Source: Octopus vulgaris
Lineage: Eukaryota
Assembly (NCBI GenBank): GCA_951406725.2
Contig: OX597817.1
Coordinates: forward strand, 52,390,001 to 52,454,000
DNA: 64,000 nt
Direction of reading: 5' to 3'
The notes under the pieces are model-generated. The model worked only from the letters and a program-made list of their open reading frames with translations, had not been told where the DNA came from and made no database searches. The position numbers and the translations under genes were made by a program. Below are positions 1 to 64,000 of this stretch, piece by piece; position 1 is the first letter of the stretch, and every line of letters starts with the position of its first letter.

Positions 1-155
1 CCAGGGGAGGCTGACAGCAGCCACGATTGGTTGGTGCTTTCTATGTTCCACCAATCTTTATAATCATCGTTTTAATATCCACTTTTCCATAATTGTTTGG
101 GTTGGACAGAATTTGTTGAGGTGGATTTTTCGGTGGAAGACTGAAAATAGACAGT

Positions 156-281
156 ATTGATTTCAAATTTTGGCACAAGGCCAGCAATTTCGGGGTAAGG
201 GGTAAGTCGATTACATCGATCTCAGTACTGGTATTTATTTTATTGACCCTGAAAGGATGAAAGGCAAAGTTGACCCTCGGG
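156..281 (-). mobile_element. Partial tRNA-derived SINE, family A
   Basis: Reverse complement of the gtcgactttgcctttcatcctttcggggtcgataa...agtaccag core found at many sites in the window. Confidence 0.7.
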
Positions 282-547
282 GGTGAAATAGACAATATTA
301 CTTGTATGATGATAATGCTCATTTACAACCGCCATATGATGTCTAGATGAAGGTGTGCACATGCACACACGTGCGCGACAAGCTCCTTTTAGGTTTCTGC
401 CTGTCAAGTTCACTCATTAGGCTTTTGGTCAACCCAAGGCTGTAGTAGAAGATATTTCTCTAAGGTGCCTCACAGTGGTACTGAACCTAAGAGCACATGG
501 TTGAGAAGCAGGCTTCTTAACCACACAGCCATGCCTATGACCACACG

Positions 548-1445
548 CAGACAGAGACATGGACAGACAGACAGAGACACGGACAGACAGACAGAGACAC
601 GGACAGACAGACAGAGACACGGACGGACAGACAGACAGAAACACGGACAGACAGACAGAAACACGGACGGACAGACAGAAACACGGACAGACAGACAGAA
701 ACACGGACAGACAGACAGAAACACGGACAGACAGAAACACGGACAGACAGACAGAGACACGGACAGACAGACAGACAGAGACACGGACAGACAGACAGAC
801 AGAGACACGGACAGACAGACAGACAGAGACACGGACAGACAGACAGACAGAGACACGGACAGACAGACAGACAGAGACACGGACAGACAGACAGACAGAG
901 ACACGGACAGACAGACAGACAGAGACACGGACAGACAGACAGACACGGACAGACAGACAGACAGAGACACGACAGACAGACAGACAGAGACACGGACAGA
1001 CACGGACAGACAGAGACACGGACAGGCAGACACGGACAGGCAGACACGGACAGGCAGAGACACGGACAGACAGAGACACGGACAGACAGAGACACGGACA
1101 GACAGAGACACGGACAGACAGAGACACGGACAGACAGAGACACGGACAGACAGAGACACGGACAGACAGAGACACGGACAGGCAGAGACACGGACAGGCA
1201 GAGACACGGACAGGCAGAGACACGGACAGGCAGAGACACAGACAGGCAGAGACACAGACAGACAGAGACACGGACAGACAGAGACACGGACAGACAGAGA
1301 CACAGACAGGCAGAGACACAGACAGACAGAGACACAGACAGACAGAGACACAGACAGGCAGAGACACAGACAGGCAGAGACACAGACAGACAGAGACACT
1401 GGCAGACAGACAGACAGAGACACTGCCAGACAGACAGACAGACAG
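548..1445. repeat. Compound (GACA)n-derived micro/minisatellite (units such as gacacggacagacagacaga)
   Basis: About 900 nt of near-pure tandem units, almost T-free on the + strand; the source of the spurious long ORFs. Confidence 0.97.
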
Positions 1446-1575
1446 AATTTTTCCATTTCTTACGCTATTTTAGTGGTACTTTCCCTTGTTACATTAAATT
1501 TAAACTTTTGTAAATTGATTTTTTTTTTAATCGAAGCATTTTAACTTCAAATTATTTTTTTTATTTCCATGGCAG

Positions 1576-1647
1576 GTTTGCAACATTGTTGGAGGCCAAC
1601 GTTGCATAAAAAAATTAACTGAAATGCAAACATCCACCATGATCAAA
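1576..1647 (+). CDS. AGO2: Argonaute exon a (PAZ end/L2): [24 protein letters not shown]
   Basis: ggcag acceptor, gtaagt donor, 72 nt, phase 0; not in the ORF track. Confidence 0.95.
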
Positions 1648-4600
1648 GTAAGTATTTGTCTGTGGAGACATGTTTATTTTACGTGTGTGACTATGTCCTT
1701 GCTACTCTCTTTTTCACTCATAGTGCATGTATAGACATCAAGAATATCTTACCTTTTATTTGTTTCAATTATAGGGCTGTGGTCATCCTGGGGCACTACT
1801 TTGAAGGGTTTTAGTTAAACAAATCAACCCAGTACTTATTTTTTTATAAATGAGGTGCTTTTTTTTCTAAAGGTCTGTTTTGCCGAACAACTATGGTACG
1901 AGGGATGTAAACAGACCAACACAGGTTGTGATGTAATGGTAGCTGTCCAACAACTCCATCAATATAGCCAGCTGTAGTCAACAGTAGTCCACTCTGCTGG
2001 GCAGTTGGTGTTAGGAAGGGCATCCAGTTGTAAAAATCCTGCAAGGAGTGGTGCAGGAGTGGCTGTGTGGTAAGAAGATTGCTTCCCAACCACATGGTTC
2101 CGGGTTCAGTCCCACTGTGTGGCACCTTGGGCAAGTGTCTTCTACTCTAGCCAACCAAAGCCTTGTGATTGGATTTGGTAGACGGAAACTGAAAGAAACC
2201 CATTGCACACACACCCACACACACATATATATATGTATATACATACACACACACAAACATGGATGTATATGTTTGTGTGTCTGTGTTTGGCCCCTTACCA
2301 TCGCTTGACAACCGATGTTGGTGTGTTTACGTTCCTGTAACTTGGCAGTTCAGCAAAAGACTACTAGAATAAGTACTAGGCTTACAAAGAATAAGTCCCG
2401 GGATCGATTTGTTCGACTAAAGGTGGTGCTCCAGTATGGCTGCAGTCAAATGACTGAAACAAATGAAAGAATAAAAGAATTATAACAGTCACAGAAGTCT
2501 GGTGCAGGCTTCTGTCTGACTGGCTTCTCTCAAACCGTTCCACCCATGCCAGCATGGAAGGCAGACATTAAATGGTGGTGATTTAGCCATCAACAGTTCA
2601 CAAACCTTATCATCATTGTTTAATGTCCATTTTCTATCCAGGCATGGGTTGAACAGTTTAACAGGAGCTAGCAAGGCAGAGGACTGCACCATGTTCCAGT
2701 GTCTGTTTTGGCATGATTTCTATATCTGGCTACCTTTCTTAATGTCAACCACTTTGTAAAGTATACTGGGTGCTTTTTACTTGGCACTGGCCCCAGTGAT
2801 GTCACCAATTAACTCATGAAACAAAACCCCTCAGTTGAGTTAGGGGGGGGGAATAAGCATTGAGGGAGATGGCTTTACGTCAGGTAATGAAAGGCTAAAG
2901 TATGATAGAGATACAGGGACAGGTGTGTTGCTGTAAGGGAGATTACATGGTTATTCCAGTTGGAAAGGGGCAAAGATGGTAATAAAGACATTGCAGGGCA
3001 TACCCTCATCTCTCTATCTCTCTATATATATAAACGGCAAAATGTCTGTCTGTGTGTGTGTCCTTTATACAAATCCACAATTTTTAAGTTAGAGGGTTCG
3101 CACTTTCTATGGTCATTCAAAACCGTCCAAGGGTGGTTGTGCATATCTTTACATTTCCCCGGTCACCCTACAAAGCCATTAAAAAATCAATACAAGTGAC
3201 TTTTTTTGTGAATTTTCTATTCAAAACCCAATCAAAATGCCCGAAACCTGATACTCCAATTGAATGCCAGCTAGCTGTATGTGATTGGTCGGTGATTTGG
3301 ACAGTACTTGAGTGTATGTGCGCACGCACATATGCAGCTGTATATGCATGCACTAGCACTATGACCCGGCAACGCCGGGTCATAGTGCTATGAAGTGCTG
3401 TGCTGTGGGACTGAACCCAGAACAATATGGTTTGGAAGCAAGCTTCATACTACCCTACCACACACACATGCATTGATTCTACATCTGTTAAACATAGTGC
3501 TAGTATTACATGAAGAAGAATATAAGAGGATTGATACAGAGGTGAATGGACTGGGTGAATGGGTAGCAATTTTTAGACAATTATCTAAGAGGGACACCCT
3601 TTCCAGTTTTGCTTGTCAGTTGACTGATTTTCTCTTATTAATTTCAGGAAACCGCTCGGTCAGCACCAAACCGAGAACGGGACATCAACAGTTTGGTATG
3701 TAATTATTTTTCTTTTCTCTTTTCCTTTTCTGTTATTTGTTTGTTTCAGTCGTGGAGTTGTGGCTATGCTGGAATCTCACTTGATGGGTTTAGACAATCA
3801 AGTTGATTTTGGTACTTTTTGTAAGTCTGGTACTTTTGTACCAGACAATGGGACCACAAATACATACACATTGAGGCACACATGCATATATAGGCAGGCA
3901 CACATGCATATATAAAGCAGGCACACATACATATGTATACACACACACCCATCACCATCACCATCATCATCTTCATCATTTTCTTCATCATCTTCTTCAT
4001 CATCTTCTTCATCATCTTCTTCATCATCTTCTTCCATCTTCTTCTTTTTCATCATTATCTTCTTCTCCTTCTTCATCTTGATGTCCACTTTTCCATGCTA
4101 GCATGGATTAGACAATTTGTTGAGGCAGATTTTCTACGTCTGGATGCTCTTCCTGTTCACAACACTCACCTGTTTCCAATGAACGTAATATTTCCCCATG
4201 GCCAGACATGTTTTCATAGAATACAATACTGAAAATGAGTGACACTCATTTACAAGAACCACACAATGGGAAGACAAACAGACCCCCCCACCTCCCCCAC
4301 ATATGATGGTCTTCTTTCAGTTTCCATTTTCAAAATACACTTAGATGACTTTGGTTGGCCTGGTGCTATGAAGTGCTGTGCTGTGGGACTGAACCCAGAA
4401 CAATATGGTTTGGAAGCAAGCTTCATACTACCCTACCACACACACATGCATTGATTCTACATCTGTTAAACATGGTCTAATGGTAAAACATCAGTCATGT
4501 TTACAGAAATTATGGGTTCAAGTCCCATGAGCAGCCTTTGACTTTTCCATCTGAGGGATTTTTCAACCTGATATTTACATGTATTTATTTATAGCTTTAT

Positions 4601-5688
4601 GTACTTCGAACTCCACTATTAAAAGATGATTTATTTCATCTCTTAAAATTTCAGGAGGCGCAATGGCCCAGTGGTTAGGGCAGCAGACTCGCGGTCGGAG
4701 GATCACGGTTTCGATTTCCAGACTGGGTGTTGTGTGTATTTATTGAGCGAAAACACCTAAAGCTCCATGAGGCTCCAGCAGGGGTGGTGGCGACCCCTGT
4801 TGTACTCTTTTGCCCCAACTTTCTCTCACTCTTTCTTCCTATTTCTTGAGTAACGCTGCAATGGACTGGCATCCCATCCAGCTGGGGGGGAACGCATACG
4901 GCATAGAAACCAGGAAACCGGGCCCATGAGCCTGGCTAGGCTTGAAAAGGGTGCATAAATAATAATATGACATAAACAGCATACAATTCTCATGAATAAG
5001 AATAAAAACTCCTAAAATGGATAGAGACATTTGAAGGATTGTTTTGGTCCAGTGGTAGAAAGTCTGTCATGTTTACAGATGTTGGTAATCTTTGATATTT
5101 TCCATCTAAGGAGTTTTTAACCTGATATTAAGGTAAAGACCCCCTTCAGTCTGGGCATGGTTGTTTTTAAAAGACCAGCAGTTGCCCATGTAACGCCACC
5201 AATGTTGTCCAAGGGCAAGGCAAAGACCAATATAGCTTAGCACCAGTAACGCTGCAACTCACTTCTACGGCTGAGTAAACTGGAACAATGTGGAATAAAG
5301 TGTCTTGCTCAAGAACACAACACAGCCGGGTCCAGGAATTGAACTCACTACCTCATGATTCTGAGCCCGATGTTCTAACCACTGAGCCGTGCACCTTCAA
5401 TAACGCAATATTAATATGCTAATATTTATAGCTTTATCTACTTTGAGTTCCACCACTTGAAATGGTTAATAATAATAATAATTTTGTATTGAAATTGGTT
5501 CTTAAACTCTATACTCTTTTACTTGTTTCAGTCATTTGGCTGTAGCCATGCTGGAGCACTGCCTTTTTAATCAAGCAAATTGATCCTAGTACTTATTCTA
5601 TCAGACTCTTTGCCAGACTGCTAAGTTACGGGGACGTAAACACACCAGCATCGGTTGTCAAGTGATGTTGGGGAGAAAAAACAGACAC

Positions 5689-5749
<61 letters not shown>

Positions 5750-8700
5750 AACCAAAATATACACATTGCTAAATGGCAAAAGAAAGTATTCACATGTCAC
5801 TTAGTAACAACAAGAGAATAGTTGGAACCCAAGGCCCGCCATGCTAGATCGTCAGCCACTACACACATTCTCTCCTTGTTTTTTCTGTGTCCCTTTCTGT
5901 AGAAGAGCGTAGGCTCGAAACGTAAAAGACTTTTTCTATTCCTGAGCATTATACTAATACATCTGTTTGTTTTGTACACCACCTGTCTTTGTCTTTTGTT
6001 TTTTTTTCGTAAACTTTCCCTATATATATATATACGACAGGCTTCTTTCAGTTTCCATCTACCAAATCCACTCACAAGGCTTTGGTCGGCCCGAGACTGG
6101 AGTAGAAGACACTTGCTCAAGGTGCCACGCAGTGAGACTGAACCCGGAACCATGTAGTTCATAAGCAAGCTACTTACCACACAGCCACTCACGGTCCCAC
6201 TAGAAACCTTTGACCTTTTTATCTCAAAGGGTTTTTCAACTTCACATTTACATGCTGTTATTTGCAACTTTACATGTACTTCCAGAACCAATTCCATGTT
6301 CTCTCAAAAGTTTATAAATTCCTGACATCAGTAATAAAATGTTCTTCTTTCCTTACTCCAGGTGTCTAAAGCAAACTTCAGTGAAGATCCCTATTTGCAG
6401 CAATTTGGTGTTCAGGTCAATCCAAAGATGGTAGAGGTTGAAGGGCGTGTTATAGATGCACCCAAAATCCAATATGGTGGACGGGTAAGTTGCAGCTCAT
6501 TATTATTATTATTATTATTATTGAGTGAGAGAGCAGTGCCTGCCATCAAAGTGACACTGGGGTAAAATATACGAAGCCCAGTATACCCATCATGACTACC
6601 TGTCTGATAAGGGTACACCAGGCACATGCATCACAACCATATGTGCATGACATGGTGATCTGATATCAAGATAAACAGTGCATGACCTTGCAGGTGGGGC
6701 CCAGTTAGAATTTTCATCAAGTCGAGTAGCCCATCCCACTCAGAGGTCCCTGAATAAGGGTTGTTTCAGGATGTTGAATGAAACACCCATTTTTCCAGAA
6801 GTGAATTATTCAAACCCCAAAGAATCCCTCTCGACACATGGCTATGATGCTCTCCCATTACTTCTGCTCGTGATCAGAGATGCACATATCGTCAGCCACC
6901 AAGGGACATGCTCAACTGGTTATGGTCAAACAACTGACAAGCAAATCTGTGGTATTGAGCAGAATATTTGCTGTAGCCCATCTTTTATATCAAGACAAAA
7001 CAATGTACATGATAACACTTCCAATCAGTTGAGGTGAGAAGCCATGAGATCCACTGCCTGGTGGGCATTATTATTATTATTCTTATTCTTACTGCATCTA
7101 TCAACTGAGAAAGTGAACATATTATACTCTTTCCCCATTACTGATTTTTACCTATATTTATTTTTCCAATTTGTTAAATTAAAGAAGTAATAAAAATAAA
7201 AAAGATTTTTTTTTCATTATGACTCCTATGGCTCACAAGTCTGGTGCTTATTTTGGGTACCTGTAGCATTTAAACAGATGAGACCAATCTCCACTTGGAT
7301 AATGCACCAGTCCATTTTGGGTGACTTATCCACCTGCAGGTGGAATTGAACACAGCTCTGCTAGCTGATGAAACACTCCTCAGTTTTATGGTACTCCTGC
7401 TGCTTGTAGTTGTGAATTATAGTTCACTATTGTGTCCATTTGCAATTTGTGTATTTCTGATCTTGGAAGATAAATGCCTTATTCATAGATACAATGCTGT
7501 GCTAACGGCTGGATATGTTTGGTACAATATTGAATGATTGGTACTGTATTGACTGGTTGAAATTCCTTATTTCCAAGCAATTCTTGGTGGAAATTTTGGG
7601 AACCAGTTCCTGTTTTGACAAACAGTACTATATACCTCTTACATGTTTGAGGGCAGGATGAAAAACATTGACTGTAGAAGTATTTGAACTTGTAACCTTA
7701 TATATTTGATTCCATCATCTCACCTGCACAGCCACTGTACCATTCCTGACTTCATATTCATAATTTATTAATTTTTTTTTTTTGTAGTCGTTTTAAAAAA
7801 ATATTTATTTCACCTATTTTGCTATAACCTGGTTTCAGACGAAAGCATTAGCAGTTCCAAACCAAGGTGTGTGGGATATGCGTGCCAAACAGTTTTACAA
7901 TGGGATAGAGATCAGAGTGTGGGCTATTGCTTGTTTTGCTGCCCAAAAAAACGTCAAAGAAGAAGCCCTCAGGTAATTCTCTTTGTTTGTTGTTGAGGTT
8001 GCTGTTTGGGGCCTTAATAGTGATTTATTTATTTATTTTATTTTAATGAGATAAAGAAAAGTTTCCATGTCCTATCACCCTCCACAAGTGTGATGGTATC
8101 ATATCTGAATTAACTTCTATGCTGGTTGCTCACATCTATTTCCACAATTATAAATAGCAGACTTTGGTCTGGTTGTCTTTTAATTCTTCAGCATTCAGGT
8201 TATTCTGCCAAATGTAATGCCTATTTATTCATATTGCTTTGAATTATGCATTATCTCGTAGCTTTGAGATTTTGAAGATATGATTGTATATATTTAAACT
8301 GAAAAGGCAGTGAGCTGGCAGAAACGTTAGCATGCCGGGCGAAATGCGTAGCCGTATTTCGTCTGCTGTTATGTTCTGAGTGTAAATTCAGCTGAGGTCG
8401 ACTTTGCCTTTCATCCTTTTGGGGTCGATAAATTAAGTACCAGTTATGCACTGGGGTCGATGTAATTGACTTAATCCCTTTGTTTGTCCTTGTTTGTCCC
8501 CTCTGTGTTTAGCCCCTTGTGGGTAGTAAAGAAATAGGTATTTCGTCTGCCGCTATGTTCTGAGTTCAAATTCCGCCGAGGTCGACTTTGCCTGTCATCC
8601 TTTCGGGGTTGATTAAATAAGTACCAGTTATGCACTGGGGTCGATATAATCGACTTAATCTGTTTGTCCTGTCTATGTTTAGTCCCTTGTGGGTAGTAAA

Positions 8701-11533
8701 GAAATAGGTATTTCATCTATCTTTGTTGTGAGTTCAAATTCCGCCGAGGTCGACTTTGCTTTTCATCCTTTTGGGGTTAGTAAATTAAGTACCAGTTGCA
8801 TACTGGGGTTGATCTAAATGACTGGTGCCCCTTCCCCCAAAATTTCAGACCTTGTGCCTAGAGTAGAAAAGAATACTTTTAAAGGCAGCGAACTGGCAGA
8901 AACATTAGCACGCTGGGCAAAATGCATAGCAGTATTTCATCTTTTTACATTGTGAATTCAAATTCCGCCGAAGTTGACTTTGCTTTTCGTCCTTTTAGTG
9001 TCGATAGATTATGTACTAGTTGCATACTGGGGTTGATCTAATTGACTGGCCCCTTACCCCAAAATTTCAGGTCTTGTGCCTAGAGAAGAAAAGAATATTA
9101 TTATTAAGGTGACAAATTGGTAGAATTATTACTGCACCAGGCAAAATGCTTAGCAATGTTGCATTTGGTTCTTTAGATTCTGAGTTCTAATGTTGCCAAT
9201 GATGACTTTGCCATTCATCCTTTTGGGGTTGATAAAATAAGTACCTGTTGAACTCTGGAGCGGGTAGTATAATCTTCCCTCAAAATTATTGACCTTGTGC
9301 CAAAATTAGAAAGTGTAATTAATAATATTAACGTATTGTGTGTACGTGTAAGCAAATGCATGTCTTTTTGGGTTTATTTTAGCCATCATAAACTAAGGCC
9401 ATGCTGGAGCACAGCTTTCATTGTGTGACGTCCATTATGAGCTTTTGCATTTAAAAGAATTGTGGGTAGAGGAATGGGAGAGTGGAGACCAAAACGAAAT
9501 TCTGTATAAATTTGTCATTGTTAAAAGTGAACTAAATTTGATTTTCACAGGAGTTTTACACAACAACTACAGCGTATTTCAAACGATGCTGGCATGCCAA
9601 TCAGTGGCCAGCCCTGCTTCTGTAAATATGCCAGCATTCCTGAGCATGTGGACCCAATGTTTACATATTTGAAGAATAAGTTCCAAGGACTACAACTGAT
9701 AGTTGTCATACTGCCAGGAAAAACACCAGTTTATGGTAGGTTGATAGCATTTCTTCTTTTCGTTGATTTGTGTTAGATGACTGTCGTAGTGATTTTCAGG
9801 GATTTGTGTTGTTTGTAAGAAGGGTGAAGTACTTGATAACTTCTTTGATTTATTTGGTGATTGTGTCTTTATACTGTTAAAAGAGAAACCACGTTGCTAT
9901 GTCCTCATAAAAGAAAAGTATGAGAGAAAGTTACCATTGAAGAAGACTGCATTGAAAATGACAAAAGCTTATCAGTTTACACAAATTGTTTTTGATTTCA
10001 GCTGAAGTGAAGCGTGTTGGTGATATCACATTTGGTCTTGCTACTCAATGTGTCCAGGCCAGGAATGTTACACGTACATCTCCACAAACTCTCTCCAATT
10101 TATGTCTGAAGATAAATGTCAAACTAGGTGGCATCAACAGCATCTTACTTCCAAGTATTCGGTAAGTTCCATTTGTTACATTGCAGTGAATCTGTTTAGA
10201 GCGGGATCTCTTGTAAGCCGCTAAGCTCTCAACCAGTGGTGGCTGTCTTTATGTAATGATCTTAATGAGGGATAAACTTTGGTTCACCAGTCATCACATC
10301 ATCGTCATCGTTTAACGTCCGCTTTCCATGCTAGCATGGGTTGGACAGTTTGACTGAGGGCTGGCGAACCATATGGCTGCACCAGGCTCCAGTCTCGATC
10401 TGGAAGAGTTTCTACAGCTAGATGCCCTTCCTAACGCCAACCACTCCAAGAGTGAAGTGGGTGTTTTTTACATGCCACCGGCACGGGGGCCTGTCAGGCG
10501 GTACTGGCAATGACCTCGTTTGAATCTTTTTACACACGCCACCGGTACAGGTGCCAGAAAGGCGATGTTGGTAACGATCACGCTCGAATGGTGCCTTTTA
10601 CATGTCACCGGCATGGAAGCCGGTTAGCCGCTCTGTCAACAATCACGCTTGTATGGTGCTCTTTGCACCCCTCTAGCATGGGTGCCCGTCATCAAATTTC
10701 ACATGTATCCTAATCATAATTTGGGTTTCAATATTAGCCTGGTTGACCGTGAGGATTAGGGTACTCTGGCTTGAATCTTGGAGCAACTTTCCACTGCTTT
10801 TTCATAAGCACCATCATTTAACATTTTCCCCCACACTGGCATGCATTGGATGATGTAACAGGAACTGGTGAACGAGGGGAGTGCATCAAGCTTCAGTGTT
10901 TGCTTTGGCAGGGTTCCTGTGGTTGGATATCCTTCCTAGCATCAACAACTTTACAGCGTGTGCAGGGTACTTTTTACATGACACCAGCCCCAGTGAGGTC
11001 TCTAATTGTCAAGGCAATTCTCCTCTACTGAGGTGAGATGTAGTGTTGAGTAAGGTGGCTTTATGCTGGGTGATGAAATATTATGCCTTACTTCCCTGGG
11101 CATGGATACATTGAAATTCCGATGTCTGGCAGCTGACTTGGCAGACACCCATAAAATTATTAACCATCTTACAAACGATAACTCTGAGCACCTTTTCAAA
11201 CTCCACCGGTCTAACACCTGTGGACATGTTTACAAAGTCAGAAAACAGCACAGCTCCCGTGCCTTTTGGAAACATTTTTTCACGCTAAGAGTTGCTGAAG
11301 TATGGAACAAACTGCCAGCATCAGTTGTTAGTTGTCGGAGCACTGCATCATTCAAAACTTCCATGCTTCCTGAGATTCGCCAACACTACACCTGATTTTC
11401 TCCCCTCCATACACATACAAGCATGTATCTGACTCATACACTATTCACTTTCCAGACATTTGTACATTACTGCATATGCTTTATATGCACTTTTGACAAG
11501 TTGTGGTGCACCTGAGCACTGTATACAATAATT

Positions 11534-11567
<34 letters not shown>

Positions 11568-13276
11568 AATATCACATGGGGGACAAAAACAAGTGTCTTG
11601 ATGTAGGGAAGATTCCTGGTTACCCCCAGATGGGAAAGAGAGAAGACACAATCTAATACCTTGAAACAGGGTCCAGTGTTTGGAGACATACTAATGTGTA
11701 GGGAAATAGTGCAATTAGAACATCTGAAGGACCATAGAAATTACGATTTGAGCTTAATTACTGCCAGCTAATTGGTCACAAGTTAGTTATGTTTTTGTAG
11801 TGATCTTCACTCATGGTACCTATTTACTGTTGATTAAACAGAGCCAGTAGAGTTTCGATGCTTTGACCATGGATATTTCTCAGCATGTGATAGAAACTGT
11901 TGGCAGTGAGCTGGCATAAATGTTAGCACGCTGGGCGAAATGCGTAGCCATATTTCGTCTGCTGTTACGTTCTGAGTTCAAATTCCGCCGAGGTCAACTT
12001 TGCCTTTCATCCTTTCGGGGTTGATAAATTAAGTACCAGTTACGCACTGGGGTTGATGTAATCGACTTAACCCTTTTGCTTTTCCTTGTTTGTCCCTTCT
12101 ATGTTTAGCCTCTTGTGGGCAATAAAGAAATAAGAAACTGTTGGCCCTTTGGCCAGATTGTGATCCTTTATGCTTGACCAGCTATGATTATGCACAAGAG
12201 AGGGTGGTTAATTCCCTAAATTCTTTTGGGTTGTTTTGTCACAAGCCTTTGCTTTATGTAAGATTCCTAGCAGAAATACATTGAAGTGTGTTCCCATCAC
12301 CTCTAGATCGCAGAACCTTTTTTTTTTTTAATCATATGGAAGGCAGTACTTCTGACCGTTTTACAATATGAGTAGAAGTGAAGTAGGAGTATGATGTGTT
12401 GTGTCCCAGGGAAAACAAGTAACTCTTTGGGCTGGTTACCTGGTTTCCATGGTACACAGGTGACTGAGAAAATATCATTGCCCCTGAACATGATGCCGGT
12501 TCATGGTAAGATTATCCATCTACAGCTGAGTGGTCTCAGGCAATGTGAAATGACGTGTTTTGCTCATGAATAAAATGCACCACCCAGTCCAGGAGTTGAA
12601 ACCAGGATCTTAAGATTGTGAGTGCAACCTCCGAGCCTCTAGGCCATGCACTTTTTGGAAATATGTTAGAAATATATATATATATACATACATAAGACAG
12701 TAAGGTGTGATTTGAGGGAGATTTGGCTGCTATTTCTACCATGTCTAGCTGCCATGTAGGGGTCTCCCTCATAGGCTCATACATACATATATACATAGAT
12801 AAGACAGTAAGGTGTGATTTGGGGGAAATTTGGCTGCTATTTCTACCAGGTCTAGCTACCATGTAGAGGTCCTCCTCATTGGCTCATATATATATACATA
12901 CATAAGACAGTAAGGTGTGATTTGAGGGAGATTTGGCTGCTGTTTCTACCAGGTCTGTTAGGCCTTCTCATGTAAACTCAAGCTTTCTCATGCCTTGAAC
13001 ATAAGACCAAAGCAGAGAATGTATTCTTTTATTCTTCTGCTTTTTCCAGCCATTGGTCTGTGGCCATGCTGGGGCAATGCCTTGAAGAATTGTAGTTTAA
13101 TGAATCAACTCCAGTTTTATTTTTGTAAGCATTGTACTTATTCTATCTGTTTCCTTTGTCAAACCACTAGGTGACAGGGATGTAAACAAACCAACATTCG
13201 TTGTCAAGCAGTGGTGGAGGACAATCACAAGCACAGACACGCACACACACACACATACATGCATACACATATACAC

Positions 13277-13307
<31 letters not shown>

Positions 13308-13652
13308 TATGTGTGTATATATATTGCAGCGTGGAAGGTGTTTGTAAGCCATTTAAGAAACACAAAAACCGTTAGATTCACTTCAACATTTAAATTTAAT
13401 TTGCCAAAATATTTTCCTCGCTTTGAGACCGCAACCTGTTCACTGACAAAAATATCGTACTAACAGGTCGCGGTCTCAAAGCGCCGAAAATATTTTGACA
13501 AATTAAATTTAAATGTTGAAGTGAATCTAACGGTTTTTGTGTGTTTCTTAAATGGCTTATAAACACCTTCAACGCTGCAACTGTTTTCGTTCCAGCACAC
13601 GATCTCAGATCAAGTCACTTGCTATGCAAGTACATCTCTGTAACTATATATA

Positions 13653-13695
<43 letters not shown>

Positions 13696-14638
13696 TGGTA
13701 AAAACAGTAAGATAACAAAAGAAAGAAAGAGACCTCAATATTATGTAAATAGAGGAAATCTTTATATATAAAAGTGAGGTTGTGTGTCTGTCTCCTACGA
13801 TTTAGATTCCTAACTACTCCCACATTTTGCGGTGCAGTTTAACCAAAACCGGGTATCTTATAGTCGTGATTCATATCGAGACCGTCTGGGTATTAGCGCG
13901 CGTCTACGATGAGTCTACGATTTTAAAAAATATTTACCATCAATTTTTCCCATTTTTAATTCATTTTTGACATATATAAGGGAAGTAACTCTCTAAAATT
14001 TATTATTAAATCTCAGAACGTAAAAAGCTACAGTAACACCCCTCCCCCTTTGTGGATAGCCATATTGAGATGGCTATTATACTTTACATCTCTAAAAATG
14101 CTTATATAATTATTTCCCTTACAAACCCGAGCAACGCCGGGCGATACTGCTAGTATCTCTTATTATAAAAGGCAGATTTTATCTGCCTCCCTTTGGGAGT
14201 TATACAAATCTACAATATAGGATTTCTTCAATTACAATTTACCTAGCATTTTTAAGAGTACAATGCATCGCGTCATGCCAGGTCCAGTTTTTAAAATTTT
14301 AACTCCAATTAAGCAAAATTTACAGAAAACTCACATTCTGGTGTGTGTGTCAAATGCTTTTCTTAGTCTGGTTTACACCACACGCAAACGCACACACACA
14401 GTGGGCAACAAATAAAATGAAAGTAAATAGCGACAGAGTGATTTGAGGAAGACTAAACTGAAAGTATTCTGTCTATGACGCTGATAGATAAATGAGTAAA
14501 ATGTATGGGAAGCTAAGAGCTAAGAGTGAGTGAAAATGTTCTTGGAAGAGAGTAAATAGCGAGAGAGAGAGTGATTTGAGGAAGACTTTCATTAAATAAC
14601 CGTAGTGGCTTGTGTTAGTAATAAAGTAAACATATACT

Positions 14639-14711
<73 letters not shown>

Positions 14712-17700
14712 ACACACACATACATACACACACATACATACACACACATACATACATACACACATACATACATACATACATATACATACATACATATACA
14801 TACATACATACATACACACACACACATACTCACACACACAGTATTGAAGCTTGAGAACAATCAGATACATTTGCAACACATCTGTTGAAAATATTATTGT
14901 TCACACACATACATATACATATATACATACAGACAGACAGACACATAGACACACACACACACACATGATCCAGCATGGCCACAACCTCAAGGCTGAAACA
15001 TATAAAAGAATAACAGAATATAAATGTGTGCAAAGTACAAGAAATATTAATGCAGTATATGGGGATTGGACAATAAGCGTAAGGCAGTGTCAATGGTGGT
15101 TCCAGAAATCCCGAGCCATAAACTACAGCCTAGAAGACGAGCCTCATCCTGAAAGATCTGTAGAACTCGACAAGGACATCCTGAAAACCCTGGTGGAACA
15201 AAATCTCATCGTAACTGTTGAGGAACTAGCAGAGAAGCTTGGATTTGGTCATTCAACCATTCATTGAGACCTGTGTGCTATCGGAAAAGTCAGCAAATTG
15301 GGTCAATGGGTTCCTCACGAACTTTCCAAGTCTAATTGCATGCAGAGAGTGAATGTATGCTTTTCTTTGCTGTCACATCTCACCACTACTGCGCTATGTA
15401 TATCTATATATATAAAACTGTAGTTGTGTGAGTGTCTGTCCCCTTCGATTTAGATTCCTAACTACTCCCACATTTTGCGGTGCAGTTTAACCAAATTCGG
15501 GTAGCTTATAGTCGTGATTCATATCGAGCCCGTCTGAATATTAGCGCGCGTCTACGATGAGTCTACGATTTTAAAAATAATTTAACATCATTTTTTATTC
15601 CATTTTAATGCATAATTTTTCGTGTGTCTATGGCGGCGGAGTTGGCGTCCACGCTCACACCTGCACCTGTGGGGAAGGGAGTGTAAGGAAATCAACGTCG
15701 TAATGCGTTGTCAAGGAGACCAGTGTTCTTTTAGAACAACGACTTCATGGCTTGAAGACACCAAAACAGAAATGGCTAAGAAAGCGTCTACATGAGTCTA
15801 CGATTTAAAAAAAAATTTACCATCGTTTTTTTTCCATTTTAATGCATTTTTTCGCTATTATATAAGGGAAGTAACTCTCTAAAAATGTCTACGATGAGTC
15901 AACGATTTAAAAAAAAATTTACCATCATATTTTTTTCCATTTTTAATGCATTTTTTGCTATTTTTTTGCTATAACTCTCTAAAAATGCTTATATAGTTAT
16001 TTCCCTTACAAACCCGAGCAACGCCGGGCGATACTGCTAGTATATATATAATAACTACCACTATGACCCGGCAACGCCGGGTCATGGTGCTAGTGCATGC
16101 ATATTTAGCTGCGTGCGTGCGCACATACACACAAGTACTGTCCAAATCTCCGACCAATCACATACAGCTAGCTGGCATTCAATTGACGTATCAAGTTTCG
16201 GGCATTTCGATTGGGTTTTGGATAGAAGATTCACAAAAAAGTCACTTCTATTGATTTTTTAATGGCTTTGTGGTGTGACTGGGGAAATGTAAAGATGTGC
16301 ACGACCACCCTTGGACGGTTTTGAATGACCATAGAAAGTGCGAGCCCTCTAACTGAAAAATTGTGGATTTGTATAAAGGACACACACGCAGACATTTTGC
16401 CGTTTATATATTTAGAGATAATATAAGGGAATATTATTCCAAACTTACAGGGAAAAATTCACTTTAGAAATACTACGTTTTATTTATTATTTTGCATATT
16501 ACCTAATCATCGTTATGTTTTATCTTATATTTAATCTTTCTATAATATGTAATTTTCTAGATGGTCTAATTTAATTTTTCATTATTGAATTGATAAAAGG
16601 TGTTTTTTTCTAATTAATATATATATATATATATATCTCTTATTATAAAAGGCAGATTTTATCTGCCTCCCTTTGTCACTTATAGAAATCTACAATATAG
16701 GATTTCTTCAATTACAATTTACCTAGCATTTTTAAGAGTAGAATGCATCGGGTCATGCCAGGTCCAGTTTTTAAAATTTAAACTCCAATTAAGCAAAATT
16801 TACAGAAAACTCACATTCTGGTGTGTATGTCAAATGCTTTTCTTAGTCTGGTTTACAGCACACGCAAACGCACACACACAGTGTGCAACGAATAAAGTGA
16901 AACTAATTCACTGTGTGTGTGTTGACAGGTAGACAATAGAATGCGATGGCGATGTAATATTTGTTTCTGTCTATCACGCTGATAGATACATGAGTAAAAT
17001 GTATGGCAAGCTAAGAGATAAGAGTGAGTGAAAATGTTCTTGGAAGAGAGTAAATAGCGACAGTGATTTGAGGAAGACTAAACTGAAAGTATGAAACAGT
17101 GTTTATGTATAAACAGACGACACTTATATATAGTTATTAATAAATGTATGCATCCGTTTAACCCTTTCGTTACCAAACCGCCCGAATTTACCTATTCATA
17201 TTTAAATGAGAATATCAGAGTAAATCTCTTTAGTACATTCGTGAAAACACGTATTATACTTCGTAAACACTTCAAATACAGTTTTGTACAAAAATCGAAG
17301 TGTAATTTTAATTCCGTGAATTATGGGAGATTTTTTTCCGAAATTTGTTCCTATTGTGTTTTCAAAATTTGTAATTCTGACAAAAAATGGATACGAATTT
17401 CATTATATCAAGCAGCGAGTCAGAATTCGAAGGATTTTCTACTGAAGACCTTCATAAATCTAACTCTATGACTGAAAAAAAAAAGCATCTTTATATAAGA
17501 GTGAAGTTGTGTGTCTGTCTCCTACGATTTAGATTCGTAACTACTCCCACATTTTGCGGTGCAGTTTAACCAAAAGCGGGTATCTTATAGTCGTGATTCA
17601 TATCGAGCCCTTCTGGGTATTAGCGCGCGTCTACGATCAGTCTACGATTTAAAAAAAATTTACCATCATATTTTTCCATTTTAATGCATTTTTTTCGCTT

Positions 17701-17883
17701 TTATATAAGGGAAGTAACTCTCTAAAAATATCTACGATGTGTCAACGATTTAAAAAAAAAATTTACCTTAATTTTTTTTCAATTTTTAATGCATTTTTTT
17801 GCTATTTTTTGGCTATAACTCTCTAAAAATGCTTATATAGTTATTTCCCTTACAACCCGAGCAACGCCGGGCGATACTGCTAG

Positions 17884-17915
<32 letters not shown>

Positions 17916-20900
17916 TATACATACACTGTATTCCCTCGACATATCGCGGTTTATTATCTGAGCTTACGTTGATTCCTCTGTGGTGTTGTTTTGCATTTAT
18001 AATAAAATAAATATATACAAATTATAAAAAATAAAAATATACAGTACCATTTCCAGTTTGTTGATTTTCACCTATGGCGGGGGCTTTTGGAATGTGACTT
18101 CCGCGATAGTCGAGGGATTACTGTACTGTATATTCATGTTCTCTTTGATTGATTTTTTTTTTCCCTTTAGAAAAGATGTCTTCTCATCTGACCATTTTTG
18201 TTCTGTTTTCCATTCTCTTTCATTGGTAGGCCTGCTATATTCCGAGAACCCGTCATATTTATTGGTGCAGATGTCACTCACCCACCTGCAGGAGATGCTA
18301 GTAAACCTTCAATTGCTGCTGTAAATACATCATCTTTTTCTTGTGTGTGTGTGTGTTTGTATTGTCACTGGAGGTTGTTTGTGCTGTTGTTGTGCTAGGG
18401 TACTACCTTGAAGGGTTTTAGTCGAACCATGTGGTTCATTAGCAAGCTATTTACCACACTGCCAAGGTCATTTTTTGTTAGATGTACTATTTGGAAAAGT
18501 TCCTTGGGCCACAGTTTGCTCATGACTGTCTTATACAATCATCATCATCATCATTGTTTAACATCCCTTTACTATGCTGGCATGGGTGGATGGTTTGACT
18601 GAGGACTGGCAAGCCAGAAGGCTGCACCAGGCTCCAATCTGATCTGGCAAAGTTTCTACAGCTGGATGCCCTTCCTAACACCAAACACTGAGTGTGTCGT
18701 GGGTGCCACTGATACAGGAGTCAGTCAGGTGGGCCTGGCATTGACCACGTTCAGATGATGCCTTTTATGTGCCACTGGCATGGGAGCCAGTCAGGGGGCA
18801 TTCACATCGACCATGTTCAAATAGTGCTTTGGTTTTCCATGCTGGGATGGGTAGGATGGCTTGATGGGAACTTGCAAAGCCAGGAGCTGCACCAGGTTCC
18901 ATTGTCAGTTTTGGCTTGGTTTCTACAACTGGATGCCCTTACTAATGCCAACCATTCTACAAAGTGTACCGAGTGCTTTTTACTTGGCACCAGCCCCTTT
19001 GCCGATGCTTTTTCATGTGGCACCTTGGTTTTAGGATATCAATTCTGTTGTGGTGGGCAGGTCTTCTTGAGTACAACAAAGCTCTGCATATCTCTGTCCT
19101 CTGTCATCTCTTTTGTAAGGTTCAGCATTTTGAGATTGGCCTTCAATTCTTCATCTCATCTCTTCCTGGGTTTCCCTCTTCCACAGCTCCCCTCCACTTT
19201 AAGGGATCAGTTCTTGCTCCAAAAATTAATATCTCATTTTGAAGTTACTATTCTTTTCTCCGTGTATATATCATCATAGTTTTTGTATTTGGATGTTGTG
19301 ATTTTTCCAGGTTGTTGGCAGCATGGATGGCCACCCAAGTCGATATTCTGCTTCTGTTCGGGTCCAAGAACATCGCAAAGAAATCATTCAAGAACTTGCC
19401 ATCATGGTCAAGGAGCTTCTGATGGAATTTTACAAGTGTACTATGTTTAAACCAGCTCGAATTGTCTTCTATAGAAATGGTGTCAGTGAAGGACAGTTTC
19501 AGCAGGTAAATGGCTTTGTTGTTAATGTTAATTACAGGTGAAAAGCCATGTGAGTAAGGTGTCAGACATCTTTATGTTGGGAGCTATTGCTAGTTGATTC
19601 ATGAGTCTTGGTAGCAGAAGTCATCCTCATTTTTCATCATCGTCATTTACTGCCCCTTTTCTATGCTTGCATGGGTCAGATGAAGTTTCTTGAGGCAGAT
19701 TTTCTGTAGCTGGATGCTCTTCCTGTCACCAACCTTCACCTGTTTCCAAACAAGGTAATATTTCCCCATGGCCAGACATGGTTTTTTTTTTTATGGAAGA
19801 CTAGAAGTGAAGAACCTTGCTCATTTATGACATGTTTAGATAAGGGTACATACATACACCATTTTTTTCAGTTTCCATCTACCAAATCCACTTACAAAGC
19901 CATGATGGCCTGGAGTTATTGTAGAAGACACATGCCCATAGTGCTGCACAATGGGACTGAACCTGAAACCATGCAGTTGGGAAACCAGCTGCATAACTGC
20001 ACAGTCAATTGAATCATAAATTATCTCGCTGCTTCTTTTCCTTCTTCTCCTCTCATTCCTTCTGCTTTACTTTTTTTTTCCATTCTCATCACCTTCTATT
20101 TCTTTACTATCCACAAGGGGCTAAACACAGAGAGGACAAACAAGGATAGACAAACGGATTAAGTCAATTATATCGACCCAGTGCGTAACTGGTACTTATT
20201 TAATCGACCCTGAAAGGATGAAAGGCAAAGTCGACCTCGGCGGAATTTGAACTCAGAACGTAAAGACAGACGAAATACCGCTAAGCATTTTGCCTGGCAT
20301 GCTAACGGTTCTGCCAGCTCACCGCCTTAAGCTCATCACCTTGCTCTCCCTCTCTCCTATTTGTTTTCCTGTCTCATTATGACAGATTGTGTTCATTTAA
20401 CTTGTTCTGTAAACACAAGCTAGCGAAACCTTGTTCTCTATAAAGTGTCTATGCAGATTACCTCAGTGTCTCCACAAGGTTCCTATTGATCATTAGGTGC
20501 TCTCTGCCATCAACACTTTGGTAATTGTTGCCACACACATAAATTCAATGCTGTCTGCATTATGCAACAGGAAACAAGCTATTGATTTTCTTTTATTTAG
20601 TTAGCATACTGACACCGTATAAATTAGGACAGCTGTTGATGTATTGCACAGTACTGACATGTTTCCATAAATATATATGAGTGGGAAGCTGAAAAGTTTC
20701 TGGCTCTAAGGGCATTGTGAAAGGCCTGGTTGGAGGACCAACCTTCCAAGTTCTTTTACAGGGCTTAGAAGATCTAAAGGACTGCTGCAATAAGTGTGTG
20801 AATCTGAGAAGGGAATATGTTAAAATGAAATCATAATTAACTGATTCTCCTGTATTTTCTTTTACTGAAATTCAAGAACTCTTCAGCACCTCCTCATATA

Positions 20901-21029
20901 TATATGGCTTTTCAATCATGTGGTCCTAGGTTCAGTCCCACTGTGTAGCACCTTGGGCAAACGTCTTCAAATGTCAGTAATTTCTTGTTGTTTGTAAATA
21001 TTGATTAAAAACTTACCGTGAAAACAGTA

Positions 21030-21066
<37 letters not shown>

Positions 21067-21074
21067 CGGCAAAA

Positions 21075-21111
<37 letters not shown>

Positions 21112-23271
21112 TTTATACAAATCCACAATTTTCAGTTAGAGGGCTCACACTTTCTATGGTCATTCAAAACTGTCCAAGGGTGGTCGTGCACATCTTTACA
21201 TTTCCCCAGTCACCCCACAAATCCATTAAAAAATCAATAGAAGTGACTTTTTTGTGAATCTTCTATCCAAAACCCAATCGAAATGCCCGAAACTTGATAC
21301 ACCAATTGAATGCCAGCTAGCTGTATGTGATTGGTTGGAGATATGGACAGTACTTGCATGTATGTGTGCACTCTCACAGCTGTATATGCAAGCACTAGCA
21401 CTATGACCCGGTGTAGCCGGGTCATAATGCTAGTATATATTAAGTGATTGTATACATTATGGATACATACAAACACATGCATACACGTTCTTTTGTTTCT
21501 TATCTAGGTACTAAGTTATGAGTTGAGAGCTGTGCGGCAAGCCTGTATTGACCTTGATTTAGCCTACCAACCTGGAATCACCTTCATAGTAGTACAGAAA
21601 AGACATCATACCAGACTATTCTGTGCGAATGAACAAGATCAAGTGAGTATTTTTAGTATTTCACTATAAACTTAGATATGTTTTGACCAAAGATTGGTCC
21701 AGGCCATGTCTAACTTAAAAGCATCACCAGACAAGTAGTGAGTTCTTGTTGAGTGAGTTGTATCCAGGTATGGGTGGCTTACCCGTTATTCCTTGAAGAA
21801 ATCTGTCTAGAGTCTGTTTAAAGGTGATGGGATCCTTTTCCTCTTTGATCTCCCCTTTTTTCTGTCCTTGTCTGTCTGTCTGTCTCACTGATTTTCCTTT
21901 TCTTGTCTATCTGTGTCTCTCCCTTATTTCTTTATTGCCCACAAGGGGCTAAATGTAGAGGGGACAAACAAGGACAGATAAAGTGATTAAGTCGATTATA
22001 TCAACCCCAGTGCGTAACTGGTACTTAATTTATCGACCCCGAAAAGATGAAAGGCAAATTCGACCCCGGCGGAATTTGAGCTCAGAACGTAATGGCAGAC
22101 GAAATACCGCTCAGCATTTCGCCCGGTGTGCTAACGTTTCTGCCAGCTCACCGCCGTCTGTGTCTCATCCTATCTCTCTTTATCTCTTGTATTTATTTTT
22201 AATTCTTTAGGTTGGTCGAAGTGGGAATATCCCAGCTGGAACCACTGTGGATCATGGTATCTGCCATCCAACAGAATTTGATTTTTACCTCTGCAGTCAC
22301 ACTGGCATACAGGTAAGTAGCAGTTGATTATTTTCATTGTTGGTCATTGTTTTTCTTTTAATAACACCGTACCCAGTGTAAGCTATGGACGCATGCAGCA
22401 ACATCAAAGGAAAATTAACCGAGAAGATAGCTTTCTTGTGCGGCAGATGCACAGGGGCAGTAGACGCACAGGGGGAGAAACTAGAAATAGTTGATAGTTT
22501 CCGCTACCTAGGTGACCAAGTTAGTAGTGGAGGTGGATGCTCAAAGAATGTCACCACTAGGATACAATAGAACTTTGTGAGGAATCTGGAAGGTCGGTAA
22601 GAGGCGGTCCTCTCCTGCATTGAAAGCCAGGATTGGCCTCCGCGGGTGACTGTGGTAGTCATGGTGGAAAATGATTTCTACAGGGTGATGGATTCCTTTA
22701 TCAAGGATGAATACAATTATTTCTTATGGGACCCCTGCTTGCGACTGCAGGCTTGCCTGCAGGCGGCAAGAGACTTAATTGGGAAGGTAGAGTAAAAGGT
22801 TTTAGTGTCTCGATTTGAACTTGGTGATTTTGGTAAGAGGTTTAGCGCCTCAATTTGAAAGAACAATTGAATATATTTGCTGAACTTTTGTGAGATTTAA
22901 TTGGTAAGAGGCTCAGCACCTCAATTTGTAACTGTTGTAAGAGGTTCAACACCTCATTAGTTTTGTTTAAAAAAAAAGAACAATGTTATCGGGAAGTAAC
23001 AATTGGCGGGCACTGGCTGCTTCCCCCACCAACCATCTCTTTTTTCATTCCATCATCATGATTGTGTCTGTGTCCAGCCCGCAAGCTTCCTTCTGTATTA
23101 TGCCTTTATGGCAAATGTAATGAAATAAAGAAACTTACTTCTCATGGTTCTGGGTTCAGATGGTTCTGAGTTCAGTCTCACAGCGTGGCACCTTGGGCAA
23201 GTGTCTTCTACTATAGCTTTGGATTGACCAAAATCTTGTGAGTAGATTTGATAAATGGAAACTGAAAAAAG

Positions 23272-23311
<40 letters not shown>

Positions 23312-24827
23312 GTGTAAAATGTCTGTGCCTGTCTCCCACCACCCCTTGCCATCTGGTGTTGGTGTGTTTATGTCTCAATAGAATAAGTACTGCTCTTGAA
23401 ATAAAATGAGTTTAACCCTCATTTGACTAAAAATTCTTCAAGGCAGTGCCACAGCATGGCTGCAGTCTACTGACTGAAACAAGTTAAAGGTAAACGATAG
23501 CTGCACATCAGATTTAGTAGCTCCAAAGAGCAGGATTTTGTGATATTACATACGTATATAAATGCATACATAATTCTTGTAATTATGGTTTCCCCTTTTT
23601 CTCTCATTCTTTGCAGGGAACCAGTCGGCCTTCACATTATCATGTTCTCTGGGATGACAACCGGTTTAGTGCAGATGAACTTCAGACGTTGACCTATCAG
23701 CTTTGCCATACATATGCAAGATGCACGCGGAGTGTGTCTATACCAGCACCAGCTTACTATGCCCACCTAGTTGCTTTCAGAGCTCGTTACCACCTGGTTG
23801 AGAAAGACCACGACAGGTAAAGATAACATCCCTGTTCTGACATTTATTTTCTTGTGCTTGTTCTCTTTTTTTCCTATACTTCATTTGTAGGGTTTACTTT
23901 TTGGCATATGGTCCCTTCATACTTTTTTCTAGCTAGGCACATCACCAGTGCTGGATTAACCATTAAGCAAAATAAGCATGTTCTTAGTGCATCAGAGGAA
24001 ATGGAGCACCATGGAAATGGTAAATGGTTTATGGCACAAAAGAAATCACTTTAAATTTGCTAAAATAATATTTAGGATGCCCTTATCTCAACTAGTATAG
24101 AAGCAGGTGTGTTACATAAGATTAATTTTGAGGATCTGATCAAAGACTTTGCAATGAAAAATAAAAAGTAGGAAACTTTACAAATATAAATAAGGTGGAA
24201 GTTTACAGAAACAAACAATATTTTCTATCTTATGGTTTTGTTTCATATTGAAAAGTAAAAATTTTATGGTTTGAATTACATATCTATAGGGGAGCCAAAA
24301 TCTTTTAAGTTCTGGGTTCACTCCTGCTGTGTGGCACCTCAGTCAAGTGCCTATTACTATGGCCTCAGGCTAACAAAAGCCTTGTGAGTGGATTTGGTAG
24401 AAGGAAACTGAAAGAAGCCCATCATATATATGTGTGGGTTTGTCTCCCCACACCATTGTTTGACAACCAATGTTGGTGTGTTCACGTCCCTGTAACTTAG
24501 CAGCTTGGCAAAAGAGACTGATAAAATAAGTATTAGGCTTACAAAGAATGTTCTGGGAGCGACTTGTTCGACTAAAGGCGGTGCTCCAGCATGGCCGTAG
24601 TCAAATGACCGAAACACGTAAATGACCGAAACACGTAAATGAATTAAAATGAAAAAAAAAAACTGTAGTATTGTACATGTGTTAGAAAAGAAAATTTTAT
24701 TTTGTTTCTCTTTTGTAGCGGCGAGGGTAGCCACCAGTCAACTTCACAGGAAGAGCGGACCCCAACTTCCATGTCGAATGAGATTGCCGTGCACCCTGAC
24801 ACCATCAAGGTCATGTACTTTGCTTAA
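1576..24827 (+). CDS. AGO2: Argonaute (miRNA-class AGO clade, argonaute-2-like), 5'-truncated in window; join(1576..1647,3648..3695,6362..6484,7839..7972,9551..9735,10002..10161,18230..18320,19311..19505,21508..21642,22211..22312,23617..23816,24719..24827)
   Basis: Twelve GT-AG-bounded exons splice in phase to 1554 nt (517 aa plus TAA), colinear with human AGO2 343-859. Hallmark motifs: [84 protein letters not shown]-terminal MYFA. The symbol marks family similarity, not proven one-to-one orthology. Confidence 0.97.
2053..2480 (+). mobile_element. CORE-type tRNA-derived SINE, family B (similar to octopus OR-type SINEs)
   Basis: A-box-like tggctgtgtggtaag, B-box-like ggttcagtcc, CORE-like gtggcaccttgggcaagtgtctt and an internal microsatellite; many other copies in the window. 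Confidence 0.8.
3017..3504 (+). mobile_element. Non-autonomous Helitron-like element (family H2) with a templated insertion at its 3' end
   Basis: 5' TC...tatatataaacggcaaaatg, perfect 17-bp terminal hairpin at 3354-3390, CTAG-T terminus at 3500-3504; homologous to 16055-16418 and 21033-21433. Confidence 0.75.
3648..3695 (+). CDS. AGO2: Argonaute exon b (L2): [16 protein letters not shown]
   Basis: tttcag acceptor, gtatgt donor, 48 nt; matches the ATARSAPDR motif. Confidence 0.92.
3950..4078. repeat. (CAT)n/(CTT)n compound microsatellite
   Basis: Direct inspection. Confidence 0.9.
4653..4965 (+). mobile_element. tRNA-headed SINE (distinct family)
   Basis: tggcccagtggttagggcagc A-box, ggtttcgatttcc B-box, AAT-rich tail. 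Confidence 0.65.
5135..5399 (-). mobile_element. tRNA-headed SINE, same family as 26839-27177
   Basis: Reverse complement begins gaaggtgcacggctcagtggttagaacatcggg and shares gtgttgtgttcttgag and the gaagggggtct 3' end. Confidence 0.7.
5510..6190 (-). mobile_element. Family B SINE interrupted by (TA)n and a Penelope-like terminal fragment (about 5748-6025, + strand)
   Basis: SINE 3' part at about 5510-5690 and 5' part at about 6030-6190; the insert carries a hammerhead-like core ctgtagaagagcgtaggctcgaaac. Confidence 0.7.
6362..6484 (+). CDS. AGO2: Argonaute exon c (L2): [41 protein letters not shown]
   Basis: ccag acceptor, gtaagt donor, 123 nt. Confidence 0.95.
6499..7080 (-). mobile_element. 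About 550-bp interspersed retroposon flanked by (TTA)n; further copies at 27540-27887 (opposite orientation, partial) and 62829-63388
   Basis: Near-identical gcagtgcatgccatcaaagtgacactggggt...gatcagagatgcac... sequence at three loci; orientation inferred from the microsatellite tail. Confidence 0.75.
7839..7972 (+). CDS. AGO2: Argonaute exon d (L2/MID): [44 protein letters not shown](R)
   Basis: tttcag acceptor, gtaatt donor, 134 nt. Confidence 0.95.
8305..9320 (+). mobile_element. Tandem cluster of about 5 family A SINEs
   Basis: Repeated ggcagtgagctggcagaaacgttagc...gagttcaaattccgccgaggtcgactttgcctttcatcc units. Confidence 0.85.
9551..9735 (+). CDS. AGO2: Argonaute exon e (MID): [16 protein letters not shown]...[15 protein letters not shown]
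   Basis: cacag acceptor, gtaggt donor, 185 nt; contains the PGKTP nucleotide-specificity loop and the Y529 equivalent. Confidence 0.96.
10002..10161 (+). CDS. AGO2: Argonaute exon f (MID): [53 protein letters not shown](R)
   Basis: tttcag acceptor, gtaagt donor, 160 nt; 5'-phosphate-binding K533, Q545, K566 and K570 equivalents intact. Confidence 0.96.
10298..10690 (-). mobile_element. SINE/LINE 3'-tail family C with (GAT)n tail; other copies at about 18540-19030, 32676-33005, 48730-49085 (-) and 58755-59050 (+)
   Basis: Shared catcgtttaacgtccgctttccatgctagcatgggttggac...ctacagctggatgcccttcctaac sequence. Confidence 0.75.
11075..11566 (+). mobile_element. 5'-truncated CR1/L2-group LINE 3' end
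   Basis: ORF remnant [18 protein letters not shown]...TCGHVYKV...[15 protein letters not shown] typical of a CR1 ORF2 C-terminus, followed by a 3' UTR and (TTA)n tail. Confidence 0.85.
11902..12135 (+). mobile_element. Family A SINE, full-length-like
   Basis: Same head, core and aaagaaata tail as the 8305 cluster. Confidence 0.85.
12690..12955. repeat. About 105-bp tandem triplication
   Basis: ataagacagtaaggtgtgatttgagggagatttggctgct recurs at about 12692, 12798 and 12902. Confidence 0.85.
13324..13580. repeat. Long foldback inverted repeat (arms about 117 nt, loop 21 nt)
   Basis: 13324-13440 is the near-perfect reverse complement of 13462-13580. Confidence 0.92.
13759..14590 (+). mobile_element. 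Non-autonomous Helitron H1 (13759-14153) followed directly by the 5' part of a second Helitron-like unit
   Basis: 5' TC, subterminal cccgagcaacgccggg hairpin, CTAG-T end; the next unit starts tctcttattataaaaggcag, identical to 16636. Confidence 0.8.
15019..15385 (+). mobile_element. Mariner transposase N-terminal relic
   Basis: [19 protein letters not shown]....YSLEDEP...[15 protein letters not shown], a stop, then [15 protein letters not shown] (mariner WVPHEL motif). Confidence 0.85.
15403..16040 (+). mobile_element. Non-autonomous Helitron H1 (longer variant)
   Basis: TC start, body shared with the 13759 copy, hairpin and CTAG-T end. Confidence 0.8.
16055..16418 (-). mobile_element. Helitron-like H2 copy, inverted
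   Basis: Reverse complement of the 3017 and 21033 copies, including the terminal hairpin. Confidence 0.8.
16636..17883 (+). mobile_element. Composite Helitron: alternative 5' unit, a piggyBac-like left end (about 17158-17480) and an H1 unit (17488-17883)
   Basis: TC start; internal TTAA-CCCTTTCGTTACC; second TC start at 17488; hairpin and CTAG-T at 17880-17884. Confidence 0.7.
17926..18123. mobile_element. pogo/Tigger-like MITE
   Basis: Termini ctgtattccctcgacatatcgcgg and ccgcgatagtcgagggattactg-TA are inverted repeats. Confidence 0.7.
18230..18320 (+). CDS. AGO2: Argonaute exon g (PIWI): [30 protein letters not shown]
   Basis: tag acceptor, gtaaat donor, 91 nt; catalytic D597 equivalent is GAT at 18270-18272. 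Confidence 0.96.
19311..19505 (+). CDS. AGO2: Argonaute exon h (PIWI): [12 protein letters not shown]...RKEII...[15 protein letters not shown]
   Basis: ttccag acceptor, gtaaat donor, 195 nt; E637 equivalent GAA at 19380-19382; D669 equivalent is AAT (Asn) at 19476-19478. Confidence 0.96.
20094..20328 (-). mobile_element. Family A SINE, inverted
   Basis: Reverse complement of 11902-12135. Confidence 0.85.
20677..20897. mobile_element. Mariner-derived MITE
   Basis: TA-tgagtgggaagctgaaaagtt ... aactcttcagcacctcctca-TA imperfect TIRs. Confidence 0.6.
21033..21433 (+). mobile_element. Helitron-like H2 copy
   Basis: TC start, shared body, degenerate hairpin and CTAG-T end 74 nt before exon i. 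Confidence 0.8.
21508..21642 (+). CDS. AGO2: Argonaute exon i (PIWI): [45 protein letters not shown]
   Basis: tctag acceptor, gtgagt donor, 135 nt. Confidence 0.96.
21925..22155 (-). mobile_element. Family A SINE, inverted
   Basis: Reverse complement of the family A consensus. Confidence 0.85.
22211..22312 (+). CDS. AGO2: Argonaute exon j (PIWI): [34 protein letters not shown]
   Basis: tttag acceptor, gtaagt donor, 102 nt. Confidence 0.96.
22370..22570 (+). mobile_element. RTE-clade LINE internal fragment
   Basis: CSNIKGKL...FLCGRCTGA...[21 protein letters not shown]. Confidence 0.7.
23617..23816 (+). CDS. AGO2: Argonaute exon k (PIWI): [15 protein letters not shown]...[22 protein letters not shown](S)
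   Basis: ttgcag acceptor, gtaaag donor, 200 nt; catalytic H807 equivalent is CAC at 23764-23766. Confidence 0.97.
24719..24827 (+). CDS. AGO2: Argonaute terminal coding exon: [35 protein letters not shown]
   Basis: ttgtag acceptor, 109 nt to TAA; canonical MYFA terminus and Ser/Thr-rich loop. Confidence 0.95.
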
Positions 24828-24926
24828 CTCTCATCATCTTACACTACCATGTGACCAGCAGCTGTTTAACAGGAAGATAAACGGACTTCTTATGTTTTGA
24901 TGTTGCCTATTGCCGTTGTTGTTGTT

Positions 24927-24964
<38 letters not shown>

Positions 24965-25789
24965 TGCTGTTGTTAATTTTATTTAATTTCAAGGAGAAGA
25001 AAAATCAGTGCATTGTGTTAAAATATATTTGTTTATTGAAATACACACACACATTTTTATACACTTCAGTTTTATTGGTTTGTCATAATTCTATATAATT
25101 CAGGCGGCGAGCTGGCAGAAACGTTAGCACGCCGGGCGAAATGCTAAGTGGTATTTCGTCTGCCGCTGCGTTCCGAGTTCAAATTCTGCCAAGGTCGAGT
25201 TTGCCTTTCATCCTTTCGGGGTCGATTAGATAAGTTCCAGTTATGCAGTGGGGTCAATATAATCGACTTAATCCGTTTGTCTGTCCTTGTTTGCTTTGTG
25301 TTTAGGGGTGTTGCATACACAATCATTAGATTATGCTTTCGTTTCCTGAACTGGGTGATGAACAAAACACTTCATTTCATGTAAATCCACTCAGCTGGCA
25401 AAAATGTTATTCTGTTACTAATAGGTATCCTGTCCAGGAGGGAATATTTTATGCTACAGAATCTAGGGAAACTGGCCTTATAAACTTAGGGATCAGGAAG
25501 GACCTTCCAATTAAAAAAAAATTTTTTTTTAAAGATATCTGTCTCATTATTTAATGTTCATTGTCCATGCTGGTATGGGTTGGACGGCTTGACCAGTGCT
25601 GACCAGTCTGATTTGGTATGGTTTCTTCAGCTGGAGACCCTTCCTAACACCAACCACTTTACAGAGTGTACTCCGTGCTTTTATGAGGCACTGCACAGGC
25701 ACTTTTGCATGTCCCTGATGAGTACTTTTACATGGTACTGCCACGAGTGCTTTACACCTCTTGGAACATCAGTCTTAACACTTCTGCTA

Positions 25790-26632
25790 TGGAGTATGGG
25801 TCTTCTTGAGTATGGCAAGGTGCCAGGTATCTCGGTCCTTTGTCATCTTGCCTGAAAGGTTCAGTGCCCCGAGGTCATTCTTCAGTACTTCATCCCATCT
25901 CTTCCTGGGTCCCCCGCTTCCATGTGTTCCATCCACTCTGAGAGATCCGCACTTCTTTGTAGGGCTGTTACCATCCATTCACATCACATGATCAAACCAG
26001 TGCACAGCAACCAATTTCTCCTATGCCTAACTTTTCTCTCAGAACATTGGTACTCTGTTGAACATATACACTTACATTAAACATCCAGTGGAGCATACTA
26101 GCTGCATTCCTTTCTAACCTTTGCATGTCCTCTGCATTCATGGCCCATACCTCACTACCATGTAGAATTGCTGTCCAAATACATGCATCATACAATCTTC
26201 CTTTCACTCAGAGAGAGAAACCTTTTATGCCCAACAGAGGTAACGGCTCTGTGAATTTCCTCCATACTATTCTTATTCTAACTATCACACTGTATCCTCC
26301 ACTGCTAATTTGGTAGCAGAAATTATCTGCTAGCTTTAATGAGCAACCAGGCATTTCAGAGAATCAATTTCTCGAGTCTCTAAAGTTTTTAAGAATCCTG
26401 TGTATCTTCCACATACAAAAACTATCTCTGATAATCTTCCTATTAACTCACTGCACTTCTTGTGTGTCCATAGCTTACACTGGGTACATTGTATGAAGTC
26501 CCTGTCCATACCTCTCCTGCAAATCAAACAGGGCCACCTACCTGAGTGGGGTAGGGTCCTGTCAGTTTTCTTGCTTACTAGGACCTTAGTATTTGCCACA
26601 TTAACCTTAAGGCCCTTAGATTCCAGGTTTTG
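25790..26632 (-). mobile_element. Degraded RTE-clade LINE 3' portion
   Basis: [35 protein letters not shown]-like insert, KGRLYDACIWTAILHGSEVW, GGPRKRWDEVLKNDL. Confidence 0.85.
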
Positions 26633-26838
26633 CTTCCCCTTCCCTACTCTGGGTTCAAAGACTTGCATGTTGCATGGTGAACTCACTAGTGATGGTGGCA
26701 TGAAAAAAAGCCCTCAGCACATACTTTAAAGTGGTTGGCATTAGGAAGGGTAACCAACCATAGAAAATGGACATTAAATTATGAGGACATACATCTGGTC
26801 ACTTGTACTTTAATCTAATGTTGTGTTATACTAACTGT

Positions 26839-27177
26839 GAAGGTGCATGGCTCAGTGGTTAGAGCGTTGAGCTTACGATCGTGAGGTTGTGAGCTCGAAT
26901 CCCGGACCGGGCTGTGTGTTGTGTTCTTGAGAAAGATACTTTATTTCACATTGCTCCAGTTCACTCAGCTGTAGAAATGAGTTGCAACATCACAAGTGCC
27001 AAGCTGTATCGGCCCCTTTGCCTTTCCCTTGGATAACACTGGTGGCGTGGAGAGGGGAGGCCGGTATGCATGGGAGACTGCTGGTCTTCCATAAACAACC
27101 TTGCCCGAACTTGTGCCTGGGAGGGTAACTTTCTAGGTGCAATCCCATGGTTTGTGTTGTGACCGAAGGGGGTCTCA
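26839..27177 (+). mobile_element. tRNA-headed SINE
   Basis: tggctcagtggttagagc A-box, gagctcgaatcc B-box, no CCA or acceptor-stem closure, long conserved body. Confidence 0.75.
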
Positions 27178-27843
27178 GAATATTCTAACTTGAAGTTTGG
27201 AATCCTCAAACGCTGGAGCAGAGAAGTTAATAAGGGAATGATCCTGCTGATTATCTTTAGGGCTTTGAGAAATGGTGACAAAAGCTTTGAGAGAAAACCT
27301 TGAAAAAAAAAATTGATCTTAATCTGGGATCAATTTATAAACTGTTCGATAGGTTCAGTAAGAATTATCCAGAAAGTGCTCAGTACAAAGTAAGAACAAA
27401 TATGAAGAGTAGAAAAGAAAAAACTTTTATACAGAATTTGCTACTTCTGATCTTAGGCCACTTGATGTGGAAAGATCTGAAACTTAATTAAATTGAGCAC
27501 CAGTAGCATGAAGCAACATAATAATAATAATAATAATAATTCTTTGGTGTTTGAATAATTCACCTCTGGAAACATGGGTGGTTCGTTCAACATCCTTGAA
27601 CAACCTTTATTCAGAGACCTTTTGAGCCTGGATGGGCTATTCGACCAGAAGAAAATCCTAATTGGGCCCCACCTGCAAGGTCATGCACCGTTTATCTTGA
27701 TATGAGATCACCATGTCACGCACATATGGTTGTGATGCATGTGCCTGGTGTACCCTTATCAGGCGGGTAGTCATGATGGGTATACTGGGCTTCGTATAAT
27801 TTACCCCAGTGTCACTTTGATGGCATGCACTGCTCTCTCACTC

Positions 27844-27887
<44 letters not shown>

Positions 27888-28144
27888 GCAAGACCTGTGA
27901 ATATTTCATGGAATTAATGCTAAACTTATTGGGTTATTATTTACATTATTTACACTTATTTACATTTTACAAATATAGAACTGTATTATTGGGTTATTTC
28001 TGTAAACTTTATCCAAAAAACCAGGAAGCATAGCGTGTGTTGTGTTTGTATCAAAAGATGGTCGCTCATCTGCTAATCATTGAAAAATGAAGGAAATTAG
28101 AATACGATAATTACTTAATGCACTTTATATATACACTTTATATA

Positions 28145-28308
28145 CAGGGTGGGCCAGAATTCATGACTTGTTAGTTTATTAGTATGTCAATATTTATTAA
28201 TATGCATATTAAGAAATAAAATAATAAATTTAAACACTACAATAACAAAGAAATAAGCATATTAAGAAATACAACTAATAAGTGAGTCATGAATTCTGGT
28301 CCACCCCA
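28145..28308. mobile_element. Tc1/mariner-type MITE
   Basis: TA-cagggtgggccagaattcatgact ... agtcatgaattctggtccaccc TIRs. Confidence 0.75.
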
Positions 28309-29484
28309 ATACTTTATGCACAATTTTATAGACTTAATACACTCTCCCTCTTTCTCTCTCTCTCACTCTCTCTCTCCTTTTTCTGTCATTCTTCGCTTTT
28401 CCCTTCAACCAATCACATGAAAGCTAAGTAATGAAGGAAAAAAACTTAGTTGAAAGAAAGAAATTACACATTTCAGTCACCACTGCCTCTCCCTCCTCTT
28501 CCCCTCCTTCAGCTAATCATGTGAAAGCGTTACGGACGGGCTAAGTAATGGAGGAACAAGTAGAATCACCATAAGATATTTCTTATATTTGTTATGGGCA
28601 TCAGGTGAGGGAGACCTTGCTAGGACAGTTTACAATTTGTGTGTGTTGGGGTTTACATAAAAGATGAGGATGGGGGAGGGAGGGAGAAAAGGCAAGGAGG
28701 GTGAAATGAGATGAAAGTATGCACAGCATAGAAAATATGTGAGCACATCTATGATATCACCCTCCTTGTACTGGAGAACCTCCAACTAGGGCCAATGAAG
28801 GAACCTTGACAAATCCTGGTTCATCGTGACCACCAGAAGCATGAGCCCTTGTCCAACTGTTGTTCTATCTACAGGCACATACTTAGAGTAGGTTCATTCA
28901 TCCTGTTTTTGCCAGAGTCACCCACCACCTTACAAATTCACTGGCAGAGAGAGAGAGCCCCTCCTTTTCCATCCTCGTCTTTCCAAAATAATAAGTGAAT
29001 TGCAAAAGATCATACTTATAAGTATTGTACATGTTTTATGTAAATTGCTCTCCATAAAAACACAATTTTACAGTTTTATTATAAATTTTGTAAAAAAAAA
29101 AAAAGGAAAAAATTTCATAACACTTAGGCATCAGTTTTTTTCAATTGTGTGACCCCTTACATGTTTGCATCTTTTGGAACTCAAAATTTGTTTCTTGACC
29201 CAAGGAACTGCCCCCCCCCCCCAATCTTAAGTTGAGACTTGGGTGCAGCTTGTAAAATTAAAGCAAATGCGAAAAAAGAAAAGATAACAATGATGATGAT
29301 AGGTGCTGCCGTGGCTGTGTGGTAAGGAATTTCTTTCTCAACCACATGGTTTCGGGTTCAGTCACTCTGTATAGCACCTTGGGCAAGTGTCTTCTGCTAT
29401 AGCTTCTGGCCAACCAAAGCCATGTGAGTGGATTTTGTTGTTGGAAACTGAAGCCTGTTATATACACACACACACACACACACA

Positions 29485-29522
<38 letters not shown>

Positions 29523-29528
29523 CATACA

Positions 29529-29580
<52 letters not shown>

Positions 29581-29998
29581 TACATATACTTTTTTTTAAA
29601 CCGGGGAGGCAATGCGAGCAGCAACTAAAGGAACATTACAAAATCCACAGAAAGATCAAACACAGAAAGATCAAATGAATATATTCCTATATTCATTTAT
29701 ATCTACAGAACAGATATAAAGCCCGACGTTTAAAAAATTTTAAAATTTAGTAATATATAAATATATCATATAAAAATATATAAATATACAAGAGAATCAA
29801 AGTTGCATATATAACACCTTGAATTTACGCTTAAACTCGTAAAACATTTAGTATAAATTTATTACAATAAAAAAAAAAAAAATTCGTTTGACTAAAATTC
29901 TTCAAGGCACTGCTCCAGCATGGCTGCAGTCAAATGACTGAAACAAAAGATAATAATAATAATGATAATAATAATAATAATACTGAAGTGTGTATAAC

Positions 29999-30051
<53 letters not shown>

Positions 30052-30052
30052 G

Positions 30053-30460
30053 TAGGAGTGGCTGTGTGGTAAGTAGCTTGCTTACAAACCACATGGTTCC
30101 GGGTTCAGTCCCACTGCGTGACACCTTGGGCAAGTGTCTTCTACTATAGCTTTGGGCCAACCAAAGCCTTGTGAGTGGATTTGGTAGATGGAAACTGAAA
30201 GAAGCCTGTCGTATATATATATATATCTATATATATGTGTATGTATGTGTGTGTGTGTGTGTATGTCTGTTTGTACCCCCCCAACATCGGTTGACAACCG
30301 ATGCTGGTGTGTTTATGTGCCCGTAACTTAGCGGTTCGGCAAAAGAGACCGATAAAATAAGTACTAGGCTTACAAAGAATAAGTCCTGGGGTCGATTTGC
30401 TTGACTAAAGGCGGTGCTCCAGCATGGCCACAGTCAAATGACTGAAACAAGTAAAAGAGC
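30053..30460 (+). mobile_element. Family B CORE-type SINE, clean full-length copy
   Basis: Complete head, CORE-like segment, microsatellite and gactgaaacaagtaaaaga tail; similar copies at about 23140-23495, 24310-24640 and 29300-29950. Confidence 0.85.
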
Positions 30461-30959
30461 AAAAGAATATATATATATATTTGTGTGTTTTAATGCCTAA
30501 TATAATTCCACAATGCAAAAGAGTTGTTTGAGTTACCTCCCCTGATCTCAGATCAAAGATACTTGCCAAATAAGGGCAACTCAAAAGGACAAAATATCTT
30601 TTTTTTTTTTCAAAATTTTATTTCTTTTTTTACATTATTTTTATTACATGTTTGTTTTCGATGTTTTTTTGTTTTTTTTCTCTTTCTTTTCTGTACATTT
30701 CCAATCTAATTCTTACTTTTCTGAAATGACAATGGAAATTGAAATTTTGCAAAAAAAAAAGTAGAAAAAAGGGATAATAATGGAAGAATTGAAAACTACA
30801 TTTGTTTTTTTTTTTGTCTTTGATGTTTTGTTGTTGATTTATGTTTTTATAAATTTATAAAAAAAATTTTTTTTTTTTTTTTTTGCATTTTGGTAAATAT
30901 TCTGAAACATAGAAGTGTTTTAAAGGTTGAGATTATTGTTAATAATATTACCATCATTA

Positions 30960-31845
30960 AAGCAGAGAGCCGGCAGAACCATTAGCATACCAGACAAAAT
31001 GCTTAGCGGTATTTTGTCCATCTATATATTCTTAGTTCAAATTCCACCAAGGTTGACTTCTCCTTTCATCTTTTTGAGATGCATAAGATAAGTACCAGTT
31101 GAACACTGGGGGGGGGGGGGGTTTCTGCCAAACTAGGTGGCCTTGTGCTGAAATTTGAAACTAATATTATTATTATTAAGGTGGTGAGCTCACCAAATCA
31201 TTACGGTGCCAGATAAAATGCTCTGTGGATTTCTGGCCCTTCACAAAATAAGTTCAAGTTGAACATTGGGAATTAATGTAATCAACTAACACCCTCTCCC
31301 AAATGTTAGGCCCTGTGCCTTTAATAGGAAGGGTTATTAATATTATGAAGGCAGTGAGCTGGTTGAATTATCAGGGCCTGATAAAATTCTTTGCAGCGTT
31401 GCATGCAGCATTTTTACATTCAGAGTTCAAATTCCGGCGAGGTCAACTTTGCCTTTCATCCTTTCAAGGCCCATAAAATAAAGTACCAGTGGAGTACTGG
31501 TGTCAGTGCAATCAACTTATCCCACCCATCAAAATTTTGAGTTCTGGGGTCAATACAATACAATACCCCTCCCCTCAAAACTGTTGGCCTTTTGCCAAAA
31601 TTAGAATTATCATTATTATTGTTAGGCAGCAAGCTGGCAGAATCGTTAGCACATCAGGCAAAATGCTTAGCATCTTGTCAGTCTTTATGTTCTGAGTTCA
31701 AATTCCACTGAGATGAACTTAGCCTTTCCTCATTTCAGGGTCGATAGAATAAGTACCAGTTGAACACTGGGGTTGATGTATTCAACTTATCCCATCCCAT
31801 CCCCTGAAATTAATTGGCTTGGTGCTCTAAAATTTGAAACCATTA
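30960..31845 (+). mobile_element. Tandem cluster of diverged family A SINEs (similar cluster at 35372-36010)
   Basis: Repeated head and core separated by (ATT)n tails. Confidence 0.75.
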
Positions 31846-33312
31846 TTATTATTAGTTTTTTTTTTTGATTTAAAAAATTTTTTTTAAATATATTCTTTGG
31901 TTTCTTAGCAAGTTTCTTATTGACTTTGGTTAGTTGGCAGTATAAACAGAGAATGACCGATAACTGAACGGCTGTCCTCTGGTGTAATATTAATGACTGG
32001 CTGACCTTATCCGTACCTTCTCTGTTGTAAATTAGTCAAGCCCAAATATGGTAGTCTTTTGTATGTTGCATGCATCATTGTTATTGTATGTATTCAAACA
32101 GTACATAGGCAGAATTGTTTGACTGTCAGAATAGATACTGCATGGTATTCCTTCTGGCTCTTTATGTTCTGAGTTCAAATCCTACCACAGTCAACTTTTG
32201 TCTTTCATCAACTCTTAAGACCATAGAGTATCAATATAAGAACTAAGGGCAATTTACCCAACTCAACTTCTCAAAATTTCATATCTTGTACCATTGTAAG
32301 AAAGAATTATTGGTGTATTATGGCAATGGATTGGTAGAATTATTAGCATCAGAAACAATGTCTTGCAGTGTTCATTCCAGCCTTTCATGTCCTAATCAAG
32401 TACTCAGATTGATGTAATTAACTCCTTGCAAAGTTACTGGCCTTATGCTGCTGAGATCAGAAACCATTATTTAAAACATGGCATTATGAAGGTGGGGGAA
32501 CCATACCTAAGCTAACATGGATCACAATGTCTGCATGGAAAATGAACATTAAAATGGTCATGTTGATAATGTGTAAGTTGCCAGAGCCAAATTTGCAACT
32601 TGGCTTCAATTTCAAATTAAAGCCGTTGAGTTTCTTACTGTGTGCTCTTGAGTTCAATACTCTGTTGTTTACAAAATCATCATCATCATCATCATCATTT
32701 AACGTCTGTTTTCCATGCTAGCATGGGTTGGACGGTTCGACCAGGGTCTGGTAAGCCGTGGAGGCTGCACCAGGCTCCAGTCTGATTTGGCAGTGTTTCT
32801 ACAGCTGGATGCCCTTCCTAACACCATCCACTCCTTGAGTGTAGTGGGTGTTTTTTTACGTGCCACCGGCACAGGGGCCAGAGGAGGCTGGCTAACAGCC
32901 ACAATCGGGTTTGTGCTTTTATGTGTCACCGACACGGATGCCAGTCAGGCGGCGCTGGCATTTACCACGTTCGGACGGTGCTTTTTACATGTCACTGGCA
33001 CGAGAGTCTTAATGTTTATAATTCTTTTTGGCTAAGTTTGCTTGAGTGAAAAAAAAAAAAAAATAAACCCAGACAAATCTATAACTTTATTCCATTCCTA
33101 ATTCATAGTTGAGTTGTTTATGATTGGAAAGGCCAACTGATACAATAACATGCATATGTAGTAAGAAACTCTCCAGAAAGCTGAACCTCAGGCAAATGTT
33201 TCAGCCCTTAACTTTTTAAACTCCAAGGGAAATAGGCCACATTCAGGTCATAGCTCTTAAGCGCTCTTCTGTAGACATGTTTTAGTCAATTGGATATCGG
33301 AAACCTGTGCAT

Positions 33313-33793
33313 TTAACCCTTTCATTACTGAATTTATTTTGAGATGCTGTGTTTCTTTCAATTACTTTAAATATAACAAAATAATTTAGTAAAATAACTT
33401 GGTTATCATTCAGTTAGTGTTAGGAAGATAAATTGTGACTAAGGTTTGGTGGAAGATTTTAATTCAAAACTTACGAAAACAAGACATTTGTACTACAGAG
33501 CCAGAGGCAGTTTCAGCCTGGTTGGTAGCGAAAAGGTTAAGAATTATTTCTCTATTATATATTTTAACCCTTTTTGTTACCATATTTCTGTTGAGATACT
33601 CTGTATTTCTTTCAATTAATTTTAAATATAAGAAAGAATTTAGTAAAATAACTTGGTTATCATTAAGCTAGTGTTAGTAACACAAATTGTGACTAAGGTT
33701 TGGTGGAAGACTTTAACTCAAAACTTGTGAAAACAAGTGATTTGTGCTCAAAGCCAGAGCCGGTTTCAGCTGGGTTGGTAACAAAAGGGTTAA
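33313..33793. mobile_element. Two tandem piggyBac-type MITEs (33313-33540 and 33564-33793); a related element lies at about 45602-45830
   Basis: TTAA target sites with CCCTTT..TTAC / GTAA..AAAGGG TIRs; the two copies are homologous throughout. Confidence 0.8.
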
Positions 33794-34711
33794 GCTGCTT
33801 GGGAATTTCATCAAGCTGTGACTTCTGAAGTTCCAACTTAACGAAATCTCTAAAATTTACATATCAACAGGAAAAATTTATAATTCTTTTAGAAAATAGT
33901 TCATATTTTATAAAAATATATACATTTTCCAGGCAATTTTTCTTGGATTATTGCAAAATTGCATTTTCTAAAACAGATTCTGGCCAATTGGGAATTCCAC
34001 TTGATTTTTCTTTTGTGTTTGACTATCTATCACCTAAGTAAAGATTTTTTTTTGTTTTAATTATTGTCATCAGGTTTCCATTGACACTCAGCATTATAGT
34101 TGCTTTCCTATATCACACTTCTAATTAGACATTAATCATGATCGATTACTCCTCCACTGTGTTTATCACTCACTACATTTCCTTCTGTCTCCATTCCTCA
34201 TCCTTCTGCCACTCTTCTTTCACGCACCCATGAACTTATGTACCCACCTATGCCACTTGTATTCGCTTTCCTATAAAATGGGGGATGGGTGTGCCTTCAC
34301 ATTTCTTTACCATCTTCTTTCTTTTCCAACTGGGGTAACCATACATCTCTTTGACAGCTATACACCTGTTCCTCTATCGTACTTTAACCTCTCATCACCT
34401 GGTATAAAGCTACCTTCCCCACTCAGCTGAGGGGCTTTTGCATTGCACATTACTTGGTGACCTCATTAGTGTTGGTGCCACATAGAAAGCACCCAGTACA
34501 TTCCCTAAAGTAGTTGGCATCCAGTCACAGAAACCATGCCAAACTGGAGTTTTGGTGCATGCAGTGCTCTGGCTCATTGGCTCCATTTGAACTATCCAAT
34601 CCATGACAGCATGGAAAACATGACATGAAGTGATGATGGTAATACATGACATAGTGTATGAAATAATACAGTTTATGTATGTAAACATATCAGCTACTGG
34701 GAAAGACTGAA

Positions 34712-35190
34712 AGTATTAAAAGTCTTCTACCTGGAGCGAAGGTGGGAGAGATATGCAGTGATATACATCTGGAAAATCCTGGAGGGTCTTGTCCCGAATT
34801 TTGGCAGTCAAAGTTAGCCCAACAGCAGAACAGGGCACCACTGCATGGTGCCAAAGATCCCAACATCACCATCAAAATACAGGACCAGATACTGCAACAG
34901 CTTGGCTTTCAGGGGACCACAGCTCTTCAATATTCTTCCTAAATGCCTGAGATACTTGCATGGTGTGGATGTGGGTTTCTTTAAAACTAAACTGGATCTC
35001 TTCTTGTCAGGGGTTCCAGTTGAACCTACCTCTCGGCAGGAAACACAGATGCGGGCAGCGGCGTCGAACTCCCTTGTTGATCAAGTGCCACGTATCAGAG
35101 GTGGTTTCACATACTAGTGTAGCTCATTCACTGGTGGTGCCCCAGCATGGCTGTAGCCTTCGGGCTGAAACATTTTTAAGGATTTAAGGA
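34712..35190 (+). mobile_element. 5'-truncated CR1-group LINE 3' end
   Basis: LERRWERYAVIYIWKILEGL and SLAFRGPQLFNILPKCLR...FKTKLDLFL. Confidence 0.8.
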
Positions 35191-37199
35191 TAGTGTGTCT
35201 TGTGAATGTTGGTTTTGGTTAAAGCTGAAGTTAACAAGAGCACATGACCAGCAGCTGCAATGGTGTTGTTGAGTTTTTAAAACTCTGCTTTCAAACCCAT
35301 TAGAACTGTCAGAGGGCTTCTTATTTGGTCATAAACTCTTTATGGACATTGTCACTGCGTATTATTATACAAGGCGGCAAGCTGGCAGAATTGTTAGCAT
35401 GCCAGGTGAAAGGCTTAGAGGTATTTTGTCTGTCATGTTCTGTGTTCAAATTCAGCCGAGGTTGACTTTGCCTTTCATCCTTTTGAGGTTGATAAATTAA
35501 GTACCAGTGAAACACTGGGGTTGATGTAATCAACTTGTCCCCTCCCCAAAATTTAGGCCTTGTGCATTTAGTAGAAAGGATTATTATTATATTAAGGCAG
35601 TAGATTGCTATCATCATTAGAGTATTGGAAAAAAAAAAATTACTTTGTTCCAACTCTTTGTTTTGAGTTCAAACCTCACCAAGAACAACTTTGCTTTTTA
35701 TCCTTTCAGGATTGATAAAATAAAGTATGAGTGAAGTATTGGGGTTGATGTAATTGATATATCCTGTTCCCTTAAAATTACCAGTATTGTGCCAAGATTA
35801 GAATTATTAAGATGAGATGCTTGCAGAAATGTTGGCAAGTCAGACAAATTGCTTTACATTCCGAGATCAAATTTCACCGGGGTCAACATTGCTTTTTCAT
35901 ACTATCGGGATCAATAAAATAAAGTACCAGTTACGTACTGGGATTAATGTAATTGACTACCCCCCCACCCTTAAACTTGCTGGTTTTTGTATCAAATTGG
36001 AAACAAAATTGGAAAATTAACATTAGAGGAGAGAGTAAGAGAGTAGTTGTGTTTGACAAAATATCTTGTTAAAACCTTCGGTGTCTTGGTTCAAATCCTG
36101 ATGGGGATTGATTTTCTTTTTTAGCATTCTTGAGTCAAAAATGCATCTATTGAATCAACTGTTCCTATTCCAAGGTTTTTTTCTAAGTTTATGCCAAATT
36201 TAGAAATTCTTGTATTTAGGGCAATGAATTGACAGAAATGGTTAAAGGAGTACATGGTTGGTACAATGTCTGATAGATTCAACCATACTGGATTGCTGTT
36301 GTTTCTAGCATAAACTTTGTGTCTATGCTAGAAATAATTATTATTGAGTCACTTTTCGCCATTGTTAGTTTGAAAAGTTCCTAGTCACAGATATGGTTCA
36401 ATAGATTGACCTATAAAAAAGGTCTCACTTTTTAGTTCACAAGGTTCTTCAGAAACTCTATCATCACACCTTAGTCCTCTCAAAACCAATACCATTTCCA
36501 TTAAGTAGAACTTTCTATCTATTTCTCTCTCATATTTACATTTTGTTTATTTTTATAAGTGCCTTGAAAACCCATAACAAACTTCCCTATGTTGTGAATC
36601 TACTTTTGAAGGGGCTTCTTTTTCTGCTTTCTCCTTGAGAAAATATTTATTAACCCTGATGATGCATTTTCACCAACCCCTGCTTTCTTTTCCACCTGGG
36701 GTTACCATGTATCTCTCCCACAAGACACCTGTTTCTGTTCCTCTATCATTCTTGAACCTTACATCACCTGGCATCAAGCTATCCTTTTTCTCAGTTGAGG
36801 GAATTTGTCTTGTGAGTCACTGGCAACCTCATTGGTGTTGGTGCCAGGTAAGAAGTACCCAGTACATATAGTAAAATGGTTGGCATCAGGAAGGGCATTC
36901 ATGTAAAAAATCATGCCAAACCAGACACTTTAGCTTACCATGGTTCTCGGGCTTGGTCACTCCTGTCAAACCATCCAACCCATGTAAGCATGGAAAATGG
37001 GCATTAAATGATGATGCTCAGTACATTTGTATTTAGAGAGAGATAGCGTCTCATAAGGCGAGGTTTCTATATATGTTAAATTTGCAGAAGAATTTGTGGC
37101 ATGGGCGATTTAGCTTAATGGTTCAGAGCACTGCGACGCGTAATCACGGAGGTGTGAGTTGGAGTCTCATAGCCAGCCGCCAACAATTTTTTCTGCAAA

Positions 37200-39660
37200 A
37201 TAGGGGTAGCTTATCCTGTTCAGAGATGGGTGAAGGTAGGAAGAGAAGTTAAGGTCACTTTTTAACAAAATTGCTGGGAGACAATACTTCCTGCTCATCC
37301 TCACTTTCCTTTTTAAGGGAAACTTGAAAAAGTTGGTGAAGTATTGGCCAAAGAATGCCAGAGTGAAACTTCCATCAACTGCATTGCCTGACTGACAGAG
37401 GACTGTGAGTGCCTGGTGACACTCTGGGTACCAGGTGCCCTTCCTTGGGCTGTGATTGACCCAGGACTGCAGTTCAGACAAAGAGACGAGTTGTGCAAAA
37501 TCCTGTCTGACAAATGGCGATCACATCTGTTCACCATCAGGGAAGCGCTGGAGATGTAACCTCAGTATCTGTCTTCAGCTCTTTCAGTTTGGTGCACCAT
37601 ACAACCCCTTTTGCTAAGGCTAAGAAAAACTGTCTGCTTTTCTTGGCCAAAGAAAGGTGCTGGGATGAATTTCACAATGGACTCAGTTGATAGCCAGATC
37701 TCTTCTACATGTGACAGCTGTTCAGCATAAACCCACAAATCAGCAATGTTCAGGCCCATAGTTTATCCTGAACTGGCAATGATCCCTGGTAGCATTGCCA
37801 CTCCAAGGATTTCTGGAAATTATTCATAGGCCCAGGTCTGAAAGCCCTCTGGAACAGACCAGTCAACTCATTCTCATCAATACCCAGAGTCTCCCTGAGA
37901 ATGTTGCACTTGCCTGCTACTAACCCTCTATTGAATGCCATAGCAAAACTTCCATCAACTGCATTGCTTGACTGACAGAGGACTGTGAGTGCCTGGTGAC
38001 ACTCTGGGTAACAGGTGCCCTTCCTCAGGCTGCACTTGACCCAGGACTGCAGTTCAGACAAAGAGATGAGCTGTGAAAAATCCTGACAAATGGCGACCAT
38101 ATCTGCTCTCCATCAGGGAAGCACTGGGGATGTAACCTCAGTGTATGTCTGCTCATCAGCAACTATAGCATGCCCATCCCTCCATTCAATGGATGTTGAC
38201 AGCAAATGGAAAGCCTGACTAATGGAATGCTTCCTTTCCACAGAAAGCAGAAGAGTCTGTGCTCCAGCTTGGTAGTAATATGTAACAATAATCTATAACA
38301 GAAGTGAATGTAAGCATTTGCCACTTCTGCTTGACTTGTTATGGATAGCTTTCTTTCTGCCCATTTGTGGGTGAGGTTGACTCCTTTGCCAATCACCTCA
38401 TCCCAGTTCTACTCCACCTAGGGATCCAGACCAAATCAGACCCCTAGCAATCATGGATAGCTTTCTCTCAGCCCATTTGTGGGTGAGATTGACTCCTTTG
38501 CTCATCACCTCATCCCAGTTCTACTCCACCTGGGAATCCAGACCAAACCAGACCCCTAGCAATTTAACTGGTCCCTCTGTCAAGCATCCAACGATATTAT
38601 TGGATGGCAGGGACCTGCTGCTCCACTGATTTCTCTGAATTAATTTTTGCTCCTGTCACTGCCTTGTGTTTTTTTTAAGGCAGTGCTGACCAGGTCTATG
38701 AGCCTGGTTTTCAACACTATGATGGTGATGTCATCTGTATATACTCAGTTCTCACGTTTTGTAGTTTGTGTGGGATGCCTCTTAACACCTCCAATTTCTG
38801 CAATAGTGGCTCTAGAGCCAATACATACAAAAGAGATAAGAGGATACACCCTTGATTGACGGAGCACCTGATGCTGAATGGTGTCCGATAGGTAACCACT
38901 CACCCAAACTAGGAAGCAGATAGCGCTGTACATTGCAGTGATCCAGCCATAGAAACTGGACCTGAAACTGGCTACCTTGAGAACAGCCACCAAATATAGG
39001 TGGTTGACCCTATCGAAAGCTTTAGATTGATCCAAATTGATCAAGGCCCCACCTATGCAGGTCTCTTTGCCCACTCTGTCTATGATGTATCACATGAAGT
39101 GCAATTTGTGGATGGATCTGCTTGGGATTGTGCACATTTATGCATCACCGAATTGTTTCTTGATGACAAGCGTCAACCTCTTTCATAACACCTTGGCCAA
39201 AATTTTGTAATCTGTATTCAGCAGCATTATGGGCCCAAAGTTTTCTATTTGATACCCCTTGTTTAGGTCCTTTCTCAGCAGTGCTACCACTCCTCAACTC
39301 ACAGAACTAGGAATTCTCCCATTCTGCTGCCAGTTTCAGTAAATATCTGCTAAAGGGCCACCAAATAAGTCTTGCATATAAAATAAAACTCATAGAGTAG
39401 CCCATCAAAAGTGATTTGCTGCCCTTCCCTCATGAAACCCATCATCATATCCTGTATTTCCATGGCTGTGATCAGCATTTTGCAATTCTCGTGTCTGCCA
39501 AAAAAGGGCATGAAAGCTTGTCAGTTGGGGAATCTGGTTTCACTGATAGTCACCACACATAAAACTTAGTGACCTGAGGTCATTGCGTAGGTAGTCCTGT
39601 TTCCAAGGCAACCCCAGACCACTTGCACTAACACTATTCTGAGAGCAAAGCCATGCATGT
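37200..39660 (-). mobile_element. Degraded L1/Tx1-clade LINE with internal duplications
   Basis: GGALINLDQSKAFDRVNH RT motif, SVNQGC.LS.LLYVLALEPLL, ICCQHPLNGGMGM; multiple frameshifts. Confidence 0.8.
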
Positions 39661-39989
39661 CAGGGAGAAGGAGAATGAAGTGAATCACCGTATTTTTTGT
39701 GTAGAGAGGGATGTTCTGTCCGTCTGGCTATTTCTGGGTGTCAATACAGGCATTTCTTTGTAGAGCCTTTTATTTACAATCCCTTAGACATCTGTTCCTT
39801 TGGGATATTTCACTCTCAGCTTGTTGCTTTGTTTAGGAGTGTCATGTGGGGGTAAGATGTATTCATTTAGAGTGATGTCTGTGTAATCTTAACCGTGTTT
39901 TAAGTTATTGTTGTTTGTATCAATGGCTGTGTAATTAGTGATATGTTGTTGGTTTGGATTGCTGAGTTTTCATTTGTAGTGTTGGAGAT

Positions 39990-41680
39990 ATTTGTGATTG
40001 CATTGGTGTGTGGGTATGTGGTGGTTTCAACTGATCCAAATTGATCAGGGCCCCACCCATGCCAGTTTCCTTACCCACCCTCTCTATGATGTAGTGCATG
40101 AGATAGAGTTTGTTGTAGATAGTTCTGTATAGGATACCACACACCTGTGTGTTACCAACCAACTTATTGATGACAAACACCAACCTCTTGGCCAAAATCT
40201 TATCTTCATTTAGCAGTTATAGGCATGAAATTTGTCTCCCCTGTTCAGGTCTTTCCTCAACAGCACCACCACTCCATGGCTCACAACACTGGGAACTCTC
40301 CCGTTCTGCTGCCAAGAGACTGCTGAACAAGTCTGGCATATGAAAATAAAGCTCAAAGTGCAGACCGTCCTGCCCCGGAGACTTCTTTCTTGTGCAGGCT
40401 TTCATCACATCCCTTATATCTTTGGCTGTTATCAGCATTTTGCAGAACTCCACATCCCTGGCTGAGAGGCGCAGCATCCCAGAACCACCGTGCACCCCAT
40501 ACACTTAGGTGAAGTACCTCTGAAATTTTGCACACATTTGCTTGGACACAGTTATCATGTGCCCATCACAGCCCACCAAGACACAGTGCCTCTGTTGCCT
40601 GGGCCCATTGAATGGTATTTGTCCCCTCCCATCTCAGTGCATGTGCTCTAGCTCTGACAACACAACCTTTGTTCTTGGCATTGAAGAATTGATCAAGAGC
40701 CAGTCTCACCACAAACACATCAGTCGCTATGCCTTTCCTAAGCACCTCTTCTAGCTTCCTAACTAGGTCTCCCTCTATTTTAGATTCCTCTAACACTATT
40801 TCCTTATTAAAACCTACCACCTCTACTCTAATAACCCTTTTCAGGGCTATCCACCAACAGCTATTAATGATTGCACCCGCCAACTCTTGATGGACTCACT
40901 TGCTAATCTGGTCTCTGAAAGCTTGGCATGCCGGGAAGGATATATTCAGCTTCCAGTATCTGGGGCCCTGTCTATGGATCCTATCTATGTCGACCTTACA
41001 GATCACAAATTCATGGTCCATGTAGCCAATGACTTTGAAATGTGGATAACTTATACTACTTTTATGTACAGGCTTACAAAATACTCTATCTAGATATGAT
41101 CTGGAAGGCACAATGCAGTTCGCCCATGTCCACATTGGCACATTTGGGAAATCCAGTCAACACCTGTCGGCCAACTGGAAGCGACTGAGCAGTGTTCTGA
41201 GGCTTTTATTCCCCCCTCTCCTATCAGATAGCCCCACTCTATCCAGATGTGCATCCAAGATGGCGTTCCAGTTACCCACTAACAATAAAGAACATGACAT
41301 TTCAGGGAATATTTTCAAATGTCTGAAAAAATCTGGCTGCCCTGCCTCCATGGGGATGTAAACAACTAATCTTACATCCTGGCCTACTAACGTACCCTTC
41401 GGCTCTAGGAAGATCATCTGAACTTCGAGATCTAGGCCTTTGCTAAACAGCACTGCCACCCTGCCTCCCATTCTGAGCTAAGAATGTGTAGATCTCATAA
41501 TCATTGAAAATGAGTGCAAGATCGCATGTGTCAGAAATCCTGGTCTCACTGGCTGCTATCACATCCAAACCTAGCGACCTGAGGTCATTGAGCAAGTGAC
41601 CTTAGGTCATTGAGACCTTGCTTCCAGACTGACCTCAGGCTGCAAATATTTATGCATCTCACTCTGACAATTTCCATGAT
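39990..41680 (-). mobile_element. Degraded L1/Tx1-clade LINE (APE endonuclease to start of RT)
   Basis: LLLVGNWNAILDAHLDR, SYLDRV..DH (APE), GPRYWKLN, KSPGQDGL..ELY. Confidence 0.8.
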
Positions 41681-42531
41681 GGCTTGAAAGGGTTGAGCAA
41701 AAGAAAAGAAAAAAAAAGGCAGGGTTACTTATCCTCTTGGTGTTGTTGGCAGCCCAGTGACCTGGGCTCCAGATCCTGTTTCCTCTGGGAAATTGGCTAA
41801 AAGACTCTTGGTGGTGCAGATGTTTGGCCTTCTCACATCATGTGGGAAGTCCTTCTGAATTTCTTTGAATACTTTGAGGGGTAACTGTATTAACATAAGG
41901 TGATCTGGAACCCTAAGGGTGCTGTTGTGATAGATTGCACCCTCTTTCTCAATTTGCTTGTTTCTGATTATGAGAGTCAACAAATTTTTGTTGGCTCTCC
42001 TCATGAGCACATAATTCAGTCTGTCTCACACAACTTTCTCTCTGTCTCACACAGCTTTCTCTGTCTCATGCAGCTTTCTCTCTGTCTCTCTCACGGGGCT
42101 CTCTCTCTCTCTCACAGGGGTCTCTCTCACATAGCTCTCTCTCTCTCACTCACACATACCCATAGAGAGAGAGAGCTAGCTATGTGAGAGATAATGTATG
42201 AAACATTAAAATGTTTGGTTTCGCATAAAAAGCACCCAGTATATTCTATGTACTGGGTGCTTTTAGGAAGGGCATCCTGCTGTAGGAACCATGCCAGAAC
42301 AGATAATTGAGCTTGGTGCAGCTCCCTGGCTGTCAAACCATTCCACCCATGCCAGCATGGAAAACAAACGTTAAATGATAATGATGATCTCTGTATGGGG
42401 TTGTGGCTAAAAGAGCAAAAAAAAAAAAAGAAAAAAAAAAGAGATCAAACTTTATTTTAAGACTTGGAAGTTGGCTATGAGGATTGAACTTGAAATTCTG
42501 GCTGTTACCACCTACAACAAGCTGATATATT

Positions 42532-44101
42532 CACTGGTGTGCAAAAGTCTTAGGCAGTTCATAGTTTCTTTATTTTAACCAATATTGAAATGACAAAATA
42601 ATTTACAAATAACTTCAGAAATGCAAATTAGTATTTAATAGTTACAGAAAATTCAAAATTCCCTTGGCAAAACATGAATTTTATTTTAAAGCTAATAATA
42701 TGTATGTTTGCCTTTATTCTTTAAAACAGCCTGGATTCTTTTCAGAATGCTGTTTTGCAATTTTTGCACATAATCTTGTGGAATATTGTTCCAAGCATCA
42801 TAGATTACTGTCCACAGTTCTTTTGATTTTGGCTGTTTTTCACTTTTTCTGTGATCTAAATAATCCCATAATAATTCAATGATGTTCGTGTCAGGATTTG
42901 GGGGGAGCCGTTCCATGAGTTCGATTTATTTCCTTTGTAAATAATTTCTTACTACATTTGCTGTGTGCTTGGGGTCATTATCTTGCTGAAAAGTGAACCG
43001 ATTCCTTATGAGCCCCTTTCCAGAGAAGATAGTATAATGAATTAGAATCTGCCTAAATTTTTCAGCATTCATATTTCCCTCAATTCGGACCAAATCTCCA
43101 ATTTCGTTGGTTGACAAGCAGCCCCAAACATTTGTGGAACCTTCACCATGCTTAAGGGTTGGTCTTAGGCAGATTTCCTTCAAATGTTCTCCATTCCTGC
43201 GCCTTTCATATTGCCTTTGTTTGGTACTAGAAATTTCAAATTTAGACTCATTAGTCCAAAGTACATTTTTCCATTAGTGAGGTGTCCAGTTTTTTGTTCT
43301 CTAGCAAATATGAGTCTCTGAGCCTTCTTGCTTTTCCTAAGTAATGCTTTAGCTCTTGCTACTCTCCCATGAAGTTTATTTTTGATGAGGGTTCTTACTG
43401 TTGAAGGATGAAATTGTGTACCTGAAGTTTGAGCTAGATCTTGGGAGAATTCTTTGCTAGAGTTGTGCCTATCCCTAAGGGATGATAGCCTTAAATATCT
43501 GCAGTCACTTTTTGAGAGTTTGGAAAGTCTTCCAGTTCTTGGTTTGTCTGCAACATCTCCAGTTTCTTTATTCTTCATTATAATCTGTTGAATTGCACAT
43601 AGAGATACCCCAGTTCTTCTTGAAATTTCTGCCTGAGAATTACCTTGCTCATAAAGAAATGTCACCTTATGTCTATTTTCTTGTGAAATTTTAGGCATTT
43701 TAAGAATATTATTCAGAAATTACTGAAATATCTAAAAAAAAAAAAACATCAAAATATTAGTAAAGTTACAAATGCATTTAATCTAAAGATATGAACATGA
43801 AAATAGTGATTGCTTTTTGGCATAAAGATGTTTAAAACTGATGTTAAAATGTTTTCATGCTGTTTTATTATATCATTTAAGTGATTTTAATGAAATGAAA
43901 CAATGTTTTAATTGGTTCATAATTTGGTTCAAGTTTTAACAAATACTGGAAACTAACTTTTTTTTTTTTCAGAAATTCTGGGAATTTTTAATGAATGTTG
44001 AAATTAGTAAAATATTTAAAAAATGGATATTTTAGCATTAAGTTCCAATTATCAAATTTCAAAGAAAAGATGGAACTGCCTAAGACTTTTTCACATCAGT
44101 G
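42532..44101 (-). mobile_element. Full-length Tc1-like DNA transposon with a frameshifted transposase (43698-42692)
   Basis: 29-bp TIRs cactggtgtgcaaaagtcttaggcagttc / gaactgcctaagactttttcacatcagtg-TA (2 mismatches); HTH with RTGR, KHGEGS..VWGC, FQQDNDPKHTA, PDTNIIE. Confidence 0.92.
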
Positions 44102-46279
44102 TATATACATACATAAATTAAACATATCATACTGTGTTCAGTTGATTCACAAAGGTATTTAGCACAGAGAAGTTGTGAACAAGGTGGGTTACAAATGGAA
44201 GAATTGTTGTTTATGAGATGTATGATAGATATTCAATTCTTCTAGAGAAATGTTTCGGTTGGGGTTCTCTGACAGTTTGTCTCATTTCAAAGGAATCTTA
44301 ATTAAAAAATAGTCATAAACAGTTTGTAACAGAAGAGAAGTTGCTGTGATTATTTGTGCTTTAAAAATGCATAGAAGTTGCCACACCTGATATCAAACTT
44401 CATCAGAGTTACCTGTAATATGAAATATAGTATTTACTTCAGATCCAGCACACGTTGATGATCTGTTCATTCTTGATGCCAAAATAGATGTGTTCTTGCA
44501 TCTTGGTTAAGATATAGAGAGGCTTTTGGAAAACTGTAGTTGAGATAGCATGTGATAATAGAATAAAAATAACCAAAATTCTAAGGCACACTCACATATC
44601 TTGTAACTTGCTCTCTCTAAGCTACATTGATCCATTTTGAGACCCACATATCTGATAAGGATATTGTTCACACATATACAAATGGCAAATCAAAAACGAA
44701 ATCAAGTACAAAAAGAAAACAGCAAAAGTCCAATGGTCAACCACATTTAATATTATTAGGTTGACACTCTTTCTTATATGAGAAAGAGGACTATTCTGCT
44801 TGTGACACACGTATATAAAATCTGTCTTCAGTGATGACCCAACACTTTGGAGAGTTTTAAAACTTTGTTCATTGATACAGAGAGAACACATAATATTGCC
44901 AAAATTTATATATTACAATTTGTATTTTACATTTTGCAAAAGTTTTATATTTTTTAAAGAAAAAAAAAAGAAACTAATTTGAAACATAAAAAAAAAACTG
45001 CAATAGAAATAAATAATAATAATAATATTGCCTTTCATGTGTCAATCTCTTCTGGTGTTGGAAATGTGTGTATTTGTGTGTGTATTATATATTGATTATT
45101 TCATTTTTATTTTACTTTTTTGTATTTTTTAATTTAACTTGCTTTCTTGCAATGTTCAGTTATTGACTAATTGATCTTAAGCAAGGAGGATCTCTATTGG
45201 TACCTTACCACTTTCAATATTGGTATCTCCTGTCATTAATCACTACTACCTCTGCATATATGTCCCAGAGTTCTAGTTTTGCTGAAAGCCTTTGTTAGTA
45301 GGTTCCTTCCTCTGTATTTCATTGTTCCAATGCGTGAACTGTTAATCTCTGACTTAGTGACTGTATTGTCTAGCTAATGTAGTTGAATACTGTCTTATAA
45401 AGTTATGTTGTTTTGTTGTTTGTATCCTCACAAAGTTGATAGTTTCAATCAGCTTCATCAGAAAATCACAATTTCTGCTAACTGACAAACAGGCTCAATG
45501 TGTAGCATATACAGGTTTGGGTTAAACTTCAATATTTTTGCTGTGCATATTCTGTCTTTCTGATGTGACAGATACAGGGACTTGAACATATCATGCTTAT
45601 TTTAACTCTTTAGTGTTCAGATTACTCTGTTAAATGTAATACTTTTTCTCTTAAATTGTTTTGAATTAATCATGCATTATCTTCTAGTTTTGAAGTTTCA
45701 ATGATGTGGTTGTTTATTTTCAGAATGTCAATGTAGGTTAGGTGTGAGGGGCTAGATATCACCAGTTTGAATATAAAACATGTAGAATATCTGGGCCAGA
45801 TATGCCCGGTTTAAATGCTAAGGGGTTTAAGGTAGTAAAAAGTTGATTGGTACAAATTTGGCTGTTATATTGAGCTGTACAAGTGATGATGTAATAGATT
45901 TCTTTATTAAGCCATGAAGGGCCAAACACAGAGGGGACAATACAATGTAGAATTTTTCTTTTCAAAACTGATCAATAGGGATCGAAAACATTTTGTGATG
46001 TGTACACAAAGGATAATAATGTATCATTTTAACAACTGAAATTCCCAAAAGGGGAAGAAAATAAAACACTGACTAGGGTTATCCATGGAAAGAAAAACCT
46101 ATGAAGAATACCACAGTAACCTTGGAAAAAACCATGAAAGCAAAGTGCCTTATCTCTTTTTGTTCTATAGGTTTGTGCTCAAAGTGTGTCCATCATTTAT
46201 GCGAACCATCCTTGCTACATTCAACCACTTTTTATTAAAATTTTCATTAGACAAAACTTCCCTCTCTACTCTTTATTAT

Positions 46280-48207
46280 CTGAATTCAGCCCGAATCCCA
46301 ACCTGGTCAGAAAGTACGCCCAGCCCTTATACCTGACGAGCTGGTACTTCCATAATTTCTCAGCCACATGCACCTGTAGGTATGCCGACTTCAAATCAAC
46401 AATCGTGGAGGCCCCCGTCATCTGCCTCCACTCTCGCAAGGTGTCTCCGCAGACATCCGTGGCCTCGCCGCCTGTATGACACGATATGTGGTCATTCAGC
46501 TCTCGGAAGTCAATCACAGGCCTGACCTTATGCTTTGTGGGCTGTATCACCGCCATCAGTGGCAGGACTCCGCTCTCTTCTTTTTCCCAAGGGATCAATA
46601 TGCTCTCCTTAATCCACCGCTCCACCTCCCCCTCGAACTCACTTCTGGCATCTCCTTTTAGAGTATGCTGATAGCAGCCCACTTTATTCTTTAACATCGG
46701 GGGCTCTCCCTTCCAATGCCACTCCACTGTCCACCTCTTGCCATCGAAGACAGCCCGAAAATCCTGGTCTTCAATGGTGTGCGCAGCATCCTTTTCCTCA
46801 CGGTTGTCGCCGGTGCATGGTCTCGTACACGGTTTCCCCGCTAACCCAAACGTTACACCAGCCTCATTAACGGTGACACCCCCCAAGCGGGTGATCGCAT
46901 CCATCCCCATCACCACGTCAATCTCGTCCACCAAGTGACCAACCACAATTGCTCGCAACGTCAGCTGTAGTCCCTGCACTACAATCTGCGCATCTGTAAC
47001 CCCTTCGCAGTGTACTTCTCTTCCGTCAACAGCCCTAACACGGCTTCCTCCACTCCATGTCTCTACAACTTCTGTAGTCATCAGGGTCGTTGTACAGCCC
47101 GTGTCCACAAGGGCTCGCGACATCTTCCCCTCCACCAGAATGTCGACGACAGGTAGCGATGATAAGCGCGCCTCTACTGATCCGAAGGGACGACTACCGG
47201 CGCAGTAGTCTCCCGCAGTCCGTTTCCCCACAGACACTCGCTGGCTATATGCCCCGGCTCTCGACACCGGTAGCAAATCACCTCAGGCTTGGGTGACGTG
47301 CAGTCACGCACCATGTGTGGACCTTGTCACCGGAAACACTGTCCTTTGAACGGTTGCACACGTTCTTTCTTCAGCTCCTCTCTGCTGCTCCTAGCTGGGC
47401 CACTTTTCATCATGCTGCACGAAACTAGTACGCGTGCCCAAGATATGATGTCCGCCATCGGCATCGAATGCACGTTCGGGAGCTTCTGTAGCTCGACCGA
47501 CATGTTGTCGGTAAAACCGGTCACGAACGCCAACCTAACCGTCTGTTCCAGCGACTCTCCCTCGTAACCCACCAATTTAGCCAGTCTTCTAAGTCCATTG
47601 GCAAACACGTCCACCTGTTGCCCAGTCCATCTCATTCTACCCAGGCGAGCGTATGCCTCGAACATTCCCTCCGCAAAGGCCTCCATCAACCGGATTTCTA
47701 CTTTCTCCGCGCTAAGTTGGTCCGTCTCCTACATCTCTAAATATAACGCCAACGCTGGGCCATCCAAGTACAGCGACATGAAGCTCGCCAGGTCACCTAT
47801 ACCATGGAGCTTCGCTACCAACTTCACTCTCTTCAACCAAGCGACCACATCTGTGTTGCCGCAAAACGGTGTTATAAGTTCGTGCGAAACCCGAGCACTC
47901 TGCATCATTTTTATTTATAAAACCGATTGTTTATACGCCGAAATAGCTTGTGGTGTGAATGATGAAAGAGGACAACAGAAAAAAGGAGAATGGAAATACA
48001 ATCAGGCCTTACCTCGGCGAAGATTAGTTCAGATCTCTCTCAGCCAGCTCGATACGTCTGGTGCCTTGGTCGTCTCAGCTGCAACTGCTGTTCATCGATC
48101 CCACACGTGCGTCGTCGCTGACCGCTTCCCTCTCCTGCCGCGCATGCGCCCTGCCAAACCCTACTTCCGCCCTCCCCTGTCTGTCATCCTCTCCCACCGA
48201 CACCACA
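46280..48207 (-). mobile_element. 3'-truncated Ty3/Gypsy LTR retrotransposon: 5' LTR (47949-48207), gag, protease, start of RT
   Basis: LTR bounded by TGTGGTGT...ACACCACA; gag with an in-frame stop and a broken CCHC knuckle; ALVDTG protease; VRPVIDFRELND and IVDLKSAYLQ RT motifs; ends at RLGFGLNS. Confidence 0.9.
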
Positions 48208-49279
48208 CATGTGAAGGATTCCTAAGCTGCCAAGTCCTTCTTTTCCAGATTGGTCTGGTTTTTGGCATCCTTTTGGCCTTGAGTTTAAAGTCACTAATAA
48301 CTAATCTATGCTGAGGGATACATTCTTCACCAGAAGAAGGCCAAACAAACTGCACTGAGACTTGACTGTTTTCACTACCTCCTCTCTCTTTTCTGCTGCT
48401 GCTATTATGATCGCTGCTCCTCAGAGCTGACTGGGGTCATGCTGCCATTGCATCCACTGTTGTGTCCAATTTCCCTGGCTCTGAACTAATCACCACACGA
48501 TATTGTTTCCTCTAGAATCGTTCCCTGCTCATGTCTTTCCTGCAGAGGTTAACTTCTACGGTTAAGAGGAACGTTAATAGCATCCAACCTTGGAGGGCCT
48601 GCTAAAGCCCTAATCACTGCTCCCTCCTCCAAATTCAATAATATCACCTGAAATTGTACACGAATTTAATTATTTTCATCTGATGTCAACAGTGGTGCTA
48701 GCTATTCATTTGAAACCTGTTGAGGCTCATCATCATTGTTTAATGTCCACTTTCCATGCTAGCATGGGCTGGACGATTTTGACTGAGGAATGGCGAACCA
48801 GACGGCTGCACCAGGCTCCAATCTTGATCCAGCAGATTTTCTACAGCTGGATGCCCTTCCTAATGCCAACCACTCTGAGAGTGTAGTGGGTGCCTTTTAT
48901 GTGCCACCGGCACGGGGGCCAGTCAGGCAGTACTGGCAATGACCTCGCTTGAATCTTTTTACATGTGCCACTGAAGTGATGTTGGTAACAATCACGCTCG
49001 AATGGTGCTCTTTTACGTGCCATGGGTACGGAAGCCAGTTGGCTGCTCTGGCAACGATCACGCTCGGATGGTGCTCTTGGCACAGTACTGTAATGCTCAG
49101 CTTGAACAATGTAAATCGCACCAACTTAATTTGCGTCAACTTTATGCTTCTTATATAATTTGTTTACTAAAATATGGGTTAACAGTGATTTATAGACTTT
49201 TTCCAATTAACTTTTCTGCTGCAGCTATTCCTTGCTATGACAGGTTCCTCAACTACGTTTTTTTTTCTTCTCTTATGTA

Positions 49280-49700
49280 AAGTGACTTCTCTGAGAGAAT
49301 GACTTTCCACATTCCTTACATTTTAATGGTGTTTTCCTTCCTGTATTTTAATGGTATTTTAATGGTGTTTTCCTTCCTGTATTTATCCTCTCCTTTATGG
49401 TTAAGTTAGAAGAACTGAAGAATTTTTTTCCAACATACCTTATATTAGACTGGTTTCTCATTCTATGTATTCCCTCAAATTACAAGAGCCAGAGAATATC
49501 TTTCCACATTCCTTACACTAGAATGGTTTTTCAACTGTGTGTATATTTATTCTTTCAAGTTAAATTCCAAGAGCCAGAGAATGTCTTCCCGCATTCCTTG
49601 CATGAGAATGATGTTTCTCTTGCATAGATTCTCTCTTGTTAAGTTCAAGACTTAGAGACTATCTTCCCATGTTCTTTACACTAGAATAGTTCCTCAACTC
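49280..49700 (-). pseudogene. Decayed C2H2 zinc-finger repeat array, block 1
   Basis: Minus strand reads EKPF*CKECGKIF and CKECGKTF with about 85-nt periodicity. Confidence 0.55.
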
Positions 49701-50159
49701 TATCTTCTTAAATACGTAATTAATTACTACAATTACTGAAATAGCATCATTCACCCAGGCTGGGTTCAGTTGGCTCTGAGCAATGAGTTCACGTTCTCTA
49801 CGAGTGCTGACCACATCTGATGGTCAACCACACTCAAGGCTGTAATGGGTGCCCACTCCCAGTTCCACTGCCGATGACCACAGATGTTGGGACCTGATTG
49901 TGCTTTCATGTCTGTCTTTACCTTTGCCAGCCATGTCTTCAATTACTCTCCAGCTTCTTTGTGCCAGTTTAGGAGGAAAACCGGCTTGACTGTCTTGCGA
50001 AATTATTCTCTTAGAAGCTGACAGACATTATGGTCAATCCACCTTTTTAGACATCTTGTGAATAGAGCTTGTTTCTGAGAGTTGAGACAGCTGTGTTGTC
50101 TTATTTTGGGATTGGAAGTGAAGTCTTGTAGGAGAACAGGTAGAATTTGACTCTTACAC

Positions 50160-51200
50160 AGTTCAGTAATTTAAAATGCACACACGAGGCAATAATCCTC
50201 TTACTTTTTACAATAAACAGTCTTTTTGAGGTAATACACCCCTTACAAAAATGTCCAGCAGTTCAACTTTTCTGTCTGACCAGGCTCCTCGCTTCATTGA
50301 AGCACCTGGTCGGTTTCAAACTTGAACATTTCATCATGTACTTGAAGTAGTCCTCTGGGAAGGAATTCATTATCCTGCACAGATCGGTCTGCCATATGAC
50401 CTCCGCAGCCACCTGCGAAGGCTACTCAAGGTCCTCCATGTAAGACAGATGCCCCTCCCACCGGCCCTTCCTTTCAATTTTGCCATTTACACTTTGTAAT
50501 GTTCCTCCCTTGTGGAAGAGTACCACAAATTCCTCCTCCAGTGGCACACCTGCCAAAGGAGCATTGGGACACACCGGCAGCATGTCACAAACTGCCGGCA
50601 ATGTCCCGTTTTTCTTTTTTCTTTTCTTTTTCCCTTGGACCGTGGGAGTGTGGTGTTCCTTTGCTGTGTCTGGCAGGTCCTCCCTTCCTCCCGCAGCCCT
50701 CGGGTCCTTCGGTGGGCAACCATTGTTGCCCACCTTTCGCTTTCATTTTTTCGAGGAGGTTTCCCCCTCCTCGACATCCTCCACCTTCTCTCTCTCCAAT
50801 GAGGGAGCAGGGAGTGATGCCTCTATTAACTGCTCCAGGACCCTATTTTGGTGCAGTTTTTCTTGATGTGGCTGGTTTCTAGGCACAGGTGACACTTGGG
50901 AGGGGGGCGTCCCTCGAGCATCACCAGATACCTAGACCTGGCTATCCTCAAAAAATCTGAGAAAACCAGACTTTCAGCTGATTGAGCCCATAGGATCAAA
51001 ACAGCTTCTGCCCCCTCCCAATCAGCCGCAGGCAGAATTTTTACATTGAGCAGCTTGGTACTGCTACCACCCAGACCCTGGCAACAAGTCCTACAGGACT
51101 CAAAGAGCAAAAAGTCTTACCTTACGGTAGAGCGTCTTACAAATTGAACTTTCGTCCACTGCACACCAGCGTGACGACTTCAGCAGTCAAGTGAAGAACG
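50160..51200 (-). mobile_element. Internally deleted L1/Tx1-like ORF1 and 5' region
   Basis: VMLEGRPPPKCHLCLETSHIKKNC zinc knuckle followed by a basic low-complexity region. Confidence 0.65.
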
Positions 51201-52339
51201 ACTGACAACCGGAACCGGAAGCAAGCTTCTTACCAAAAAACCATACCTGTGCCTAATTCTTAATATTTTTTCCGTTTTTGAATTCATTAGCAAGCTTCAA
51301 TGGATTCAGTGTTGTAACTTCGTTTATCAGCTGTAACAAGGATGAAAGGTCTGGAACACTTGAGGTGTGCAGGTCTCATCCTGTTACATTGAATTATTTG
51401 TTGAAGGAAAACCAAGACTTTGAATATCTTCAACAGCATAAATAATATTTATTTTTCTGGATTCGCAATAATATATATACATATATTTCCTTCAGTGCGA
51501 AATGGTAGCCATGGGAGCTAGCCACTGTCGTTAAATGTTGTGAACCAAATGCTGTCTTGTTCCTGCATAGTGTAGCATCGCCACATGGTGGCAGCTTGGG
51601 AGAGATGTGATAACGTGTCCGTTCAATTTGGTGTCTGCTTCGAGAGAGATCGATACAGCGGGAAATCTTGCTGTTGCTAGTTCTCTGCACATGAGGGGAC
51701 TTCTGGCGGCCCCCCGGAAGAAATCCAACTCTGCACATGCGCGCTGAAGACTTCCAAAATAGCGTCACTACACAATCACAGCTTGCTTTTGCAGTGCGCA
51801 TGAGGGCAGCCATACCATATATTGCATTGCATCATCACTTTCCTAAGTTTAATTGCAGTTGTGGTGTTTCTATTCTCCATCAAGGTCTTTGCTTGGATAA
51901 GGAAGAATCTCAGTTCTTCTTCCCATGAATCGATTCCCAAATAGTTTCTCTGGTAGCCATCTTTCAGTGTCAGAGCAAGCTGCAACCAGCTTCTATTTTT
52001 GTTGACCAACTGAGGGAAGCGGGGATTATGAAAGAGTTGCTCATTGATAAGTTTCAGCCTTAAGCTTCCCATGAATGCCAACCGGAGCACCTGAGTGTAG
52101 CAACTGTCAACAGAGAATTGTTGTGATTCTTGTTGTGAAAATTCTCTTCTTGAGTAGTTTCCACACTCCTTAATGCCCCTATCAGAATCCACTATAAATA
52201 ATCCTCAGTGCCTGAAGTTAGAAGACTCTCTTACAGGGGCCATCTTCATTGACCTTGAACAGATTCTTGTCAACTATGTTACAGACCATAAAACTTGTCT
52301 CTAAAAGTAATTTGACTTTCTGAATGTGATCTTATATAT

Positions 52340-52572
52340 TAAAGTTACTAAAGCCAGAGAATATCTTTCCACATTCCTTACACTAGAATGGTTCTTCAAC
52401 TGTTTATATATTTATTCTTTCAAGTTAAACTACAAGAGCCAGAGATTGTCTTTCCACATTCCTTACACTAGAATGGTTTTTCAACTGTTTATATATTTAT
52501 TCTTTCAAGTTAAACTACAAGAGCCAGAGATTGTCTTTCCACATTCCTTACACTAGAATGGTTTTCCAACTG

Positions 52573-52617
<45 letters not shown>

Positions 52618-52765
52618 TTTCAAGTTAAACTACAAGAGCCAGAGATTGTCTTTCCACATTCCTCACACTAGAATGGTTTTCCAACTGTATATATATATTC
52701 TTTCAAGTTAAACTACAAGAGCCAGAGATTGTCTTTCCACATTCCTTACATCAGAATGGTTTCTT
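52340..52765 (-). pseudogene. Decayed C2H2 zinc-finger repeat array, block 2 (about 5 units of 85 nt, one expanded by (TA)n)
   Basis: Unit gaaaaaccattctagtgtaaggaatgtggaaagacaatctctggctcttgtagtttaact reads EKPF*CKECGKTISGSCSLT. Confidence 0.65.
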
Positions 52766-54088
52766 TACTCTATCTTTTTGACTATAATTGGTAAAGTAAA
52801 AACCACATCATCATGGAATACATAAAACTTCAAAATGAAGAGATTTTCTTTTTGTATGGCACTGTCAACTGTAGCCTACGTTTACAGAACTGCCTTTAGA
52901 TATCTATCTATCTATCCGCTCAGTTGAAGTCGACTCTCGGTTACTCGTTGGATCAGTGTCCTCCAGTAAGTTCTATCCTGGGCCGCTTCTTTCAGATTGG
53001 CTATGTCCATTCTGATATCACTCTTGATGGTATCAAGCCAGGTGGGTTCTTGGTCGGCCTCTTCCTCTCTTGCCACTGACCATTCCGAGCATGATGTCCT
53101 TCTCCAGGGATTTTCTCCGCATAATATCATCGAAAACATGCACTTTATATGGAAAGAATTTAAGTTGATGCACTGCTCGGTGAGTTGATGTTAGAGATAT
53201 CCTAGTTTCTTGAGACAAACGCCTCAAAGACTTTCGTGGGCTCCTCTGCAGTTTGTTGGTAACATTCTGTAAGACTGTATCTGTAACGACTTTTGGGCGG
53301 CCACTTTTGGGTTTGTCTTGAACACTTCCAGTTTTTTTGAACTTATGCAACAAAGCGGAAACACAATTTCGATGCGGCAAACGTTCTGCACCAAATTTTT
53401 CTTGAAATGACTCTTGCACTTCTTTTGTGTATTTGCCACCATCTCGGAAAACATTTTCAACAATAAATATCCTTTCTTGTAAGGTAAGCACCATTTTCAA
53501 AGGGTCCCTGAAACAAAAGAATATTTAATATAAATATCTAAAATTTAGATATCTAAATTATCTAAATATAATATTTAAAATCTTTTGGGAAAACATTTTC
53601 AACTATAAATATCCTTTCTTGTGTTCAGTGCACTGTTTCTTTATGTATATATTCTTTCAAGTTAAACTACAAGAGCCAGAGATTGTCTTTCCACATTCCT
53701 TACATCAGAATGGTTTCTTTACTCTATCTTTTTGACTATAATTGGTAAAGTAAAAACCACATCATCATGGAATACATAAAACTTCAAAATGAAGAGATTT
53801 TCTTTTTGTATGGCACTGTCAACTGTAGCCTACGTTTACAGAACTGCCTTTAGATATCTATCTATCTATCCGCTCAGTTGAAGTCGACTCTCGGTTACTC
53901 GTTGGATCAGTGTCCTCCAGTAAGTTCTATCCTGGGCCGCTTCTTTCAGATTGGCTATGTCCATTCTGATATCACTCTTGATGGTATCAAGCCAGTGGGT
54001 TCTTGGTCGGCCTCTTCCTCTCTTGCCACTGACCATTCCGAGCATGATGTCCTTCTCCAGGGATTTTCTCCGCATAATATCATCGAAA
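52692..54088. repeat. About 443-bp direct duplication (52692-53135 and 53646-54088) flanking a transposase fragment
   Basis: The two copies are near-identical apart from a 1-nt indel. Confidence 0.9.
53136..53510 (-). mobile_element. Tc1/mariner (rosa/maT-like) transposase N-terminal HTH fragment
   Basis: MVLTLQERIFIVE...FQEKF...PHRNCV..L.HKFKKTGSVQDKPKSGRPK...RSPRKSLRRLS. Confidence 0.8.
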
Positions 54089-54470
54089 TATGCCAATCTA
54101 TGCTTGGTGATCCTAGCTTCTAGCGACATTTTCGGCCTTATCTGCTTAAGAACTTCTCCATTGATGAGCCTCGCTGTCCATGGAATCTGCAAAAGTTTTC
54201 TCCAACACCAAAGCTTGAATGCATTAATTCTCTTCTGGTCAGCTTTCTTTAGTGTCCAGGTCTCGCATCCATATGTTACTATTGGGAAGACAATCTGCAT
54301 TTGGTATCAAGTCTGATGTCTCTACTCTTCCAGACCCTGCTCATGCTGACCATTGCCTCTCTGCCTTGTACTATCTGCCGTCTTATTTCTGGAGTGCAGT
54401 CACCATCTCGATTTATTTTGGAGCCAAGATGAAATCATCAACCACTTCGATCTCTTCATTATCGATCTTT
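53855..54470 (-). mobile_element. 5'-truncated RTE/BovB-like LINE with (GATA)n tail
   Basis: IVFPIVTYGCETWTLKKAD..RINAFKLWCWRKLLQIPWTAR...GKRGRGRPRTHWLD. Confidence 0.9.
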
Positions 54471-54789
54471 AGATATACTACAACTGTTTTCTGTGGTGAA
54501 AGATTCACACTAACAGCATGAGTTAAACTTGGTCATTGTAGTTGATGTGTACATGTTGTTGACAATGGTAATGTCAGCGGCAGGGATGGAGATCGTCCTG
54601 AGAAGCGGGTGTATATTAGTGTCGTCGTAGCTGAAGCTGGAGCATGGCTGGCAGGTTGGTCATCTGTAGCTGGAACTGGAACATGGCTGAGTAGCTCTGT
54701 GGTCAGTGACTAGGCCTTAAAAGGTCTGGAGCCTTCTGTCATGGAAAGACAGAGCAATTTATAAACTTATCAAGGTCTGTAACTAGCAG

Positions 54790-56470
54790 TCATTCCCTTG
54801 AACATATAAAGAGATAATGATAATAATCTTTTCTTTATTGGCCACAAAGGTTAAACACAACAAAAAATACAATATAAAAGCAAGGGACAAGTGGGAGCCC
54901 AATGCAAAATGTGTAAACAATAAAATAACAAAGTGTAAAAAAAAAAAACTCCCTGAAAAGTGGGGGTGTTCCACCCAGGGGCAATCAAGGAATCCCACTC
55001 TTCTTTGTCACCCCATTCACCAAGAGCATCCCAGGTAGGTATCCTTCTCCATTTCATCCCTTCTGGCTTAAAGGCAGGTGTTCAGAGTAGGTCCATTCAC
55101 AGGGGCCATCCTTGTCATATTCGCCCACCTTTCAACAAAATACAGAAGGCAGTTCTGTAAACTATCTACTGGCCTAAAGAATACTCTATCTAGATATCTG
55201 GAAAACCCAATGGTGTTTGCTTGTGTCCACATTGGCACATTTGGGAAATCCAGTCGGTACCTGTTAACCAACTGGAAGTGACTGAGCATGTTTGTTAGGC
55301 TTTTACACCCACATCTCCTATTGGCTAGCCTCACCTAATCCAGGCGTGCGTCTGAGATGATGTCCCAACCACCCTACAGTTGGAGAGTGGTTGGTCCAAC
55401 GTCCAAATGTTGTTAGGGTTCCTTTGGTAGCCCCTTTAGAAATCTGTTGATGGCTTTTATATTAGGGGCTCCCAAGTTGTAGGGGAAAACCTTCCTAGTA
55501 TTTTTGTGCTTCGCTAGTGGCATGCATGCTAACATTGAAGTTTCTGGCACTCTAGAAGTACTGGTGTTGTAAATTGCACCCCGCCTCTCTCACTATTTTT
55601 ATTTCGTACTATGAGGGCCGTCAATTCTTCATTGGCTCTCACTACCATGAAATTTGGAGTCGCTGTGGTTGACTGTTCTTTATGGGTGAAGTGGGGTTCT
55701 GATAGTGTTGGTGATGCTTGTGGTTGTTGTTGGTGGTGTTGTTGACGTGTCTATATTCATTGTGAGAACATTTTCTGATGTGTGTGCTGGTGTGAGGCAA
55801 AGTTTCTTGCTGTTTCAATTTTTATTTTGGTTTTTGGGATTCCTCTTCATCTTTACTTGAAGATGTGGAGGAACCAGTGCCTGCAGAATCTCTCGGATAT
55901 GGCTGGTGCAACTTTCATATTGCTCTAGCCACTGTTGCTGTTGTTACTACACTTTTCTTGCCTTGTTGTAGGTGTTGTCATTATTGTAGCAGCAGTGCAG
56001 TCCTTTCTCCTCTTTTGTTTTTGTTGTGTTGGCAGAACGCCCGTAGATGATTTGTCATTCCACAGACATGGCATCTCAGTTGTCTGCCCTCCACAATGAC
56101 TCGTACTCTGCTCCATTCAGCAGGGAGATTAGGTCTGGGATCCTCTTCATCTGGTTTGGCTTTACATGGAGAAGTACCTCCAATGTGATCCCAGTCCAGT
56201 TCTCCCCTTTTTTTCTTAACATCCAGGAGAGTTTCACTGTCATTCAATACCACATAAACAAGAAGCCACCACAAATCTAGTTCTGGTGGCATTCCTTGTA
56301 TTGTAATTTTTACTGCCTTTCTTCCCAAATATGTAGGAAAGAGTATGAAACCTTCATAGTGGGCTACCACCAGGTGCTGGATTGTCAGTGCCTCTGTCTT
56401 AAATAACACTTCGACTTTGCTGAATTCTCTTACCCTAGATTCATGGCCATATCATGTAGGGCCCTTTCAA
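54790..56470 (-). mobile_element. Degraded L1/Tx1-clade LINE (ORF1 knuckle, APE fragment, 3' tail)
   Basis: VIVEGRQLRCHVCGMTNHLRAFC; SRYLDRVF; T-rich 3' UTR. Confidence 0.75.
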
Positions 56471-57061
56471 TTTAAGCATTCATGGCTGTTTACAGATGCT
56501 TAGGTTTGAGGCTGATGCATCTAAATGTCACAATTTTCTGAGCTGTTGCAGCTAGAATATCAGGAAGTGGGTGGTGTCAAGCTCTGCTCGTCTCCCCTCA
56601 ATTTTTCTAAATCAAGTCACATCCATCAATTTTGAGGCTTTATCCTACAGGGAGAAAGCAAAACGTTCTTTTATGGCAGCCATGCCCTCTAATGAAACCT
56701 GACTATTGTTGCTGTTGGTGGTGGTGGTGTTACTTTATTTTTGCTCCCCCCCCTGCAAATATTGCTACCACTGCTGTTTCCTTCCACTTTGCTGTTGCTA
56801 TTAGTGTTAGTACTACTGCTGCCACCATTGTTGCTGTCAGTTCTGCCATTACCACTGCTGTCGCTATCACTGCCAGCACAGCTACCGAGGCCTTCTTTGC
56901 AAATGCTGTTGTTGCTGTTGTTGTTGTTTAGTAACTACCGGCTGGATAGTTGGTTAGTGCTGCTCCTCAATCACCACCTGCTTCTGCCCCATCTTCAGCC
57001 ATCTCTCCCACACCTTGAGTGCCAGTCTGGGCTCCTTTGCAATCACCTTGGGGTCTGTCAT

Positions 57062-57665
57062 GGGTGCTTTTTGGATGGGACCAGCCCAGGTACATTTTGT
57101 GTGGCACCAGCATGGTGCTTTTAGTGTGACACCAATATGAATGCATTTTGTGTGACACCAGCCCAGGTGCTTTTTTGTGTGGCACCAGCCCAGGTGCTTT
57201 TTTGTGTGGCACCAGCCCGGGTGCTTTTTTGTGTGGTACCAGCCCGGGTGCTTTTTTGTGTGGCACCAGCCCGGGTGCTTTTTGTGCGGCACCAGCCCGG
57301 GTGCTTTTTTGTGTGGCACCAGCCCGGGTGCTTTTTTGTGTGGCACCAGCCCGGGTGCATTTTGTGTGGCACCAGCCCGGGTGCATTTTGTGTGGAATCA
57401 GCCCGGGTGCTTTTTTGTGTGGCACTAGCCCGGGTGCTTTTTTTGTGTGGCACCAGCCCTGGTGTATTTTGTGTGGCACCAACCCTGGTGTATTTTGTGT
57501 GGCACCAGCCCGGGTGCATTTTGTGTGGCACCAGCCCAGGTGCTTTTTGGGTGGTACTTGCATGGGTGCTTTCTGCGTGACATCAGAGCGGGTACTTTCT
57601 ACATATAGCCAGTATGGGTGCTTTCTTTTCATGTGATTCCAGCATTGGTGCTTTTTTTGATGTGA
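57062..57665. repeat. 28-30-bp minisatellite gcaccagcccgggtgc(t)4-7gtgtg
   Basis: About 20 units, degenerate at the edges; each unit contains gcacc...ggtgc. Confidence 0.95.
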
Positions 57666-59877
57666 TGCTAGCATGGGTACATTTGTTAAAGATGTTTCAA
57701 TTCTTGCTTTCTTGCTTCAACTACAGAATAAACTAAACCAGGCCACCATATTAAACTTCTTGCTTTTTTTTTTTTTTACTGTTTGGCAAATGTCTGTGTA
57801 TTTTAAGAATATTTCCTCTGGACACTTCATTTTTGTATTTGATTCACAAGATTCTTGATGTGAATTCGTGTGTTGAAACAAATCTTGTCTTGGGTGGGGT
57901 CATTATGCCAATAATAATAAACTCACATGCAGGTTCAATATCACTTCTTTATTGTTAGTCAGTTGTTTAAATACCTAACCAATTAACTAGTTGATCATTT
58001 GTTTAATGTTCTGGTTAAACAGTTGGTTGTATGTCAACGTCCTTTTCTAGCGCTTGCCCTCTCTTTCTATTTCCCATTCGAAATATATAGTTTGCAAAGT
58101 GACAACTAGTCACTGATTTATAAATTAGAAAATTACTATCTTTAAATCTCACAACGTGAGATATTCAGCAACAGTACTTTGTAGTAAAGATTATTTGCCA
58201 ACATAACATGGCAATATGTCTCCTGGGGCTAAATTACAGCAACATTAGTCCTAAACCAGGACTGCCATGTTATGTTGGCAAACAATCTTTACTATATAAT
58301 TTGTATGTTCAACACGTCCTTCGTTTGTGTGTTCAGTCACAATTATGGCAATTAACATGTGCTGTTTTAGCTGTGATTTTTTTTTTTATATCTCTTAACT
58401 GTAGTTTTCTTATTGTATGATTTATTCTTACTAAAAAATTTCTCTTCTTCATTTATGCTGGTTTTCCCTATAAGGAAATCAATATTTCAGAGAAAGTTTG
58501 TTGTTGGTTGTTAATCAGCACCAAGCTGGCAGAATCATTAGCACGCTACACAAAACGCCTAGTGGCATTTCGTCTGTCTTCATGCTCTGAGTTCAAATTC
58601 TGCCAAGGTCAGCTTTGTTTTTCATTCTTTCAGGGCCAATAAAATAAGTACCAGTTGAGCACTGGGGTCAATATAATCAGCTTACCACCTCCCCCCAAAT
58701 TTGTTGGCCATATGCTAACATTTGAAACCAATAGTGATACTAATTCTGTATTAATTTAAATATCCGTATGTGGCCGATGCCAGCACCGCCTTGACTGGCT
58801 TCCGTGCCGGTGGCACGTAAAAAGCAACAACTGATCGTGGCCGTTGCCAGCCTCCCCTGGTACCTGTGCCAGTGGCATGTAAAAAGCACCCACTACACTC
58901 ACGGAGTGGTTGGTGTTAGGAAGGGCATTCAGCTGTAGAAACCTTGCCAGATCAGACTGGAGCCTGATGCAGCCTCCTGGCTTCCCAGACTCTGGTCGAA
59001 TTGTCCAACCCATGCTAGTATGGAAAACGGACGTTAAACAATGATGATTATGTAGGAATTCCAATATTTTTATTTTGATTACCATGCACTGTAATCCTAA
59101 TAAAAAAATAAATCACTTTATCTTTTGCTTAGGGGTTTCCCCTTCAGCTGACTCATCAAAACCCGTCTTGTATTTTAAAAATAGTCTTTTATTGGTGCAT
59201 TATTCCTTTGTACTTCAGTTTATAAGTTATTAGCAGCTAAGTCTGGTTTCACCTGGTCTGTTTGGATGATGTGGCTGTGATCGTTTTCGGTTAGGCATAA
59301 TCTATAACAGCGTTTCTCAACCATATCATTTTGGGTCCCCTGTTTCAATTGGAGCCTCCAGCTATATGAAAATTTCTTGACCCCACCCTGTCAGAAAACA
59401 GCTTCTAAGCAACTGGTTGTTTTAATCGATTTTCTCGGTAAGTATGGGGGCTAGGAAAAAAATACAAACTGCATTCCAATCTATGCACCCGTCTCCACAT
59501 GTGTGCCATTTTTCACGCGAATCCACCCAGCCGTTTGGCTGTGAACCTCAAGACAAGAAAGAACACAACGATCGCCCATGTTCAATTTATATTATAGATT
59601 AATCTGTCAATGGATTTAACAAACTTTTCCACATTTTTAATGTGAAGTTGTATGGCACCTTCAATATTTACCTGGGAAAACATCTAAAATGGGTTCTGTT
59701 TGAAAATACAAAAATCCTGCAGTGATATTCAACCAATGAATTCTGAATTGGTGGTCAAATATTTTACCAGTCATCACATTTCAATTCCAACCCACCTGAC
59801 ATTGCTCCTGGTTCTTTGGTACAGACTTTCTGTTTTAAAGTAATCTTAAATTAAAACCTTCCATCAAAATTTTACAT

Positions 59878-60088
59878 TAACACGTCAATTGCCACATGTA
59901 CAGAGATGGACATTTTTGAAAAATTCACAAAATCATTAATACATTTGGTAGTTAACATGTTGACTGCCACATGTACAGACGGACATTTTTGAAAAATTCA
60001 CAAAATCATTAATACATGTGGCAGTTAACATGTTAACTGCCACATGTACAGAGACGGACATTTTTGAAAAATTCACAAAATCATTAAT
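59878..60088. repeat. About 78-bp tandem triplication that includes the left terminus of the DD41D element
   Basis: gccacatgtacagag..ggacatttttgaaaaattcacaaaatcattaat occurs three times. Confidence 0.85.
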
Positions 60089-61329
60089 TTTAGCTGCAAA
60101 CAAATTTTATTGACATCAATATATTCGTATTGGAATTAGCATTTGTCAAAATCACTTGTGGGAAACAACATCCATCATGTGGTGTCTGCCTTGTTCGAGG
60201 CATTTCTGAAGGCGTTCTTGGAAGTTGGCCTCCACTCTCTTCAGCATTGCTCTGTCAATTTGGGTGACTTCACTGTGAATAGCTTCCTTCAAATCATCCA
60301 ATGAACGGGGCTTATCCACATACACACATGCCTTGAGGTTTCCCCACAAGAAATAATCACACATGGACAAATCAGGGGGCCGAGGGGGCCAAGGAATGTC
60401 AGCAAACCTGGAAATGAGGTGGTCATTGAAGCAAGGGTGGAGAACGTCCATTGATGCTCTGGCTGTGTGGGCCGTCACCCCATCCTGCTGAAATCACATA
60501 TGTCTAATAGGCCTGTTTTTGTTGTAATTCAGGCACAAAGAAGTCGTTTATCATCTCAATGTAACACTCAGAGTCCACAGTAACAGCTTTTCCATTATTG
60601 TCTTCAAAAAAGTCAAAAACCAATGATGGCAGCTTTTCCAACAGCATACCAGACTTTTGGGCTGTGCAGTGGTCTTTGGTGCAGTTCTCTCAAATTTTCA
60701 AGAGTCATCATCATCATTGTTCAACCGTGGTCGAGACAATGGAATTTACTATATTATGCCAGACCTCACGGTCCATCATAGCATTACGGAGGTCCTGTTG
60801 CTGGATGCCTGTATCCCTGGAGATTAATTACATCAGGGTAGGAGAGTGTGCGCCCTCTGGTATCGCGAGCAGATGGCTTCCAGAGGAGAAGAGTAGAAAT
60901 TACCTCGTTTTTAGCTCTACAACAATGTCCAGCAAACTGGATTCTTCTACCTTTCACAAGAGATGATACAGGTGGTAATTTCCCATATATTTGTACTTTG
61001 GTTGGATGACGCATTCATGAGAGATTTTGAGCTCTCATAAGGAGGCGAGTGTAAGTTCCATCCAACCGCTTCTCAAGAGTCCTATAATGACAGTTCTGTT
61101 GATTCACCATGACATTGAGATGAAAATGAGCTTCGTCAGTTATTAGTAGAATGGGGTTATCATTTACCTCAAAAATTGCTTCCATCTGACATGCAAAGTT
61201 AAGCCACCATGGCTTCACCTGAAAAGAAAAACGACGCTAAGACATCACAGACCAAATATTACCTGTTGGACATATGTCCCACCCCCTGGGGCTGAGTAAT
61301 AGCCATTTCAAAAACGTCTGTCCTCTCTG
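60049..61329 (-). mobile_element. Degraded Tc1/mariner DD41D (rosa-type) transposon with a nested RTE 3' fragment (about 60705-61077)
   Basis: ITDEAHFHL, FQQDG-TAHTA, WPPRPPDLSMCDYFLWG with 41 residues between the second and third Asp; imperfect TIRs cagag..ggacatttttgaa / ttcaaaaacgtc..ctctctg; insert reads KRLDGTYTRLL...RRIQFAGHC. Confidence 0.8.
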
Positions 61330-61868
61330 CACCACCAGTGGTACATTTTCATAATTTGAGAAAATATTTTATTCTGTATCTTTTGCCATTGTTTTCAGAA
61401 TATTTAAATAAGATGAGTACTAAATATTAAAGTTTAATTATGAAATATTGTAAAAATGCAAAAAACAAATTCAGTTTCCTTGTAACTAAACTGTTTGTAG
61501 TGTGACCAGAAGAATGTGACGTCACTAAGTTCTGGTAACAGGCCATAGTGGTTAACATGGCATGGACCGAATAGAACCTGTTGGACATATGTCCCACCCC
61601 TGGAGCTGAGTAATAGCCATTTCAAAAACGTCTGTCCTCTCTGCACTACCAGTGGTACATTTTCATAATTTGAGAAAATATTTTATTCTGTGTTTTTTGC
61701 CATTGTTTTCAGAATATTTAAATAAGATGAGTACTAAATATTAAAGTTTAATTATGAAATATTGCAAAAAACAAATTCAATTTCCTTGTAACTAAACTGT
61801 TTGTAGTGTGACCAGAAGAATATGACATCACTGTAAGTTCCAGTAACAGACCATAGTGGTTAACATGG
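61261..61868. repeat. About 315-bp tandem duplication containing the right terminus of the DD41D element
   Basis: 61261-61560 is near-identical to 61576-61868. Confidence 0.9.
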
Positions 61869-63690
61869 TAATTTGTTTTAAACACCTGCTTAATAAATGA
61901 CAGTTATTTTCTAAATTCTTTATTTTCAAAATAAATTGCAACAAACAGTGGTGTTATCTCAACAAAAAAATGGCAACAGAAAGATTAAGCCAGTTTATTC
62001 CTCTAATTAAATGGTGACTTAATTATATTATTAAAAAAAAATTTTTTTTTTACATATTTTAATTTGGATTTTATTTATTTTAAAAAATTTGTTTCCGATT
62101 TTATTTCTGCATCAGTTGTGTGTGTAATTTAAAAAAAAAAAGCTGGTATGACATTGGCATGACTACTCCATAAAGAATTTATAGTCTCTGGTAAACTGAG
62201 TCAGCCATGCAAGTTCAATTCCCAGTTAAGTCAGTTCATTTAATTTACTCTTTGTACCTGTGATTTTCAGCTGTAATTAATTTGTTTGGAGATGGATGAG
62301 ATCCACCAAGCTGACTTGCCCTAAATTAAACTAAATAACAAAGGCCTTCATGTGGCTCTGCCATGAAATTCCCTATCATGTAAATAACTTCCTTGTGACT
62401 TTGAATGATTTATTTTTCAGTTGGTTTCCTATTTTTGTATCTCCAAAAGGGACTTTGTAATAAATAAAGTGATGAATATACAACTGACATATATTTTCAT
62501 GACAAAAGCACAAAAAAATTCCAAAGAAATAAATAAAGGAAAAATGATATTGTCTATTTTCTTGTCTTTTTTTTTGTTTTTAATGTAATTTGTTTGTATA
62601 ACATATATGTAATTTAGTCATTGTGCTAATAATAACTATGGGTGTGAGCTGGCATAATGTTAATGCACTTTTCTCATGGATTGACATTCTGAGTTCAAAT
62701 CTCACCAAGGTCGACTATGCTTTTCATCCTTTCAGGGTTGACAGATACCAGTTGAATATTGTGGTCAGTATAATTGACTAGTCCATTCTCCCAAGATTTT
62801 AGGCCATGTGCCTATAGTACAAAGAACTATTATTATTATTATTATGTGAGAGAGCAGTGCATGCCATCAAAGTGACACTGGGGTAAATATACGAAGCCCA
62901 GTATACCCATCATGACTACCTGTCTGATAAGGGTACACCAAGCACATACATCACAACCATATGTGCGCAACATGGTGATCTCATTTCTTCTGGTCGAGTA
63001 GCCCATCCTGCTCAAAAGGTCCCTGAATAAGGATTGTTTAAGGATGTTGAACGAACCACCCATGTTTCCAAAAGTGAATTATCCAAACCGCTAAGAATTC
63101 CTTTTAACACACGGCTATGATGCTCCCCCACTAATTCTGCTTGTGATCAGAGATGCACACATCATCAGCCACTAAGGGACAGGCTCAACTGGTTAAAGTC
63201 AAACAACTGACAAGCAAATCTGTGGTATTGAGCAGAATATTTGCTGTAGCCCATCTTTTATACCAAGACAAAACAATGTACATGATAACACTTTCAATCA
63301 GTTAAGATTGGAAGCCATAAGAGCCACTGCCTGGTACTGCATCAGGACATTTATACTGCATCAAGGCATAATTATTATTATTATTATTCATGCGTTCACT
63401 TATTTTGTATACTATGCATACTTTTCTCATTTCAGTTTCCTTTCCCATTCCACCCCCAAAATTATAGACTGCCCTTGTAATGTCCCCCTGTGGAAAATGA
63501 AAAAGAATCCTCCTCCTTTTCATTATTATTATTACTATTTTTTCATTCTGAGCTCATATTCACTTTTCATCCTCTTGGGGTCAATAAAATAAGTACCAGT
63601 TGAGCACTGGGGTTGACGAAATCAACTAGCCCCCTTCCCCCAAATTAGGGGCCTAATGCCTGTAGTATAAAAGATTATTATTACTACATA

Positions 63691-63950
63691 AGGCAGTAGA
63701 TTGGCATAGTGGTTAAGAGTGCGGGCTACTAACCCCAAGAGTCCGAGTTCGATTCCAGGCAGTGACCTGAATAATATTGAAAAATACCTTAGGAACAAGA
63801 ACCCATATTCAAAATTTCCCTAAGACACCTGATGAAATCTAGAGGGTATATCAGCCGAAATATTGTGTTAACAACAAACAAGACATGGACAAATATCTGT
63901 CAGATGCAAATAATGTACATAATTCCTCATCTCTTAAAATATAGAACAGA
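63691..63950 (+). mobile_element. tRNA-headed SINE with a Penelope-like 3' part
   Basis: tggcatagtggttaagagtgc A-box, gagttcgattcc B-box, downstream ctgatga...cagccgaaa. Confidence 0.6.
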
Positions 63951-64000
63951 ATTGAAATCAAATTCGATGACTGGCATCCGTGCTAGTGGAGTGCTAAGAA

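Follow-up and report, generated by a model that had tools for sequence, protein, structure and literature searches.

One of two Argonaute (AGO) genes in Octopus vulgaris encodes asparagine at the third position of the catalytic tetrad of its PIWI domain. The gene is most probably one half of a duplication older than the octopod-decapod split, in which the asparagine makes this copy a permanently non-slicing microRNA Argonaute, while a sister gene on contig C24 keeps the catalytic aspartate. The C-terminal part of the Asn copy lies in the window, the whole stretch of 64,000 nucleotides that was analysed (contig OX597817.1, here C4). In the mechanism we favour, the C4 protein would bind microRNA guides via its intact MID and PAZ domains and would repress its targets without cutting them; any slicing would be performed by the C24 sister, and the C4 copy would have been freed to diverge. 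Loss of slicing, microRNA loading and the division of labour between the two octopus copies are what we infer from the evidence laid out below.

Gene Structure and Catalytic Tetrad

The window gene comprises 12 coding exons between positions 1576 and 24827 (Table 1), which join to 517 codons and a stop with no internal stop, and all 11 introns follow the GT-AG rule. Its initial ~417 codons are located upstream of the window and spread across at least 16 kb, where residues 17–77 fully match the O. vulgaris record. Once translated, the 517 codons in the window match the C-terminal ends of the proteins known from O. vulgaris, O. sinensis and O. bimaculoides without a mismatch, and there are three differences to the Argonauta hians protein. 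All six AGO Pfam families were found above cut-off in P0122, in the order N, L1, PAZ, L2, MID and PIWI, with MID and PAZ intact in the C4 protein, while an Rfam search across the window gave no match. A retrocopy or pseudogene was ruled out by the stop-free frame, the GT-AG introns and the intron positions that the gene has in common with its C24 sister. An N-terminal exon located ~15.9 kb upstream of the window (G000:C4, L021) encodes a GG(L/M/I)PP pentapeptide repeat, the length of which varies among Octopus records (929 versus 934 residues).

Alignment to human AGO2 is colinear over residues 22–859, every position being shifted by 75, so that D672, E712, N744 and H882 of the octopus protein correspond to D597, E637, D669 and H807. 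The original prediction, made from the letters of the window, had claimed an intact spliced frame colinear with human AGO2 as well as retention of D597, E637 and H807 next to an AAT codon in place of D669; the frame behaves as described, and the coordinates given for all four codons are correct. Within its in-frame context of 12 residues, the AAT codon on the plus strand changes the PIWI tetrad to D-E-N-H, with F676 and the remaining tetrad residues D, E and H being retained. The genome-encoded DED(H/D) tetrad by which we recognise slicer competence is hence absent from the window gene.

Table 1. Coding exons of the Argonaute gene and further features of the window (positions in the window).
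Feature	Position	Strand	Remark
Degenerate short tandem repeat, ~1.1 kb	400–1540		Intron before first in-window exon; several frames open
AGO coding exon, PAZ end (P0122 residues 418–441)	1576–1647	+	First in-window exon
AGO coding exon, linker 2 start	3648–3695	+	
AGO coding exon, linker 2	6362–6484	+	
AGO coding exon, MID	7839–7972	+	
AGO coding exon, MID to PIWI start	9551–9735	+	
AGO coding exon, PIWI	10002–10161	+	
Tc1/mariner-type transposase fragment	14848–15267	+	
PIWI exon, D597-equivalent GAT at 18270	18230–18320	+	Exon end is a loose end of spliced RNA contigs
PIWI exon, E637-equivalent GAA at 19380, Q636K (AAA at 19377), D669N codon	19311–19505	+	
D669-equivalent AAT (Asn)	19476–19478	+	A in 4/4 contigs examined
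PIWI exon	21508–21642	+	C24 counterpart holds likely Ser-to-Gly editing site
PIWI exon, A754T at 22301	22211–22312	+	
PIWI exon, H807-equivalent CAC at 23764, V791A at 23716	23617–23816	+	
Final coding exon	24719–24827	+	TAA end
Tc1/mariner-type transposase fragment	42926–43719	-	
LTR retrotransposon remnant	46266–47728	-	Reverse-transcriptase-like sequence; aspartyl protease match below cut-off
Tc1/mariner-type transposase fragment	53033–53524	-	

Asparagine at the D669 Position

Asparagine is rare at this position. Among 313 distinct AGO proteins we found Asp in 293, Asn in nine, Gly in six and Ser in two, three proteins not extending over the site, and all nine Asn proteins belong to a single coleoid clade. 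A further representative search returned 142 new matches, with 122 Asp, nine Gly, two Thr, two Asn and seven unmatched; the two additional Asn matches are P0315, an exon from genomic sequence that belongs to the decapod Asn type, and P0451, a divergent and unrelated AGO. The Ser-bearing proteins, as other natural changes at this position, are a Tubulanus AGO and one more protein (P0213, P0022).

The original prediction had described the AAT codon as one A-to-I edit away from an active DEDH tetrad. This is literally true but uninformative: both Asn codons become Asp codons through a single A>G change, which applies to each of the 19 Asn codons among the 518 codons of the window frame, so that the AAT codon is by itself no evidence for editing. 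It is also conceivable that the Asn protein keeps a weak or conditional cleavage activity without any editing, given that three tetrad residues are intact and that Asn is isosteric with Asp. We consider this very unlikely, as the identical substitution serves as a catalytically dead control in human AGO2, where D669N is described as catalytically inactivated in the accessible part of PMC9154749, and as the octopus protein departs further through V791A and through Q636K, which adjoins the glutamate finger. Asn also occupies the D669 position in PDB chain 5t7b_A, and through this equivalence to human AGO2 D669N the octopus Asn copy likely lacks slicing activity.

Sister Gene and Age of the Duplication

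When the catalytic exon was searched against the genome, one other match was obtained on G000:C24, which is 83% identical and encodes YRDGV with a GAT codon. Intron positions match between the C4 and C24 genes, and the duplication therefore occurred at the DNA level. A Piwi-domain search, in which 25 candidates were scored, led to four loci on C4, C24, C9 and C26. The genes on G000:C9 (~69.91 Mb) and G000:C26 (~35.55 Mb) belong to the PIWI clade by motif appearance, and their first and third tetrad residues are Asp.

The Asn copy is present in the four octopods O. vulgaris, O. sinensis, O. bimaculoides and A. hians as well as in Sepia pharaonis, and in all five of these named species the Asp paralogue is found alongside it; Asn is also seen in three Logan proteins (P0129, P0128, P0004). 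The chance that the codon merely reflects an assembly error or a private SNP is thus practically nil, the occurrence of the same Asn in five species having already refuted it. The DNA runs X1–X3 contain 31/31 sampled words of the stretch, but may themselves be the source of the assembly, and the unspliced contig of X15, filed under another organism code, has both of its listed differences in introns and none at 19476. The comparison of orthologues proposed with the original prediction accordingly identifies the genomic Asn as common to octopods and Sepia, and the simpler alternative that it had named, a constitutively non-slicing paralogue, is strengthened by the intact sister gene in the same genome and in four other coleoids.

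A tree of 59 rows was calculated in a quick IQ-TREE run with midpoint root and SH-aLRT support only, PIWI and siAGO rows being absent. The coleoid clade and the Asn clade each received a support of 100 and the Asp clade one of 98, and the coleoid pair is nested in the lophotrochozoan AGO as sister to other molluscs (SH-aLRT 87). Because the Asn clade and the Asp clade each contain octopods and decapods, both the duplication and the D669N change can be placed before the octopod-decapod split, to which the accessible text of PMC9699675 assigns an age of nearly 300 million years. None of the sequences retrieved was identifiable as Nautilus. A metagenome scan for cephalopod DNA returned 33 loci with a best identity of 76%, none of them belonging to the coleoid AGO clade, and P0004 was the only shorter orthologue fragment among the best 120 matches.

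The best PDB matches of the window protein are human AGO1–4, and both O. bimaculoides copies stand among the molluscan AGO2-like rows of the tree in the supplement of PMC11114477. The two gene copies as such were therefore known already, from public annotation and from this published tree. As molluscs possess microRNA-type AGO only and are devoid of siRNA-type AGO and DICER2 according to the accessible part of PMC11114477, we assign both coleoid copies to the microRNA class. A discussion of the DENH state of a cephalopod AGO was not found in the literature searched outside the subscription journals.

Two further observations concern the decapods. Asn-copy transcripts of decapods (P0129, P0128, P0004, P0315) feature three extra residues directly after the catalytic exon, owing to an alternative splice donor that lies 9 bases further downstream, while the octopus contigs examined use the upstream donor. 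The Asp-type paralogue of Sepia carries E637D, giving the tetrad DDDH (P0006, P0131, P0132, P0136, P0140, P0141); the same change is known from teleost Ago2, where slicing is impaired. The Sepia sister gene may thus not be a strong slicer either, and a complete DEDH tetrad may be missing from the cuttlefish AGO proteins altogether.

RNA Editing at A19476

At the centre of the original prediction stood the idea that ADAR, depending on tissue or temperature, converts AAU to IAU, thereby restoring DEDH and producing a regulated slicer. If this were true, coleoids, whose microRNA expansion is the largest among invertebrates, would use editing to decide between repression and cleavage, and to our knowledge it would be the first recoding that turns on an Argonaute active site. 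In its favour, the ancestral residue is Asp, the A is conserved in octopods and decapods, and D, E and H are retained. As a general feature, conserved coleoid recoding sites are expected to show reduced synonymous divergence in their surroundings. According to the accessible parts of PMC6881472 and PMC8382921, restorative sites exceed other sites both in how frequently they are edited and in editing strength, and the latter also describes conserved coleoid recoding sites as resisting A>G reversion. Suppressed reversion at a conserved A beside intact D, E and H, as seen here, agrees equally well with such a recoding signature and with selection against slicing, and since conserved recoding sites resist reversion as well, the conservation of Asn does not separate a permanent non-slicer from an edited one.

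No sign of such editing came from the RNA data examined. The stretch or part of it is contained in 20 runs, and the contigs of four of them (X10, X14, X18, X15) were examined. X10, X14 and X18, which come from three studies and are guessed to be RNA, each provide one contig over 19311–19508 with A at 19476 and no other letter in the exon; the loose ends of these contigs equal the adjoining exons, which marks them as spliced transcripts and the gene as expressed. Being consensus contigs with a depth of 4.7–10, no tissue label and minority alleles dropped, they exclude majority editing at 19476 in the X10, X14 and X18 samples only. Nine RNA-guess or unlabelled runs (X10–X14, X16–X19) share the same 0.68 of words; X10, X14 and X18 are counted as editing evidence, and the other six are excluded. 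A side observation from these contigs is position 21531 in the next exon, a synonymous site at which X14 has A against a G in the window, X10 and X18. This difference is likely a polymorphism, its direction being wrong for editing in the window genome. The Logan proteins P0129 (22 contigs), P0128 and P0004, which we take to be RNA-derived because introns are spanned on short contigs, have Asn throughout, and an Asp version is absent from their 90% clusters (two and three members, all read).

Folding the exon against its flanking introns in search of an editing-complementary sequence had been suggested together with the prediction, and no such sequence was found. A19476 is predicted to reside in a 7-nt hairpin loop with a pairing probability of 0.14 and z-scores from -0.33 to +1.89, none of them favourable. 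The best duplex with a flanking intron reaches -30.2 kcal/mol, and among 60 control A sites 23% do as well or better. When the exon with 60 added bases was searched for inverted matches in the first 26 kb, the longest measured 11 bases (E 1.5). On the level of prediction, double-stranded RNA at A19476 was thus not detected, with no intron complement above controls. The A-A-T context with A as 5' neighbour is non-discriminating. A search for AGO gave no match in the supplements of PMC8382921 and in the files searched of those of PMC9699675.

That coleoid AGO transcripts are edited at all is documented by two validated edits in squid 'AGO2' (PMC4384741 supplement), at position 399 in 42278/177855 reads (24%) and at position 439 in 162785/173778 reads (94%). 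The squid genomic primer runs into VLSHE, the form of the Asp paralogue, in place of the VLSYE of the Asn copy, and the third base of GAA and the first base of AGT in the C24 exon are exactly 40 bases apart. Both squid edits therefore probably map to the Asp paralogue, in the exon after the catalytic one. The Logan protein P0140 differs from the genomic P0006 solely by a Ser-to-Gly exchange, P0141 and P0142 retaining Ser (Gly in one of three entries), and several outgroup molluscs have Gly at this position. The corresponding octopus exon at G000:C24 ~37051876–37052013 (L026) likely harbours a strong restorative Ser-to-Gly site (human 697 equivalent), matching the squid site edited at 94%, with a candidate synonymous site 40 bases upstream that matches the one edited at 24%. 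These findings suggest that coleoids do recode AGO, though in the copy whose tetrad is intact, and that a strong edit can become visible in Logan consensus data. In the squid validation table only the sister gene appears, and its amplicon begins just past the catalytic codon, on which it is silent.

Editing at A19476 as a switch to a slicer thus gained no support: all three spliced contigs read A, the three Logan proteins keep Asn although like data caught the Ser-to-Gly exchange of the sister, the site is predicted to be unpaired, the validated squid edits probably fall on the other paralogue, and the intact sister gene lessens the need for such a switch. We hold it to be very unlikely. That A19476 is a conserved neural or cold-dependent site, edited at a minority-to-moderate level and turning the non-slicer into a slicer, appears very unlikely as well.

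Divergence and Retention of the Two Copies

The two copies have evolved at different rates. Between octopus and decapods the Asn copy is 87.0% identical (764/878) versus 98.4% (843/857) for the Asp copy. Coleoid changes were counted in 550 columns that are near-invariant across 28 outgroups; the 38 changes found divide into 10 in both copies, 25 in the Asn copy only and three in the Asp copy only. Inside the window, 16 changes of the octopus Asn copy are located; A>G could undo five of them but not the other 11, Q636K and V791A being among the latter. Judged by sequence comparison, this rate asymmetry is the pattern of a diverging duplicate and not of a gene one edit away from its ancestral state.

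The same asymmetry would be expected if the Asn copy were a relaxed and partly redundant duplicate drifting towards loss, in which Asn is tolerated and not selected, and at 87% octopus-decapod identity one common residue is no proof of selection. Such a drift seems very improbable to us, as the frame and all six Pfam domains are intact, the gene is expressed as spliced RNA and kept in all five named coleoid species found, and O. vulgaris and O. bimaculoides are still 98.9% identical in this copy. A non-slicing Argonaute that is retained next to its catalytically intact sister remains the reading we prefer.

Comparison with Known Systems

The octopus protein, colinear with the DEDH slicer human AGO2, carries as a natural change what was engineered there as the catalytically dead D669N mutant. 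It differs from this mutant in that the change is natural and old and that the slicer role would pass to C24. Vertebrate AGO4 (DEGR) is likewise a lineage-specific duplicate of a microRNA AGO minus one tetrad residue, and the proteins named AGO4 carry Gly where human AGO2 has D669; the tetrad of vertebrate AGO1 is DEDR. The octopus copy differs from AGO4 in its independent origin, in having Asn and not Gly, in keeping His807 and in the absence of an AGO4-type insertion ahead of the glutamate finger.

With coleoid restorative recoding, as outlined in the accessible parts of PMC6881472 and PMC8382921, the octopus site shares the precondition that a codon conserved in the ancestors has changed from G to A in the genome. 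It differs in that editing is unobserved at 19476 in the consensus contigs, the likely restorative site being the Ser-to-Gly position of the sister gene. A molluscan pair resembling the octopus one is described in the accessible part of PMC12506671 for the slug Deroceras laeve, where, of AGO2a and AGO2b, one has an intact tetrad while the other has a point mutation in it and is predicted to be non-cleaving; the slug belongs to the gastropod lineage, and its pair presumably arose by a separate duplication.

The state of both genes matters for the design of RNAi in cephalopods, and more so if the cuttlefish sister with E637D is also weak. Coleoids expanded their microRNA repertoire, as did vertebrates (PMC9699675, accessible part), and they appear to have split their microRNA AGO into a catalytically intact and a tetrad-mutant copy, in parallel to vertebrate AGO2 versus AGO4.
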